Assembly (NCBI GenBank): GCA_963664305.2
Contig: CAXXLV010000002.1
Coordinates: 992,001-1,056,000, forward strand
Direction of reading: 5' to 3'
DNA length: 64,000 nucleotides
From: an uncultured Aliarcobacter sp.
GTDB taxonomy: Bacteria > Campylobacterota > Campylobacteria > Campylobacterales > Arcobacteraceae
The notes below the pieces were generated by a model. That model ran no database searches. It saw only the letters and a program-made list of their open reading frames with translations, and had not been told where the DNA came from. Below, one piece after another: positions 1-64,000 of this stretch. A program made the translations under genes and the position numbers. Each line of letters begins with the position of its first letter. Positions within the stretch are counted from its first letter, which is position 1.

Positions 1-603
1 TCATTTCAAGAGAAAAGAAAACTAAGATGTGAATACTCTGAAACTCTATTGTCAAAACTAAATATTAATATCAAAGTATTAAATAAAGAAAAGCTTCCAA
101 AAGATGGGAAATATCTTTTAATTGCAAATCATAGAAGTATTATTGACCCACTTATTATTGAAATTGCATTGAAAGATTCACCTATTCATGGATTTTGGGT
201 ATCAAAAAAAGAGCTTTATAACTCTTTTTTCTTTGGTTCTTTCACTAAAAATGCCGATTCTATTTTATTAGATAGAGAAGCTTCAAATATGTCATCATTT
301 TTTAGTGATACAAAAAAAGTTGTTCAAGAGGGGCACTCTATTTTTATTTTTCCAGAAGGAACGAGAAATAAAACAGATAATCAAATCAGTAGTTTTAAAG
401 AAGGAGCAAAATTAATTGCTTTAAAAAATAGAATTGATATTTTGCCAGTATTTATAAAAACAAATGCAAATGAAGTTTTAAAAGAGGCGATTGATAAAAG
501 AACAAAAAATCTAGAAATCGAAATAGAAATTGGTGATTTGATAGATTATAAAGATAAAACTTCACTAGAGATTGCTTACAAAAATCAATTTAATATCAAG
601 TAG
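1..603 (+). CDS. lysophospholipid (1-acyl-glycerol-3-phosphate) acyltransferase family, 5'-truncated by window edge
   Basis: NHRSIID and FPEGTR acyltransferase motifs; frame is open back to base 1. Confidence 0.85.
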   Translation, partial: SFQEKRKLRCEYSETLLSKLNINIKVLNKEKLPKDGKYLLIANHRSIIDPLIIEIALKDSPIHGFWVSKKELYNSFFFGSFTKNADSILLDREASNMSSFFSDTKKVVQEGHSIFIFPEGTRNKTDNQISSFKEGAKLIALKNRIDILPVFIKTNANEVLKEAIDKRTKNLEIEIEIGDLIDYKDKTSLEIAYKNQFNIK

Positions 604-617
604 AAAATTTTACTTTT

Positions 618-1319
618 CTACTTTTTATAACTCATCCATTTTTTTATATTTGTTGCAAATTCAAAAGGAACTTCTAAAGGTATATTGTGACTTGTACCTT
701 CTCTTGAAATCATAACTATTTCATGTTTTGTAGATAAAAGTTTTTCTAATGCTTTTTTATTTAAAAGCCTATCGTTTTTACTGTAAAAAATAAAAATTGG
801 AATATCTAAGTTTATTAAATCTTCAAATAAATCTTTTCTATAAAATGTTGAAGTTAATTGAGAAATAAAGGTCTCTTTTCCTAAATCATGAAACATATTC
901 ATTATAGTATTTATCAAATCTTCATCTTGCTGATTTTTTTCTTCAACTAAAGATAAAGCTTTTTCATAAGTTATACCAAATCCCTCTTTTTCAATAATTG
1001 CGAATTTCTCTTTTCTTCTTTCTATTTCTGCTTCATTTGTAGCCCCAGGAGTTGCTGCAACCATAAAAAGTCTATTTACTCTATTTGGATATGTTATTGC
1101 AAAATATGAAGCAATATAACCACCCAATGAAAAGCCTAAAATATTTACTTTATCTTCTTTAAAAGTATTAAATAAAATATCAATTATCTCATCAAAATCA
1201 AAACTTTTTGGAATAGGAATATGTATGATTTCATACTCTTTTTCTAAAAAAGGAATAACTCGTTTCCATAACCTTTCATCAGTCATAAGACCTGGAATAA
1301 AATATATTTTTTCTTTCAT
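618..1319 (-). CDS. alpha/beta fold hydrolase
   Basis: IPGLMTD, GFSLGG nucleophile elbow, C-terminal His (TSHNIP); start trimmed to MKEKIYF. Confidence 0.8.
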   Translation of the reverse strand: MKEKIYFIPGLMTDERLWKRVIPFLEKEYEIIHIPIPKSFDFDEIIDILFNTFKEDKVNILGFSLGGYIASYFAITYPNRVNRLFMVAATPGATNEAEIERRKEKFAIIEKEGFGITYEKALSLVEEKNQQDEDLINTIMNMFHDLGKETFISQLTSTFYRKDLFEDLINLDIPIFIFYSKNDRLLNKKALEKLLSTKHEIVMISREGTSHNIPLEVPFEFATNIKKWMSYKK

Positions 1320-1484
1320 ATCTAACCAATACAATTTAATTTGAAAAGATTGTACAAAAAAATCACTTAAGCAGTTTTTCCTCATAATAATATATTATAT
1401 ATTTAAAATAAGTTTTACTTATTTATAATAGATTAAGTTTACTTATATAATAATCAACAAAAATAATATTATAGGAAGTTGATT

Positions 1485-1679
1485 ATGAACACATTTGATA
1501 AAATAAGAGCTTTTTGTAGACCATTTAGAATTGTTTTAGGGATTGTATTAATTGCAATTGGATATTTTACAGATATTATTTGGTTCTATTTAGGAGTTAT
1601 TCCATTAGTTATAGGACTTATAGATTTTTGTCCTTTATGTATCATTAGTAAAAAGTGTACACCAAAAATCAAGTCATAA
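1485..1679 (+). CDS. DUF2892/YgaP-like small membrane protein
   Basis: R-IVLG...GVIPLVIGLIDFCPL two-TM pattern; AGGA RBS. Confidence 0.75.
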   Translation: MNTFDKIRAFCRPFRIVLGIVLIAIGYFTDIIWFYLGVIPLVIGLIDFCPLCIISKKCTPKIKS

Positions 1680-1680
1680 A

Positions 1681-1711
1681 AAAAGGGGAAAGAAAATATC
1701 TTTCCCCTTTT
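1681..1711. terminator. bidirectional rho-independent terminator
   Basis: aaaaggggaaaga-aaata-tctttcccctttt hairpin between convergent genes. Confidence 0.8.
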
Positions 1712-1726
1712 ATATTTTAAATCATT

Positions 1727-3025
1727 TTATTCACTGACAAAATGTAAAATTATCATTCCATAAAATTTGCCGTCTTTATAAAATTCTGCTCTATATTTTG
1801 TTTTAGCATTATCAACTGAATAATTATCTAGGATATCTGATTTTTTGATTAGGATATCATCTTCACTATCCACACCATCTTTACTAAATCCAATAATATT
1901 TACCCTAAAATCAGTTTTTAAAATTTTAAAACTATCTTTTATATCTATTTCTTCAGCAAATTTACTATCTATTACTTTTCCATCAACTTCTATTTTTATA
2001 CTTTTTTTATATTCTGCAATAGGAAAAGTTTGAGGATATAATTCAACTACTTTGTCATTACCAACATAAAGTTCATATCTATTATCAACAATTTTTACAT
2101 CACCTAAAGTATGCTCAAATTTAAAATCATTTTTTTCATTTTTTAGAGGTACAAATCTTGTTACTCTTTTTATGTCATTTAAACTAAATACAATATTGTT
2201 GTTAATTCTAACTTTTCCATAATCAAAAAGTTTTTTACACACTTCATCATAATTATTTACATCAAAATCTCTTTCAAACTCTATATCCATAACATTCATA
2301 AACTCTTCAATTGATTTTAATTGATAAATAACTTTATGTGCTAAATCCGTAATATTTTTACTTGTTTCTATGGCAAATGCTGGTTTATTATGTGTTACTG
2401 CAAAAAAAGTAAGTGACAATTGCATTTGTTCATCTTTAAACTTTGTTTCTGTATTTTTTACGCCAAAAGAGTGAAATTCTTGAAATAATTTATCATTATT
2501 TAAAGCATTATTTACTTTCGTTGCTATTTCATCAAGATTTCCAAATTTATCTAAACCATTTATTTTTTCTTGGTCTATAATCGTTGCTTGTCCCCAAGCA
2601 TTTGGATTAAAGATGGCATTTTCATAATTTTTTCTAAAGAAACCATGACCATCATGTAAATTTAAAACTAAATCTACTTTTTTATCTAAAATGATTTTTT
2701 TTATTTTTGTTATAACAGGATAATCTGGGTCATTTTTATCAATAACACTAAATTTTCTATTCATATCATTGTAAATACCTCTATTATTTGCAACAATACT
2801 ATCTCCATTTATATTAGGTACAATCCAAACATTACCTTTTTTTATTTTATAATGCTTTTCTAAAAATGCAGGTGCAAAATAACCTCCTGGTTCATCACCA
2901 TGAATTCCACCTATTACTAAAAGAGTATTTCCTTTTTTTTCTCCATCTTTTTTATATAGAGTAAAATCTTTATTTGCCCCAAAAAGTGAGATAAAAGAGA
3001 TAAAAAAAACAACTATAAACTTCAT
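1727..3025 (-). CDS. M99/M14-like peptidoglycan DL-carboxypeptidase (Csd4/Pgp1 family)
   Basis: signal peptide, GGIHGDEPGG, DMNRKF, LNLHDG, NPNAWGQ motifs; AGGAG RBS before MKFIVV. Confidence 0.8.
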   Translation of the reverse strand: MKFIVVFFISFISLFGANKDFTLYKKDGEKKGNTLLVIGGIHGDEPGGYFAPAFLEKHYKIKKGNVWIVPNINGDSIVANNRGIYNDMNRKFSVIDKNDPDYPVITKIKKIILDKKVDLVLNLHDGHGFFRKNYENAIFNPNAWGQATIIDQEKINGLDKFGNLDEIATKVNNALNNDKLFQEFHSFGVKNTETKFKDEQMQLSLTFFAVTHNKPAFAIETSKNITDLAHKVIYQLKSIEEFMNVMDIEFERDFDVNNYDEVCKKLFDYGKVRINNNIVFSLNDIKRVTRFVPLKNEKNDFKFEHTLGDVKIVDNRYELYVGNDKVVELYPQTFPIAEYKKSIKIEVDGKVIDSKFAEEIDIKDSFKILKTDFRVNIIGFSKDGVDSEDDILIKKSDILDNYSVDNAKTKYRAEFYKDGKFYGMIILHFVSE

Positions 3026-3110
3026 AATTCTCCTAAATTTAGATTGTTTTTTCAAAAAACAATCGGGCGAATAGTATCATATAGCTATTTAGAGTGGAGT
3101 TAAACTATTG

Positions 3111-3677
3111 TCACTTTATTTCAATAGGAAGTAAAGAAAGAAAACTCAAAGCCTCAGGAAGAGAAAATGATGCTTTTGTTAAATCATTTTGTTTTGGGTC
3201 AATTAAATAGTTTTTTGATGTTACAAAGTTTGCTTTTTTTAGATTGTTTTTTATAAAAGATGACAATTGTAAATCACAATTATCAAAAAGAGATTTTTCC
3301 ATATTACACTCTTCAAAACCACTATCTTTTATAAGAGAATCTATAAATTTTATTTGTCTTAAATCCATAAGATGAAATGAGTTTTGAGAAAGATTGCAAG
3401 AGTTGAAAGTAACATCAAATGGTTCATCACAACTACTCCATGAAATACCAATCAATTTACAGTTTTCAAATGAAACATCGTTGAAAGTAGAAGCTTTTAA
3501 AATAGCAAGTGATAAATCACAATTTACAAATCTACACTCAGTAAATTTGCATTTATAAATAACTGCTTTTGAAAAATTACATTTTACAAAAGTACAATTA
3601 TCAAAATATATAGAGTCTAACTCTTTTTCTTCTAAATCTATAAACTCTTCTTCCCAATAATCATTTGTTTTAAACAT
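3111..3677 (-). CDS. pentapeptide repeat protein (MfpA/Qnr-like fold)
   Basis: continuous 5-residue periodicity (FDNCT FVKCN FSKAV...). Confidence 0.85.
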   Translation of the reverse strand: MFKTNDYWEEEFIDLEEKELDSIYFDNCTFVKCNFSKAVIYKCKFTECRFVNCDLSLAILKASTFNDVSFENCKLIGISWSSCDEPFDVTFNSCNLSQNSFHLMDLRQIKFIDSLIKDSGFEECNMEKSLFDNCDLQLSSFIKNNLKKANFVTSKNYLIDPKQNDLTKASFSLPEALSFLSLLPIEIK

Positions 3678-3695
3678 TTTTCTCTTTTTATATAT

Positions 3696-4571
3696 TTAAT
3701 TTGATGATTTTTTGCTAACTAAAATCCCACCAATAACTATAAGAACAATACCTAAAAAAGTATATAAATCAGGTAATGTATCTCCAAGTATCACTCCAAA
3801 TCCTATAGCAAAAGGAATATTTGAATAACTAACAACTCCTATGATACTAGCACGACTAATACTGTAAGCTCTTGTTAAAAACCATTGAGAAGCAGTTGAA
3901 ATAATCGCCATAAAAACTATCAAAATCCAAATAAAAATATCTGTATGTATTTTAAAATGAACATAAGGTGTAAATAAAAACAATCCCCAAGGAATTAATA
4001 CTCCAACTCCCATAAATGAAAGCATAATAACTCTTGCATCATAAATATCTTTTATCTTTTTAATAGTGGCATAAGCACAAGCTGCAAAAAAACCACCCAA
4101 GACTCCAAAAATATGTTCAATAGATATCTCAACTCCAAAAGGTTTCATAATAAAAACAATTCCAATAAACCCAATAATAAGAGCAAAAAATATACGAAGA
4201 GTAATACTTTCTTTCATCAAATAGTATGCAAGAATAGTTACAAAAAAAGGTGATGTTTTATTTAATACAACAGCTTCTCCCAATGGAATAGTTGCTATCG
4301 TATAAAAAAATAGAACCATAGCAAGTGCGCCAAAAACTCCCCTTAGAAAAAGTAGATGAAGTTTTGATGTATCAATAGAAACAGAAAATTTTTTAAAACT
4401 ATAAAGTACAATTAAAACACCTATTAAGTTTCTATAAAAAACTATCTCTATTGGATCCATACTTTGAGATAAATATTTAGCAACTGCACCATTAAGTGCA
4501 CCAATTAGTGCACTTAAAAGCATAAATAAAACACCTTTATCTATGGTGTTTAGTTTTAATAAATTATTCAT
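3696..4571 (-). CDS. DMT/EamA family transporter
   Basis: ~10 TM helices, EIVFYR, LFLRG, SPFFVTILA. Confidence 0.85.
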   Translation of the reverse strand: MNNLLKLNTIDKGVLFMLLSALIGALNGAVAKYLSQSMDPIEIVFYRNLIGVLIVLYSFKKFSVSIDTSKLHLLFLRGVFGALAMVLFFYTIATIPLGEAVVLNKTSPFFVTILAYYLMKESITLRIFFALIIGFIGIVFIMKPFGVEISIEHIFGVLGGFFAACAYATIKKIKDIYDARVIMLSFMGVGVLIPWGLFLFTPYVHFKIHTDIFIWILIVFMAIISTASQWFLTRAYSISRASIIGVVSYSNIPFAIGFGVILGDTLPDLYTFLGIVLIVIGGILVSKKSSN

Positions 4572-5407
4572 TTTTGCAAATAGTGTAGTTGAAAAAATTC
4601 AGGCATCATTTTCATTACAAAAGGATATTGTTCTAAAATTTTATCCATTACATCATACACAACTGTAGCATCTTCTGAAGCATATTTTATTTGTCCAGAA
4701 CTTAGCTCTTTATTTTCCCAATTTGATCTTGACATATTTTTTGATTTTTGTAATTTTTTATTCAAAATTATTGAAGCAGCTTTTTTAGCCCCAATTTGAT
4801 TTTTTGATGATAATTTTTTAAATATATCTTCTAAATCAATCATTGATTTTACTCTTAGATTAAATTGTTTAAAAAGTGCTTCATTATCACCTTTTAATCC
4901 CGTTCCAATTTTTATTATTTTATCATCTTCCAAAAAATTTATAAGTGGTTTTAGATTTTTGATTTGTTTAATTTGAATAAGATAACACTTATCTTTTGTA
5001 GCTAATTGAATTAGACAAACACCATTATCTGCTTGACCCTTTTTAAAAGTTGGTTTTTGTTCACTGTCAAAACCAATAAAAGGAGTTAATTGGATTGAGT
5101 TCATTACATTTTCTAATTGTTCAGAAGTATTAACAATCTCTATTGTTCTATTACCTATGAAATAAGGCTCTTGTAAATCACTATTAACACTACTTGAATT
5201 ATCCATTAAATCAAAAAGTTTTATCATTAATTTCAATGAAATTGAGCCATTTTCTAAAATATTTTTTAATACTTTTTCAACTTCATTTTCGAAATCATCT
5301 TCACAAAAATTTCGAATTAGATTTAATCTATCTTGATTAGAAATTACATTTATTATTTTGATTTTAAACTCCTGCTTTATTTCACTATTATGATTGAAAC
5401 TTTTCAC
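4568..5407 (-). CDS. DEDDy 3'-5' exonuclease (RNase D/WRN-exo like)
   Basis: IGFDSE, LIQLAT, SNWE..LS..QIKYASEDA; start uncertain. Confidence 0.8.
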   Translation of the reverse strand: MKSFNHNSEIKQEFKIKIINVISNQDRLNLIRNFCEDDFENEVEKVLKNILENGSISLKLMIKLFDLMDNSSSVNSDLQEPYFIGNRTIEIVNTSEQLENVMNSIQLTPFIGFDSEQKPTFKKGQADNGVCLIQLATKDKCYLIQIKQIKNLKPLINFLEDDKIIKIGTGLKGDNEALFKQFNLRVKSMIDLEDIFKKLSSKNQIGAKKAASIILNKKLQKSKNMSRSNWENKELSSGQIKYASEDATVVYDVMDKILEQYPFVMKMMPEFFQLHYLQK

Positions 5408-5753
5408 CAGCAGCTGCTGTGAATGTCATTTCTACAAGTAAATCTGGATCAACCAATTCTGCTTTTACACAAGCACGACTTGGTGCACAATTTTCAGGGA
5501 ACCAACTATCCCAAATCTCATTTAAAGCTTCAAAGTTTGCAAAATCTGTGATATAAATAGTAACTGCTAAAATTCTTGATTTATCACTATCAACTGTAGC
5601 TAAACTAGTTTCTGCTTGGTCAAATATTTGTTGAACTTGTCCTTTAATATCTGCACTTGTATCACTATCTGCAACTTCTGTAAAAGTTGCAATTCCATTA
5701 AAAACTGTAACATCTGACCATCTTTTACATGGGTTTATTCTATGAATTTTCAT
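5388..5753 (-). CDS. RidA/YjgF (YoaB-like) family protein
   Basis: RWSD, LNEIWDSWF, PSRACV, VEM motifs. Confidence 0.85.
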   Translation of the reverse strand: MKIHRINPCKRWSDVTVFNGIATFTEVADSDTSADIKGQVQQIFDQAETSLATVDSDKSRILAVTIYITDFANFEALNEIWDSWFPENCAPSRACVKAELVDPDLLVEMTFTAAAGEKFQS

Positions 5754-5820
5754 TATTATATTCCTAGTGTATGATTGCTGCAATTGTAGTTAAAAAAGAT
5801 AAAATTGGTTTTAAATAAGA

Positions 5821-6261
5821 TTATAGTACAAAAGGTATAAACATCTTTGTATTTTTTTTGTATTGTTTATACTCTTCTAGTTTTTCACTCCAAAGTTTTT
5901 CTTCTTTACTTGCTTTTAAATATAAAATAACAACTAAAACCATATAACAAAAAATATTTATAACATCAATTTTTGTTAGAACAACGCCACCCATCATCAA
6001 AAAAACACTAAAATACATAGGATGACGAATATATTTATATGCTCCATTTTTTATCAACTTTGAGTTTTCTTTTATTTCAGGTGTTATGTTAAAATTTCCA
6101 ATTCGATTAAAATATAAAGTATAAAGTCCAAATAAAAAACCAATTGATGAAATAAATAAAGAGATTAAATGATTAAAAATAGAATCATTGATGAGTAATA
6201 AAAGTGCAATTATAATAAATTGAAGCACAACTAAAATTTTTGAATATAGTGAATTACTCAT
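5821..6261 (-). CDS. isoprenylcysteine carboxylmethyltransferase/PEMT family membrane protein
   Basis: GAYKYIRHPMY, EE, Y..Y..T.MFIP. Confidence 0.85.
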   Translation of the reverse strand: MSNSLYSKILVVLQFIIIALLLLINDSIFNHLISLFISSIGFLFGLYTLYFNRIGNFNITPEIKENSKLIKNGAYKYIRHPMYFSVFLMMGGVVLTKIDVINIFCYMVLVVILYLKASKEEKLWSEKLEEYKQYKKNTKMFIPFVL

Positions 6262-6264
6262 AAT

Positions 6265-6612
6265 TTATTCACCATTTAAAACTGACATTACAGTTGCTCT
6301 ACTTGTTTTTAGTTCATCCATAATCTTTGAGATATTTAGTTCACCTTTTTCAGTATAGTACTCTTCATCATCTAACATTTTTAGTATTAAGTCTTTTTTC
6401 TCAATTATTTGCTCGGATGTTTGTCTTGTTTGAAATGTAAAATCTTCTTCATCCATAGTTTTAATAGCTTCTAAATCCCTTTTTATAGTAGGAACTGTGA
6501 CTTTTAACTCTTTTGCTAAATCAATTGGATTTTCTATACCTCTTAAAATCAAATCTCTTATTGCAATTCTTCTCGTTTTTATTTTTCGTCTACGATGATA
6601 AGAGATTTTCAT
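6265..6612 (-). CDS. helix-turn-helix protein
   Basis: DLAKELKVTVPTIKRDL (DeoR/HTH_11-like) plus a second HTH-like C-terminal segment. Confidence 0.65.
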   Translation of the reverse strand: MKISYHRRRKIKTRRIAIRDLILRGIENPIDLAKELKVTVPTIKRDLEAIKTMDEEDFTFQTRQTSEQIIEKKDLILKMLDDEEYYTEKGELNISKIMDELKTSRATVMSVLNGE

Positions 6613-6621
6613 TTACTTCCT

Positions 6622-7131
6622 TTAAAAAATGTTTTTTACATCTTCTTTTAGTTTTTGAAAGCTTTCATCTAAAGTGATATTAGAGTTTTTTGATATAAAT
6701 TCTTCTAAACCAAAAGTTTTAAGTGGAAATTGTTTTGAGAACTTTATAATCTCTTCATCAAGCGTGCTAACCCCTGCTTTTGTTTGAATCAAAGAAATAT
6801 TAAAAATATCATCTTTTATAGTAAATTTTACATGATTAAAATAAACCTTTGCCTCTTTAAAAAGCTCATCCAAACTCAAAGTATCTTTTCTAAAAAATGG
6901 AAAAGCTTGTTTTGATTCTCCTAAAACTTCTACTATTAGATAATATCCAAGGGTATTTGCTGTAACTTTTTCATCATAAACTCTTTTTTGTTTATTGAAA
7001 AATTCATCAAGAAGTCTAATAAAAAAATTTGATGACATCACACCAATATCTTTTAATATTTCTTTATTTATATACTCAAATATTAAGCTTGCATTTTCTT
7101 TTATATAAGATTTTAGTTCATTTTCTTGCAT
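6622..7131 (-). CDS. hypothetical protein
   Basis: 169-aa ORF, AAGGA RBS, tightly packed in operon. Confidence 0.7.
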   Translation of the reverse strand: MQENELKSYIKENASLIFEYINKEILKDIGVMSSNFFIRLLDEFFNKQKRVYDEKVTANTLGYYLIVEVLGESKQAFPFFRKDTLSLDELFKEAKVYFNHVKFTIKDDIFNISLIQTKAGVSTLDEEIIKFSKQFPLKTFGLEEFISKNSNITLDESFQKLKEDVKNIF

Positions 7132-7139
7132 TTATTTTC

Positions 7140-7424
7140 CTATAAAACTTCTAATTCAAAAGGCTCAATATGTGCATTGTATTGTTTGAAGTTATTTATA
7201 AAGTGTGAATAATGAGGAGTTTCATAATGTTTGTTTAAAGCCTCTTCATTTTCCCATGAATCAATCACAATAAACTCTACAGGATTTGTTTTTGTTTGGA
7301 AAACTTCATACATCAAACAACCCTCTTCTTTTTTTGTATCTTCTATAGTTGATTTTAGTAGTGCTTTTAGTTCTTCTATACAATCTCTTTTTGCTAAAAA
7401 TATTATTTGTCTTGTTATTGCCAT
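7140..7424 (-). CDS. antibiotic biosynthesis monooxygenase (ABM/YgiN-like)
   Basis: EEGCLMYEV, W.NEEALNKH..TPH. Confidence 0.85.
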   Translation of the reverse strand: MAITRQIIFLAKRDCIEELKALLKSTIEDTKKEEGCLMYEVFQTKTNPVEFIVIDSWENEEALNKHYETPHYSHFINNFKQYNAHIEPFELEVL

Positions 7425-7541
7425 GATTATCGCTTTAATTTGTTTTTTGTATTCTAATTAATAGTAGCTTTAGTTTCTATATTTAAGTACAAATTTACTA
7501 TATTAAAATCTTAATAAATAAATTTATGGATAAATATAATA

Positions 7542-9233
7542 ATGAATAAAAATAATATAGAAACTTTTGAAGAACTTATCAATCTAAGTGATTACTCTTT
7601 TGTGAATAATCTAAACAGTGACCCCGATGCAAAATATAGTGGAGATAATAAATTTCCAAGAGAAGTTTTTAGTGGACATTATGTGTCAGTAAGTCCAACT
7701 CCTATCAAAGACCCGATATATATTTCTCATAGTGAGAATTTTTTTAAAGAGTTAGGTTTTAGTGAGAACTTACTAAAATCAGATGATTTTATCAAACTAT
7801 TTTCAGGTGATATGTCTAATATCTCTAATCTTGAACAAAATAAAGGTTGGGCAACTGGATATGCCTTATCTATTTATGGAACTGAATATTATGCTCAATG
7901 TCCTTTTCAAACTGGAAATGGCTATGGAGATGGTAGAGCAATCTCTGTTTTAGAAGCACTTATAAATGGTAAAAGATGGGAATTTCAACTAAAAGGTGCT
8001 GGAAGAACGCCATATTGTAGAGGTGCAGATGGACGTGCAGTTTTAAGGTCAAGTGTAAGAGAGTTTTTAGCTCAAGAACATATGCACTCACTTGGTATTC
8101 CAACTTCTAGGTCTTTAACCCTTTTTACTTCAACAAAAGAGCAAGTAACTAGACCTTGGTTTAGGGATAATTCATATTCAAAAGACCCAGAAGTTATGAT
8201 AGAAGAAGATGTAGCAATTACGACTAGAGTTGCCTCTTCATTTTTAAGAGTTGGACAAATAGAACTTTTTGGAAGACGAGCTAGAAAAAATGAACATGAA
8301 AATGCTTTAAAAGAGTTAGAAATGATTGTTTTACATTTAATTGAAAGAGAATATAGTGAAGTAATCAATCAAAATTTGAGTTTAGAAGAAAAGATAATAC
8401 AACTAGCAAATGAGTTTCAAAATCGTCTTACATCGCTAGTAGCTAACTGGATAAGAGTTGGATATTGTCAAGGAAATTTCAACAGTGACAACTGTGCAGC
8501 TGGTGGTTTTACACTTGATTATGGACCATTTGGATTTATAGAGATGTTTGACCCAAAATATCAATCTTGGACTGGAGGAGGAAATCACTTTTCATTTTTT
8601 AACCAACCAGTTGCTGCTTTTAAAAACTTCAAATCGTTTTGTAGTGCGTTAAAACCATTACTAGGTTCAAATAAAAATGCTTTAGAAGAACTAGAAAAAA
8701 TCGAAAATAACTTTAGCAAAGTTATGCAAGAAAAAATGGAAGATATGTGGGCTAAAAAACTTGGACTTGATAAGTTTGATGTTGAGTTGTTTGAAGAACT
8801 AATCAATCTTATGATAGATACTAAAGTTGACTATACAATATTTTTTAGAGAATTATCGAATATCCCAAATGATATGAGTAGCATTGAAAAAAGTTTTTAT
8901 GGAAAAACACAAAATGAAAATATCAAATTAAGATGGAATAGTTGGCTTGAAAGTTGGAAATCACTTATAAATGTAAATGATGAAGAATCTAAAGAAAAAC
9001 TATCAAAGCAAATGAAACTTACCAATCCAAAATACACTTTAAGAGAATGGCATCTAGTTTGGGCATATCAAGAAGCTGAAAATGGAAACTTTGAACCAGT
9101 TCATGAGTTACAAGAGATAATGACAAAACCATATAAAGAACAAACAAAAGAAATTGAAGAAAAATATTATATAAAAAAACCTTCAGATTTTTTTGGAATA
9201 GCTGGTATATCGCATGTGAGTTGTTCGTCGTAA
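7542..9233 (+). CDS. selO: protein adenylyltransferase SelO (YdiU family)
   Basis: [43 protein letters not shown]-terminal CSS. Confidence 0.9.
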
Positions 9234-9250
9234 AAAAAGATTAAGTATTC

Positions 9251-9274
9251 ATTCTCAAGCTTAAGCTTGGGAAC
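9251..9274. repeat. short REP-like palindrome between convergent genes
   Basis: ttctcaagct-ta-agcttgggaa hairpin with no adjacent U-tract. Confidence 0.4.
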
Positions 9275-9281
9275 AAAAAAG

Positions 9282-9749
9282 TTAAATCTTTGGAATAGAA
9301 GAAAGTGTTCTTATAATCATCTCTAAAATATGCCAAAATAAAAACAATATTCCTCCTAATATTATCAAACGAATTTGCCAAACACTATAAAATTGGACTT
9401 TATTTGAATTATATTCAAATGCTGTTTTTACTCCATCAATTGCCGCTTCAACTAATTCTAAATTTTGTGGTTGCTTAGGATGAATACCATTTTTTAATTG
9501 TAATAAACCATAATTAGTATAGATACAAGATTGTACATATAAGATACTTTTTACACCAAAGTAAAAACTAATTCCCCAAACTAAAACAGCAAAACCTAAA
9601 GGAATTAAAGAATAAGTAATTTTTAATGTTTCTGTTTTTTGAATAGAAAAAGCTATCGCCGATGCGGTAATCGCTAATAAAAAATATGTATATTTGTCTT
9701 GGGTTATTTGATGTTGTTTTTGAAGTTCCAATAATTCAGAATTTGGCAT
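9282..9749 (-). CDS. hypothetical membrane protein (cassette-like)
   Basis: 3 hydrophobic segments; AGGGA RBS; stop codon lies within ATTTAAC. Confidence 0.7.
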   Translation of the reverse strand: MPNSELLELQKQHQITQDKYTYFLLAITASAIAFSIQKTETLKITYSLIPLGFAVLVWGISFYFGVKSILYVQSCIYTNYGLLQLKNGIHPKQPQNLELVEAAIDGVKTAFEYNSNKVQFYSVWQIRLIILGGILFLFWHILEMIIRTLSSIPKI

Positions 9750-9772
9750 ATTTAATCCCTAATTTAAAATAC

Positions 9773-9872
9773 TTCTAACAAGTTTTATGTAGATTTTGCC
9801 AAAGTTTGGCAAAGGTGTACTACAAGTACATCGAGCCAAACTTTGGTGAAAGATGCGTAAAAATTGTTAGAA
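9773..9872 (-). other. attC-like 100-bp imperfect palindrome
   Basis: TTCTAAC...GTTAGAA ends; long stem with G.T pairs on + strand only; located between guaA stop and next ORF. Confidence 0.5.
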
Positions 9873-9873
9873 A

Positions 9874-11409
9874 TTATTCCCACTCGATAGTTGCTGGTGG
9901 TTTTGATGAAATATCATAAACTACTCTATTGATTCCATCAACTTCGTTGATAATTCTTCTAGAGATTGTTTCTAAAATATCATGTGGAATATGTGCAAAA
10001 GTTGCTGTCATACCATCTGTTGCTTCAACTATTCTTACACAAACTGTGTTATCATAAGTTCTGTTATCACCCATAACACCAACAGATTTTACGTTTAATA
10101 ATACTGTAAATGCTTGCCAAGTTTTATCATAATAACCAGTCGCATGTAATACATCTAACATTATAGTATCAGCTTTTCTTAATAACTCTAAATCAGGTTT
10201 ATTTACATCTCCCATGATTCTAATAGCAAGTCCAGGTCCAGGGAATGGATGTCTACCAATCATTGATGCTGGAAGTCCAAGTTCTAATCCTAAAGCTCTA
10301 ACCTCATCTTTGAAGATTTCTCTTAAAGGCTCAACTAATTCAAATTTCATCCAATCAGGTAATCCACCAACATTGTGGTGAGATTTGATAGTTTTTGAAG
10401 GACCTTTTACAGAAACTGATTCAATAACGTCTGTATATAAAGTTCCTTGTGCTAAGAACTCAATACCTTGGTGTTTTTTTGCTTCTTTATCAAATACTTC
10501 GATAAATGTTTCACCAATGATTTTTCTTTTTGTTTCAGGGTCTGTAACACCTGTAAGTTTTGTTAAAAACTCTTCACTTGCATCAACAGTGATAAGTTTA
10601 ACTCCCCTTGCTTTGAACATTGATTCAACTTGTTCTCTCTCATTTGCTCTTAATAATCCATTATCAACAAATACTGGAATTACGTTTTCACCAATAGCTT
10701 CAGCTAAAAGTGTAGCTACAACAGAAGAATCAACTCCTCCTGAAACTCCACAAAGAACTTTTTTATTTCCAACTTGCTCTTGAATTCTTTTGATTTGCTC
10801 TTTTGCAAATGAACCCATATTCCAAGTAGAATCACATCCACAAATATGTTTTGCAAAGTTTTTTAATAATTTGCTTCCCTCAGCTGAGTGGTAAACTTCT
10901 GGGTGAAATTGGAATGCATAGATATTTCTATCAGTATTTGCAATAGCTGCAAATGGTGAATTTTCACTTGTTGCAATTTTTTGGAATCCTGATGGAATAT
11001 TTTCTACTCTATCTCCATGACTCATCCAAACAATTTGACCATCTTGTGTATCTTTAAAAATTGGATTTTCAACTTCAAATTTTAATCTAGCTTTTCCATA
11101 TTCATGATGATTTGCAGGAATTACACTTCCACCAAAGTGTTGTGAAATTAACTGCATTCCATAACAAATACCTAAAATTGGAAGACCCAGTTCAAATATT
11201 GTAGTATCAGGATGATAAGCATCATCAGCATAAACAGAAGCAGGACCTCCTGAAAGAATAATTCCTTTTGGAGTTCTAGCCATAATATCTTCAATAGATT
11301 CACTATAAGGAACTATTTCAGAGTAAACACCAGCTTCTCTAAGTTTTCTAGCAATGATTTGAGTATATTGACTACCAAAATCTAATACTACTATTGGTAC
11401 ATGTTTCAT
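9874..11409 (-). CDS. guaA: GMP synthase (glutamine-hydrolysing)
   Basis: [45 protein letters not shown]. Confidence 0.97.
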
Positions 11410-11521
11410 ATATTGTTTTCCTTCATATTTCACACAAAAGTGCTTGAATATTACAAATTTAAGTTAAAGATTTTATCTAAATTGTTGTAAAAAAATGGTT
11501 AAAGTAAAAATAAGCCATAAA

Positions 11522-11558
11522 AAAAGGGGTGTTAGAAAAAATTTCTAACACCCCTTTT
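11522..11558 (-). terminator. rho-independent terminator after nhaD
   Basis: aaaaggggtgttagaaa-aaa-tttctaacacccctttt perfect hairpin. Confidence 0.8.
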
Positions 11559-11578
11559 GATTTCTAAAACTGAATATT

Positions 11579-12958
11579 TTAGTGACTAATACCTAAAATA
11601 TGATATTGGAAATACCAAACACTAACAGAAATAATATATCCAATTAATACAGTCCATGCATATTTCATGTGTGAACCAAAAGTATAAATTCCATGTAATT
11701 TACCCATTACTCCAACACCAGCTGCACTTCCAAAAGAGATTAAAGAACCACCAACTCCAGCTGTTAAAGTAACTAACATCCATTGGTCAAGTCCCATTTC
11801 TGGATTTGCTTTTAAAATTGCAGACATAACAGGAACATTATCAACAACTGCTGATAAGAATCCAACTCCAATATTTGACCATGTTGGTCCTAAAATTTCT
11901 GGGTCATAAACTACAGAAGCTAAAGCTAACCATCCAACAAAATATAAAGCTCCAACTGCTGCTAAAATACCGAAGAAGAACATTAAAGTATTGTTTTCGA
12001 TTTTTGCCATTGAATGGAAAATATTAAAATGGTCTTTTCCATATTTTTTACTTAATCCATATGAATATACTTTAAGTAAAGCTAAACCAAACATCATACC
12101 CCACATAGCTGGAAGATGCAATACTTGGTGAGACATAACAGCACAGAAAATTGTAAATACTCCTAGGAACATTACCATTTTTGCACCTTCATGCATTTTT
12201 GGTTTAGTTTCTTTTGTTGCATCAAAATCAGGTACTACATTTGGAACAACTCTTGATAATAAAAATGCAGTTGCTATGTAACCTAAAATTGCAGATGGGA
12301 ATAAGAATAAGAAGTCAGTAAATACTCCTTTTCCTGCTGTCCATGCCATAAGTGTTGTAATATCACCAAATGGAGACCAAGCACCTCCAGCATTTGCAGC
12401 AACTACAATATTAATAGCACCTGGAACTAAGAAATCTTTTCTTGTTTTTTCAATTGTAATTAAAACTGTTGATAAAATAAGTGCTGTTGTTAAGTTATCA
12501 GCGATTGGAGAGATAAAGAAAGCTAAAAATCCAGTAACCCAGAATAGTTTTCTATATGTATAACCTTTTGAGATTAGATTATATTTTAATCTATCAAATA
12601 CTCCCATATGTAGCAATGACTCAATATAAGTCATAGCAACAAATAAGAAGAAGAAAATTTCTGCAATTTCCAAAATCAAATGTTGTGCTTGTGTATGAAC
12701 TAAATTCATATCCAAATGATTTAATGCATAATAAATTGCAATTAAAATAAACATAAATGTACCAATAAATAAAGCTGGTTTTGCTTTATCAATAGCATAT
12801 TTTTCTTCCGCCGCTACAAAATAATATCCAATAACAAAGATGATAAGAGTTGCAAAACCAACCCAAGTCATAGTTAAATCAGGAATTTCACCAGTACTTG
12901 CAGAACTTGCAAACAAAGACAAAGACCCGAAGATTAAAGTCATTATAACTTTTAACAT
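11579..12958 (-). CDS. nhaD: Na+/H+ antiporter NhaD
   Basis: ADNLTTAL, ANAGGAWSPFGDITT, VDNVP, GSAAGV. Confidence 0.92.
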   Translation of the reverse strand: MLKVIMTLIFGSLSLFASSASTGEIPDLTMTWVGFATLIIFVIGYYFVAAEEKYAIDKAKPALFIGTFMFILIAIYYALNHLDMNLVHTQAQHLILEIAEIFFFLFVAMTYIESLLHMGVFDRLKYNLISKGYTYRKLFWVTGFLAFFISPIADNLTTALILSTVLITIEKTRKDFLVPGAINIVVAANAGGAWSPFGDITTLMAWTAGKGVFTDFLFLFPSAILGYIATAFLLSRVVPNVVPDFDATKETKPKMHEGAKMVMFLGVFTIFCAVMSHQVLHLPAMWGMMFGLALLKVYSYGLSKKYGKDHFNIFHSMAKIENNTLMFFFGILAAVGALYFVGWLALASVVYDPEILGPTWSNIGVGFLSAVVDNVPVMSAILKANPEMGLDQWMLVTLTAGVGGSLISFGSAAGVGVMGKLHGIYTFGSHMKYAWTVLIGYIISVSVWYFQYHILGISH

Positions 12959-14412
12959 TCATTCTCCTTAATATAGTGTGCACCAAGTGATTCTTTACGC
13001 TTTAATGCAGCTTTTAGAATAGATTTTGCCGTAAGTAGCCTTAAAAATAATAATCTACCTACATCTTCTTTCAAGTATCTTTCTATCATTTCTAAGGATT
13101 TTTCCAGTTTTTTGGGCTCTCTAACTATCCCTGCATTTGACCACATAATCTCTCTTAGGTTATCTTTTATATCTTTATCAATTTCTTTATTTCTTACATA
13201 ATTTATGATTGGTTTATCATAATTTTTAGGTTCAATTTTAAAATCTTCTTTTAGTGATACTTCAACTGCAATTTCTGAAAAAACTAACCCTTCAAGTAAA
13301 GAATTTGAAGCCAATCTATTTGCTCCATGAACTCCTGTACAAGCTACTTCACCTATTGCATAAAGATTTTTCATACCTTTAACTTTTGCTTCAAGTGTTG
13401 TCTCTATCCCACCCATTGAATAGTGAAAAGCAGGACTTATTGGAACTCTTTCAAAAGGTAATTCATATCCTAATTCTTTTAAATTTGAATAAATATTTGG
13501 AAATCTCTTTTTAAAAGCTTTTTTCTCAAATGTTTCAAATGATAAAAATACTCCGAGTCCAGTTTTTTTGTTGTAATCAAAAATCGACCTACTTACTACA
13601 TCTCTTGGAGCTAATTCACCATCTTTATGATAATCAAATAAAAATCTATAACCATTTTCATCAACTATATAAGCACCCTCACCTCTTAATGCTTCACTTA
13701 AAAGTGGTTTTCTAGCAAAGTTTGTACCTCTTACAACAGTTGGGTGAAACTGCATCATCTCCATATCTTTTAATGGAAGATTTTTTTCAGCAATGATTCC
13801 TTGAATTTCCCCTGCATTTGCAGTTGAATTTGTATGATATCTATAAATTGAACCTACTCCACCACTTGCTATTATTGTGTTATGAGCATAAACAACTTTT
13901 TGTTCTGTTTCACTTGTAAAATATTGAACACCGTAACAAATATCATCTTTTATAAGTAAATCACAAACTACTGATTGAGTAAGAATAACGTGTTCACAAT
14001 GTTCAAGTAAAAAGACATGCATCATTCTTCCAGTTGCATCACCATCAGCATGTAAAATTCTGTTTCTACTGTGTGCTGCTTCTTTTGTATAAGCTAACTC
14101 ACCTTTGTCATTTAAGTCAAATTTCATTCCTGCAGCTATTAAATTTTTAATAGTTGAAATTGATTTTTTACTTAAAAGTTCAACAGTTTTTTTATCATTA
14201 TAATTTACACCTGCTGTTAAAGTATCATTTATATGAACTGGGACATCATTTTCATCAACAGCACTTGCTATCCCACCTTGAGCCCAAAATGTATTACAAT
14301 TCCATGTTGACATTTTGCATAAAATCAACACTTTTTTGTCTTTAGGAATTAATCTTGCTGCATTAAGACCAGCAACACCTGTTCCAATTATCACATAATC
14401 ATAAATTTTCAT
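12952..14412 (-). CDS. nadB: L-aspartate oxidase
   Basis: GxGxAG, AQGGIA, EAAHS, QFHPT, SEALRGEGA, HGANRLASNSLLE. Confidence 0.93.
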   Translation of the reverse strand: MKIYDYVIIGTGVAGLNAARLIPKDKKVLILCKMSTWNCNTFWAQGGIASAVDENDVPVHINDTLTAGVNYNDKKTVELLSKKSISTIKNLIAAGMKFDLNDKGELAYTKEAAHSRNRILHADGDATGRMMHVFLLEHCEHVILTQSVVCDLLIKDDICYGVQYFTSETEQKVVYAHNTIIASGGVGSIYRYHTNSTANAGEIQGIIAEKNLPLKDMEMMQFHPTVVRGTNFARKPLLSEALRGEGAYIVDENGYRFLFDYHKDGELAPRDVVSRSIFDYNKKTGLGVFLSFETFEKKAFKKRFPNIYSNLKELGYELPFERVPISPAFHYSMGGIETTLEAKVKGMKNLYAIGEVACTGVHGANRLASNSLLEGLVFSEIAVEVSLKEDFKIEPKNYDKPIINYVRNKEIDKDIKDNLREIMWSNAGIVREPKKLEKSLEMIERYLKEDVGRLLFLRLLTAKSILKAALKRKESLGAHYIKENEC

Positions 14413-14555
14413 TTTGAAACTTCGTTTGTTGTTTGAGGAGCACTTGAATCAGATTGTAGATAAATTGGGTCATCTTTATAACCACAACCACTAAAAGATA
14501 ATATAAAACCTGCTATAATTAGCGTATGAAAAAAATTAATGAAATACTTAGTCAT
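14409..14555 (-). CDS. small lipoprotein (LptM/YifL-like), not in ORF track
   Basis: MTKYFINFFHTLIIAGFILSFSGCGYKDDPIYLQSDSSAPQTTNEVSK; lipobox FSG-C then GYK..P; TGA overlaps nadB ATG. Confidence 0.7.
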   Translation of the reverse strand: MTKYFINFFHTLIIAGFILSFSGCGYKDDPIYLQSDSSAPQTTNEVSK

Positions 14556-14942
14556 CTTAAAAATAATCCTGAATTTAGAAAGATTAATACCTCTTTTTTA
14601 ATAATGAAGTTCATTGATGCACTTCCTTTAAAATTAAGAAAAGGTGTAAAATTTGGATATATAAAAAACCAAACTTTATACTTTGTATTAACTCATCCTG
14701 TATATAAAATGGAATTTGAGTATAACAAAGCAGATATAAAATCATTATTAAAAAATTTTAAGATTGCAAATGTTGAAGATATAGGATTCTTTGTTACAAA
14801 TGTAATTGAAAAAAAAGAAGAAAAAGAAGAAGATAAACCTTTATATATTGAACGTTCTTATGGAATATTTGAGAACAGAGCAAAAGATGAAAAGATTTTT
14901 AAAAAATTTGAAAAAATAAGAGAAATTATAAAAAATTCTTAA
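14526..14942 (+). CDS. DUF721/DciA-like protein
   Basis: TLYFVLTHPVYKMEF resembles the DciA core. Confidence 0.55.
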   Translation: MKKINEILSHLKNNPEFRKINTSFLIMKFIDALPLKLRKGVKFGYIKNQTLYFVLTHPVYKMEFEYNKADIKSLLKNFKIANVEDIGFFVTNVIEKKEEKEEDKPLYIERSYGIFENRAKDEKIFKKFEKIREIIKNS

Positions 14943-15519
14943 AATTTCTCTCTATTTCTTTATAATTTGGGCAATAAACTGCAACTAAACTCCAAAAATC
15001 CCTAGAATGATTTTTATGTTTTATGTGAGCTAACTCATGAACAATCACATATTTCATCACTTCAATTGGAAATTTCATAAGTAAAATATTAAAATTTAAT
15101 CCATTTTTATAATTACAAGAACCCCACGTTCTTTTATTTTTTCTAAAACTCAAAGATGTTGGAAACAGTTGCATTTTTGATGAAAATTCTTCAAGAAAAA
15201 TTGGCAAAATTTTTTGAATCTCTTTTTTGTAAAAAAGGTCTAAATTTTTTATTTTAAAATCATCAAGTTTTCTTATCTCACCTAAATACAAAAACTCATC
15301 TTCTTTTATCAAATTCTTTGATAATTTTTTTATTGAAGCTTCAATCCAATCCAATTTTTTTTCAACCAATTTTTTTGCATCATAGATAGTAAAATAGGCA
15401 TTTGCTCGAATTTGTATCAAATCATCTTTTAAAATTCTCATATAACAATGTTTCATATTTTTTCTATTTTCTAATTTTACTGTTACAATTTTTTCATTTA
15501 TTTCTATTTGAAAACTCAA
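14926..15519 (-). CDS. YgjP/DUF45 (M48-like) metallopeptidase domain protein
   Basis: KRTWGSC, YVIVHELAH, NHS..FW. Confidence 0.85.
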   Translation of the reverse strand: MSFQIEINEKIVTVKLENRKNMKHCYMRILKDDLIQIRANAYFTIYDAKKLVEKKLDWIEASIKKLSKNLIKEDEFLYLGEIRKLDDFKIKNLDLFYKKEIQKILPIFLEEFSSKMQLFPTSLSFRKNKRTWGSCNYKNGLNFNILLMKFPIEVMKYVIVHELAHIKHKNHSRDFWSLVAVYCPNYKEIERNFKNFL

Positions 15520-15605
15520 ACTATTAATTCCTTAAGTATTTATTTGATAAAATCCCGCACTATTATATCAAAAGTATAATTTTAATTTTATTGAGGAACA
15601 TGCTA

Positions 15606-16775
15606 ATGAAAATTGCAAACAGAATGGAGAACCTATCTCCATCGGTTACTATGGCAATAACTGCCCTAGCAAGAGAGCTTAAAGCTCAAGGTAAAGATAT
15701 ACTAAGTTTTAGTGCAGGTGAACCTGACTTTGATACTCCTGAATTAATTAAACAAGCTGCAATCAAAGCTATTAATGAAGGACATACTAAATATACAGCC
15801 GTAGAAGGTATTATCGCTACCAAGCAAGCAATTATTAATAAATTAAAAAAAGACCACAATTTAGATTATAAATTAGAAGGTATCGTAATTAGCAACGGTG
15901 CAAAACACTCATTATTTAACCTATTCCAAGTTCTTGTTGAAGATGGTGATGAAGTGATTATTCCAGCACCTTATTGGGTTACATATCCAGAGCAAGTTAA
16001 ATTCTCAGGTGGAGTTCCTGTATTTATTGAAACAGATGACTCAACAGAATTCAAAATTACACCAGAGCAATTAAAAGCTGCTATTACACCTAAAACAAAA
16101 ATTTTACTTTTAAATACTCCATCTAACCCAACTGGTTCAGTATATTCAAAAGAAGAATTACTTGCACTTGGAGAAGTTTTAAAAGGAACAGATATTATCG
16201 TATTATCAGATGAAATGTATGAAAAAATCATGTACAACGGTAAAAAATTTACTGCATGTGCTGAAGTTTCTGAAGATATGTACAAAAGAACAGTAACTAT
16301 CAATGGTTTAAGTAAGGCTGTTGCTATGACGGGATGGAGATTTGGATATATTGCAACTCCAGATGTTGCACTTGCAAAAGCATTAACAAAATTACAAGGT
16401 CAAGTTACTTCAAACATCAATACTATGACTCAATATGCTGCTATTCCTGCATTAGAAGGTGAAGCAGATGAAACTATTGAGATGATGAGAGTTGAGTTTG
16501 AAAAAAGAAAAAATTATGCTGTTAAAGCATTTAATGACATCAAAGGTTTATCTTGTGTTGAACCTGATGGTGCATTCTACTTATTTGTAAACATTAAAAA
16601 TGTTACACCAGATTCTATGAAATTCTGCGCAGATTTATTAGAAGAAAAAGGTGTAGCTTTAGTACCAGGTCTTGCATTTGGTACAGAAGGTTATGTTAGA
16701 TTCTCTTTTGCTACAGATTTAGCAACAATTCAAGAGGGAATCAAAAGAATTAAAGAGTTTGTAGAAAGTAAATAA
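15606..16775 (+). CDS. PLP-dependent aminotransferase class I (aspartate aminotransferase)
   Basis: GEPDF, PSNPTG, SDEMY, SKAVAMTGWRFG. Confidence 0.92.
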   Translation: MKIANRMENLSPSVTMAITALARELKAQGKDILSFSAGEPDFDTPELIKQAAIKAINEGHTKYTAVEGIIATKQAIINKLKKDHNLDYKLEGIVISNGAKHSLFNLFQVLVEDGDEVIIPAPYWVTYPEQVKFSGGVPVFIETDDSTEFKITPEQLKAAITPKTKILLLNTPSNPTGSVYSKEELLALGEVLKGTDIIVLSDEMYEKIMYNGKKFTACAEVSEDMYKRTVTINGLSKAVAMTGWRFGYIATPDVALAKALTKLQGQVTSNINTMTQYAAIPALEGEADETIEMMRVEFEKRKNYAVKAFNDIKGLSCVEPDGAFYLFVNIKNVTPDSMKFCADLLEEKGVALVPGLAFGTEGYVRFSFATDLATIQEGIKRIKEFVESK

Positions 16776-17662
16776 TGACTTCTCAAAAAAAAGCTACCGT
16801 TGTTTCATCTAGTGTTGCAGCGGTACTTACTCTAATAAAACTTGTAATAGGATTTGCAAGTGGTTCAGTAGCAGTTTTAGCATCTGCTGTTGATTCTATT
16901 TTAGATATGTTTGTATCTATTTTTAACTATTTTGCAATTTCAAAATCTGAAAAACCAGCTGATAAAACTTTTAATTATGGTCGTGGAAAAATTGAAGCAT
17001 TAGCTTCTGTAATTGAAGGTACGATTATTACTATTTCTGGACTTTTTCTTCTTTATCAAGCAGTTAAAAAAGCTATAGTTGGAGAAGTTTCTCAATATTT
17101 AGATATTTCAATTTATGTAATGATTATATCTTTGATAATTACTATATCTTTAGTAACATATTTAAATATAGTTGCGAAAAAAACTAACTCAATGGTTATA
17201 AAAGCAGATGCATTACACTATAAAACAGACGTTTTTAGTAATCTTGCTGTTTTAATTTCTCTTTTACTTGTTACTTTCACTGGTTATGAAATTATTGATG
17301 TTTTCGTGGGTGGAGGAATTGCAATTTATATTATATATTCTGCTTATGAATTAATTCATGAAGGTGTACTTGTTTTATTAGATAGAGCAGTTGATGAAGA
17401 TTTAGTAGAAAAAATCGAAGAAATAATAAAAGCAAATGATAGAGTAAACACTTATCATTTACTAAAAACTAGAGAAGCATCAAATCAAACTTTTGTTGAA
17501 GTTCATTTAGTTTTTGATTGTTTAATAACACTGATGGATGCACATAGGGCAAGTGATTCTATTGAGAATAAAATAAAAAAATTAGATGAAAAAAGACAAT
17601 GGATTATAAATATTCATATGGATCCATATGATGATTTTAAAATGAATGATTTAGATCATTAA
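16775..17662 (+). CDS. cation diffusion facilitator (FieF-like)
   Basis: SAVDSILD, ADALHYKTD, IHMDP. Confidence 0.9.
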   Translation: MTSQKKATVVSSSVAAVLTLIKLVIGFASGSVAVLASAVDSILDMFVSIFNYFAISKSEKPADKTFNYGRGKIEALASVIEGTIITISGLFLLYQAVKKAIVGEVSQYLDISIYVMIISLIITISLVTYLNIVAKKTNSMVIKADALHYKTDVFSNLAVLISLLLVTFTGYEIIDVFVGGGIAIYIIYSAYELIHEGVLVLLDRAVDEDLVEKIEEIIKANDRVNTYHLLKTREASNQTFVEVHLVFDCLITLMDAHRASDSIENKIKKLDEKRQWIINIHMDPYDDFKMNDLDH

Positions 17663-17691
17663 AAATTACTTTAGATAAAAGAAGAGTAAAA

Positions 17692-18285
17692 TTACTCTCC
17701 TTTTAAAGAATTCATTTTTTCATCAATCAAAGCTAAAGTTCTTTCTTGTGTTTTATATGAAATTTCAGGAAGTTCTCCACCAAAAAGTTTTTTTGCTTCT
17801 TCAAAACCCTGAACAATTCCATCTCTTCCTTTTTGTAAAAGTTCTAAATCATCCCCAGCAAAACCAAATACAAAATTTGCCACTCTATCTGAAGTTTGAG
17901 TTACACCAAAAAAACCATCATCACTTACAAGTTCTTTTGCTTCTTCTTGTGTTAATTCTGTTATTGCTTTACCTTCATAACCAATATTTTTTAAATCCAT
18001 TCCACTTTCTGTAGCTTTTCCACTTAGAAAATCTAAAACTTCTTGTTGATTACTACTTAAACTAGCTTGTGTTAATGTATTATCTTTTGTAATAGAAGAA
18101 GTATTCATTGCAAATAAAATATATTGTGCATTCATTGATAATGATACTTTTACAGCAGATTCATTTACTACATCTTCAAGTGATTTTTCTTCACTTTTTT
18201 GTTTAGTTTTAGAATTATTTGCATCAACACTTGAATTCTGTTTAAATGCATTTAGAGCTAAATTCACATTATTATTTATTTCCAT
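17692..18285 (-). CDS. hypothetical protein (DUF5610-like C-terminus)
   Basis: DGFFGVTQTSDRV...GFEEA..FGG.LPEIS; AGGAG RBS. Confidence 0.6.
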   Translation of the reverse strand: MEINNNVNLALNAFKQNSSVDANNSKTKQKSEEKSLEDVVNESAVKVSLSMNAQYILFAMNTSSITKDNTLTQASLSSNQQEVLDFLSGKATESGMDLKNIGYEGKAITELTQEEAKELVSDDGFFGVTQTSDRVANFVFGFAGDDLELLQKGRDGIVQGFEEAKKLFGGELPEISYKTQERTLALIDEKMNSLKGE

Positions 18286-18389
18286 GACTACTCCTTATTT
18301 TCTTAAATTATACATTTCTTAAAATTAATTTAAACTTATTCTTTTCTGAATTTCTATTGCTTGAAAAAAGCAAAAATTAACGGGAAAAA

Positions 18390-18398
18390 TGCTACATT
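18390..18398 (+). promoter_or_regulatory. putative extended -10 of the native ABC-F promoter, now upstream of the integrase
   Basis: TGcTACATT followed by AGGA and the duplicated ATG at 18432. Confidence 0.45.
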
Positions 18399-18431
18399 AC
18401 GCAACAAAAAACTAGGAAAAACTGAATAAAT

Positions 18432-18460
18432 ATGGCACTAATAGACTTACAAAACACTTC
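18432..18460 (+). repeat. attL direct repeat
   Basis: atggcactaatagacttacaaaacacttc; first 25 bp identical and 28/29 overall to 33409-33437. Confidence 0.92.
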
Positions 18461-18587
18461 TACTAAAAGTTAGGTCTAGCCACTATTTTATCGATACTCT
18501 TAATAAAATTTATATAACTACTAATACTTAAAATTAAAAAGTATGATATATCATATGACACATGTAATTTCTTCATCAGGAGAAAAC

Positions 18588-20711
18588 ATGGCATATACAT
18601 ATTATTTTAAAGGTACTTACTACTTTAGAAAAATAATTCACAAAAAACACTTACCAAATAGAACACATAATTTAAATTATAGAAGAAGTTTAAGATTATG
18701 TATAAGTAAAGATTTTTATTACTATTTAGAAACTAATAAATTAGAATTAGATAAACTAACTGATTATATTAATTTAAACTTAACAAAAAAATTGAAAGAA
18801 GGTATATTTTTGGACACGATAGATATTAATCTTTACATAGATGAACTTTGTGAGAATTACAAAAAATTGGCAAATATTGAAAACTCTATTCTTGAAGAAA
18901 AAAGAATAAAAGATATGGAGTATATTGATAATGATGGCAAACTTCATGAAGGTTTTCATCTTCAAGCAATCACCATAAAATTTAAAGAACTTACATCTTT
19001 ATATAATGATGGATTAAGAGATACTGAAAAAATCCAAAGACTTGGATTAGAAATCGTAAAAAGGTCTAATATTCCATATGACAGAGTATTAAAAGAAATA
19101 CCAGCAGATAAATTAACAATTTTTTATGAAATGTTAATAAAAAGTGAAAAAGAAGTTCTTTGTAATGATATAAAAAGATATATTAAACGGAATCTATTCC
19201 AATTTTTTCAACTTATCCCCTCTTCTATAAAAGATGATAATGACAAAGTAGAACATGCATACAATGAATACTTGAATTTAGTTTTTGATAATCCAATACA
19301 AAAAAACTACTTAGAATTAATTCGTAAAAAAAGTTCTGTACCACAAATAACTAATGACAGTATTTTTAACCTTAATGATACAGACTTAATTGAAAAAATA
19401 AAAAAATCAATGGCTGAAGATGAAAAAGTAAAGGTTCTTGAATCTTCTTTAGATATTGATATTTTGATAGAAAAGTATATTAATTTTAAAAAATCTTCGG
19501 ATACAGTTCAAAAAAGACAAACTTTATCGCTAGGTTTATTTAAGGAATTCCTTCAAGGTAATGGAAATGAATATAAAGCTAAAAAGTTAGAAGATTTAAC
19601 AGAAGAAGATGTATCAAGTTTTGAGGAATTAATTGCAGAAGCAACTCCGAGAGATGAAAAACATTTAAAAAATAAAAACTTATATCAATTAGTTGAGTAC
19701 AGAAAAAAAACAAATGGTTTAAGATATTCAAAAAATACTTTAGAAATGACAGACTATGATATAAAAGATTTTTGGAAATATATATCAACAAAAATTAATA
19801 AAAATTTAGATTCAACATTATTTTCAGGATTTAATAGTCTATATCTTTCTGAATATAAAAAGCATGAAGAAAACAGTTTAGATAGACAATTAAGATGTTT
19901 TAAAAATACAGAATTACAAAACTATATAGATGTTATTTTTAATGAAAAAGATACTAAAAGAATTTTATTATCTTCGCCAAAAAACTTTTATTCATTCTTC
20001 TTTGCTTTTATGTATGGATTAAGGATTGGAGAATTCTCTTATATCAAGATGAGCGATATTCGTGTTCAAGAAGTTAATAATGAAAGAGTTTATTATATTT
20101 GGTTAAATGAAGATGTTAAACCTCAAAGTTTAAAAAATCAAAATGCCCATAGAAACATCCCTATTTCTAGTTTAATGATAAAACTTGGCTTTTTAAATTA
20201 TGTAGAAAAAAGATTAAAAAATAAAAAAGAATGGTTGTGGGATATACCTAAAAGTGGTTATGGAACAATAAACACTTTTCACCAAAGAAATATTCAGAAA
20301 TTATTCCCTGAAGCGGCAGATACAAAAGAAAACAAATTGAGAGTATTAAATGAAAATTCTACAAATGCAACTGAACTAAATGTAATTCAATTTAGATGTC
20401 TTAGAAAAAACTTTTCAGAATTTATTTTTTCAAAACACTTAGGAGAATATTATACTGGTGAAAATGCAAAAAGATTAATGGGGCATACAGAAGGAACTAC
20501 ATCAGGCGAATATCTTGGAAGAATCAATCCTTTTGAAGGTAAAAATATTTTAGATAATATTGATACATATGGTTTAGATTTTTCTAATTTACTTTTATAT
20601 GTAAAAAAATTTTATGGAACAATATTAACAGATTTATCTAATTTAAAAGATGAAAATAATTGGATGATTAAATCATATGTAAAACCTAAAAAAGGTCGTA
20701 AAATAAAATAA
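18588..20711 (+). CDS. tyrosine recombinase/integrase with DUF6538-like N-terminus
   Basis: GTYYFRK N-terminus; YGLRIGE, LKNQNAHRNIP, FRCLRKNF, LMGH, EY catalytic-box motifs; AGGAG RBS before 18588. Confidence 0.88.
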   Translation: MAYTYYFKGTYYFRKIIHKKHLPNRTHNLNYRRSLRLCISKDFYYYLETNKLELDKLTDYINLNLTKKLKEGIFLDTIDINLYIDELCENYKKLANIENSILEEKRIKDMEYIDNDGKLHEGFHLQAITIKFKELTSLYNDGLRDTEKIQRLGLEIVKRSNIPYDRVLKEIPADKLTIFYEMLIKSEKEVLCNDIKRYIKRNLFQFFQLIPSSIKDDNDKVEHAYNEYLNLVFDNPIQKNYLELIRKKSSVPQITNDSIFNLNDTDLIEKIKKSMAEDEKVKVLESSLDIDILIEKYINFKKSSDTVQKRQTLSLGLFKEFLQGNGNEYKAKKLEDLTEEDVSSFEELIAEATPRDEKHLKNKNLYQLVEYRKKTNGLRYSKNTLEMTDYDIKDFWKYISTKINKNLDSTLFSGFNSLYLSEYKKHEENSLDRQLRCFKNTELQNYIDVIFNEKDTKRILLSSPKNFYSFFFAFMYGLRIGEFSYIKMSDIRVQEVNNERVYYIWLNEDVKPQSLKNQNAHRNIPISSLMIKLGFLNYVEKRLKNKKEWLWDIPKSGYGTINTFHQRNIQKLFPEAADTKENKLRVLNENSTNATELNVIQFRCLRKNFSEFIFSKHLGEYYTGENAKRLMGHTEGTTSGEYLGRINPFEGKNILDNIDTYGLDFSNLLLYVKKFYGTILTDLSNLKDENNWMIKSYVKPKKGRKIK

Positions 20712-20720
20712 AATATCTTA

Positions 20721-21011
20721 TTTTTACCAACTCCAAATTCAGTGTATATATATTTCAATATTATCTCTAATATTAAATTATATACATTGTAATACATCTT
20801 AATTATATAACATTAATAATATTAAAATTATTTAAAATATAATAAAAGATGTGAATGTATTATCACTACAATATTATATTAATTAAGATAAGTTCAAACA
20901 TCTAAAGATATTATCACAATTTTAAATCTACAATTCAAAATTACAATATCAAACAATGAAAAACATTGCTTGTTAATTGTATTAATACACTTAATTTGGG
21001 ATTGGTAAAAA
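20721..21011. repeat. AT-rich segment bounded by 27-bp imperfect inverted repeats (candidate origin/regulatory region)
   Basis: 20721-20747 vs reverse complement of 20985-21011 match at 24/27. Confidence 0.65.
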
Positions 21012-21072
21012 ATTTCAAAATTTCTCAAAAAAGTTTGAAATGTAGTTAATTCCAAAATCATAAATACTTAAA

Positions 21073-21873
21073 ATGAATAGTAATACAAAAAAAAGGATTA
21101 CTATGAATTTACTTGCAGATATTATTTCAGATGAAGATTTTCTTAATTTTAAAGTTAATCAATTAAGAAGAGATTATGAAAATAGACTTTATAAAAAGAT
21201 TACTCAATACTCAATGATTGCAGTTGAAAGAAGAATCAGAGATAATGAAAAAATCAAAGATGCACTAAATAAAGAATGGGATGATAAATTAGAATTTAAA
21301 AAACCAAAAGAACTTCAAAACACTAAATTTTCTGATTGGTATATTAAACAACTAAAAAGCATTAAAACCAATTGGAAAGCTTTAGAAGATGCACTTATTG
21401 GAAAAGTTGCTAAGGAGTATTTACACCAAGTTGAAGGTAGATATTTTAAAGAGTTAAGAAAAGTATATAAAAAATTAAATCTTGAATTTTCAGATGAACA
21501 TACAAATTTTATTAGTGAACTAAGATTAGAATCAATGGTTGAAGATAATATCAAATGGTTAAAAAGACACTATAACTCTTTTAGAATGATTAAATCACAT
21601 AAAGCAATATATGATAAGGAATACTATTTAAATGTTACCAAAATCAAAAATAATATTGGTACAAGAGCCGATGCAAATAAAAAAATAGGAATTGATAAAG
21701 TTGATAAGAGTAAAACACTTGTACTAATTACAGCAATAAAACTAAATGAACAAAAAATCAAAATTACTATTTCAAGCATCACAAAAGAGATAGCTAAAAA
21801 TGGTTCAAAATCTTTAGGCAAAACACAAGTTGCAAAATATTTAAAATTACTAAGGGATGAAGGTCAAATATGA
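21073..21873 (+). CDS. hypothetical protein with C-terminal HTH (Rep-like)
   Basis: KITISSITKEIAKNGSKSLGKTQVAKYL resembles C-terminal HTH of plasmid Rep proteins; ATGA overlap with relaxase. Confidence 0.5.
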   Translation: MNSNTKKRITMNLLADIISDEDFLNFKVNQLRRDYENRLYKKITQYSMIAVERRIRDNEKIKDALNKEWDDKLEFKKPKELQNTKFSDWYIKQLKSIKTNWKALEDALIGKVAKEYLHQVEGRYFKELRKVYKKLNLEFSDEHTNFISELRLESMVEDNIKWLKRHYNSFRMIKSHKAIYDKEYYLNVTKIKNNIGTRADANKKIGIDKVDKSKTLVLITAIKLNEQKIKITISSITKEIAKNGSKSLGKTQVAKYLKLLRDEGQI

Positions 21874-23114
21874 AAGATTTCATTTCTGTTAGTTTAATGA
21901 CCCATTCAAAGGATTATATTTCACAAGTTGAAAGTCATAATATTAATAGAGAAGATATTGATTATTTATTGGATAAAGAGGATAGATTAGGCAACTATTC
22001 AGAAAGCTTTTCACCTGTTGAAGATGTAGTTCAAATTGTAAATGTAAGTGCTGGAACTTATGCAGAGAATTTAAAGAATTTTTATGCAAATTACAAAGCT
22101 AGTTCAAGAACTCTAAAAGATAATCTTGATTTTTTAGAAAGTGTTAGAAAATCTCAACAAAAAGAGAAAGGCTTCAAAGATAAACAAAAAAAACACTTGA
22201 TTGAATTTTCTGTGAACTTATCAGAAGAAAAAACAAAAGAGTATTTAAAAAATGGGGTAGATATAAAAGCTGGATTTCAACAATATGTAAAAGACTTAAG
22301 AAAAATGGGTATTCATACACTTCAATTAGATTTTCATACGGATGAAGGCTATTATAAAAACAATACTCATCATCATAATTTCCATGCCCATATAGTAGCT
22401 TATAACTATAACTTTAGCACAAAGAAAGCAATTGCATCAAATTTTAGGAAAAAAGATTATAGAAAACTTCAAACCCTTGCCCAAAATTCATTTAAAGCTG
22501 TTGGGCTTAATTATAAAAGGGGTTATAGTAAATTTATTACAAATAAAGTACATCTAAGAAGAGATGACTATATCCATGAACAAAAGAAAAAAGAGAAAAA
22601 TCTTTTATTTAAAGAAATAACTGCTTTACAAAAGGATTTACAGGAGTTAAAATCAAAAGTAGAACTTGAAGAGATTAATGTACAAGATTACCAAAAATGG
22701 AATGAAGAGATAAAATCTGGACTAAAAGATTTTATAAAATCACATACAATAAAAAATGATAATAAATATCAAATTAAGTCAATTAAAAGTTTTTATGATG
22801 AATTAGTTGACCTAGTTGATTATGTTTCAAATTTCGATATAAAATTAGAAGAGTTAGAAAAAGTAAGTTCAACAAATCAGATTTTAAAAGCAAAAATTGA
22901 ATCTTTAACAAAAGAAAAAGAACAATTTCTCAAAGCTTTAGAAAAACTTAAATTGTATGAAAGCAAGATTAAATCCTTAGTAGATAAAAAAGACACTTTA
23001 GAAGATGAAAACTATCAATTAATGCAGTATTTAAAAGATAAAGAATTAGAGGATGATTTTAAATCTTTTATTTCAAATTTAAAAAAATATAACTTGAATG
23101 ATATAGGTAGGTAG
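21870..23114 (+). CDS. MOBV (Mob/Pre) family relaxase
   Basis: SHNINR (motif I), IEFSV, FHTDEG...NFHAHIV (HxDE..HxH), LQT...GL..KRG, coiled-coil C-terminus. Confidence 0.8.
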   Translation: MKDFISVSLMTHSKDYISQVESHNINREDIDYLLDKEDRLGNYSESFSPVEDVVQIVNVSAGTYAENLKNFYANYKASSRTLKDNLDFLESVRKSQQKEKGFKDKQKKHLIEFSVNLSEEKTKEYLKNGVDIKAGFQQYVKDLRKMGIHTLQLDFHTDEGYYKNNTHHHNFHAHIVAYNYNFSTKKAIASNFRKKDYRKLQTLAQNSFKAVGLNYKRGYSKFITNKVHLRRDDYIHEQKKKEKNLLFKEITALQKDLQELKSKVELEEINVQDYQKWNEEIKSGLKDFIKSHTIKNDNKYQIKSIKSFYDELVDLVDYVSNFDIKLEELEKVSSTNQILKAKIESLTKEKEQFLKALEKLKLYESKIKSLVDKKDTLEDENYQLMQYLKDKELEDDFKSFISNLKKYNLNDIGR

Positions 23115-23223
23115 GGTTATTGTGTCGAACTTAGATTGTCAAGAGTTCTTGACCGAACAACTTTTTTTAAAAAGTTAGCCATTTTAATGGCGAAGTGAGC
23201 CAGACACAATAACCTACCCTACC
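23106..23223. other. multi-branched palindromic element (candidate oriT or single-strand origin)
   Basis: 12-bp closing stem 23115-23126/23203-23214 enclosing three perfect hairpins. Confidence 0.55.
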
Positions 23224-23348
23224 CAATGAATTCAAATATGAAGAAATATTACAAAATATATTGAAATAATTACTAGAAATATTAAATATATTATTAAAAA
23301 TACTTTACCTAACTTAAAATAGATTGTATCTATTATGAAAGGTATAAC

Positions 23349-23786
23349 ATGAGTGAATTAAAAAAAGTTGAACTTACTATAAATACAGATTTTTATTTAT
23401 GCAAGTTTGAAAATAAGACAAAATTAAGTTTAAAAAAAGAGTTTGTGGAAGCTGCAATAGCATCAAGCCATATTGAGAATTTAGTAATATTTTTAGCTAA
23501 TCAAGTATTTGAGGATGAAAACTTCTTCAAAAGACAAAAAGTAGTTGCATTAAGCAATCTAATCAAGGATTTAAAATCATATGTAAATGAGAGTGATAAA
23601 TACTCATTAAATCTGATTATAAAGAATTTAAAAAGCTATCACAAAATTGAAAAAGAGGATAAATACTTCATCTTAAAAGATGAAAAAATGTTTATCATTG
23701 AAGCACTTATCAAAGTTGCATTTAGTAGTTCTTTTAATCAAATTTTAAAAGATATGTATAAAATCAAATCAAAGGATGTAGCATGA
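23349..23786 (+). CDS. hypothetical protein
   Basis: 145-aa ORF with GAAAGG RBS. Confidence 0.7.
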   Translation: MSELKKVELTINTDFYLCKFENKTKLSLKKEFVEAAIASSHIENLVIFLANQVFEDENFFKRQKVVALSNLIKDLKSYVNESDKYSLNLIIKNLKSYHKIEKEDKYFILKDEKMFIIEALIKVAFSSSFNQILKDMYKIKSKDVA

Positions 23787-23965
23787 TTTTTTTAATAGTT
23801 AGTTTATTAAGAGATTACAAATATCAAATTACTGAAGAAAATTGTGTTCAGTTCATTAGAGATTTAATTGAAAGAATTGATGCTGAACAAATGGAACAAG
23901 TAAACAAAATCAAAGAGATGATTGAAAATGATAGAGAAAATCATCATGATGGGTTTGGAAGATAA
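23783..23965 (+). CDS. hypothetical protein
   Basis: AAGGA RBS, ATGA overlap with the upstream gene. Confidence 0.6.
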   Translation: MIFLIVSLLRDYKYQITEENCVQFIRDLIERIDAEQMEQVNKIKEMIENDRENHHDGFGR

Positions 23966-23971
23966 TAATTT

Positions 23972-24000
23972 AAAATAGAAGCATTTTAGCTTCTATTTTT
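23972..24000. terminator. bidirectional terminator
   Basis: aaaatagaagc-atttta-gcttctatttt between convergent ORFs. Confidence 0.75.
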
Positions 24001-24085
24001 TAGGAGGATTATTACCTCTTCCTCCTCCAGATGGATTTCCTGTTGTTGATGGTCCATTAGGTGGTCTAACTCCTGATTTTGCCAT
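23993..24085 (-). CDS. 30-aa Gly/Pro/Asn-rich peptide, not in ORF track
   Basis: MAKSGVRPPNGPSTTGNPSGGGRGNNPPKK; AAGGA RBS; every internal third codon position is A/T. Confidence 0.7.
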   Translation of the reverse strand: MAKSGVRPPNGPSTTGNPSGGGRGNNPPKK

Positions 24086-24121
24086 TGTGTTTCCTTTTAA
24101 ATTAAAATATTGAATTATCTA

Positions 24122-24313
24122 TTATTTGAATAATGGAAAATTCTCTAAAGGGTCGTAAGAAAATGGCTTTTCGTCAGAAAAACCAAAACCATAGTTACCT
24201 TTACCATAAACAGAAGATGAAGAAATAGAGTTTTTTGATTTTATATTATTATTGTTTTTTGATATACAAATTTTATTATTACTCACTTGATTTTTAGAGC
24301 CATTTTTTGACAT
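24122..24313 (-). CDS. 63-aa Ser/Asn/Lys-rich peptide
   Basis: GAAAGGA RBS; TATAAT at 24345-24350 on - strand. Confidence 0.6.
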   Translation of the reverse strand: MSKNGSKNQVSNNKICISKNNNNIKSKNSISSSSVYGKGNYGFGFSDEKPFSYDPLENFPLFK

Positions 24314-24371
24314 ATTATTTCCTTTCTCTTGTTTAGATAGGAAAATTATATAGGAGATTTTTAAGAAAAAA

Positions 24372-25697
24372 TTACCCTAAAGTTGATAATTTTTTAAAAT
24401 ATTCTGAAATAATATTTATACATTCTATTAGATTACTATTATTTTTTATTAATTCTACATATTCATCTAAATTTTTATCTATACCTCCCATAGATAATAG
24501 TGTTCCAAAATCTCTATCTAAATATTTATATTTTTCATTAAATAAAACTTTGTTTTCTATTTTTATAGCAATAATAAATCTTACAAAATTATTCGCACTA
24601 TTTATATTATGAGAATATAATTCTTCAGATGGAACATCTTTAATAATATTTAATAATTCTATATAGTCATTTTGATTTTTACATTTAGAAAAATTTTCTA
24701 TTATTAATTTTTTATTGGGAAATGTGATATTTATAGTTTTATTAGGGTAATTATAGTCAAAAAATTTATCCATTCTCAATTTTAATGTTGTTAATGTCTC
24801 AGAAATAGGTATTTTATCTATATTTTCAAAAGGAGGAAAACAAATAAGATATTCTTGCTGTAATTCTAATATTTGCTCTTCTGTATTTTTTAAATAATGT
24901 TCTCTCATAATACTTCTAAAAAATTCTAATTGTTTAATAAATTTTTTTTTATTATCTTCTACAATTTGGTATTCATTCTGAATATATAACAATCCTCTTA
25001 TTATTAACAATTGAATAAAAACTCCTATTTTTTCAGGAGTATGTCCTTTAGAGATAGTATTTAATATTACTAATATTTTAACAAAACTAGGAAATTCCTT
25101 ATTATTTTTCCATTTTGATAAATCCTTTTCAAAAGTAGAAAAACTAACTTCTTCGATAGAAACATTTTTTTTGCTATATGAATCATACATTTCTGAATTT
25201 TTATATGATAATTGAACTGCTAACTCTTTTTGTGTTTTTACTTTTGAAACTTGTTTGCATCTATTTAAAAAAGGCATAAGACTATTCTCTCTTAATGATT
25301 CATCAAACAAACTAATATCTATATTTTTAGAAATCATTTTTTCAATAATAAATCCAATCTGAAATGCAAACAAGTTTATATACATTTCATTCTCAAGAAT
25401 AGACTGTTTAAAAATTTTATAGTTATTAGATATATTAGTTATTTGATGTACATAAAATTGATTTAATTCATTATCTCCTAATAAATAATCAATAAAAAAA
25501 ATATGAAAGATATGTGATTCACGAGTTAATTGTTGTATATAATTTTCATTACTTAATAAATTATCATTTTTTAAAAAATTATTGTAAGCTTCTTCATCAG
25601 CTTGTTTATCTCGTTTTATTTTAAAAATATCTAATGGTTCAAATACTCTATGATTAACACCAAAAATATTCCAAAATACACTATTAAAATCTTTCAA
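24372..25697 (-). CDS. hypothetical protein with possible XRE-like HTH segment
   Basis: TQKELAVQL...STFEKDLSKWKNNKEFPS; TTG start with AAGGA RBS. Confidence 0.6.
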   Translation of the reverse strand: MKDFNSVFWNIFGVNHRVFEPLDIFKIKRDKQADEEAYNNFLKNDNLLSNENYIQQLTRESHIFHIFFIDYLLGDNELNQFYVHQITNISNNYKIFKQSILENEMYINLFAFQIGFIIEKMISKNIDISLFDESLRENSLMPFLNRCKQVSKVKTQKELAVQLSYKNSEMYDSYSKKNVSIEEVSFSTFEKDLSKWKNNKEFPSFVKILVILNTISKGHTPEKIGVFIQLLIIRGLLYIQNEYQIVEDNKKKFIKQLEFFRSIMREHYLKNTEEQILELQQEYLICFPPFENIDKIPISETLTTLKLRMDKFFDYNYPNKTINITFPNKKLIIENFSKCKNQNDYIELLNIIKDVPSEELYSHNINSANNFVRFIIAIKIENKVLFNEKYKYLDRDFGTLLSMGGIDKNLDEYVELIKNNSNLIECINIISEYFKKLSTLG

Positions 25698-25741
25698 TAT
25701 TTTTTATAATTCCTTTTTATTCTAAATCATTAAAATATTTA

Positions 25742-26959
25742 TTATGCTAACAGCGAAGTAATTTTTTCCCAATCAAAATTAAACCCTTTATTTCTTACAT
25801 AATATGAACCAGACTCTTTAAATACTAGCCCTAATTGTCCCCATAATTGAAATTCATTAGTAAATTTTTTTGCACCTTGTCCAGAAATCAAACCTTTTTC
25901 AATTAACTTTTCAATCACATTTTCTATTGCAATATCTCTATTATCAAAACCTTTATTTCTTGTATATTTTTCAATATCAAGAATTAAATCTAAATGTTTT
26001 CCTTCAATTAAAAGAATTTTAGCAACATAGTCATAAAATGTTCTACTTGTTGGTCCATGAATTTTACCAATTTTATGTAATTCATACCCAATTTCTGTCA
26101 AGTATCCGAATTCATCCCATGCTCCAATATGGTCAATAAAAGGAAAAAAGTTTTTTCTATATTGCCAATATGTAATATCTCCTGTTCCTTGTATATTTGT
26201 AGACACACTTAATTCATTTAAAGCTTCTTCTCTAGTTAAAATTCCATCTTCAATTTGTTTTTTCCATTTTGCTAGTTTTTTTTTCATTGGTTTATATTTT
26301 TCACCGTTAACTAACTGAATTTCACTTTCATACTCTTCAAATTGATTTCTATATTGTTCTGGATATACATATTCTAAAAAAAATTTATTCCATATGTTTC
26401 TTTTTCTATCACCCTCATCATCAATCTTGTAAGATATATCCAAAAGTACCCATAAAGCATGTAATGGTAAATCAATCCATTTTGCCCAATATCTACCAGA
26501 CTGTGCTTCACTTAAAGTTAATTGTCCAATATTAATTTCAACTGTAGGCTCTTTATGAATTAAAATATTCGTTGGATTCTGATAATCGTATACAACTAAT
26601 GCAACAGGCATTTTATTTTTAATATTTTCTTCATATATCCTATCCATATATGTTCCCATATCAAAATGTTCTACTCGAGATGGAATAGCTAGATAAGATA
26701 ATGAATGTTTATCTAAATAAGCAATTGATTGTCCTAAACCAGTTAATATACCTCTTTTTGTTTCAGTAGGAGGCTTAAACTCTAATGCAGAAGAAAAATT
26801 ATTCGAAGGGTCAAAAAAAGTTCCATCAGGAGAAGGAAAATTACTTTCACTTTTAGTTAAAAAAACTCCATTAGATAAAATCTGAGAATCCCCATCAATT
26901 TTCCATTTAGCAAGTAAAGTTTCAATTACTTGCTTAGCCATATTATCATGTGCAGTCAT
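25742..26959 (-). CDS. putative restriction endonuclease, PD-(D/E)xK
   Basis: SPDG-x11-LEFK then GQSIAY; TAATG-coupled to the methyltransferase. Confidence 0.7.
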   Translation of the reverse strand: MTAHDNMAKQVIETLLAKWKIDGDSQILSNGVFLTKSESNFPSPDGTFFDPSNNFSSALEFKPPTETKRGILTGLGQSIAYLDKHSLSYLAIPSRVEHFDMGTYMDRIYEENIKNKMPVALVVYDYQNPTNILIHKEPTVEINIGQLTLSEAQSGRYWAKWIDLPLHALWVLLDISYKIDDEGDRKRNIWNKFFLEYVYPEQYRNQFEEYESEIQLVNGEKYKPMKKKLAKWKKQIEDGILTREEALNELSVSTNIQGTGDITYWQYRKNFFPFIDHIGAWDEFGYLTEIGYELHKIGKIHGPTSRTFYDYVAKILLIEGKHLDLILDIEKYTRNKGFDNRDIAIENVIEKLIEKGLISGQGAKKFTNEFQLWGQLGLVFKESGSYYVRNKGFNFDWEKITSLLA

Positions 26960-29196
26960 TAGTTTTCCTTTTCAGAACTAGTAATTAATGAATATTTTGC
27001 TAAGTTACTTAAATTATCTTCTTTCCAATTATTCTGTATTGTTTTAGAAATAGCATTGGCAATACTTTCAGCCGCTAAGGGAGGAAATGCATTACCAACT
27101 TGAATACATTGTTGTCCTTGAGGTCCAAAGAATCTAATACTATCAGGAAATGACTGAATCCTTGCTGCTTCTCTTATTGTTAATTGTCTATGTAACCACG
27201 GATGTATTGGAAATGCGCTATGTCCTGGTACAATTGTTGGACTTGGAGAATTTCTATCTAACCTAAAAAAAACTTTACTAAAACTCTTTATTTCTTTGCC
27301 TGTTTTACTATATTTTAAATGCTCTGGCAAGACTGTAGGATTAATTTTCTTACCTTCTTCAATGTATGAAAATCTTTCCTTTACATCCTCAGAATGATTC
27401 ATTGGCATATGACTTTTTAAATCACAATATGTACTATCACATGATAGGTCACTAATTACTTCATTAATTGTCCGATATGGTTTTTGCCAATCTTTTGGCT
27501 CTTTATAGTACTTAGGTTTTGGCCATGGAATAATATTTCCAGTTCTATTTGCTATTAATATAAACCTTTTTCTAGTTTGTGCTACTCCATAATCTGCTGT
27601 ATTAATTATCTTAAAATCATGGTTTTTATATCCTAATTCTTCAATTTCATTAATTAAATATTTCAAGAAAAAACCATCATCCAAATTTGTAAATCCAGCA
27701 ACATTTTCCATTACAATCCACTTTGGATTAAGTTCTTTAATATAATCTACAAAAGTATAAACAAGTTTATTTCTAGGGTCTAAATGGGGGTCATAATCTT
27801 TATCTGTATTTTTAAACCTTCTTTTACCAAACATCGAAAAACCTTGACAAGGAGGACCACCAACAAGTACATCTATAGTTTCATTTTTTTTCAATTGTTT
27901 TTTAACAATAGAAATTAATTCTTCTTTATTTTTAGATAAAGATAAATCTCCTTTTATAAAAGGTATTTCAGGAAAATTATATTGATGAGTTTTTGCTGCA
28001 AAATCATTTATATCAGAACTTACAAGAGGTTTTATCCCTGCATTTTTAAATCCAAGAGTAATACCTCCTGCTCCACAAAATAAATCTACACAAGTTAATT
28101 CTTTTTTTGTGTTTTTTGATTTTAAATTATTTCCAAAAGGATTATTTGTTAATAAAGTATTCTTTTTTATTAATAAATGTTTTTCCTTGTAATCAGTATT
28201 CTCTTTCTCTAAATGACTAAATATCGATTGTGCTAATCTTGCACCTAATAATGGAGGTACGGCATTGCCAACCATAATACATTGTCTTCTTCTATCTCCT
28301 GTAAAAATAAATGAATCTGGAAATGACTGAATCCTTGCTGCTTCTCTTGGTGTTAAACTTCTATTTTCTGTAGGATGAATAGGAAAAGCATTATTTCCAG
28401 GAACCATAGTGGGAGAAAAATCTTCTCTATGCAATCTATTGTATGTATTTCCAAAATTTTTTCTTCTAATATCTTCTGGCAATTCTTCTGGAGGAGGTAA
28501 TTTACCTCCTTCTGGTATTAATTTATATCTTCTTATCACTATTTCACTATGACTTAAAATTAAATGGTTTGGAAAACCATCTTTTTCTAATAAATCCATA
28601 ATTGCTTCACCTACATTTTTTTTAGGTATTAAAGCCCCAACACTTACCTCTTTCTTTTCTGGATAAAAATATGGATTATCCAATTTAGTTCCAACAATAA
28701 TAACCCTCTCTCTTTTTTGAGGGATTCCATAATCTGAAGCATTCAAAATATTAAAATAAATGTTATATCCAATAGAAGCAAATGAATTTGCAATATCAAC
28801 AAGATATTTACCTCCAAACATTGATTTAATACCTTTAACATTTTCAAAAACAAAACATTTTGGTTCTAAATCTTTTACTAATCTAACATATGCTTCAAAT
28901 AATAAATTTCTAGGGTCGCTAGAATTTTTATCACCCATAACTGAGAAACCTTGACAAGGAGGTCCACCTATTATTACATCCGGTTTTATATTATTTGTTT
29001 GTTCAAGTATTTCTTTTGCTGTAATTGTTCTTATATCTTTATTTATGAATGGAATGTTAGGATAATTGTAGTTATATGTTCTTTTACATTCTGCTTCAAT
29101 ATCTGATGCACAAATTATATTAAATCTACCATCTTCTTTAAATCCTATATCCAAACCCCCAGCTCCGGTAAATAATGAAACCACATTATATTTCAA
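26959..29196 (-). CDS. double-domain DNA cytosine-5 methyltransferase
   Basis: two full motif sets: LFTGAGG/GGPPCQGFS/ENV/Q.RER/GNAV and LFCGAGG/GGPPCQGFS/ENV/Q.RKR/GNAF. Confidence 0.93.
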   Translation of the reverse strand: MKYNVVSLFTGAGGLDIGFKEDGRFNIICASDIEAECKRTYNYNYPNIPFINKDIRTITAKEILEQTNNIKPDVIIGGPPCQGFSVMGDKNSSDPRNLLFEAYVRLVKDLEPKCFVFENVKGIKSMFGGKYLVDIANSFASIGYNIYFNILNASDYGIPQKRERVIIVGTKLDNPYFYPEKKEVSVGALIPKKNVGEAIMDLLEKDGFPNHLILSHSEIVIRRYKLIPEGGKLPPPEELPEDIRRKNFGNTYNRLHREDFSPTMVPGNNAFPIHPTENRSLTPREAARIQSFPDSFIFTGDRRRQCIMVGNAVPPLLGARLAQSIFSHLEKENTDYKEKHLLIKKNTLLTNNPFGNNLKSKNTKKELTCVDLFCGAGGITLGFKNAGIKPLVSSDINDFAAKTHQYNFPEIPFIKGDLSLSKNKEELISIVKKQLKKNETIDVLVGGPPCQGFSMFGKRRFKNTDKDYDPHLDPRNKLVYTFVDYIKELNPKWIVMENVAGFTNLDDGFFLKYLINEIEELGYKNHDFKIINTADYGVAQTRKRFILIANRTGNIIPWPKPKYYKEPKDWQKPYRTINEVISDLSCDSTYCDLKSHMPMNHSEDVKERFSYIEEGKKINPTVLPEHLKYSKTGKEIKSFSKVFFRLDRNSPSPTIVPGHSAFPIHPWLHRQLTIREAARIQSFPDSIRFFGPQGQQCIQVGNAFPPLAAESIANAISKTIQNNWKEDNLSNLAKYSLITSSEKEN

Positions 29197-29310
29197 TCTG
29201 ATACACCTTTCTACTTATATTAACTCTGATAAATTAAAGATTGTATCGAAAATCTACTATTTTCCTCTTTAAATTCTTAAATGCTCGTTTAGTTATCATA
29301 GTAGCCAAAA

Positions 29311-29775
29311 TTAATTGGCTATTTTTTCTTTTTCTTTAGTTCTTACAGTTTCACAACCATATTTTGATTTAATATCATCAAGTGATTTTTCTTTAGGGTT
29401 TCGCCCTTTCATTTCTCCATAGTACCACATCTTTTTTTTAGATGCCCACTTAAAATTTAATTCCTTAAGATTATCTTTAATTGACTTTGTATCACCACTT
29501 AACCATATCCAAGAACCAACGACTTCAATAACAATATTTTCAAAATGTAAAATCTGAGAAATGATTTTTTCTATTTCTAAATCAAATTTAAATTCATTTG
29601 AAAAGTTGATTTTATTTTCAATTATGTTTGTATAAATACTATTTAACATTTTAAAAAGTTCATCAGAACCACCAACATCTGGATGTAATTTCTTTGCTAG
29701 TTGCTTATATATCTTTTTAGCTTCATTAATCCCTTCTATTCCTTTAAATTGCTCTTCTATTTGTGAATGTGTCAT
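29311..29775 (-). CDS. J-domain (DnaJ-like) protein of mobile-element type
   Basis: YKQLAKKLHPDVGG plus GSWIWLSGDT...LKELNFKW..KKKMWY C-domain. Confidence 0.8.
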   Translation of the reverse strand: MTHSQIEEQFKGIEGINEAKKIYKQLAKKLHPDVGGSDELFKMLNSIYTNIIENKINFSNEFKFDLEIEKIISQILHFENIVIEVVGSWIWLSGDTKSIKDNLKELNFKWASKKKMWYYGEMKGRNPKEKSLDDIKSKYGCETVRTKEKEKIAN

Positions 29776-29837
29776 TTTGTCTTTCCTTTAAAAAATTTAC
29801 CTTTTTTGAAGATTTTTGAGGGGATTGTCTTTATCTT

Positions 29838-30094
29838 CTTTTTAATTTTAGAAAATAAAAACACCTCTTCAATCTTTTTAAGGTTTTACCTCTTTCGTTA
29901 GTTTCATCGGGTTTTTGTAGGAATGTAGTGATTGAATTTTTACTTAGAATAAAATATAAAGTAGGCATAGTTTTATTTTAGTATCAGTAAAGAATTTAAT
30001 AAAATGAAATGAGAAAAAAACTGAAATTAATGAGAGAGTTTTAAAAAGTTTTTGAAGTTGTTTTGTTTTAGTTGTTTTAACAAAGATTAAAAAG
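29838..30094 (+). promoter_or_regulatory. long strand-specific hairpin, candidate ssDNA (Frpo-like) promoter
   Basis: nested stems with G.T pairs on + strand; TAAAAT (30000-30005) sits in a mismatch bubble. Confidence 0.55.
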
Positions 30095-30185
30095 TCATAT
30101 TAAAAAATAGGCTATTTTGATATTTTTAGAAAAAAAGCCTTCCATTTAAGGGGTCATTTTGGCACGAAATGAAGTATCTGTATAT

Positions 30186-30226
30186 AAAACATCACAGAAA
30201 AACAAGTGTTTTCTATGGTGTTTTAT
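30186..30226 (-). terminator. hairpin downstream of 30256-30849 ORF
   Basis: taaaacatcacagaaaa-acaagtg-ttttctatggtgtttta. Confidence 0.45.
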
Positions 30227-30255
30227 GCTTATATTAAGTTATTAGAAATTTTATT

Positions 30256-30849
30256 TTATATAGATTCTCTAAAAATATTGAACAAATGCTCCAAGTCTAA
30301 ATTATCCTCGTTATCTAAAAACTCTCTTACATGATGTTCATAGATTATAGATGATAATTCAGAATACAAATCATATTCATATTCACTTAATTCATCTATG
30401 AATTTTTTAAGTTCAATCGTTTGTCTTAAAGAACTCTGCATATTTGAGTTTATTTTTTTTCCTATCTTTTGAAGTTGATGCAACTCATCTTTTAAGTAAA
30501 ATTCATTACTACAATCATCTATACAAAAGTGTCCAAGATGAAAAAATGAATCGTTAATATAGTCTTTTAAAGTCATATTCTTAGAATAATTACCTGATTT
30601 AATTTCATCTTCTAATTCATTGCTATAATTAACAATATATTTAGGGAAGGAAAAGTATTCAACATTTTTATTTTGAGAATACTCATTTCTTTGCATACAC
30701 CATACTTCATTAGTTTCCAAATCAATAGCAACTTTATGCCCATATTGGAAACTAGAATAACCTCCATTTTCAATTATATTTGTTAACCACTCTGCAGTAA
30801 AATATTTTTTGAAGTTATCTGCAATAACTTCCATATTTAAATTTTCCAT
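30256..30849 (-). CDS. hypothetical acidic protein
   Basis: 197-aa ORF, AAGG RBS, 9 bp after the methyltransferase stop. Confidence 0.7.
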   Translation of the reverse strand: MENLNMEVIADNFKKYFTAEWLTNIIENGGYSSFQYGHKVAIDLETNEVWCMQRNEYSQNKNVEYFSFPKYIVNYSNELEDEIKSGNYSKNMTLKDYINDSFFHLGHFCIDDCSNEFYLKDELHQLQKIGKKINSNMQSSLRQTIELKKFIDELSEYEYDLYSELSSIIYEHHVREFLDNEDNLDLEHLFNIFRESI

Positions 30850-30858
30850 TTTAAACCT

Positions 30859-32067
30859 TTATTTAATTTTTTTTAATATTGCAACAAAAATTGCTTCTAA
30901 CTTTTGTACAACAATCGAATTTCCAGCCATCATTTGGATATTTGTTTTACTCATTCCAATCTCTTTTAATTTGTCATAAGTAGAACTTTCAAATCCCATT
31001 AGTAATAGCTGCTCCCTACATGATAAGAACCTATAAGGTGCCTTATCTCCATTAATATTTATATTTTCCTCCTTATTATTAAGATTTATTACTTTTCCAT
31101 TTTCATCACAAAACAGAATTCCGGCATTGGGCCATCTATCTTGCTTTGTAGTAATTGTTTGGCAATATTCCCTATCATTTAATTTTTTGGATTTTTCAAT
31201 CCATGTAATTCTGCTAGGGGTAAGGTTTGGCATTACCTCTTTATACTCATCAATTAATTCATCATTATCTAAATCTAAAAAGTCATGAATTGAAGGACAA
31301 GTTTCATTTTTCTCAACTTCAATTTCTTTTATTCCATCAAGTTGAGAAATACAGAAAAATCTTTCCCTTGATTGAGGAATAAAATCTTTTGCATTTAAAA
31401 CCATTGTTGAGTTTTTATAACCAAGACTTTCAAGAAACTCTGCAAATTCATTCCATCCATCAATATGTTTTTTTGATAGAATATTTTTTACATTTTCACA
31501 AAGTAAAAATTTTGGTAATCTTCCCAATAATTTCAACTCATTAAGTAATCTCTTTACTTCTAAAAGCAATCCTGAACTAGTACCTTCTTTTATCCCTTCC
31601 CCACTCCCAATACTTGAAAGATTTTGGCAAGGAAAAGAGTAAGTAAAGATGTCAATTTTTGGTAAATCTTTACCTTGAATATCAGCAATACTTCCAAAGT
31701 TTTTAGTTCTTTTTAATGCAATATAAATCTGTCTAACTTTTTCAAAAGATAGTTTTTTTATTTCTACTTTAGTGCATGGATTTTTGCTATCTTTTGATAA
31801 AGTAAATTTAAATAAATATTTCAACATCACTTTTTTAGTAAGTGATTTATATTTTGGAAAATCCTCTTGTGAACCAAAATTTAATTTGTCATAAGAGATA
31901 ATTGCATCAATAAACCATTCACTAATACCAATGTTTTTTAATTCAAATTTATTTGGATTAATTCCTATGGCTTTTAATAGTTCTTTATTATTTAATATAT
32001 TTTTCATTGCTGTAATTTGTGAACCAATTCCAGAAAATGCTTCAAATAGTTTAATAAACCTACTCAT
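30859..32067 (-). CDS. orphan DNA cytosine-5 methyltransferase (M.SssI-like scaffold)
   Basis: FEAFSGIGSQ, SEWF, TLSKDSKNP insert, TYSFPCQ, SGLL, ENV, PQSRER, AGNSIVV. Confidence 0.9.
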   Translation of the reverse strand: MSRFIKLFEAFSGIGSQITAMKNILNNKELLKAIGINPNKFELKNIGISEWFIDAIISYDKLNFGSQEDFPKYKSLTKKVMLKYLFKFTLSKDSKNPCTKVEIKKLSFEKVRQIYIALKRTKNFGSIADIQGKDLPKIDIFTYSFPCQNLSSIGSGEGIKEGTSSGLLLEVKRLLNELKLLGRLPKFLLCENVKNILSKKHIDGWNEFAEFLESLGYKNSTMVLNAKDFIPQSRERFFCISQLDGIKEIEVEKNETCPSIHDFLDLDNDELIDEYKEVMPNLTPSRITWIEKSKKLNDREYCQTITTKQDRWPNAGILFCDENGKVINLNNKEENININGDKAPYRFLSCREQLLLMGFESSTYDKLKEIGMSKTNIQMMAGNSIVVQKLEAIFVAILKKIK

Positions 32068-32203
32068 AATAAACCTCGTATTTATGGATATTTGAGTGGC
32101 ATTCTAGTAATATAACTATCGGCAATCTTGTTGGATTTTTAATTTAAAAGGATTAATTGTTATAATTGATTTATTTATTTATTTAAAAAAAAGAAGGAGT
32201 ATT

Positions 32204-33184
32204 TTGGCTAAAGAAATTACCAATGAAGAGGATATGTTTAGAGAGATTTTAAAGTATTTTCTAACTACACAAAAAACTGATAGTCAAAAAAATTTAAGAA
32301 AAAAATATTGTAAAGAGAATTCAACTTTATTAGAGTATTTTCGTAGAGCATGGACGATTTATTCCGTACTAGAAATTATTGTAGATGATAAAATTAATAT
32401 TATTTATAAAAATTCTACAACTTTAGAAATATCAAAAGTCAATTATATAATCGACTTAATATATGATTCTATAAGAAGATTTCAATATGAATATAAAACA
32501 ATGCATCCAATTTTAGATTCTTCAAATTTGAAAAAATCTCGCTATACATTAAAAAGTGATGAAGATATAAAAAATGAGTTTAAAGTGAAAGGAACAGGAA
32601 ATGAAGAAGAAAGAATAGAAGCAGATATAATAATAAAAGAAATAATTGAATATAAAAATGAAATGATGATTAGTTTAAATCAATTAAAAAGTTCCATATC
32701 CAATATCTTAAATAGGACTATTAATTCTTCACTTGAATATATTCCTGATACAAATTATAAAAATATACCTAATCCAATTTATGTTGAAAACCATCCAACT
32801 AATCGTTATGTTTTTAAAGATGTACTTTATAAAATTTTGAAAGATGATGATTGTATTAAGGTAAATGATACACAATATATTTCAGATGCTGATATTTTAG
32901 AAATAATTGAACAATACAATGGAATAAAAGGCTATATTAATTCCGATACATATAGTAGGAACCATATCTTAATGACAACTTTAGATTTTCTTAAAGCTTT
33001 AGACATAATAAAAGATTCAAAAAATCCATATGAGGTTGTTCCATTTAAAGATAGAGAATGGAAATTAGATGCTTTAACTAAAGTTGATACAATCGAAAAA
33101 ATTTTAAAAAACTTGGATAAAGTCAAAACATTAACAAAAGAACAGAAAAAATATGTTTATGAAATATTCCAATTTACTTTTTAA
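32204..33184 (+). CDS. hypothetical protein
   Basis: 326-aa ORF, AAGGAG RBS, TTG start, TATAAT at 32161-32166. Confidence 0.7.
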   Translation: MAKEITNEEDMFREILKYFLTTQKTDSQKNLRKKYCKENSTLLEYFRRAWTIYSVLEIIVDDKINIIYKNSTTLEISKVNYIIDLIYDSIRRFQYEYKTMHPILDSSNLKKSRYTLKSDEDIKNEFKVKGTGNEEERIEADIIIKEIIEYKNEMMISLNQLKSSISNILNRTINSSLEYIPDTNYKNIPNPIYVENHPTNRYVFKDVLYKILKDDDCIKVNDTQYISDADILEIIEQYNGIKGYINSDTYSRNHILMTTLDFLKALDIIKDSKNPYEVVPFKDREWKLDALTKVDTIEKILKNLDKVKTLTKEQKKYVYEIFQFTF

Positions 33185-33408
33185 ATGTAAAAGTTCAAAA
33201 TCAATATATAACCATAATTTAGATACTATACACACTTTAAAAAATTAGAAATTATGTGTGGTTATGGAAGTATGACATATTTTAAAAAATATGACACAAA
33301 AAAATATTTTCCATAAAAGTATGATACAAAAAAGCAAATTTTAAGCAAAAAACATAACTACTAATTATATAAATAAAGCACCATTATATGGGGAGTATAT
33401 AAAATTAA

Positions 33409-33437
33409 ATGGCACTAATAGACTTACAAAACATTTC
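33409..33437 (+). repeat. attR direct repeat (5' end of the ABC-F gene)
   Basis: atggcactaatagacttacaaaacatttc. Confidence 0.92.
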
Positions 33438-35358
33438 AAAACAATATGACACAAAAGTTATTTTAAAAGATGCTAACTTTACATTAAATCAAGGGCAAAG
33501 AATTGCTGTTATTGGTCAAAATGGACAAGGAAAATCAACACTTTTTAAAATAATTATGAGAGACGTTGAACCAGATAGTGGAGAGATGGCTATTGATAAA
33601 TCTTTAAAAATTGAAATGCTTGACCAACAACCAAAATTTAAAGCAAATCTAAATGTAAGAGATGCAATTGAAAATCAATTAACAGAATTAAAAACTGCCA
33701 AAAATGATTATGAAAAAATCACAAATCAACTAATGACTGATTATGAAAATGAAGAGCTTATTAGAAAACAAAGTGAACTTGCTTCTTTTTTAGAATTTCA
33801 TAACGCTTGGGATTTAGACAATATGATAGAAAGAGTTTTAGTTGAGTTTCAATTAAAACAATATGAATTTAAAGATGTAAACCTTTTAAGTGGAGGAGAA
33901 CAGCGTCGAGTTAGTCTTGCAGGATTAATTCTAAAAAAACCAGATGTTTTACTTTTAGATGAGCCTACAAACCACCTTGATGTTTATATGGTTGAATTTT
34001 TAGAACAACTTTTACTAAAAAATAATTTCACTCTACTTTTTATCTCTCACGATAGATATTTTATCGATAATATTGCAACAAGTGTTGTTGAAGTTGATGG
34101 TGGAGTTTTAAGAAGATTTAATGGTGGTTATTCTTCATACTTAGAACAAAAAGCTCAAATATTAGAGAATATGCAAAAAGAGCATGAAAATTTACTTAGA
34201 ATGGTAAAAAGAGAAGCTCATTGGATGCAACATGGAATTACTGCAAGAAGAAAAAGAAATGAAAGAAGAAAATCTGAATATTTTGATTTAAAACAAAAAG
34301 CTCGTTCAAATCCTGCAGCAATTAGAAAAATGAGTCTAGAACTGCAAAGAGAACAAAAAGCTTTTAATACAGAAGAGAAACAACAAAATAAAAGAAAAAT
34401 GCTTTATGAGCTAGATGATATATGTAAAACACTAGGAGATAAAGAGTTAATCAAAAACTTTACAACTAGAATTTTACAAAAAGACACTATTGCAATCGTT
34501 GGACCAAATGGAAGTGGAAAATCAACACTACTAAAAATCTTTATGGAAAAAATGAAAATAGATAGTGGTAATTTCAAAAAAGGTGATTTTAATATCGGCT
34601 ATTTTGACCAACAAAGAGATAGCTTAGATGACAATAAAAACTTGATGGAAACTTTCTGTCCAAATGGTGGAGATAGAGTTATTTTAGATGATGGAAGAAA
34701 TATGCATGTTTATGGTTATCTAAAGAACTTTTTATTTCCAAGAGAGTATCTTGATAAAAAAGTTGGTGTTTTAAGTGGTGGAGAAAAAAATAGAGTTGCC
34801 CTTGCCCTACTTTTTACTAGAAAAGTTGATTGTTTAATCCTAGATGAGCCTACAAATGATTTGGATATTCCAACGATTAATATTTTAGAAGAGTATTTAC
34901 AAAACTTCCAAGGTGCCTTAATCTTTGTATCTCATGATAGATATTTTGTAGATAAAATTGCTAAAAAACTTTTTGTATTCCAAGGAAATGGAAATATTAT
35001 GGAAAGTTTCCAACCTTATACTGAATATTTAGAGATTGAAAAAGAGTTAAAAGACCTTAGTTCACTTGAAAGTGAGATTTCAAAAGAAAGTAACACACCA
35101 AAAGTTACACAAACTGCAAAAAAGCAAACTAAACTTTCATATAAAGATCAAAGGGAATATGATTTGCTTCCTAAAGAGATTGAAGATTTAGAGCAAAAAC
35201 TAGAAAGTATAAATGCATGTTTAATGGATCCAAAATGTTACGAACAAAAAGGAATTGTTGCCATGTCAAAAGAGCTTGAAGAAACAAAAGAAATTTATGA
35301 ACAAAAAGTAGAAAGATTTTTAGAATTAGAAGAGTTAGTAGAAAGCTTTAATTCATAA
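33409..35358 (+). CDS. uup: ABC-F ATPase, Uup-like
   Basis: two NBDs (GQNGQGKS/LSGGE/LDEPTNHLD; GPNGSGKS/LSGGE/LDEPTNDLD), no TMs, KLSYK C-terminal coiled coil. Confidence 0.88.
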   Translation: MALIDLQNISKQYDTKVILKDANFTLNQGQRIAVIGQNGQGKSTLFKIIMRDVEPDSGEMAIDKSLKIEMLDQQPKFKANLNVRDAIENQLTELKTAKNDYEKITNQLMTDYENEELIRKQSELASFLEFHNAWDLDNMIERVLVEFQLKQYEFKDVNLLSGGEQRRVSLAGLILKKPDVLLLDEPTNHLDVYMVEFLEQLLLKNNFTLLFISHDRYFIDNIATSVVEVDGGVLRRFNGGYSSYLEQKAQILENMQKEHENLLRMVKREAHWMQHGITARRKRNERRKSEYFDLKQKARSNPAAIRKMSLELQREQKAFNTEEKQQNKRKMLYELDDICKTLGDKELIKNFTTRILQKDTIAIVGPNGSGKSTLLKIFMEKMKIDSGNFKKGDFNIGYFDQQRDSLDDNKNLMETFCPNGGDRVILDDGRNMHVYGYLKNFLFPREYLDKKVGVLSGGEKNRVALALLFTRKVDCLILDEPTNDLDIPTINILEEYLQNFQGALIFVSHDRYFVDKIAKKLFVFQGNGNIMESFQPYTEYLEIEKELKDLSSLESEISKESNTPKVTQTAKKQTKLSYKDQREYDLLPKEIEDLEQKLESINACLMDPKCYEQKGIVAMSKELEETKEIYEQKVERFLELEELVESFNS

Positions 35359-35404
35359 AAAGATATAATATTTAATTACATTAATAACAATAACAAGGAA
35401 TCAA

Positions 35405-35848
35405 ATGAGTCTAAAAGAACAATTAAATGAAGATTTAAAAACTGCAATGAGAAACAAAGAAGTTGTAAAAAGAGATTCAATTAGAGCTATTAACACAATG
35501 ATTAAACAAATTGAAGTTGATGAGAGAAAAGAGTTAAATGACGAAGATGTTATTAAACTAATTCAAAAAGGAATTAAACAAAGAGAAGAAGCTATTTCTC
35601 AATATAAAGCTGCTTCAAGAGATGATTTAGTTCAAAAAGAACAAGAACAAGTTGATGTATTTATGTTATATCTTCCAAAACAACTAAGTGATGAAGAACT
35701 AGAAGCTGGAATGAAAGAAATCATAGCTGAAACAGGTGCAACATCAGTTAAAGATATGGGTAAAGTTATGGGAGCTGCAACTAAAAAATTTGCAGGTGTA
35801 GCAGATGGAAAAAGAATCAACGAAATGGTTAAAAAACTTTTAGCATAA
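35405..35848 (+). CDS. GatB/YqeY domain protein
   Basis: DLKTAMR, YLPKQLS, DMGKVMG, ADGK. Confidence 0.92.
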   Translation: MSLKEQLNEDLKTAMRNKEVVKRDSIRAINTMIKQIEVDERKELNDEDVIKLIQKGIKQREEAISQYKAASRDDLVQKEQEQVDVFMLYLPKQLSDEELEAGMKEIIAETGATSVKDMGKVMGAATKKFAGVADGKRINEMVKKLLA

Positions 35849-35874
35849 AACATTAATATAAACTAGGACAACTG

Positions 35875-37002
35875 ATGAGTATGGAATTTGAGAATATTTT
35901 AAATCTATTAAATGACCAAGAAAAGAGTATAGTAAAATCAGATAATATTGATTCTCCTATCAAATTAATTCCCCTTTTATTAAAAAGAGTTCATCCTTCT
36001 AATGTACATGTTTTAGCAATGATTATCAAACAATCTTTGCTTCCTTCAATTTGTGAAAAAACAAATGAAGAGATAGATAAACTTTTTGCACAAATTGATA
36101 AAGAGCCTAATCTTTTATTTGATAAAGATGTTCAACAAAAAATTGAAGAGTTCACTACAAAAAGATTTGAAAGAGATAAACAAGTAGTTATTGAAAGAAC
36201 TTCTGATATTTCAAAACTTGTAATACTTATGGAAGATTACTTAAATGAAGCTATTTCAAGTAGTGGTTCTGGAAGTAAAAATGTTTTAAATATAAAAGGG
36301 AAAATTGAAGCTATTAAAATCAATGAAAATGGTTTAGAAGCCCTTACAAAATTACAAAATGAATTAATTAGTGCAGCTAATTCAATTGAAAAAGAGATGA
36401 ATAATGTTTCTACAAAATTAGAATCTGGAAAATCTAAAATTCAAGAACTTGAAGAAAAAGTTAAAACATTAGAAGATGAATTAACAAGAACTAAAACTGA
36501 AAATATGAAAGACCATTTAACTGGTCTTTTAACAAGAAAAGCATTTAGTGATGAAGTAAAAAGAATTGAAAGTTCTTATGTAAGAATAAATACTCAATAT
36601 GCAGTTGTTTTCTTTGATTTAGACCATTTTAAAACTTTAAATGACACATATGGACATGAATGTGGAGATGTTGTACTTTCTACTTTTGGGAAAATTTTAA
36701 ATAAAAGTGTAAGAGATATTGATATTGTTGGAAGATATGGTGGAGAAGAGTTTATTGCTATTATTCATTTTAATCTAAACAGAGAATTATTACAATTTTT
36801 AAAAAGAATAAAAACAATAGTTACTGAAAATAGCTTTTTATACAAAGACAAAAAAATAAAAGTTACTTTCTCTGCTGGAGTAGCTATAAGAAGTAGTTAT
36901 CCAACTTATGAAAACACTTTACAAAAAGCTGATATGCTTTTATACCAAGCAAAAGAATCTGGTAGAAATAAAATCATATTAGAAAATGGAATGGAAATCT
37001 AA
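35875..37002 (+). CDS. diguanylate cyclase
   Basis: DHLTGL, DLDHFK, RYGGEEF; coiled-coil N-terminal region. Confidence 0.9.
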   Translation: MSMEFENILNLLNDQEKSIVKSDNIDSPIKLIPLLLKRVHPSNVHVLAMIIKQSLLPSICEKTNEEIDKLFAQIDKEPNLLFDKDVQQKIEEFTTKRFERDKQVVIERTSDISKLVILMEDYLNEAISSSGSGSKNVLNIKGKIEAIKINENGLEALTKLQNELISAANSIEKEMNNVSTKLESGKSKIQELEEKVKTLEDELTRTKTENMKDHLTGLLTRKAFSDEVKRIESSYVRINTQYAVVFFDLDHFKTLNDTYGHECGDVVLSTFGKILNKSVRDIDIVGRYGGEEFIAIIHFNLNRELLQFLKRIKTIVTENSFLYKDKKIKVTFSAGVAIRSSYPTYENTLQKADMLLYQAKESGRNKIILENGMEI

Positions 37003-37013
37003 TAAATAGACTC

Positions 37014-37577
37014 TTACGCTCTATAAGCCATATTAGCGTAAGAAAAGTCTATTTTATTTATATACCTTACTTGACTACTTTTTCTTAAAGCATTTCTTTC
37101 AATCTCTTTTCTATTTTTACAAATATATTCCAATAAAGCTAAATCTTGTTTTTGAATCAAATTTAAAAGTGTTAATTTCATTGAAGTAACTATTTCAAAA
37201 TTTTTACTTGTTTCATTTCTTTCAAATAGTTCTTTATCTGATTTGTATATGACTTCTGCAATTTTTTCTATAACTATTTTATTGTTGTTTTCTTCATATA
37301 TTTTTTCTAATAAAATCAAAAGATTTTTTGCTATTTTAAAATTTGTAATATGTTTTACTGTTTTATAAAATTTAATTGCTAAGTCAAAAAATTGAGGTTG
37401 ATTTCCCAATTCTTCTATTTTATTTATCTTTCCCGTTTTAATAAACTCTTCTAGTTCATTATTTGTAAAGGCATAATTTAATAAATCAAAGATTTTTCTT
37501 TTATCTTGTTTTGTCCATTTGTAGTATGTTGGTGATGAAAACTCAAAAAGTTCAGTCATAATCTTTTCTCGTGTCAT
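37014..37577 (-). CDS. hypothetical protein with N-terminal HTH-like region
   Basis: IMTELFEFSSPTYYKW; AAGGA RBS. Confidence 0.6.
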   Translation of the reverse strand: MTREKIMTELFEFSSPTYYKWTKQDKRKIFDLLNYAFTNNELEEFIKTGKINKIEELGNQPQFFDLAIKFYKTVKHITNFKIAKNLLILLEKIYEENNNKIVIEKIAEVIYKSDKELFERNETSKNFEIVTSMKLTLLNLIQKQDLALLEYICKNRKEIERNALRKSSQVRYINKIDFSYANMAYRA

Positions 37578-37650
37578 TACACTTTTCCTTAAAATTAATT
37601 TTGAAATATCATTATATATATAAATATATAACGATAAGATAAAAAAAAAA

Positions 37651-38790
37651 TTAAAATGTATACATAAAAGAACTACCTTTATTTAATTGCGAATTAACCT
37701 CAACTTTTATTTTATTTTTATTACAAATATTTTTAACTATACTAAGCCCTATTCCAAAACCTCCAGTTATTTTATCACCTCTAAAATACCTTTCAAAAAT
37801 TTTTGAAGTATCTTTTATACCAACACCTTCATCTTGAAAAATTAGTCTTATAGAGTTTTCTTCTTTTTTTAAAGTTACAGTAATATTTGAACTATCTTTT
37901 GAGTATTTTATTGCATTTGAAAGATTGTTATCTATAATTCTATAAAGTTCTATTTCATTGAAATTTATAAAAATATTTGGCTCTATGAATTTATGAAAAG
38001 TTATATTTTTTGAAATTGCTAAATCATTAAAAAACTCAACTCTTTTTTCTAAAAATATAGAAAAATCTATATCTCTTTTTTCATCTTTTACAGCATTTTG
38101 TTGCATGTAATACTCTAAATCTTCATAAATAACTGTCATATTTTTTAGAGCTGATTTTATTCTTAGAATATTTTTATCATTTTTAAGCCGAAGTTGAAGC
38201 ATATCAACATTTATTCTAGCTACACCAATCGGGGTTTTTAATTCATGCATTGCATCTTTTAAAAATTCATCTAAATATTGATTTAATTTTTTATATGGCT
38301 CTATACTTTGTTTAATGATAAAAAACGATGATAAGAAGATAAAAAAGCTTATAGTTAAAAGCAAAATTATTGCATTGTAAATAACTTGAGAATTATCAAT
38401 CTCTTTACACACAATTAAAGTTCTAGCTTTTAAAATATTTTCTAATAAATACTCTTTATAACAAAGTTCATTTTGATTGTTTTGGAATTCTTCATTAAAT
38501 AGATTATTTTTATTTTTTAACAATGAAAATATTTCTTTATTATCTTTATCAAAAATTGCTGAAGTAAAAATATTTGACCTTGGATAATAAAATATTTCAC
38601 TATTCTCTTTTTCAAAATTATCTATTTTTAAAATAATTGAATTTGCATAATTTTTTAAATCCATTTTATCTTTTATGAATTGATTTTCAAAAGATGCATC
38701 CAAATAAAAATATATTGGAATAAAGGCAATAAATAGGGTTAAAATTACTTGGATTAAAATATATTTTATTTCATATTTATTGTTTATCAA
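37651..38790 (-). CDS. sensor histidine kinase
   Basis: 2 TM, MHELKTP, DNNLSNAIKYS, DEGVG, GFGIGL. Confidence 0.92.
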   Translation of the reverse strand: MINNKYEIKYILIQVILTLFIAFIPIYFYLDASFENQFIKDKMDLKNYANSIILKIDNFEKENSEIFYYPRSNIFTSAIFDKDNKEIFSLLKNKNNLFNEEFQNNQNELCYKEYLLENILKARTLIVCKEIDNSQVIYNAIILLLTISFFIFLSSFFIIKQSIEPYKKLNQYLDEFLKDAMHELKTPIGVARINVDMLQLRLKNDKNILRIKSALKNMTVIYEDLEYYMQQNAVKDEKRDIDFSIFLEKRVEFFNDLAISKNITFHKFIEPNIFINFNEIELYRIIDNNLSNAIKYSKDSSNITVTLKKEENSIRLIFQDEGVGIKDTSKIFERYFRGDKITGGFGIGLSIVKNICNKNKIKVEVNSQLNKGSSFMYTF

Positions 38791-39439
38791 TCTTATATCC
38801 TACAAATCTTTTTGTTTTTATAAAATCTTTTCCTGTTTTTTCTCTAATTCTTTTTATACACATTCTGATATCGGAATATGAGATTTCTTTACTCTCCCAA
38901 ATTCTTTCATGTAGAGTTTCTATGGATACAAAAAACCCTCTATTTAAAATCAAAAATGCAACTAATTCACTCTCTTTTTGTGTTAAATCTACTAAATTTT
39001 CATTTTTATATAAAACAGATTTTTTAACATCAAATTTAAAATCAAAAGGTAAAATAACTATATCTTCATTTGTTTTAAAACTTTTTTTAATAAGTTGTTC
39101 AATCCTAAATTTCAACTCTATCATATCAAAAGGTTTTCTAATATAATCATTACAACCTAACTCATAACCACGACTTAAATCAGAAATATCTGTCAATGAA
39201 GTTAATATTATGATTGGAACATCCATTTTTTCTTTTCTTACATAATCAACTAAAGAAAAACCATCCATTCCAGAAACTCTGATATCTAAAAGTAATAAAT
39301 CATAACTATTTTCAAATATTGCATTTAAAGCATCATCACCATTTTCAAAATCATCAACATAAAAATCTAACTCTTCTAAAAACTCTTTTATTGAGATTTT
39401 ATACAAATAGTCATCTTCTAATAGTAAAATTTTTATCAT
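38777..39439 (-). CDS. OmpR-family response regulator
   Basis: LLEDD, LLDI, DYIRKPF, wHTH ending VGYKI. Confidence 0.92.
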   Translation of the reverse strand: MIKILLLEDDYLYKISIKEFLEELDFYVDDFENGDDALNAIFENSYDLLLLDIRVSGMDGFSLVDYVRKEKMDVPIIILTSLTDISDLSRGYELGCNDYIRKPFDMIELKFRIEQLIKKSFKTNEDIVILPFDFKFDVKKSVLYKNENLVDLTQKESELVAFLILNRGFFVSIETLHERIWESKEISYSDIRMCIKRIREKTGKDFIKTKRFVGYKIDKQ

Positions 39440-40368
39440 TTTATTATTATCTCTCTTTTCTCTTTTTCTTCTTTATTTTTTAGAGTTGATTTTGTATTAA
39501 TCTCTCCTAAGTATTCATATTTTGGTAAATAGTTAAATTTTTGTTCATTTTTATCAAAACAAATTATCATTAAACCAACACTATTATTATCCATATTTCC
39601 AAGTGGTATTTGAGTGATTATTTTATTTTTATTTTCATAGTAGAATTTTTCATTTGATAAGTACTCTTTATTTTCTGATAAAAAATCATAAAGCTTTTTA
39701 TCGTATTCTTTTTGAATAACAACATAATCATCTAATAAAATATTATCTCTATAATATTCTGCTATTTGTAAATATTTTTTTTCTAAAAGAGGAATTATTT
39801 CAATTCCTAAATATTTCAAACGATTTTTTAAATCACTATAATCCATAATAACTTCTATCGTTCCTATATATTCTTCATTATTAAATATTGGTGAAATAGC
39901 TTTTATATTAAATCTTTTTCCTAATTCATTTGAAACAAAAGGCTCTTTAGTCTCTTTTACTTTTACTAATCCTTTTCTAAAACTCTCTAAGTTTAATCCT
40001 ATATCTTTATCTTCCCAACTTCGTACAAAAACTTTTAAATCTTTTGTATGAATTTGAACTTGAATATTGTTTTGATTTGTATATGTTTTTATATTATTTA
40101 ATAGTTTTAAAAGTTCTTCTTTTAATTCTATTGGTTTATTTTGTTCTAAATTATCTATTATATTTTGATTTTTAGCAAATAAAATAGCCAAAGATAAGGC
40201 TTGATTTTTTTGATTTGTTAACTCATTTTGTACAATTTCAATTTTATTTGATACTAAGATATCTATTTGATTTTGATGAATAATATTGTTGTATTTATTT
40301 AAGAAGTAAAGAAGTGTAATAACAACTAAAATAAAAAGAATGATGAAGTTTTTATATGTTTTACTCAT
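39436..40368 (-). CDS. membrane-anchored Cache (dCache_3-like) domain protein
   Basis: single N-terminal TM, QIHTKD..FVRSW, SFRKGL, IGTIEV; no signalling domain. Confidence 0.65.
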   Translation of the reverse strand: MSKTYKNFIILFILVVITLLYFLNKYNNIIHQNQIDILVSNKIEIVQNELTNQKNQALSLAILFAKNQNIIDNLEQNKPIELKEELLKLLNNIKTYTNQNNIQVQIHTKDLKVFVRSWEDKDIGLNLESFRKGLVKVKETKEPFVSNELGKRFNIKAISPIFNNEEYIGTIEVIMDYSDLKNRLKYLGIEIIPLLEKKYLQIAEYYRDNILLDDYVVIQKEYDKKLYDFLSENKEYLSNEKFYYENKNKIITQIPLGNMDNNSVGLMIICFDKNEQKFNYLPKYEYLGEINTKSTLKNKEEKEKREIIIK

Positions 40369-40387
40369 AAGTAATTCTAGCTAAATA

Positions 40388-40420
40388 AAAAAGAGAATAT
40401 CCTAAGATATTCTTCTTTTT
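40388..40420 (-). terminator. terminator after tsdA
   Basis: aaaaagagaatatc-ctaa-gatattcttcttttt. Confidence 0.65.
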
Positions 40421-41413
40421 TTATTTGATTAATTTTCCAAAAGGACCTACTTGATGCTCTTTTGATTCAATTGTTGGTCTATATACATCTGGAGCTTTTA
40501 CAACATCATCAGGGAAATCATTTACTCTATTGATTTTTTCTGGTCTATAATGAGAATCCATATTTATATACGCTGCAACATTATATGCTTCTTCATCAGT
40601 TAATATTGGATTTTCTTTAGTTGCACCTAAAGGCATATTTGATTTGATAAAATCTGCTGCTTTAAGAACTCTATACATTCCTGCACCTTTGTTATAAGTA
40701 TCATCTGTTCCCCAAAGCGCTGGATACATATATCCATTTGCTTTACCTTCGTTTTTGATACCTTCACCATTCATACCATGACATGCTGCACATTGTTGTT
40801 CATAAACAACTTTTCCTTTTTCAGGGTCTGCTGCTTTTTGTTTTATCATTTTTCTATCAATTTTTGCTAATCCTCTTCCCTCTAAAGCATTAGCACCACC
40901 AACTGGAACTCCTTGGCTTAACCAGAACATATAAGCTTCCATAGCTTTCATCTCTTTACTGTCAAGTGGAAGTTTATATCCATTCATACTTCTTTCCATA
41001 CAACCGTTAATTCTATCTGCTAAAGTACCAATAGTATTCTCTCTTGGTCTATATTGTGGAAATGCTGCAAATACTCCAACAAATGGAGCTGAATAAGCTT
41101 TTGTTCCCGCATCTAAGTGACAATTTTGGCATTGGTTGTTATTTCCAGCAAATCTCATTTTTGGGTCATCAACTTCTGGACCTATATATTTTGAAGTATG
41201 AACTATAAGTTCTCTTCCATATTTTACTAAATCTCCAAATTGATTATTTGGAATTGTGTTTACATCTGGAACTTTGTATTCTAATTTCGCATCTGATTTA
41301 TAACCATTATCAGAACGTTCTTTTAAAACTTTCGCATCAAATGGAACTTCTGCTGCAATTAAAAGACTACTACTTATTGCACATAAAGTTGCAAGTTTAA
41401 TTAACTTTTTCAT
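40421..41413 (-). CDS. tsdA: diheme cytochrome c, thiosulfate dehydrogenase/tetrathionate reductase
   Basis: signal peptide, CQNCH and CAACH, RINGCMERSMNG active-site motif, GAGM, NMP. Confidence 0.85.
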   Translation of the reverse strand: MKKLIKLATLCAISSSLLIAAEVPFDAKVLKERSDNGYKSDAKLEYKVPDVNTIPNNQFGDLVKYGRELIVHTSKYIGPEVDDPKMRFAGNNNQCQNCHLDAGTKAYSAPFVGVFAAFPQYRPRENTIGTLADRINGCMERSMNGYKLPLDSKEMKAMEAYMFWLSQGVPVGGANALEGRGLAKIDRKMIKQKAADPEKGKVVYEQQCAACHGMNGEGIKNEGKANGYMYPALWGTDDTYNKGAGMYRVLKAADFIKSNMPLGATKENPILTDEEAYNVAAYINMDSHYRPEKINRVNDFPDDVVKAPDVYRPTIESKEHQVGPFGKLIK

Positions 41414-41483
41414 AAATAATTTCCCCCTACTATTTAGATAAGAAACTATAACATCTATATATAACTTGAAAGTAACAAAGTTG

Positions 41484-41615
41484 TTATTTTAGATTTTCAT
41501 TATCATTTACTTTTAGAACAACTAATAACTCTATTTGATTTATAATACTCATATCTGAAATAAAAAAATATATTGCTAAAAAAAGAATTACTAGATTTAA
41601 AATTTTCTGCTTCAT
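41484..41615 (-). CDS. possible 43-aa hydrophobic small protein
   Basis: MKQKILNLVILFLAIYFFISDMSIINQIELLVVLKVNDNENLK; AAAGGT RBS. Confidence 0.35.
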   Translation of the reverse strand: MKQKILNLVILFLAIYFFISDMSIINQIELLVVLKVNDNENLK

Positions 41616-41701
41616 AAATTACCTTTTTAATTGATTTATGAAACTATAAAATAAAAATTGGATTTTTATGTGGTAAAAAAAGGTTTTAAAAATTTACCAA
41701 T

Positions 41702-42535
41702 TTAACTATTTTTAACACCAGTTATAAGTTCTTTGTAGCCTAAATCATCAATAAAATATCTCATTTTATCTCTAATTTTTCTTATCATATCTTGTTTATA
41801 TAAAACATTTTCTTCAACTTCTAAAGCTATAAAAATATCTTTATCTGTTTTTCCTTGAGTTTTTTCATATTTCCAATAATCATAAATATAAAACCAATCA
41901 GCATAAACATGAGCTTTTGGCTTTTTAGGAGTTTTTTTATTGTCACTTTTTTCTAAAGTTTCACCTATTAATTCTAATGGTGTTTTTATGATTGAATTAT
42001 CTTTATCAAAATCATCTTTTATTTTTGAGATATAGGCTATTAGTTCTTCTTTTGGAAGGTTTAAATTTAAATCAAATTTTGGAAATTTTTGACTTGGAAG
42101 AAGTAACATTTCTGGTCTAGAAAATTGATTTACTAATCTAGACCTAAAAGCATTATTATGCGAATTAATTTGTGTATAAATAATTGACATCATATTATTA
42201 CTACTAATAAAATCATTACCAGTTAATTCTCCAGCAAATATAAATTCTTCTTTATTAAAATTGATATTTTTTATTTTTCTTAATTTCTCTCTATAATAAG
42301 TATTAACACTTTTTATGTCAAGTTGATATTTAACAGCTAACAAATTCGATTTTTCTTGCCATTCTTTCTTATCAATATCATTTAAAATTCGTTTTAATAT
42401 TACAAAATTTAGAAGTTCTCTTACTTCTTTAATTCTTATCGCCATCTCGTAAGCAATACAATTAGTAAGTTCATAATCTTGAAACTCTTCAATCTCTTTA
42501 TAAATTAAATCATCCCTTTGTGGCAATCTATCCAT
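41702..42535 (-). CDS. hypothetical protein
   Basis: 277-aa ORF overlapping the upstream stop codon. Confidence 0.7.
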   Translation of the reverse strand: MDRLPQRDDLIYKEIEEFQDYELTNCIAYEMAIRIKEVRELLNFVILKRILNDIDKKEWQEKSNLLAVKYQLDIKSVNTYYREKLRKIKNINFNKEEFIFAGELTGNDFISSNNMMSIIYTQINSHNNAFRSRLVNQFSRPEMLLLPSQKFPKFDLNLNLPKEELIAYISKIKDDFDKDNSIIKTPLELIGETLEKSDNKKTPKKPKAHVYADWFYIYDYWKYEKTQGKTDKDIFIALEVEENVLYKQDMIRKIRDKMRYFIDDLGYKELITGVKNS

Positions 42536-43317
42536 CAAAATTCCATTTTCTCCTGACCGATTCTATAAAGCGAAAAATCATACTTTATAGGGTCATTTTT
42601 ATCAAACTCTTTTAGTTTTTCAGTTATTAATAATGCCGATTTTAAATCATAGTTTTTTCTATCTAATAATCCTAGCTTTTGACTTACTTTAAAAGTGTGA
42701 GTATCAAGAGGAAGTATCAAATCTTTTTTATCTATATTTTTCCAAAGTCCCAAATCAAGATTATCATCTCGAACCATCCATCTAAGATACATATTCCACC
42801 TTTTATATGGAGCATTACCTAATTCTTTTATGATTCCTTGTTTATCTCTTTTAAAGGGGCTTGAAACCAAAAAAGTAAAACCTTGAGAATTGTAGTTTGA
42901 TATATTATGAATTTGTGAAATTAGTGCATCAATTCCTTCTAAAATTGAGTTCTCTTTTTTGTAAGCTTCATAAAATAAGTTTTGTAAACTATTTTCTTGT
43001 TTCATTTTTCTAAAAGTTTTAAATATAGCTATAACATCTAAACCATTTTGAAACCTATAATAGTGATTTTTCAACTCTTTCTCTATTTTCTCTTCACTTT
43101 CATTTAAAAGTGAAAAGTCCAAACTATCCAAAAATTTCACTATCAGTTTTGCATTTCCATAAGCAAACAAAGCACATAAAAGTATTATATACTCATCATC
43201 ATATCTTCTTGCAACCAAAAGTGGGTCTGGTTTATCATAATTTATCTCATCATTTTTATTTCTATTTTCTACCTCAAAATCGAGTAATTTTTTTATCTCT
43301 TTATCTTTTTTTGTCAT
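42535..43317 (-). CDS. TIGR02757/DUF2400 family protein
   Basis: DP, FAYG, KRWNMYLRWMVR, DLGLW, PLDTH, DPIKYDF. Confidence 0.9.
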   Translation of the reverse strand: MTKKDKEIKKLLDFEVENRNKNDEINYDKPDPLLVARRYDDEYIILLCALFAYGNAKLIVKFLDSLDFSLLNESEEKIEKELKNHYYRFQNGLDVIAIFKTFRKMKQENSLQNLFYEAYKKENSILEGIDALISQIHNISNYNSQGFTFLVSSPFKRDKQGIIKELGNAPYKRWNMYLRWMVRDDNLDLGLWKNIDKKDLILPLDTHTFKVSQKLGLLDRKNYDLKSALLITEKLKEFDKNDPIKYDFSLYRIGQEKMEF

Positions 43318-43379
43318 TATTTACCTAAATTTTATACAAACTTTTTTGGTTATAATACCATTTCAAAAATTTATACGGA

Positions 43380-44210
43380 TTGAAAATTATGCAAAATATA
43401 TTAATTACTGGATGTTCATCAGGTATTGGACTTGAAACTGCACTTATATTGAAAAAAAATGGTATCAAAGTTTATGCAAGTGCAAGAAAAGATAAAGATG
43501 TTGAAATGTTAAAAGATTTAGGTTTTGAAACTTTTAAAATAGATGTAAGAAATAAAGATGAGATAAAATATGCCCTAGAAACTATTTTAAAAAATGATTT
43601 AAAACTTGACGCTGTTTTTAATAATGCAGGTTTTGGACAACCAGGAGCTGTTGAAGATTTGAGTGTAAAGGTTTTAAAAAAGCAGTTTAATACAAACTTT
43701 TTTGGTCTTCATGAAGTTACTATTCAAGCTATGAAAATATTTAGAGCTCAAGGATATGGAAAGATTATTCAACACAGTTCAGTTCTTGGAATCATCTCTT
43801 TAAAATTTCGTGGAGCTTATAACGCAAGTAAATATGCAATTGAAGGAATAAATGACACATTAAGACAAGAAGTTTTAGGAAGTCAAATATATATAAGTAC
43901 AATAAATACTGGACCAGTTACTTCAAAGTTTAGAGAAAATGCCCTAAAAAAATTCAATAAAAATATCACAGTTGAAGGAAGTTTTTGGGAAGAAACTTAT
44001 AAAAAAGAGTTAAAAGCAAGACTTGAAACAACAGAAGATAAAGCACCTTTTAATCTTCCTGCTTCAAGTGTAGCAAATACTGTTTTAAAAATAATGAATA
44101 CAAAAAAACCAAAACCAAGATATTATGTTACAACAGCAACTCATCTTCTTGGATTTTTCAAAAGAGTTTTAACAACTTCTTTACTTGATAGATTATTAAA
44201 TAAAATCTAA
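43380..44210 (+). CDS. short-chain dehydrogenase/reductase
   Basis: TGCSSGIG, NNAG, YNASK; start may be ATG 43389. Confidence 0.9.
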   Translation: MKIMQNILITGCSSGIGLETALILKKNGIKVYASARKDKDVEMLKDLGFETFKIDVRNKDEIKYALETILKNDLKLDAVFNNAGFGQPGAVEDLSVKVLKKQFNTNFFGLHEVTIQAMKIFRAQGYGKIIQHSSVLGIISLKFRGAYNASKYAIEGINDTLRQEVLGSQIYISTINTGPVTSKFRENALKKFNKNITVEGSFWEETYKKELKARLETTEDKAPFNLPASSVANTVLKIMNTKKPKPRYYVTTATHLLGFFKRVLTTSLLDRLLNKI

Positions 44211-44848
44211 TTCTTTTTCATTCCTAAAATCAATCTTGCAACAACTTGTCTAATTGCAAGATTTGATGCTTTTATCAAAGCCTCTTTAGAATAAAAAATT
44301 TCACTCTCATTATAAATATAATTATCAGAAAACAAAATATTGTCTTTTTTATCTTGATAAATTATATTATTGTTTTTATCAATTACTTTTAATTCAATAA
44401 TCATTTTTATCTGAACTTTTGAAGAAAAAGTTGCATTTTCTAAACTATATTTTGGAACATATAAATAGATTGTGTAATCACTTCCAAAAGGAGTAAATTT
44501 GTTTTTGAATACTTCATCATTTTTCATTTGGAATTTAAATTCATTTTCAATCATATTTGATAATAAAATATTGTTTTTATAATATGAATCTTGAAGTCTT
44601 AAATCTTCATTGTTTGAAAATTCAGGAGTAAAAAAAGTATTTATTCCAATTCCTACATGACCAGTAAATCCACCAATTCCTAATCCAACAGAAACTGGAC
44701 TTCTATAAGTTTGTGGAACACCTGCAACTATAATTTGATTGTTTAAAGAGATAGAATTTATTTCATTTAGATTTAATTCTTGTTTAGAACTACATGCTGT
44801 AAAAAAAGTCACTATACAAACCAATAAGATTTGATAAATATATTTCAT
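44207..44848 (-). CDS. hypothetical lipoprotein
   Basis: lipobox FTA-C; Gly-rich VGLGIGG segment. Confidence 0.7.
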   Translation of the reverse strand: MKYIYQILLVCIVTFFTACSSKQELNLNEINSISLNNQIIVAGVPQTYRSPVSVGLGIGGFTGHVGIGINTFFTPEFSNNEDLRLQDSYYKNNILLSNMIENEFKFQMKNDEVFKNKFTPFGSDYTIYLYVPKYSLENATFSSKVQIKMIIELKVIDKNNNIIYQDKKDNILFSDNYIYNESEIFYSKEALIKASNLAIRQVVARLILGMKKN

Positions 44849-44860
44849 AAGAGACTCCTT

Positions 44861-45661
44861 TTAGTTTTGAATAATCTCTTTTTTGTTCGCTAAATTTTGT
44901 AGATAATCACTAATTTGTATCAAACAAAATGTAATTATAAATATCATAAGACCAGGGAAAAAACTAACCCACCAAGCTATATCAATAACAGCTTTTCCAT
45001 CACTTAATAAACTTCCCCAAGACATCAAAGGAGGATTGATTCCAAGTCCTAAAAATGAAAGTCCAGATTCAGCTAAAATTGAACCACCAACTCCAAATGT
45101 AAATGAAATTAGAAATATTGGTGCAAGTAAAGGAGCAAAATATTTAAAAATGATTTTAAAAGTTGAAACATTTGATAATTTCAAGATTTTAATAAATGGT
45201 CTATTACTTATAGCAAAACTCTCACTTCTTATCATTCTTGACATTCCCATCCAACCAGTTATTGAAATAACAATAATCAAAATAACAGACGATGCTTGAA
45301 TATAAGAAACTAAAGCTAAAAGTAAAAAGAATGTTGGGAATGTTAAAAATAAATCAATCATAATTGTAATTGTTCTATCAACATTTCCTTTGAAATAACC
45401 TGCTGTTATCCCAATAAATAATCCAATAATTGAAGATATAGATGCAGCTAAAAATCCAATAACTAAAGATGTTTGTCCACCTTCAAGAACTCTTGCTAAT
45501 ACATCTCGCCCCAATCTATCTGTTCCAAAAAGATGTTCAAAAGATGGTGCTTGTAAAATTTTTAATGGATTTAATTCATATGGTGACACAGTATACAAAA
45601 AAGGCAATAAAAAAATAGCTAAAATAACTGTAATTAAAAGATATAAAGCTATTTTGAACAT
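44861..45661 (-). CDS. peptide/nickel ABC transporter permease (DppC-like)
   Basis: HLFGTDRLGRD, ESGLSFLGLG..PP..SWG. Confidence 0.9.
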   Translation of the reverse strand: MFKIALYLLITVILAIFLLPFLYTVSPYELNPLKILQAPSFEHLFGTDRLGRDVLARVLEGGQTSLVIGFLAASISSIIGLFIGITAGYFKGNVDRTITIMIDLFLTFPTFFLLLALVSYIQASSVILIIVISITGWMGMSRMIRSESFAISNRPFIKILKLSNVSTFKIIFKYFAPLLAPIFLISFTFGVGGSILAESGLSFLGLGINPPLMSWGSLLSDGKAVIDIAWWVSFFPGLMIFIITFCLIQISDYLQNLANKKEIIQN

Positions 45662-45665
45662 TTAA

Positions 45666-46259
45666 TTACTTTGTATAAGTGTAATAAGATAATGAACTTT
45701 TACCAAATTTTCTTGTTTTATCTAAAGAAAATTTACCTAAAACTTCTGGTGCTTTTAAACTTGAAACATGTTCTATTATAATCATAAAAATATTTGTTGC
45801 TTCAATATTTTCAATCATATAAAAAGATTTTTCATATATATCTTCCATTCCTTCTCTATAATCAAAAGGTGGATCAACATATAAAATAACTTCATCTTTT
45901 GAATTTTTTAAAAATTCTAACATCAAAGGAGTTTGAACAAATGTATTCCCTTGAATTGTTTGACATTTTTCTACGTCTACTAATTTACAATTTTTTAATA
46001 AAATTTGATAAGAATTTTTATCAAGTTCTATAAAATATGCTCTTTTAGCACCTCGACTTATTGCTTCAAGACCAATTGAACCACTTCCCGCAAATGATTC
46101 AATAAAAACTTTATCTATAATATCGAACTGTAAAACATTAAATAAAGACTCTTTTAAAACAGATTTTGAACTTCTTGTTACATCTAAAGATGGAAGTTCT
46201 AATACTTTACCTTTGTGAACACCTGCAATTATTTTTGTAGTTGGTCTATCTGTTTTCAT
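45666..46259 (-). CDS. rsmD: 16S rRNA m2G966 methyltransferase
   Basis: IIAG..KG, FAGSGSIGLEAISRGA, DPPF. Confidence 0.9.
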   Translation of the reverse strand: MKTDRPTTKIIAGVHKGKVLELPSLDVTRSSKSVLKESLFNVLQFDIIDKVFIESFAGSGSIGLEAISRGAKRAYFIELDKNSYQILLKNCKLVDVEKCQTIQGNTFVQTPLMLEFLKNSKDEVILYVDPPFDYREGMEDIYEKSFYMIENIEATNIFMIIIEHVSSLKAPEVLGKFSLDKTRKFGKSSLSYYTYTK

Positions 46260-46284
46260 CTATTTTTTGCCCTTTTAAATAAGA

Positions 46285-47829
46285 TTATCTTGCGTAACTT
46301 TCTGCTCTTAATTCTCTGATAACGTTAACTTTGATTTCACCAGGATATTGTACCTTTTCTTCTATCTCTTTTGCAATCTCTGTAGCTAATAAAACTGCTT
46401 CATCATCATTTACAAGTTCAGCTTTAACGATAACTCTTACTTCTCTTCCAGCGTTTATTGCATAAGCATTTAAAACACCTAATTTACTTGTTGAAATATT
46501 TTCAACCTCTTCTACTCTTTTTAGGAAGCTTTCTAATACTTCTCTTCTTGCTCCTGGACGTGCAGCACTTAAAGCATCAGCAGCACAAACAGAAGCTGAT
46601 TCAACATTTATTGGCTCTTCATGTCCATGATGAGCATAAATTGCATTAATCACAGTATCACATTCATCATATCTTTTACAGATTTCAGCACCTAAATGTA
46701 CATGAGAACCTGGTGCTTCATGTGTTAAAGCTTTACCAATATCATGTAATAATCCAGCTCGTCTAGCTAAAATTGCATCTCCACCCATTTGAGCTGCTAA
46801 TAATCCAGATAAATGAGCAACTTCCAGTGTATGAGCTAATGCATTTTGACCATAACTTGCTCTATATCTTAATCTTCCAACAAGTTTAACAAGTTCTGGA
46901 TGCATAGATTTTATTCCAAGCTCCATAATTACATCTTCACCCTCTTTTTGAATATTTTTATCAAATTCAGATTTAACTTTTTTGTAAATTTCTTCAATAC
47001 GAGCTGGTTGGATTCTTCCATCTTCAAGAAGTTCTTGGATAGTTTTAGTTGCAACTGCTCTTCTATATAAGTTAAAAGATGAAATAGTAATTGTATTTGG
47101 AGTATCATCAATAATAATATCAACACCTAATAGCATCTCAAGGGCTTTTATATTTCTTCCTTCTTTACCAATAATTTTACCTTTTGTCTCTTCATCACTT
47201 AACGGAATATTATTGATTAATCTCTCAGCTGCAAACTCTCCTGCATATCTAGTAACTGCTTGAGAAAGCATATTATTGATTTCATTTTTTGAATTTTGTT
47301 CAGCAAGTTTGTATTTTTTTCTAAAAATAGATGAAATTTCAGCTCTTGAGTCTTCTTTAATTTTTTTAAGCATCAACTCTTTTGCTTCAATTTGAGTTAG
47401 TCCAGAAGCATTTTCTAAAATTTTTATAGCTTCTAAAGTTTTCTCTTCATAAGTTTTCTTTTGTTGTTCTAAGCCTTCTTTTAAAGTAGTGATTTGTCTA
47501 TTTTTTTCAACAATTTCTTCTTTTTCAAGTTTTATAATCTTAAGTTCAGACTCTAAATGGTCGTTTAACTCTCTCTCTTTTTTCTCAATCTTTGAAAGCA
47601 TGATATCATACTCTCTTCTTGCACTTTTAAACTCTCTATCGCACTCCATTTTAGCTTTTAATTGTGCGTCTTTTAAAGCGACTTCTGCCTCATGTTCAAT
47701 AACTTTTGCTTTTGCCTTTGCTTGTTCTATAAAAATCTGGAATTTTGCCTTATCCAATTTTTTAACAACAAATATACTAATTGCCGAGCTCAGTACTGCG
47801 ACAACTGCTGTAAATATCATAAATTCCAT
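46285..47829 (-). CDS. rny: ribonuclease Y
   Basis: N-terminal TM, coiled coil, KH (GKIIGKEGRNI), HD (LLHDIGK), ARPGAR. Confidence 0.95.
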   Translation of the reverse strand: MEFMIFTAVVAVLSSAISIFVVKKLDKAKFQIFIEQAKAKAKVIEHEAEVALKDAQLKAKMECDREFKSARREYDIMLSKIEKKERELNDHLESELKIIKLEKEEIVEKNRQITTLKEGLEQQKKTYEEKTLEAIKILENASGLTQIEAKELMLKKIKEDSRAEISSIFRKKYKLAEQNSKNEINNMLSQAVTRYAGEFAAERLINNIPLSDEETKGKIIGKEGRNIKALEMLLGVDIIIDDTPNTITISSFNLYRRAVATKTIQELLEDGRIQPARIEEIYKKVKSEFDKNIQKEGEDVIMELGIKSMHPELVKLVGRLRYRASYGQNALAHTLEVAHLSGLLAAQMGGDAILARRAGLLHDIGKALTHEAPGSHVHLGAEICKRYDECDTVINAIYAHHGHEEPINVESASVCAADALSAARPGARREVLESFLKRVEEVENISTSKLGVLNAYAINAGREVRVIVKAELVNDDEAVLLATEIAKEIEEKVQYPGEIKVNVIRELRAESYAR

Positions 47830-47839
47830 ATTCAAAACC

Positions 47840-48379
47840 TTAATTTGTAATTATATAATCAGCTTGAATATCGTAATTATCAGATAGAATTTCTTTGCTT
47901 TTACAAAGTACTAATTGAGTAAAAATTATTGTAGGCTTGTAATCCAATCTATCAAAAAATCTGTCATACATACCTTTTCCATAACCTATTCTTTTATTTA
48001 AAGAATCTATTCCCACCACTGGAACTACAGCTATATCAATTTTATTAGGCTTTAAAAAAGAGTTATTTGGTTCTAAAATGTTAAATTTTTTCCTATGTAA
48101 AGGTAATCTATATTTAACAATTTTAAAACTATCCTTTTCCATAAATGGAACATAAACATTTATGTTTTTTTTCTTTCTTAAAGTCTTTATCAAAGGTCTA
48201 ACATCTACTTCTATACCCAAAGGTATATACAATAAAATATTTTTTGATTCACTTTCTTTTATAAATTTTTCTAATTTTTTTACAATAATTTTGTTTTTAT
48301 AATACTTCGAAAAAAGGCTAATAAATTCTAATTTCTTTATACACGATTTTCTAAAATCACATTTGTGATTGTTTTTCAT
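47840..48379 (-). CDS. 5-formyltetrahydrofolate cyclo-ligase
   Basis: VPVVG.D...RIGYGKGMYDR. Confidence 0.9.
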   Translation of the reverse strand: MKNNHKCDFRKSCIKKLEFISLFSKYYKNKIIVKKLEKFIKESESKNILLYIPLGIEVDVRPLIKTLRKKKNINVYVPFMEKDSFKIVKYRLPLHRKKFNILEPNNSFLKPNKIDIAVVPVVGIDSLNKRIGYGKGMYDRFFDRLDYKPTIIFTQLVLCKSKEILSDNYDIQADYIITN

Positions 48380-48440
48380 ATTTAAGCCTCACTTGGGTAA
48401 AATTTCTACCCAACAAATAATTTTACCCAAAGGACTTAAA

Positions 48441-48998
48441 ATGCAGTTTAAAACTTTAGCATTTTTATCTATTTTATCTATTTTATTTTTCACAGGGTGC
48501 GATTCTAAAGATAAAAATGAAAATAGTGATGGAACAAAGATTGAAAAAAGTGATAGAAGAACAGAGTTTCAACTAAAAACAACTGATAATACAATTGTTG
48601 ATATAAGACTTGAAAATGATAAAGTTATCTTAAAAGACTATCCCAATAAAATAGTTTTATTAGATTTTTTTGCAACTTGGTGTCCTCCTTGTAAAGCTGA
48701 AATTCCAAATTTAGTAAGATTACAAGAAAATTATAAAAATGATTTTGTCGTAATTTCAATTTTACTTGAAGAGATGAAAACAAATGAAGAAATCATAGAT
48801 TTTATGAAAAGTTTTAATATTAACTACACAATTACAAACTCTCCTGATAATTTTGATTTAGCAAAAAGTTTAGGAGGAATAAAATCAATTCCTACAATGT
48901 TCTTAATTGATAGAAATTCTAAAATATTCCAAAAATATGTAGGTTTAGTTCCAAGTGAAATGATGGAAATAGATATTAAAAAAGTATTAGAAAAATAA
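48441..48998 (+). CDS. TlpA-family thiol:disulfide oxidoreductase lipoprotein
   Basis: lipobox FTG-C, FATWCPPC, IPT. Confidence 0.88.
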   Translation: MQFKTLAFLSILSILFFTGCDSKDKNENSDGTKIEKSDRRTEFQLKTTDNTIVDIRLENDKVILKDYPNKIVLLDFFATWCPPCKAEIPNLVRLQENYKNDFVVISILLEEMKTNEEIIDFMKSFNINYTITNSPDNFDLAKSLGGIKSIPTMFLIDRNSKIFQKYVGLVPSEMMEIDIKKVLEK

Positions 48999-49006
48999 GG
49001 GTAACA

Positions 49007-50065
49007 ATGTTTAGTTTTTTTAAAAAGAAAAAAGAAGAAAATATTGAACAAAAAGAAGTTCAAGAAGAAATCAATCCTTTAGAAGACTCGATTTTAGACG
49101 ATGAAGCCTATGCAAATCCGATTGAGATAAAAGAAAAAGAAATTGCTTTATTAGAAGAACAAAAAGTAATAAAAGAGGAAGAGAAAAAAGGTTTCTTTTC
49201 AAGAGCATTAGAAAAAACTTTTGCAAGTATAAAAAATGTAGTTCCTCAAAAACAAGAAAAAATCTCTTTTGATGATATTGAAGAACTTTTAATTGAAGCT
49301 GACGTTGAATATGAAATTATAGAAAAAGCAATGAATGGTCTTCCTGAGGAGATTACAAGAAAACAGTTACGTCATAGACTTGTAATGCTTTTTGAACACG
49401 CACCAAAAGTTGATTTATCAAATTTGCCAAAACCTTATGTAAGACTTATTATTGGGGTAAATGGAGCAGGAAAAACAACAACTATTGCAAAACTTGCAAA
49501 TAAGTCTAAAAAAGAAGGTAAATCTGTAATTTTAGGAGCTGGTGATACTTTTAGAGCAGCTGCAATTGAACAACTTTCAACTTGGGCAAATAAACTTGAT
49601 GTTCCAATAATTAAAACAAAACAAGGTCATGATTCAAGTGCAGTTGCATTTGATACAATAAGTGCTGCAATTGCTAGAAATATTGATAATGTTATTATTG
49701 ATACAGCAGGTAGACTTCAAACACAAACAAACTTAAATAATGAATTAAAGAAAATTGTAAAAGTTTGTTCTAAAGCGATGCCTGATGCACCACATCAAAA
49801 ACTTATGATATTAGATGGAACACAAGGTAATGCAGCAATTGCTCAAGCAAAAGCTTTCCATGAAATGATTGGAATTGATGGTATTATTGTAACAAAACTT
49901 GATGGAACAGCAAAAGGTGGGGCTTTATTTTCTATTTCTAATCAATTAGAACTTCCAATTTTTTATGTTGGAATTGGGGAAAAACAAGATGATTTAGTTG
50001 AATTTTCACCTGATGAATTTGTTGATAGCTTACTTGATGAAATTTATACGCCTGAAGAAAAATAA
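49007..50065 (+). CDS. ftsY: SRP receptor FtsY
   Basis: GVNGAGKTTT, DTFRAAA, DTAGR, TKLDGTAKGG. Confidence 0.96.
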   Translation: MFSFFKKKKEENIEQKEVQEEINPLEDSILDDEAYANPIEIKEKEIALLEEQKVIKEEEKKGFFSRALEKTFASIKNVVPQKQEKISFDDIEELLIEADVEYEIIEKAMNGLPEEITRKQLRHRLVMLFEHAPKVDLSNLPKPYVRLIIGVNGAGKTTTIAKLANKSKKEGKSVILGAGDTFRAAAIEQLSTWANKLDVPIIKTKQGHDSSAVAFDTISAAIARNIDNVIIDTAGRLQTQTNLNNELKKIVKVCSKAMPDAPHQKLMILDGTQGNAAIAQAKAFHEMIGIDGIIVTKLDGTAKGGALFSISNQLELPIFYVGIGEKQDDLVEFSPDEFVDSLLDEIYTPEEK

Positions 50066-50079
50066 ATAAGGAAGATACA

Positions 50080-50853
50080 TTGAGAACAAAAACTAAATCA
50101 TTTTTTGAAGATATATTTATACTTTTAATACTTGGAGTTATTATTTATGTAGCATTTAGTCTTATTTTTGGAGAAAATGAAAATGAGTTTTCTGAAAATA
50201 ATACTTCAATAGAAAAAAATATTGAAAATACAAATTTTGCTAAACAAGTAGATGATATAAAAGAAGAAATAGGAAAAAAACTTGAAGAGACTATTGCAAG
50301 TACACAAAATGAACCTGTTGCAATAATTGAACAAACTACAACAAATGAAGATTTAAATAAATCTGAAATAGTTGAAGATAGAGTTGAAAAAAAACCTGAA
50401 CAAGAAGTTATAAAAATAGTTGAAAATCAAGTAGAACCTGAAGTTAATAATAAATCTATTTCAACTGAAGTAGTAAAAAAAGAGACTGCAGAAAAAATTG
50501 AAACTAAACCTGTAGTTGGTGAAATAATAGAAAAACCTATTGAAAAAACTGAGAAAGTTGAAAAAATAGAACAAATTGATGATGAAAAAGCTAAAGTAGA
50601 AGTTTTTTATCAAACAATAAGAGAAAAAATCAATTCTAATATAAATAAATCATCATTTAAAAGTGGAGAATATGTAAATATTAGACTAACTATTTTAAAA
50701 GATGGTAGATATGAGCAATTAACTTTTATGGATGGTAATAAAGAGTATTTTGAATCAATCAAACCATCAATTTATAAATCTTTTCCAGTTGAAATAAATA
50801 GCTCGTTAAAAAACAATTTTCCTAGATATTTTAGAATGAAAATTGAATTCTAA
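50080..50853 (+). CDS. single-TM protein with Glu/Lys-rich linker and TonB/TolA-like C-domain
   Basis: N-terminal TM, low-complexity linker, LTILKDG...FP C-terminus. Confidence 0.55.
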   Translation: MRTKTKSFFEDIFILLILGVIIYVAFSLIFGENENEFSENNTSIEKNIENTNFAKQVDDIKEEIGKKLEETIASTQNEPVAIIEQTTTNEDLNKSEIVEDRVEKKPEQEVIKIVENQVEPEVNNKSISTEVVKKETAEKIETKPVVGEIIEKPIEKTEKVEKIEQIDDEKAKVEVFYQTIREKINSNINKSSFKSGEYVNIRLTILKDGRYEQLTFMDGNKEYFESIKPSIYKSFPVEINSSLKNNFPRYFRMKIEF

Positions 50854-50859
50854 TCCTTT

Positions 50860-50884
50860 TTAGTAAACCTTTTTGGTTTACTAA
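50860..50884. terminator. bidirectional terminator
   Basis: ttagtaaacc-ttttt-ggtttactaa. Confidence 0.65.
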
Positions 50885-50903
50885 TTTTTCTTATCTTAGC
50901 TTT

Positions 50904-51725
50904 TTATTTAATATCTAATAATACTTTTTTATAAGAGTTTTCCCAACAGCAATTATGCTCTTCATCGAAATATTTATATTTAATATTAGTTTTTTTATCA
51001 AATTTTGAATAATATGATAAAAATACATCTTTTGGGATAACTTTATCATTATTACCAATTAGATGATATTGTTTTATATGTTCAAGATTTTTTGTATAAT
51101 CTGCTGGATTTAAAGAACCTTCCAACTTAGAGATATTGTGTAAAGAAGTCCATTTTTCTGTATCTAAATTTCCAGCGATTGTAATTATTAAATCAATATC
51201 ATCTCTTTTTGAAGACACAAGAGTAACAACAGCTCCACCACCTGAATGACCAATTAAAGTAAAACTCTTATTTTTATATTTTTTCTTTAATTCATCTAAA
51301 CTTTCATTAAAACTTTCTATTACTTCAAAGCTAAATCTTTTATTTGTCCAAAAACTTTTATTACATATATTAGAACTAATAAACTGACAAGGACGTGCAA
51401 GATAAACTTTACACTCAGTTTTATCTTCATACATAAGTTTTAAAGTTGTAGAATTTATTGGTGTTGGGTCTTTTGAAATAGTCGTTCTTGATAGCCAAGA
51501 TAAACCATCACCTTCAACATATATTTTTAGATTTTTATTTTTACAATTTAGATTTTGTTTTTGTAAAGAAAATAGAGAAAAAGTTGATGTTTCTATATCA
51601 ATTTCTTCAAAATTATTTTTATAAGCAGTTGTTAGAACACTGCTTTTCCGTTCATTTGGAGTTGGAAGATTATTTACACAACCATTAAAAAGAAAAAATA
51701 TAACTGTAATTATTAAATATTTCAT
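50904..51725 (-). CDS. alpha/beta hydrolase lipoprotein
   Basis: lipobox FNG-C, YVEGDG, DPTP, YLARPCQ, GHSGG, D.VIP, H. Confidence 0.8.
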   Translation of the reverse strand: MKYLIITVIFFLFNGCVNNLPTPNERKSSVLTTAYKNNFEEIDIETSTFSLFSLQKQNLNCKNKNLKIYVEGDGLSWLSRTTISKDPTPINSTTLKLMYEDKTECKVYLARPCQFISSNICNKSFWTNKRFSFEVIESFNESLDELKKKYKNKSFTLIGHSGGGAVVTLVSSKRDDIDLIITIAGNLDTEKWTSLHNISKLEGSLNPADYTKNLEHIKQYHLIGNNDKVIPKDVFLSYYSKFDKKTNIKYKYFDEEHNCCWENSYKKVLLDIK

Positions 51726-51728
51726 CTC

Positions 51729-52454
51729 TTATTTTGATAACAGTTCCATTTCTCTAGCTAAAGCTCTTCTTTTTGCAAGATTAATTAAAGCATCTTTAGC
51801 CTCTTCAAAAGTTGCAATTTTTTCTGGAATATATTTTTCTATATATAAAATTTGAGTACCAACATCTTTTAGATTTACTTTTACAATTTCTCCCTCTTTT
51901 TTACCCTTTAAAGCCTCTTTTATTTGAGGATTTAATTTGTTTTCATCAACTAAAGGAGTTAAACCATTATTTTGTTTTGAAGCAACATCATTTGATACAG
52001 ATCTTACATATTTAATAAATGATTCTTTTTTATCTTGTTTGTTTTTTATTTCATTTAGCATTTCAATTATTCTATCTGCATTTTTTTCATAAGAAACTAG
52101 AATATTTCTTAATTCATATTTTCCAACTGTTCTTGGTTTTTCTATTTTATATAGTTCATTTAATTCATTTTCACTTGGTTTATAACTTTGCATAAATTTA
52201 TTTGACCAAATTTCAACTATTGCTAGATTTTTTGCAACTTCAACATCAGAATCATTTTTCATAACTGTTGCTTCTAAAGTTTTTGATAATCTCTTGATTT
52301 TTTGATACTCTTTTTCTAAAGATTCTTTTGATTTAGGATTTTGTTTTTCATAATTTGCATGATATTTCATCGCAGTATATGAAGCTATTTCATCTGCATA
52401 TAAATTCATACTTAAAAAAGTTGACAATATACATAAAGATATTTTTTTAACCAT
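51729..52454 (-). CDS. periplasmic parvulin/PEB4-like chaperone (degenerate PPIase)
   Basis: signal peptide, YELRNILV, F....SND, TFEEAK. Confidence 0.65.
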   Translation of the reverse strand: MVKKISLCILSTFLSMNLYADEIASYTAMKYHANYEKQNPKSKESLEKEYQKIKRLSKTLEATVMKNDSDVEVAKNLAIVEIWSNKFMQSYKPSENELNELYKIEKPRTVGKYELRNILVSYEKNADRIIEMLNEIKNKQDKKESFIKYVRSVSNDVASKQNNGLTPLVDENKLNPQIKEALKGKKEGEIVKVNLKDVGTQILYIEKYIPEKIATFEEAKDALINLAKRRALAREMELLSK

Positions 52455-52476
52455 TTTTTATCCTCAATTAAATATT

Positions 52477-55400
52477 TTAAAAACTAATTCCAAATGTTAC
52501 ACTTCCAGAATATCCTTGGAATTTACCATCTTTACTTCTATCATAATCCATATCAAATATTAAACTTGTTGAATCAGAAATTTTTGTTTCAAGTCCTAAT
52601 CCAACGTTATACATTGTTTTATTTAATTCAGTAACTGGTGTAACAAACTCTTTTCCACCACCAACATATTGTGCTTTTATATCAGCACTATTATCTCCAA
52701 ATGAGTTATATGCACTAACAGATAATTGAGGAATAAGTAATGTATCTTCTAATTCTATATTTGAAGTAAGTTTTGCTCCAAGTTCAACTGTACCACGATT
52801 TAATTTTAAACCATCAACTTTTAAAGCATCATTTTGATAAGTTGTTCCTTTTTCAGTATAACCTTTTTGGTTTAGTAAACTATATTCTAAAGATGCAAAT
52901 GGTGTTAAAGAGACACCATCATTAACAGGAATTGTATATCCTGTTTCAACTTTTGCAGAAATTTGTTCTGCATCAACACTTGAAGTTAATTTACCAGAAT
53001 TTGCCGTTCTTGTTCCATCTGTTTTATGTTTTGCATAAGATAAATAAGTATCAACATATGCATTTTCAAATGCTGAAGATGAATAAATTGTTCCTTGAAT
53101 ACTTGTTGTATCTGAACTATCTGATGCAGCATTTTCTTGATTTGTTTTAGTTGTAGAATAAGCAAGTGCTGCTCCAAAAATTGTTCCATCACCTGAAATT
53201 TTATCCATACCACCTACAAAACCATATGTTGAAGTATTAAATCCATAATATTCATCAACTTGATCTTGTGTAGCTTTTCCAGCCATTCCTTTTAACCAAA
53301 ACGATGTATCAAAACTATAATAATCTCCTGAAGATAATCCTGTTCTATATAAAGTAGGAGTAAAATTATTCATTTCACCCGTTCTAATATCAGATAATCT
53401 TCCTTTTATAGTTGTCATTGCTAAGTTTGATGCAGTAATTGATGTTTGCATATTTGAACTATTTGCAATAGGAGCAAGTTTTCTTTGAGTCTCAATCATC
53501 TCTTGTTTTTTAGCTTCACTTAAAACTGTTCCACCTTCTAAATACTCTAATTCATTGATAATTTGTGCTAGTGCACCTGCTCTATCAACTCCATTTGCAT
53601 AATCTGCAAGTGCTTGAGAAGCACCATTTGAATAATCTTTCCCTATTTCAGATTTTTCTATATATAAATCTTCTGGATTAAATGAACCATTATTTGTTCT
53701 ATCAGCAACTAATACTAAATTATTATCTTTAAATACAACCTTACTGTCTATGATACTATTATCAGAAACTTTACCATTTGCTTCATTTCCTTCAGTATAT
53801 GTTCCAGTTGAACTATTTGCACTAATTAAATTATATTCATATTTACCTGCCAAAGTTCCATTATAATCGATATGAACTTTTATATCATCTTGAATATCTA
53901 AACTATTTGCATCTATACTTCCTGATGTATCATTTGCAACAGCTTGCCCAGCTATTAAATCCGATGTATCAATTTCGAATTTAAGTGTAGAGTTTGATGC
54001 TAAAACGATTCCATTTTCAACTGTAATATCATGATTATTAACATCTAAAACAGAATTACTACTAACATTTAAATTTCCATAGAATGTCATATCTGATGTT
54101 AAATTTGCAGTTGTTTTATTTGAACTATTTCCTATTGTTATATCATTTGCATAAATATCTTTATTTATATTTTGAGTATATGAATTTGAAGCTGTACCAA
54201 CTGTTCCAAAATTCACTTCTTTTAATCTAAATAAATCTTCTCCAATATCTGTATATAAAGTTGTTGTACCTTCAAAATTAATTGTACCCTGTCCATTATT
54301 TGCAGTTGTTATTGCAAGAGGAGTAGTTGAAACTATTATTGATTTTGTATTAGCAACATTTACTGTTCCATCATTATCAAAAACTAAATCTCCATATAAA
54401 TTACCCTCAAGATTTACTATTCCATCTCCACTAACATGGAATGTACTCTCTTTTACATACACATCATTTTTAAAGGTAACTGTTTCTCCAGTAACTCCTG
54501 CATATATACTTTCAAATGTAGAATTTCCTGCTGTGTTTCCACCTAAAACTCCATAAACAGTTGAAGAGCCATTAAATCTTAATATTGCATTATTTGCATT
54601 TGCAAATTGAATTCCAGATGTTCCCGTTGTTAAGTTTACATTATCACCTATTTCAAGAGTTCCTGTAGATGAGCCAAAATCAACAGTTCCTTTCATTCCT
54701 TCTGCATTAGAAGCATTATCCCCATTTAAAACAACTGTTCCATTATCTGAATATTTTAAAGTAGAAGCATATACCATACCATCAAAAGTTACTGTTTCAC
54801 CAGTAACACCAGCGGTTATACTTTCTAAATTATTAGTACTTGTTCCTACATCACCTGTTACAGTTGAACTTCCCTCAAATACTACATTACCTGTATTTGC
54901 AGTCATTGTTGCAATAATCAAACTATCAGTTATATCAGTATTTGTTACATTTGCATTATCAGCTAATGTTAAAGTTGCATTATTATATAAATTTATAATA
55001 TCTGCAAAAATTTCTCTACGTGCCAATAAACCATTTGAAGTTACAGTACCACTTCCATCTTTATCTTGTTCATCATTTGTATTTACATTTAATTCATTTA
55101 TACCTAAACCTGAACTTCCTATAATACCATCAATTACACCATCACCTTTATAGTTTAATATTCCTGTATTATTTGCTAAAGTTTGTACAGAACCAAGAAG
55201 TCCTCCACCTGAATCTAAAATACCCATTCCATCAGCTACATTTACAATTGCATCAAAACCAGAAAAATTAATATTTCCAGTTAGATTTCCATTTAGATTA
55301 GCTGTTCCATCACTTTCAAATACTATGTTTGAAACATAAACATCATTTCCAAAAGTTACAACTTCTCCTGATGCACCTTGTAATGTTATCTCTTTTAATA

Positions 55401-58400
55401 AAGCTCCACTCGTTCCTATTTGTCCAGACACATTTGAAGTTCCTTCAAATGTTAAAGTCCCTTGATTATTAAAAGATGTTGTTACTGGTGCATTTAGGTT
55501 AGAATTATCAGCTAATATTACTTCTCCATCACCTAAAATATTTAAATTATCAGTATTTATTGAAGAATTAAAAGTAACTGTTTTTCCTGTATTTGCCACA
55601 TTGATTTGTTCTAATTTCTCAGTAGTTGTTCCTATTGTTCCATTTATAGTTGAATCACCTAGGAAAGTTAAAATTCCTAGTCCATTTTCTGCTGTAGTTA
55701 TAGTTGAAGTTATATTTGAACCGTCAGATAAAGTTAATGTTGAACTATTTGTACCTTCATTATTTAAAACTATATTTGTTGCATAAACATTTCCAGTAAT
55801 TGTTGTTGATGAATAGTTTGTTGAAGTTCCACTTTGACCAATATTTAATGTATTTATTAAAGAAGTTGAACTTCCAATATCTCCTATAAATGATTGAGAT
55901 TTCCCTGAAACATCTCCAACAAAAGTTACTATTCCTTGTGTAGTTGATAAAGCAACAATATCAGTTGAAACATTCGATACAAATTTTATCTCACCAGCTC
56001 CAATATTTGTAGTTGTTGCATATACATCACTACTAAATGTTGAATTTGATCCATTCGCTCCTGCATTTATCTCTTTTAGTAATGCTCCACTTGCTCCTAC
56101 TTGTCCACTTACTGTTGAACTTCCATTTAACGTCAATGTCCCTGTATTTGTTGTTGCTGTTGTTACTGCTGAGTTTACATCACTTCCTGTTGCTAATACT
56201 ACTGTTCCATCTGCGTTATATCTTATTGCTGTCCCTGTATAATCTCCATTTAGATTTACTGTTCCAGTCCCCTCTACATCTAAGTTTGTTGCGTAAACAT
56301 CACTACTAAACGTTGAACTTGATCCATTCGCTCCTGCATTTATCTCTTTTAGTAATGCTCCACTTGCTCCTACTTGTCCACTTACTGTTGAACTTCCATT
56401 TAACGTCAATGTCCCTGTATTTGTTGTTGCTGTTGTTACTGCTGAGTTTACATCACTTCCTGTTGCTAATACTACTGTTCCATCTGCGTTATATCTTATT
56501 GCTGTCCCTGTATAATCTCCATTTAGATTTACTGTTCCAGTCCCCTCTACATCTAAGTTTGTTGCGTAAACATCACTACTAAACGTTGAACTTGATCCAT
56601 TCGCTCCTGCATTTATCTCTTTTAGTAATGCTCCACTTGCTCCTACTTGTCCACTTACTGTTGAACTTCCATTTAACGTCAATGTCCCTGTATTTGTTGT
56701 TGCTGTTGTTACTGCTGAGTTTACATCACTTCCTGTTGCTAATACTACTGTTCCATCTGCGTTATATCTTATTGCTGTCCCTGTATAATCTCCATTTAGA
56801 TTTACTGTTCCAGTCCCCTCTACATCTAAGTTTGTTGCGTAAACATCACTACTAAACGTTGAACTTGATCCATTCGCTCCTGCATTTATCTCTTTTAGTA
56901 ATGCTCCACTTGCTCCTACTTGTCCACTTACTGTTGAACTTCCATTTAACGTCAATGTCCCTGTATTTGTTGTTGCTGTTGTTACTGCTGAGTTTACATC
57001 ACTTCCTGTTGCTAATACTACTGTTCCATCTGCGTTATATCTTATTGCTGTCCCTGTATAATCTCCATTTAGATTTACTGTTCCAGTCCCCTCTACATCT
57101 AAGTTTGTTGCGTAAACATCACTACTAAACGTTGAACTTGATCCATTCGCTCCTGCATTTATCTCTTTTAGTAATGCTCCACTTGCTCCTACTTGTCCAC
57201 TTACTGTTGAACTTCCATTTAACGTCAATGTCCCTGTATTTGTTGTTGCTGTTGTTACTGCTGAGTTTACATCACTTCCTGTTGCTAATACTACTGTTCC
57301 ATCTGCGTTATATCTTATTGCTGTCCCTGTATAATCTCCATTTAGATTTACTGTTCCAGTCCCCTCTACATCTAAGTTTGTTGCGTAAACATCACTACTA
57401 AACGTTGAACTTGATCCATTCGCTCCTGCATTTATCTCTTTTAGTAATGCTCCACTTGCTCCTACTTGTCCACTTACTGTTGAACTTCCATTTAACGTCA
57501 ATGTCCCTGTATTTGTTGTTGCTGTTGTTACTGCTGAGTTTACATCACTTCCTGTTGCTAATACTACTGTTCCATCTGCGTTATATCTTATTGCTGTCCC
57601 TGTATAATCTCCATTTAGATTTACTGTTCCAGTCCCCTCTACATCTAAGTTTGTTGCGTAAACATCACTACTAAACGTTGAACTTGATCCATTCGCTCCT
57701 GCATTTATCTCTTTTAGTAATGCTCCACTTGCTCCTACTTGTCCACTTACTGTTGAACTTCCATTTAACGTCAATGTCCCTGTATTTGTTGTTGCTGTTG
57801 TTACTGCTGAGTTTACATCACTTCCTGTTGCTAATACTACTGTTCCATCTGCGTTATATCTTATTGCTGTCCCTGTATAATCTCCATTTAGATTTACTGT
57901 TCCAGTCCCCTCTACATCTAAGTTTGTTGCGTAAACATCACTACTAAACGTTGAACTTGATCCATTCGCTCCTGCATTTATCTCTTTTAGTAATGCTCCA
58001 CTTGCTCCTACTTGTCCACTTACTGTTGAACTTCCATTTAAAGTAAGTATTCCCATATTTGCATCTGCAGTTGTAATAGTTGATGTAATATCACTTCCAT
58101 CAGCTAAAACTAATGTTGAACTATTTGTTGTTCCATTATTATTTAAAACCGTACTATTTGAATAAACATCACCGTAAATTACAGTTCTTGAATAATTTGA
58201 AGCAACCGTGTCACTTCCAATATTTAAAATACCTATATCAGAAGAAATTGAAGTCCCTATATTTCCAGTAATTATTTGTTCTTTTCCTGTTCCATTACCA
58301 ACAATAGTTACTGTACCTAAATTATCTCCACCTGATGTGATATTACCTGTAAAATCTTCATTAATAAGTACATTTCCATTTACAGAAAAATTCATAGCAT

Positions 58401-59154
58401 CTGTAGTTCCAGCTGTTAAATCTACATCAGAATTAAAAGTAATTGTACTTGTTGTATCCACAGCAATAGAACCAGCATCTACTGTTCCTGTAAAAGTTAC
58501 ACTACCATCTAGTTTTATATTTCCATCATCAATGTTTGTTGTTCCATAAACTGTATTTGAACCACTAAACACAATATTTGCGACATATGCATCACTTGAT
58601 GACATATAACCATCTGTACTATTTACATAATAATAAGTTGATGTTTCTTTAACTATATTATTAACTGTTGAACCAGAAGTTAAAGTAACTGTAAAGTCAG
58701 TATCTGGATTTAGGGTTGTATAATGAGCATAATCATAATTTGTTGCAGAAAAACCACCACCATCTATGTAAGTTCCATCTGCAATTGAATTTGCTGCTGT
58801 TCCAGTCGTTCCATCTGTTGCAACAGTAACACTGTTTGTACCTGAAATCTCATTATCAGTAACACCTGTATAAGATTCTGCAACTCTATCAGGTCTAAAA
58901 ATTATATTTTCTGTAGTTGATGTTTGAGAATAAATACCTGTATTTATACCGGTATTACTTCTTTCTGTAACTGTAACATCAGGAGTTGTATAAGTTGTAC
59001 CTGTAGTCCATTCATTGTCAAAAAATGTCTCTGCATGAGCAGATATTTGACTAAAAATCAATGAACTAGTTACTAAAGAGATAGATAATGACAGACCAAT
59101 TTTTCCACCCTTTAAGATACGAAACTTCGTATCAATAACTCTAAATGATTTCAT
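52477..59154 (-). CDS. large autotransporter (type Va) adhesin
   Basis: extended signal peptide FRILKGGKI...AHA, G/T/N-rich beta-helix passenger, C-terminal barrel ending FGISF. Confidence 0.88.
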   Translation of the reverse strand: MKSFRVIDTKFRILKGGKIGLSLSISLVTSSLIFSQISAHAETFFDNEWTTGTTYTTPDVTVTERSNTGINTGIYSQTSTTENIIFRPDRVAESYTGVTDNEISGTNSVTVATDGTTGTAANSIADGTYIDGGGFSATNYDYAHYTTLNPDTDFTVTLTSGSTVNNIVKETSTYYYVNSTDGYMSSSDAYVANIVFSGSNTVYGTTNIDDGNIKLDGSVTFTGTVDAGSIAVDTTSTITFNSDVDLTAGTTDAMNFSVNGNVLINEDFTGNITSGGDNLGTVTIVGNGTGKEQIITGNIGTSISSDIGILNIGSDTVASNYSRTVIYGDVYSNSTVLNNNGTTNSSTLVLADGSDITSTITTADANMGILTLNGSSTVSGQVGASGALLKEINAGANGSSSTFSSDVYATNLDVEGTGTVNLNGDYTGTAIRYNADGTVVLATGSDVNSAVTTATTNTGTLTLNGSSTVSGQVGASGALLKEINAGANGSSSTFSSDVYATNLDVEGTGTVNLNGDYTGTAIRYNADGTVVLATGSDVNSAVTTATTNTGTLTLNGSSTVSGQVGASGALLKEINAGANGSSSTFSSDVYATNLDVEGTGTVNLNGDYTGTAIRYNADGTVVLATGSDVNSAVTTATTNTGTLTLNGSSTVSGQVGASGALLKEINAGANGSSSTFSSDVYATNLDVEGTGTVNLNGDYTGTAIRYNADGTVVLATGSDVNSAVTTATTNTGTLTLNGSSTVSGQVGASGALLKEINAGANGSSSTFSSDVYATNLDVEGTGTVNLNGDYTGTAIRYNADGTVVLATGSDVNSAVTTATTNTGTLTLNGSSTVSGQVGASGALLKEINAGANGSSSTFSSDVYATNLDVEGTGTVNLNGDYTGTAIRYNADGTVVLATGSDVNSAVTTATTNTGTLTLNGSSTVSGQVGASGALLKEINAGANGSSSTFSSDVYATNLDVEGTGTVNLNGDYTGTAIRYNADGTVVLATGSDVNSAVTTATTNTGTLTLNGSSTVSGQVGASGALLKEINAGANGSNSTFSSDVYATTTNIGAGEIKFVSNVSTDIVALSTTQGIVTFVGDVSGKSQSFIGDIGSSTSLINTLNIGQSGTSTNYSSTTITGNVYATNIVLNNEGTNSSTLTLSDGSNITSTITTAENGLGILTFLGDSTINGTIGTTTEKLEQINVANTGKTVTFNSSINTDNLNILGDGEVILADNSNLNAPVTTSFNNQGTLTFEGTSNVSGQIGTSGALLKEITLQGASGEVVTFGNDVYVSNIVFESDGTANLNGNLTGNINFSGFDAIVNVADGMGILDSGGGLLGSVQTLANNTGILNYKGDGVIDGIIGSSGLGINELNVNTNDEQDKDGSGTVTSNGLLARREIFADIINLYNNATLTLADNANVTNTDITDSLIIATMTANTGNVVFEGSSTVTGDVGTSTNNLESITAGVTGETVTFDGMVYASTLKYSDNGTVVLNGDNASNAEGMKGTVDFGSSTGTLEIGDNVNLTTGTSGIQFANANNAILRFNGSSTVYGVLGGNTAGNSTFESIYAGVTGETVTFKNDVYVKESTFHVSGDGIVNLEGNLYGDLVFDNDGTVNVANTKSIIVSTTPLAITTANNGQGTINFEGTTTLYTDIGEDLFRLKEVNFGTVGTASNSYTQNINKDIYANDITIGNSSNKTTANLTSDMTFYGNLNVSSNSVLDVNNHDITVENGIVLASNSTLKFEIDTSDLIAGQAVANDTSGSIDANSLDIQDDIKVHIDYNGTLAGKYEYNLISANSSTGTYTEGNEANGKVSDNSIIDSKVVFKDNNLVLVADRTNNGSFNPEDLYIEKSEIGKDYSNGASQALADYANGVDRAGALAQIINELEYLEGGTVLSEAKKQEMIETQRKLAPIANSSNMQTSITASNLAMTTIKGRLSDIRTGEMNNFTPTLYRTGLSSGDYYSFDTSFWLKGMAGKATQDQVDEYYGFNTSTYGFVGGMDKISGDGTIFGAALAYSTTKTNQENAASDSSDTTSIQGTIYSSSAFENAYVDTYLSYAKHKTDGTRTANSGKLTSSVDAEQISAKVETGYTIPVNDGVSLTPFASLEYSLLNQKGYTEKGTTYQNDALKVDGLKLNRGTVELGAKLTSNIELEDTLLIPQLSVSAYNSFGDNSADIKAQYVGGGKEFVTPVTELNKTMYNVGLGLETKISDSTSLIFDMDYDRSKDGKFQGYSGSVTFGISF
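56046..58041. repeat. intragenic tandem repeat, 273-bp (91-aa) unit, ~7.3 apparently identical copies
   Basis: gatccattcgctcc recurs at 56048, 56321, 56594, 56867, 57140, 57413, 57686, 57959. Confidence 0.95.
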
Positions 59155-59249
59155 TTATTAGAGTTCTCCCCTTAATTATTTTTGTACAACTTATTTAAAT
59201 AACATATATAATAGCTAATTATTCTGAAATATTCGATAAAACAGTGGTT

Positions 59250-59813
59250 TTAATTATAAAAAAAACTATTTATTTTTCTAAAATATCTTTCTATTCCATC
59301 AAAAGAGTGACTTCCACCCTCTTCAATTATCAAATCTGTCTCTTCAAGTTTTAAAGCTGCTTCACTAAAATCTAAAACCTCATCCTCTTCTTGTAATAAA
59401 GTTATAAAATTTTGAGGATTTTTTATAAATTGAACATCATAATTTCTTAAAGATTTTATATGATTTTGAGTAAACTCAAATCTTGAATTATCATAATAGT
59501 TTGTAACAAATTCTACCCCCTCATATCTATGTAAAGTTCCCCATGGATTAACAGCTGGATTTATTAAAACTGCTTTTAAATCATATTTATTTGCTAAATA
59601 AAGTGCATAAAATCCACCAAGAGAAGAACCTACTAGATAAACTGGTTCATCTTTATTTAAAGAGAACTCTATTATTTGTTCTAAAGTATCAATTGCTAAA
59701 TTTGGAATAATTGGAAGAGAAATTGTTATTATTTCCTCTTCAAAATACTCTTTAAATTTTTGTGGTTTTGAACCAAATCCTGAACTTGCAAATCCATGAA
59801 TATATATTATCAT
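59250..59813 (-). CDS. YqiA/YcfP family esterase
   Basis: IYIHGFAS, GSSLGG, LINPA, DEVLD, GGSHSF; start trimmed to MIIYIH. Confidence 0.9.
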   Translation of the reverse strand: MIIYIHGFASSGFGSKPQKFKEYFEEEIITISLPIIPNLAIDTLEQIIEFSLNKDEPVYLVGSSLGGFYALYLANKYDLKAVLINPAVNPWGTLHRYEGVEFVTNYYDNSRFEFTQNHIKSLRNYDVQFIKNPQNFITLLQEEDEVLDFSEAALKLEETDLIIEEGGSHSFDGIERYFRKINSFFYN

Positions 59814-59874
59814 TTTATTTTCTTCCAATGTTTTTATTATATAATTTTGCAATCTTACAATAAAAGGATTGATA

Positions 59875-60861
59875 ATGAAATTATTTTCAAAAATTATTTT
59901 CACTTCATCTTTTCTTGTTTTAAACCTGAATGCACAAGTTTTTTCAGTTTTTTTAGAAAATGATGTGATTAATGGAGATGACAAACATTATACAAATGGA
60001 ACTTATTTTAGTTATTTAAGCAATAAAGATACTAATGATTCATCAAAATATAACAATAGTTTTTTTGATTTAATCTCTAAAATTCCAACTTTCAATAATG
60101 ATACAAAATACCAAACTTTAGGTATGACTTATTCTCATTATGCTTTTACACCTAGTAACTTAGATAAAGAAGAAAAAATCATAGGTGATATGCCTTATGT
60201 GGGAGTTGCAACTCTTGATTTTATTTTATTTAAGTGGGATGAAGATTTTTTCCATGAATATACAATTACTTTAGGAGCTGTTGGACCTAGTACAAAAACT
60301 GATTCTTTTCAAAAATCTTTTCATAATACAATTGGAAGTACTGACCCACAAGGATGGAATAATCAATTAGAAGATGATTTTTTGTATAACTTTTCTTACT
60401 CTTATGGTTATAGAGCATTTAAACATGAGTTTTCTTATGGAAAAATGGATTTAGTAAATACAGTTAGAGCAAATATTGGAAATTATAATAGGTCTTTAAT
60501 GGCTGGAAGTATGATTAGATATGGTAATAACTTTCCAAATAACTTTAATAGTGTTGGAAAATTTATAGGTATGAATGAAAATAAACTTTTAAATCTTGAT
60601 TCAAAAACAAACAAAAATTTAGGTTGGTCATTATCTTATGGTTTAGGTTACTCTTATACAGATTATTTTTATGTAACTAATCATGACAAATCTTATGAAT
60701 TAGATGAATTAAAAGATAGTTTAGTTCATGTTATTTCTTGGGATACTTATCTTGATAAGTTTGTCTTATCTCTTAGTTTTAAAACTTCAAAAATCAATCT
60801 TTCAAATGACTATAATCAGTATGAAAATTGGGGTGGAATTAATATAGCTTATCTATTTTAG
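59875..60861 (+). CDS. LpxR-family lipid A deacylase (DUF2219)
   Basis: END...D.HYTNG, FTP, PY.G, GWNNQL, C-terminal YLF. Confidence 0.75.
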   Translation: MKLFSKIIFTSSFLVLNLNAQVFSVFLENDVINGDDKHYTNGTYFSYLSNKDTNDSSKYNNSFFDLISKIPTFNNDTKYQTLGMTYSHYAFTPSNLDKEEKIIGDMPYVGVATLDFILFKWDEDFFHEYTITLGAVGPSTKTDSFQKSFHNTIGSTDPQGWNNQLEDDFLYNFSYSYGYRAFKHEFSYGKMDLVNTVRANIGNYNRSLMAGSMIRYGNNFPNNFNSVGKFIGMNENKLLNLDSKTNKNLGWSLSYGLGYSYTDYFYVTNHDKSYELDELKDSLVHVISWDTYLDKFVLSLSFKTSKINLSNDYNQYENWGGINIAYLF

Positions 60862-60866
60862 ATAAG

Positions 60867-61343
60867 TTATATTTGATTTCTTAAAGCATTTCTTGATGCT
60901 TTATCAACAAGATTAAAAATAGTATCAATTTCATCTTTCAAACTATTTTTTTTATGTCCTTTTACTTTTATAAAAACTAAATCTAATTTATCTGATTTTT
61001 CAAAAAACAGCTTATATAATTCATGATTATTTATCAATTTATCTTTAGATGATTTGTACTCATTTTTTTCTAATTTTTCTCTTCTATCTTTTAAGTTTAT
61101 GATATTTTGACAATCAGTATAAATTTCAATTAAAGAGTTTTTATTTTCTATTTCATCTAAAGCCCAAAGTAGAGTTTGTAGTTCAAGTTTTGTGGAACTT
61201 GTATTTTCAAATTTTTTTGTTTTGATAGTTTTTTTCAAATTCTCCAAAGATAAATTTTCATCTTCAATAATCAAAAAACTTCCAAAACCAATTTTTTCTT
61301 GTGGATTTACACTTGAATCAGTAAATAATTTTATATTTTTCAT
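60867..61343 (-). CDS. ribonuclease H-like protein
   Basis: LFTDSS, LELQ, YTDCQ, KVKGH, VD. Confidence 0.8.
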   Translation of the reverse strand: MKNIKLFTDSSVNPQEKIGFGSFLIIEDENLSLENLKKTIKTKKFENTSSTKLELQTLLWALDEIENKNSLIEIYTDCQNIINLKDRREKLEKNEYKSSKDKLINNHELYKLFFEKSDKLDLVFIKVKGHKKNSLKDEIDTIFNLVDKASRNALRNQI

Positions 61344-61440
61344 AAAAGATAATACAATCTTTTATATTACAAAGTGTCATATTTTATAAAGCACATAAAA
61401 AATTTGATTATAATTGCGCTTATGTTTAGAAGGATAAAAA

Positions 61441-62790
61441 ATGGCTAAGAAAAAAATAACACTTTTTGAATGTCAACATTGTGGTGAACAATCTACAAAA
61501 TGGCTTGGAAAATGTCCAAATTGTGGCTCATGGGATAGCTTTATTGAATTAAACCAAGAACAACAAGAAGTTTTAAAACACTCTTCAAAAATTATAAATA
61601 CAACATCAAAAGCAAAACCAATAACTCAAATAGAACAAGATGATGTTACAAGATTTTCTTCTTTTAACTATGAATTTGACTTAGTTTTAGGTGGAGGAAT
61701 AGTTCCAGGAAGTTTAACTTTAATTGGTGGAAGCCCAGGAGTTGGAAAATCAACACTTTTACTAAAAGTTGCAGGAAGTATCGCAAAATCTGGGAAAAAA
61801 GTTCTTTATGTTTCTGGAGAAGAGAGTGCTGGTCAAATAAAACTAAGAGCAAATAGACTTGAAGCAAATCATGATGAACTTTTTTTATTAAGTGAAATAA
61901 AACTTGAAGAGATACAAGATGAACTACTAAGAGAAAATTATGAAGTTTGTATTATAGATTCTATTCAAACTATCTATTCTTCAAATTTAACCTCAGCACC
62001 AGGAAGTGTTTCACAAGTGCGAGAAATAACATTTGAGTTAATGAGAAAAGCAAAAGAATCAAATATTGCTATGTTTATTATTGGTCATATTACAAAAGAT
62101 GGAAGTATTGCAGGTCCTAGAGTTTTAGAACATATGGTTGATACTGTTTTATACTTTGAAGGGGAAGCTAGTAGAGAACTACGAATGCTGCGAGGTTTTA
62201 AAAATCGTTTTGGAAGTACCAGTGAAATTGGTATTTTTGAAATGACAGCAGAAGGACTTATTAGTGCAAAAGATATAGCTTCAAAATTTTTTGATAAAAG
62301 TAAATCTCAAAGTGGTTCAGCTTTAACTGTAACTATGGAAGGAAGCCGTGCTATTATACTTGAAGTTCAAGCACTTGTAACAGAAAGTACTTATCCAAAT
62401 CCAAAAAGAAGTGCAACAGGTTTTGATGCAAATAGACTTACTATGCTTCTTGCACTTTTAGAGAAGAAAATAGATTTACCACTAAATACTTATGATGTAT
62501 TCATAAACATAAGTGGTGGAATAAAAATCAAAGAGAGTTCAGCTGATTTAGCTGTAATTGCTGCTATTATTTCATCATTTAGAGATAGACCTATTTCAAA
62601 AGAATCAGCTTTTATAGGTGAAGTTTCACTAACAGGTGAAATAAAAGATGTTTATTCTATTGATTTAAGATTAAAAGAAGCCCAAGCTCAAGGTATAAAA
62701 AAAGCTGTAATTGCTCAAAAAACAAATTTGAAACTTGATATTAAGACTTTTGCAGTTGATGAAGTTTCTAAAATGATAGAACTATTTTAA
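61441..62790 (+). CDS. radA: DNA repair protein RadA/Sms
   Basis: C4 zinc finger, GSPGVGKST, KNRFG, Lon-like C-domain. Confidence 0.96.
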   Translation: MAKKKITLFECQHCGEQSTKWLGKCPNCGSWDSFIELNQEQQEVLKHSSKIINTTSKAKPITQIEQDDVTRFSSFNYEFDLVLGGGIVPGSLTLIGGSPGVGKSTLLLKVAGSIAKSGKKVLYVSGEESAGQIKLRANRLEANHDELFLLSEIKLEEIQDELLRENYEVCIIDSIQTIYSSNLTSAPGSVSQVREITFELMRKAKESNIAMFIIGHITKDGSIAGPRVLEHMVDTVLYFEGEASRELRMLRGFKNRFGSTSEIGIFEMTAEGLISAKDIASKFFDKSKSQSGSALTVTMEGSRAIILEVQALVTESTYPNPKRSATGFDANRLTMLLALLEKKIDLPLNTYDVFINISGGIKIKESSADLAVIAAIISSFRDRPISKESAFIGEVSLTGEIKDVYSIDLRLKEAQAQGIKKAVIAQKTNLKLDIKTFAVDEVSKMIELF

Positions 62791-62798
62791 GGAATAAA

Positions 62799-63218
62799 AT
62801 GATTGATTTAGATAATAGTACAGAATTTGAAATCGATGTAGTAAGTTTAGAAAATATCGCAAAAACACTTACAAAAAAAGATATTGAACTTCTTGTAGTA
62901 AAAAATGATGAAATTCAAGCTTTAAATAAAGTACATAGAAATATAGACAAAGCTACTGATGTTTTAAGTTTTCCTCTTGATTATGATTTTCCTGATGCAC
63001 CATTAGGTTCAATTGTAATTTCAACAGATTTTGTTGAAGAAAAAGCAAAAGAGTATGAACATAGTTTCAATGAAGAATTTTTACTTTTATTTATTCATGG
63101 AATTTTACATCTTTTAGGTTATGACCATGAAGTTGATAATGGTGAACATAGAAATAAAGAAGAAGAGTTAATAAAAGAGTTTAACTTACCAAATAGTTTA
63201 ATAGTAAGAAATTCTTAA
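62799..63218 (+). CDS. ybeY: rRNA maturation RNase YbeY
   Basis: TDVLSFP, HGILHLLGYDH. Confidence 0.95.
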   Translation: MIDLDNSTEFEIDVVSLENIAKTLTKKDIELLVVKNDEIQALNKVHRNIDKATDVLSFPLDYDFPDAPLGSIVISTDFVEEKAKEYEHSFNEEFLLLFIHGILHLLGYDHEVDNGEHRNKEEELIKEFNLPNSLIVRNS

Positions 63219-63251
63219 AAAATAGCCTAGTTATAAACTAGACTATTTTTT
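63217..63251. terminator. bidirectional terminator
   Basis: aaaaaatagcctagtt-ata-aactagactatttttt. Confidence 0.75.
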
Positions 63252-63257
63252 CCTAAA

Positions 63258-63662
63258 CTATTTTGAACAGTGAGGACATAAACCACTTAAAACGATACTT
63301 GTAGAATCGATTTTAAATGAGCTTAAATTATTTGCTTGTTCTTGAATAGATGAAGCATCTAACACGATATCTTCAATAAATCCACAAGAAGAACATACTA
63401 AATGTGCATGTTCAGTTTTCACCAATTCATAAACTGATTTAGAATTTGGCAACTTAACTTCTGAAAGAAAAACTTTTTCAACCATTGCATTAATATTTTT
63501 ATAGATAGTTGCTAATGATACTGAAGGGAACTTAGATAATAGTTTTTTGTATAAATCATCAATGTTCATATGACCATTTTTATAAAGTTCTTCAACAATT
63601 GCTACTCTTTGTGGAGTAACTTTTAAATCATATTCTTTTAATAAATTTGTATAATTTGTCAT
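63258..63662 (-). CDS. perR: Fur-family regulator, PerR-like
   Basis: TPQR, SLATIYKN, H.HLVC..C, C..C; divergent from a desulfoferrodoxin-type gene. Confidence 0.75.
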   Translation of the reverse strand: MTNYTNLLKEYDLKVTPQRVAIVEELYKNGHMNIDDLYKKLLSKFPSVSLATIYKNINAMVEKVFLSEVKLPNSKSVYELVKTEHAHLVCSSCGFIEDIVLDASSIQEQANNLSSFKIDSTSIVLSGLCPHCSK

Positions 63663-63840
63663 AAATTCTTCCTTTCGCGGAATGATACTACTTTAATATT
63701 TATTTCCACATAAATTATATAGCTTTTTAGATATTTTTTCTAAAAAACTCTACTTGTGTTATTATAACATAAAATTTTGCATTGGAAAATAATTTTCTTT
63801 TAAGTTTTAATATTTTACAATTCAAATAATAAATTTTATC

Positions 63841-63864
63841 CTTTAATAAACTTAATTATTAAAG
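63841..63864. promoter_or_regulatory. inverted repeat, candidate PerR/Fur operator
   Basis: ctttaataa-acttaa-ttattaaag just upstream of TATAAT of the next gene. Confidence 0.45.
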
Positions 63865-63914
63865 TTTAGTTTATTTAATGATATAATAAAAAATTCAAAA
63901 TAAAAGGGAAAAAA

Positions 63915-64000
63915 ATGAAACAATACGAAACTTATAAATGTAATAAATGTGGTAATGAAGTAGAAGTACAAAATGTTGGTGGAGGAACTTTACACTGCTG
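63915..64000 (+). CDS. desulfoferrodoxin FeS4-type domain protein, partial
   Basis: MKQYETYKCNKCGNEVEVQNVGGGTLHC; runs off window end. Confidence 0.8.
   Translation, partial: MKQYETYKCNKCGNEVEVQNVGGGTLHC

Follow-up and report, generated by a model that had tools for sequence, protein, structure and literature searches.

The island and its genes

The window, by which we mean the whole stretch of 64,000 nucleotides analysed in this work, contains an integrated island of ~15 kb (18432-33409) in a low-GC stretch of the chromosome. The island is bounded by a 25-nt att repeat that coincides with the start of an ABC-F gene. In seven of the nine relatives examined, the ABC-F gene lies within ~170 nt of the left flanking gene, i.e. 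directly after it, and the integration site is therefore empty in these. The sequence of the window is confirmed by DNA contigs of sequencing runs, and 5-15% of its words are present in RNA-labelled runs, which were compared as contigs only. The main features are as follows.

18432..18456, + strand: att repeat, left copy, at the start of the ABC-F gene
18543..20711, + strand: probable tyrosine integrase, inferred from motifs read from the translation
21870..23114, + strand: HUH mobilisation protein (HxDEG...NxHxH), a relative of a Bacteroides mobilization protein (hhalign 99.1%)
23180..23205, + strand: predicted oriT, a short inverted repeat followed by GAAGTGAG/CC
25742..29196, - strand: cargo R-M block
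25742-26959, - strand: probable type II endonuclease, cargo
26959-29196, - strand: double C5 methyltransferase, cargo
29300..29323, + strand: terminator-like hairpin with a T tail on the + strand only
29311..29775, - strand: J-domain protein of 154 aa, with an N-terminal J domain (PF00226, below the cut-off) and an invariant HPD
29776..29828, - strand: conserved leader and ribosome-binding region, between the hairpin base and the start codon
29829..30103, + strand: conserved hairpin of ~270 bases, putatively of single-stranded DNA (ssDNA), rod-shaped, interrupted by internal loops and bearing a side mini-hairpin; the 5' arm is the template and the 3' arm the non-template arm
33409..33433, + strand: att repeat, right copy, at the start of the intact ABC-F gene

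The island contains a probable integrase, a mobilisation protein, a type II R-M pair, a J-domain gene and a second methyltransferase, and the best reading of it is an integrative mobilisable element. The integrase (18543..20711) has no match in Pfam or NCBIfam.

Some further observations concern the surroundings. Between the integrase and a 266-aa gene there is a second long inverted repeat (20721-21011, DNA folding z -5.2 on the + strand and -6.7 on the - strand), possibly an origin or another ssDNA signal. In L215 (9000-18100; L-numbers, e.g. L022 or L121, denote the homologous loci that we compared) a different element is also inserted where the same ABC-F gene begins, which suggests a possible hotspot for such islands. 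Besides the hairpin with ardA, the L215 element has a methyltransferase-like gene and a gene homologous to the 197-aa one of the window (30256-30849). Further along the window, a 2225-aa ORF (52477-59154) with a run of ~273-nt repeats and periodic antisense ORFs (56037-57947) looks like a repetitive surface or secreted protein.

The hairpin in the window

An earlier note on this DNA described a nested hairpin upstream of the J-domain gene. We checked its pairing base by base, and all of the named stems are present. From the base upwards these are 29838-49/30083-94 (11 Watson-Crick pairs and one G.T), 29867-72/30052-57 (six Watson-Crick), 29874-81/30041-48 (eight Watson-Crick), 29890-906/30022-38 (14 Watson-Crick and three G.T, the same count as given before), 29931-38/29993-30000 (seven Watson-Crick and one G.T) and 29939-44/29986-91 (six Watson-Crick). 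The apical stem pairs TAGAATAAAA (29945-54) with TTTTATTTTA (29971-80) through nine Watson-Crick pairs and one G.T. The TAAAAT hexamer at 30000-05 had been placed in a bubble, which is incorrect: it pairs with 29922-27 at four of six positions, and the bubble comes after it.

Folded as DNA, the + strand reaches -28.5 kcal/mol (z -2.98, with one of 200 shuffles as good) and the - strand -22 (z -1.54), so that the comparison of strands against shuffles proposed earlier favours the + strand in this copy. The difference is larger for RNA folding, with -55.4 (z -3.69) for the + strand and -27.6 (z -1.02) for the - strand. Judged by energy alone, the window copy is unusual only to a moderate degree, as 21 of 201 sampled intergenic stretches from the same genome reach z <= -3. 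It has 60 pairs that span more than 100 nt; none of the 201 intergenic controls reaches 60 (median 7), in a comparison where the ends of the hairpin were chosen and those of the controls were not.

Within its family the window copy may be weak or partly decayed. It has lost the outermost stem, its side loop is not GNA, and it has at least one G.T where 32 of 36 aligned copies have G-C. In the run that included the homologues its DNA folding z of -1.8 is the second weakest of 36, with a median of -7 for the homologues. No second copy of the hairpin was found in its own genome.

A smaller hairpin nearby, 30154-61/30165-72 (seven Watson-Crick pairs and one G.T), is real, but it lies outside the block that is kept in the homologues and was rejected as a part of the element. 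Its GCA triloop on the + strand is a DNA-type loop, without conservation in the homologues.

Homologues and covariation

Close homologues of the hairpin locus come from records titled Arcobacteraceae or Sulfurimonas, the latter with full copies of the hairpin (L070, L077). Within the family, 38 of 184 genomes have hairpin homologues and 40 of 184 have close relatives of the J gene. A search with one query of 361 genomes from other families gave a single short match. Upstream (310 nt) of distant J-domain genes on four plasmids, from Enterobacter, Salmonella, Bacillus and Clostridium, no comparable template-strand hairpin was found (z -0.8 to -2.1).

Our alignment, A2, holds 36 full copies out of 44 unique upstream regions, with a mean column identity of 58%. 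Four loci were left out since the hairpin is not directly upstream (L054, where it stands before RadC, L068, L069 and L075), and four since their copies are partial or divergent (L019, L048, L060 and L093). The 50 pairs of the eight helices are formed in 93.0% of 1790 cells across the 36 copies, while slid registers pair at 42-56%. Two-sided changes are found in 23 of the 50 pairs, a count that none of 500 shuffles reaches. The compensatory change that the earlier note had suggested looking for is thus present, with the proviso that the aligned sequences are related, so that these counts overstate the number of independent events, and that the helices were partly drawn from the same sequences. 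RNAalifold recovered only part of the rod from the full alignment; the helices were therefore set by hand and then counted.

Some variation is confined to groups of copies. Seven loci (L020-L023, L044, L056 and L062) share a conserved apical insertion of 55-70 nt with a small hairpin of its own, and the same group has a fully paired CACACT at the -10 position. Just past the 3' end of the hairpin a motif recurs in several loci, and sub-threshold matches to Flavo-1 lie there in L070 (9542-9616) and L056 (540-606). Rfam has no match anywhere in the window, its hairpin included, and none to the hairpin in five homologous loci, the three sub-threshold matches all being outside it.

Which strand folds, and as what?

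A hairpin can be written on either strand, and G.T mismatches on one strand are A.C mismatches on the other. We therefore folded the copies with Watson-Crick pairs only, which favours neither strand, and counted the 1x1 mismatches. The fold of the strand that is the template of J has 32 G.T and 5 A.C. When the other strand was folded in this way the counts were 33 and 5. G.T exceed A.C in 18 sequences, and the reverse is true in two. The wobbles had been assigned to the + strand, the template of the downstream genes, on the basis of the window copy, and this holds across the copies. Judged from these sequence comparisons, the fold is that of the + strand, the template of the next gene. Folding z-scores show no strand preference, the + strand being better in 19 of 36 copies. 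Raw energy is lower for the + strand in 35 of 36, for which G+T content may be partly responsible.

The side mini-hairpin gives some indication of the nature of the nucleic acid. It is found in 34 of 36 copies, and its helix is paired in 100% of cells with two-sided change in all three pairs. Its loops are GNA in 20 copies, GATA in six and another sequence in eight, including the window copy, with no GNRA loop in any; the remaining two copies have no hairpin. GNA triloops alone form a DNA mini-hairpin, and the RNA counterpart is much less stable (PMC13037366). According to the same source, GNA and GNNA mini-hairpins are far more stable as DNA and are found at the ssDNA initiation sites of G4, ssiA and N4. 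The GNA and GATA loops, without any GNRA, favour folded DNA over RNA.

Proposed promoter anatomy

The features within the hairpin that resemble those of a promoter are listed below, together with the side mini-hairpin.

29922..29927, + strand: template-arm bases that pair with the -10 hexamer, except at its -10 and -8 positions
29977..29982, + strand: -35-like TTTAGT, 17 nt before the -10 hexamer
30000..30005, + strand: -10 hexamer TAAAAT on the non-template arm, with invariant -11A (30001), -9A (30003) and -7T (30005)
30006..30015 opposite 29917-29921, + strand: unpaired bubble, just before the predicted start
30072..30083, + strand: side mini-hairpin with a covarying 3-bp stem and, in the window copy, a TTTA loop

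The three bases -11A, -9A and -7T are kept in all 36 aligned copies and in all 16 further copies. The -10 helix is paired in 75% of cells; in the seven cells where the -11 or the -9 pair is broken, the 3' arm keeps its A every time. A polymerase that recognises the -10 hexamer on the 3' arm would use the 5' arm as its template and proceed towards the J gene, with a start that we place at template position ~29915-29916. After the bubble, more stems follow down to the leader.

The -35 region is less well defined. A TTTAGT-like sequence lies 17-18 nt from the -10 hexamer in many copies, not in all, and its helix is a weaker one (78.6% paired, weak covariation). TTTAGT resembles the -35 motif of Campylobacter jejuni, TTTAAGTnTT, which is itself poorly conserved in that species (PMC3824568).

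The complement of the template arm also carries -10-like sequences in most copies (TACAAT, TACATT, CACACT), although it has none at the aligned position in L064, L121, L170 and L222. The - strand of the window further has a plain TTGAAG-16-TAAAAT (29872-29845). These sites mean that the region may also be active as duplex DNA.

The genes behind the hairpin

What does the hairpin precede? We compared 50 hairpin rows, which include duplicates and come from loci mostly found via the J protein. In 47 of these 50 rows, biased as they are, a start codon with a leader and a ribosome-binding site lies 36-100 nt from the hairpin base, and the next gene is J in 43. Elsewhere the hairpin precedes RadC-JAB genes (L121, L170, L190), ardA (L187 and L189; PF07275, E 9e-18 and 3e-18), a gene for a 194-aa protein without assignment (L134, L135) and a small membrane ORF (L132, L171). 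The copies in L220 and L217 have no gene behind them. The hairpin thus heads different genes in different elements.

The C-terminal part of the J protein is a small alpha/beta domain, for which fold comparison gave no assignment, the match lists being filled by the J domain. The protein (29311-29775) has a full-length structural relative in a Fusobacterium phage. By sequence it has relatives in 2,688 plasmid records, of which 2,209 are conjugative. A five-member family annotated as DnaJ is listed among the unknown leading-region families in the supplement of PMC11541004; its likeness to our J protein is one of annotation.

A link between the hairpin and the double methyltransferase had also been suggested, and this turns out to be incidental. 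The gene after J varies, with a C5 methyltransferase in that place in two of 43 hairpin-J rows, and a conserved coupling of the hairpin to the R-M operon was rejected. No U-tailed terminator for the J mRNA was found on the - strand, so read-through from J into the methyltransferase is possible, without being a conserved feature.

The predicted transferred strand

The mobilisation protein (21870..23114) has HUH motifs that are conserved in its family. It has no match in Pfam or the PDB, Mob_Pre/MobM included, and a single-sequence model was too poor (pLDDT 45.6) to give a useful fold match. The arrangement of the related Bacteroides mobilization gene, beside cfxA, is presumably that of Tn4555, and the Bacteroides locus has the same nick core upstream of its gene. 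In all 12 loci of the relaxase family of the window, a WAGTGNG motif is present at a distance of 61-267 nt from the relaxase ORF, in most cases preceded by a short inverted repeat. The island has a single site of this kind, at 23193 on the + strand, which leads us to predict a nick between 23199 and 23200 of that strand. The reading of the hairpin as an ssDNA promoter would suffer if the - strand were transferred; the nick-like site lies on the + strand, as far as prediction can tell. The window and L121, the two elements with a motif as well as a hairpin, carry the motif on the hairpin strand, despite opposite directions of their relaxase genes. In the related loci, the nick-like site is found upstream or downstream of the relaxase and on either strand. 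The predicted oriT itself sits inside a larger cloverleaf (23094-23235, z -7.1) downstream of the relaxase gene.

Other elements point mostly the same way. Six distinct elements have a PF03432 relaxase (L112, L114, L124, L132 with its duplicate L133, L134 and L135), and in these the order is relaxase, accessory gene, cargo, hairpin, with the hairpin on the template strand of the relaxase. By the geometry of F and RP4, we take this to be the transferred strand. Relaxases usually enter the recipient last (PMC11541004). Altogether, nick-like motifs and gene geometry place the hairpin on the predicted transferred strand in eight of 11 relaxase-linked elements. No nick could be placed in L215 or L216. 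In L220, which has a TrwC relaxase and no gene behind the hairpin, the hairpin is on the relaxase coding strand, apparently the opposite one. Most hairpin loci have no relaxase within the stretch of DNA examined, and in the replicase-type elements (PF03090; L120, L127 and L131) rep has its coding sequence on the hairpin strand.

The hairpin is absent from ten further loci with a relaxase of the window's family (L172-L181), which indicates that it is an accessory cassette. The window hairpin lies 6.6 kb behind the predicted nick of its 15-kb element, compared with about 0.6-3.3 kb in the homologues; this late entry results from the R-M cargo between nick and hairpin.

A candidate function and its rivals

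We consider it likely, on comparative sequence grounds, that the hairpin is an ssDNA promoter through which the adjacent gene is expressed early, just after transfer. The covariation, the strand asymmetry, the invariant -10 bases of the 3' arm and the presence of the same hairpin before ardA support this idea as four independent lines of comparison. The earlier note had proposed such a promoter on the template strand, pointing at the J gene; the fold, the strand, the -10 arm and the ardA context agree with it, and the role itself stays a candidate. In the sequence of events that we envisage, the island would excise and the relaxase would nick the + strand near 23199. The + strand would then enter the recipient 5' end first, where the hairpin would fold, its paired arms rebuilding a -35/-10 pseudo-duplex followed by a ready-made bubble. 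Host sigma-70 RNA polymerase could start near 29915 and copy the 5' arm towards the J gene, until the fold is lost to second-strand synthesis and expression ends. The same RNA might also prime second-strand synthesis, as has been proposed for Frpo.

This last step can be taken further. If the hairpin were mainly a single-strand origin, a primer made by a polymerase or primase would serve to turn the ssDNA into duplex, with the next gene's transcription as a secondary effect. The literature treats Frpo as both a promoter and a primer site (PMC11541004), primase sites of G4 and ssiA bear GNA mini-hairpins (PMC13037366), the hairpin strand is the rep coding strand in the replicase elements L120, L127 and L131, and the copies in L220 and L217 have no gene to express. 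What speaks against it is the leader, ribosome-binding site and start codon found 36-100 nt away in 47 of 50 rows, a sample biased via J, together with a cargo that includes ArdA. Priming is in our view unlikely to be the main role, and it is the chief rival to the ssDNA promoter or else a second function of it.

That the inverted repeat is instead regulatory, as the structured leader or cruciform of an ordinary promoter in double-stranded DNA, would fit the -10-like hexamers on the - strand (29927-29922 and 29850-29845). In 11 of 36 copies, however, the last position of the outer TAAAAT is A instead of T. The invariant -10 bases belong to the arm which, in duplex DNA, points away from the gene. 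Neither a cruciform nor an mRNA leader would favour template-strand G.T by 32 to 5, and the - strand RNA folds poorly (z -1.0). We judge such a promoter to be quite improbable. A non-coding RNA from the + strand, either an antisense RNA or a 6S-like rod with a central bubble, would yield the same asymmetry through G.U wobbles and has a good RNA fold (-55.4, z -3.69). Yet the side hairpin has GNA or GATA loops, with no instance of GNRA, the hairpin has no counterpart in Rfam, and neither a promoter nor a terminator was found on the + strand around it, so that we give this explanation very little credence.

Comparison with known systems

The best-known ssDNA promoters, Frpo and ssi, are long stem-loops on the transferred strand that rebuild -35 and -10 boxes upstream of establishment genes (PMC9849209, PMC11541004, PMC12672017). 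Frpo has been described as a promoter and as a primer site (PMC11541004). The enterobacterial ssDNA promoters form three non-homologous classes, and those of classes 2 and 3 in pESBL, one of them in front of ardA, have start sites mapped by 5' RACE (PMC12672017). General context is provided by PMC8708921, PMC5704250 and PMC4993578.

Our hairpin shares the long stem-loop with class 1, i.e. Frpo1 and Frpo2 of F and ssi1-3 of ColIb-P9/pESBL. It differs in having no sequence similarity to these, in being AT-rich, in its Campylobacterota-type -35 and GNA-capped side hairpin, and in its location on small integrated elements, whereas Frpo and ssi are on conjugative plasmids. The description 'Frpo-like' in the earlier note is therefore apt for the proposed mechanism and not for the sequence. 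Searches of plasmids and phages with blastn gave no match to the hairpin, nor did the window hairpin and L022 match anything in PLSDB (72,556 plasmids), the plasmid set through which the lack of a match to Frpo/ssi is inferred. Hence the hairpin is probably a new class rather than a member of Frpo. Classes 2 (ardA, klcA) and 3 (M.EcoGIX) of pESBL include non-homologous hairpins that drive ardA, the gene that our hairpin heads in two elements; those classes are enterobacterial, and no sequence match connects them to the present one.

GNA- or GNNA-capped mini-hairpins are common to our element and to the G4 origin, RSF1010 ssiA and the phage N4 promoter (PMC13037366). The latter are read by primase or a phage polymerase, whereas the -10 signature here points to host sigma-70. 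The predicted oriT recalls the MOBV oriT of pMV158, in which an inverted repeat is likewise followed by AGTGNG at the nick (PMC3105389). In contrast to pMV158, our site lies downstream of the relaxase gene, whose product is nearer to Bacteroides mobilization proteins than to MobM.

A literature search, in which few subscription journals were covered, found no such element described in Campylobacterota, and the readable supplements of PMC11541004 contain no mention of Arcobacter or Campylobacter.

Implications

The ssDNA promoters tested in the literature cited here are all from enterobacterial conjugative plasmids. We can tentatively propose, as a possibility that we hold to be well short of probable, that the hairpin is a portable cassette for zygotic expression, common to unrelated mobile elements of the Campylobacterota (three or four relaxase types plus replicase elements), and as such a fourth class of ssDNA promoter. 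The J protein, its usual cargo, would be an establishment factor not recognised so far, exchangeable for ArdA and RadC-JAB, and would recruit the DnaK of the recipient against a defence or DNA-processing target minutes after transfer.

Some uses of these results follow. The hairpin can serve as a search handle, since any gene that follows it becomes a candidate for a role in anti-defence or establishment, and the alignment supplies natural compensatory variants for direct work on structure and function. The comparison also puts a J-domain protein that is widespread on plasmids into the same slot as ArdA. If the proposal is true, zygotic expression from ssDNA would have arisen again, beyond large plasmids, on small integrated elements that borrow their transfer machinery.
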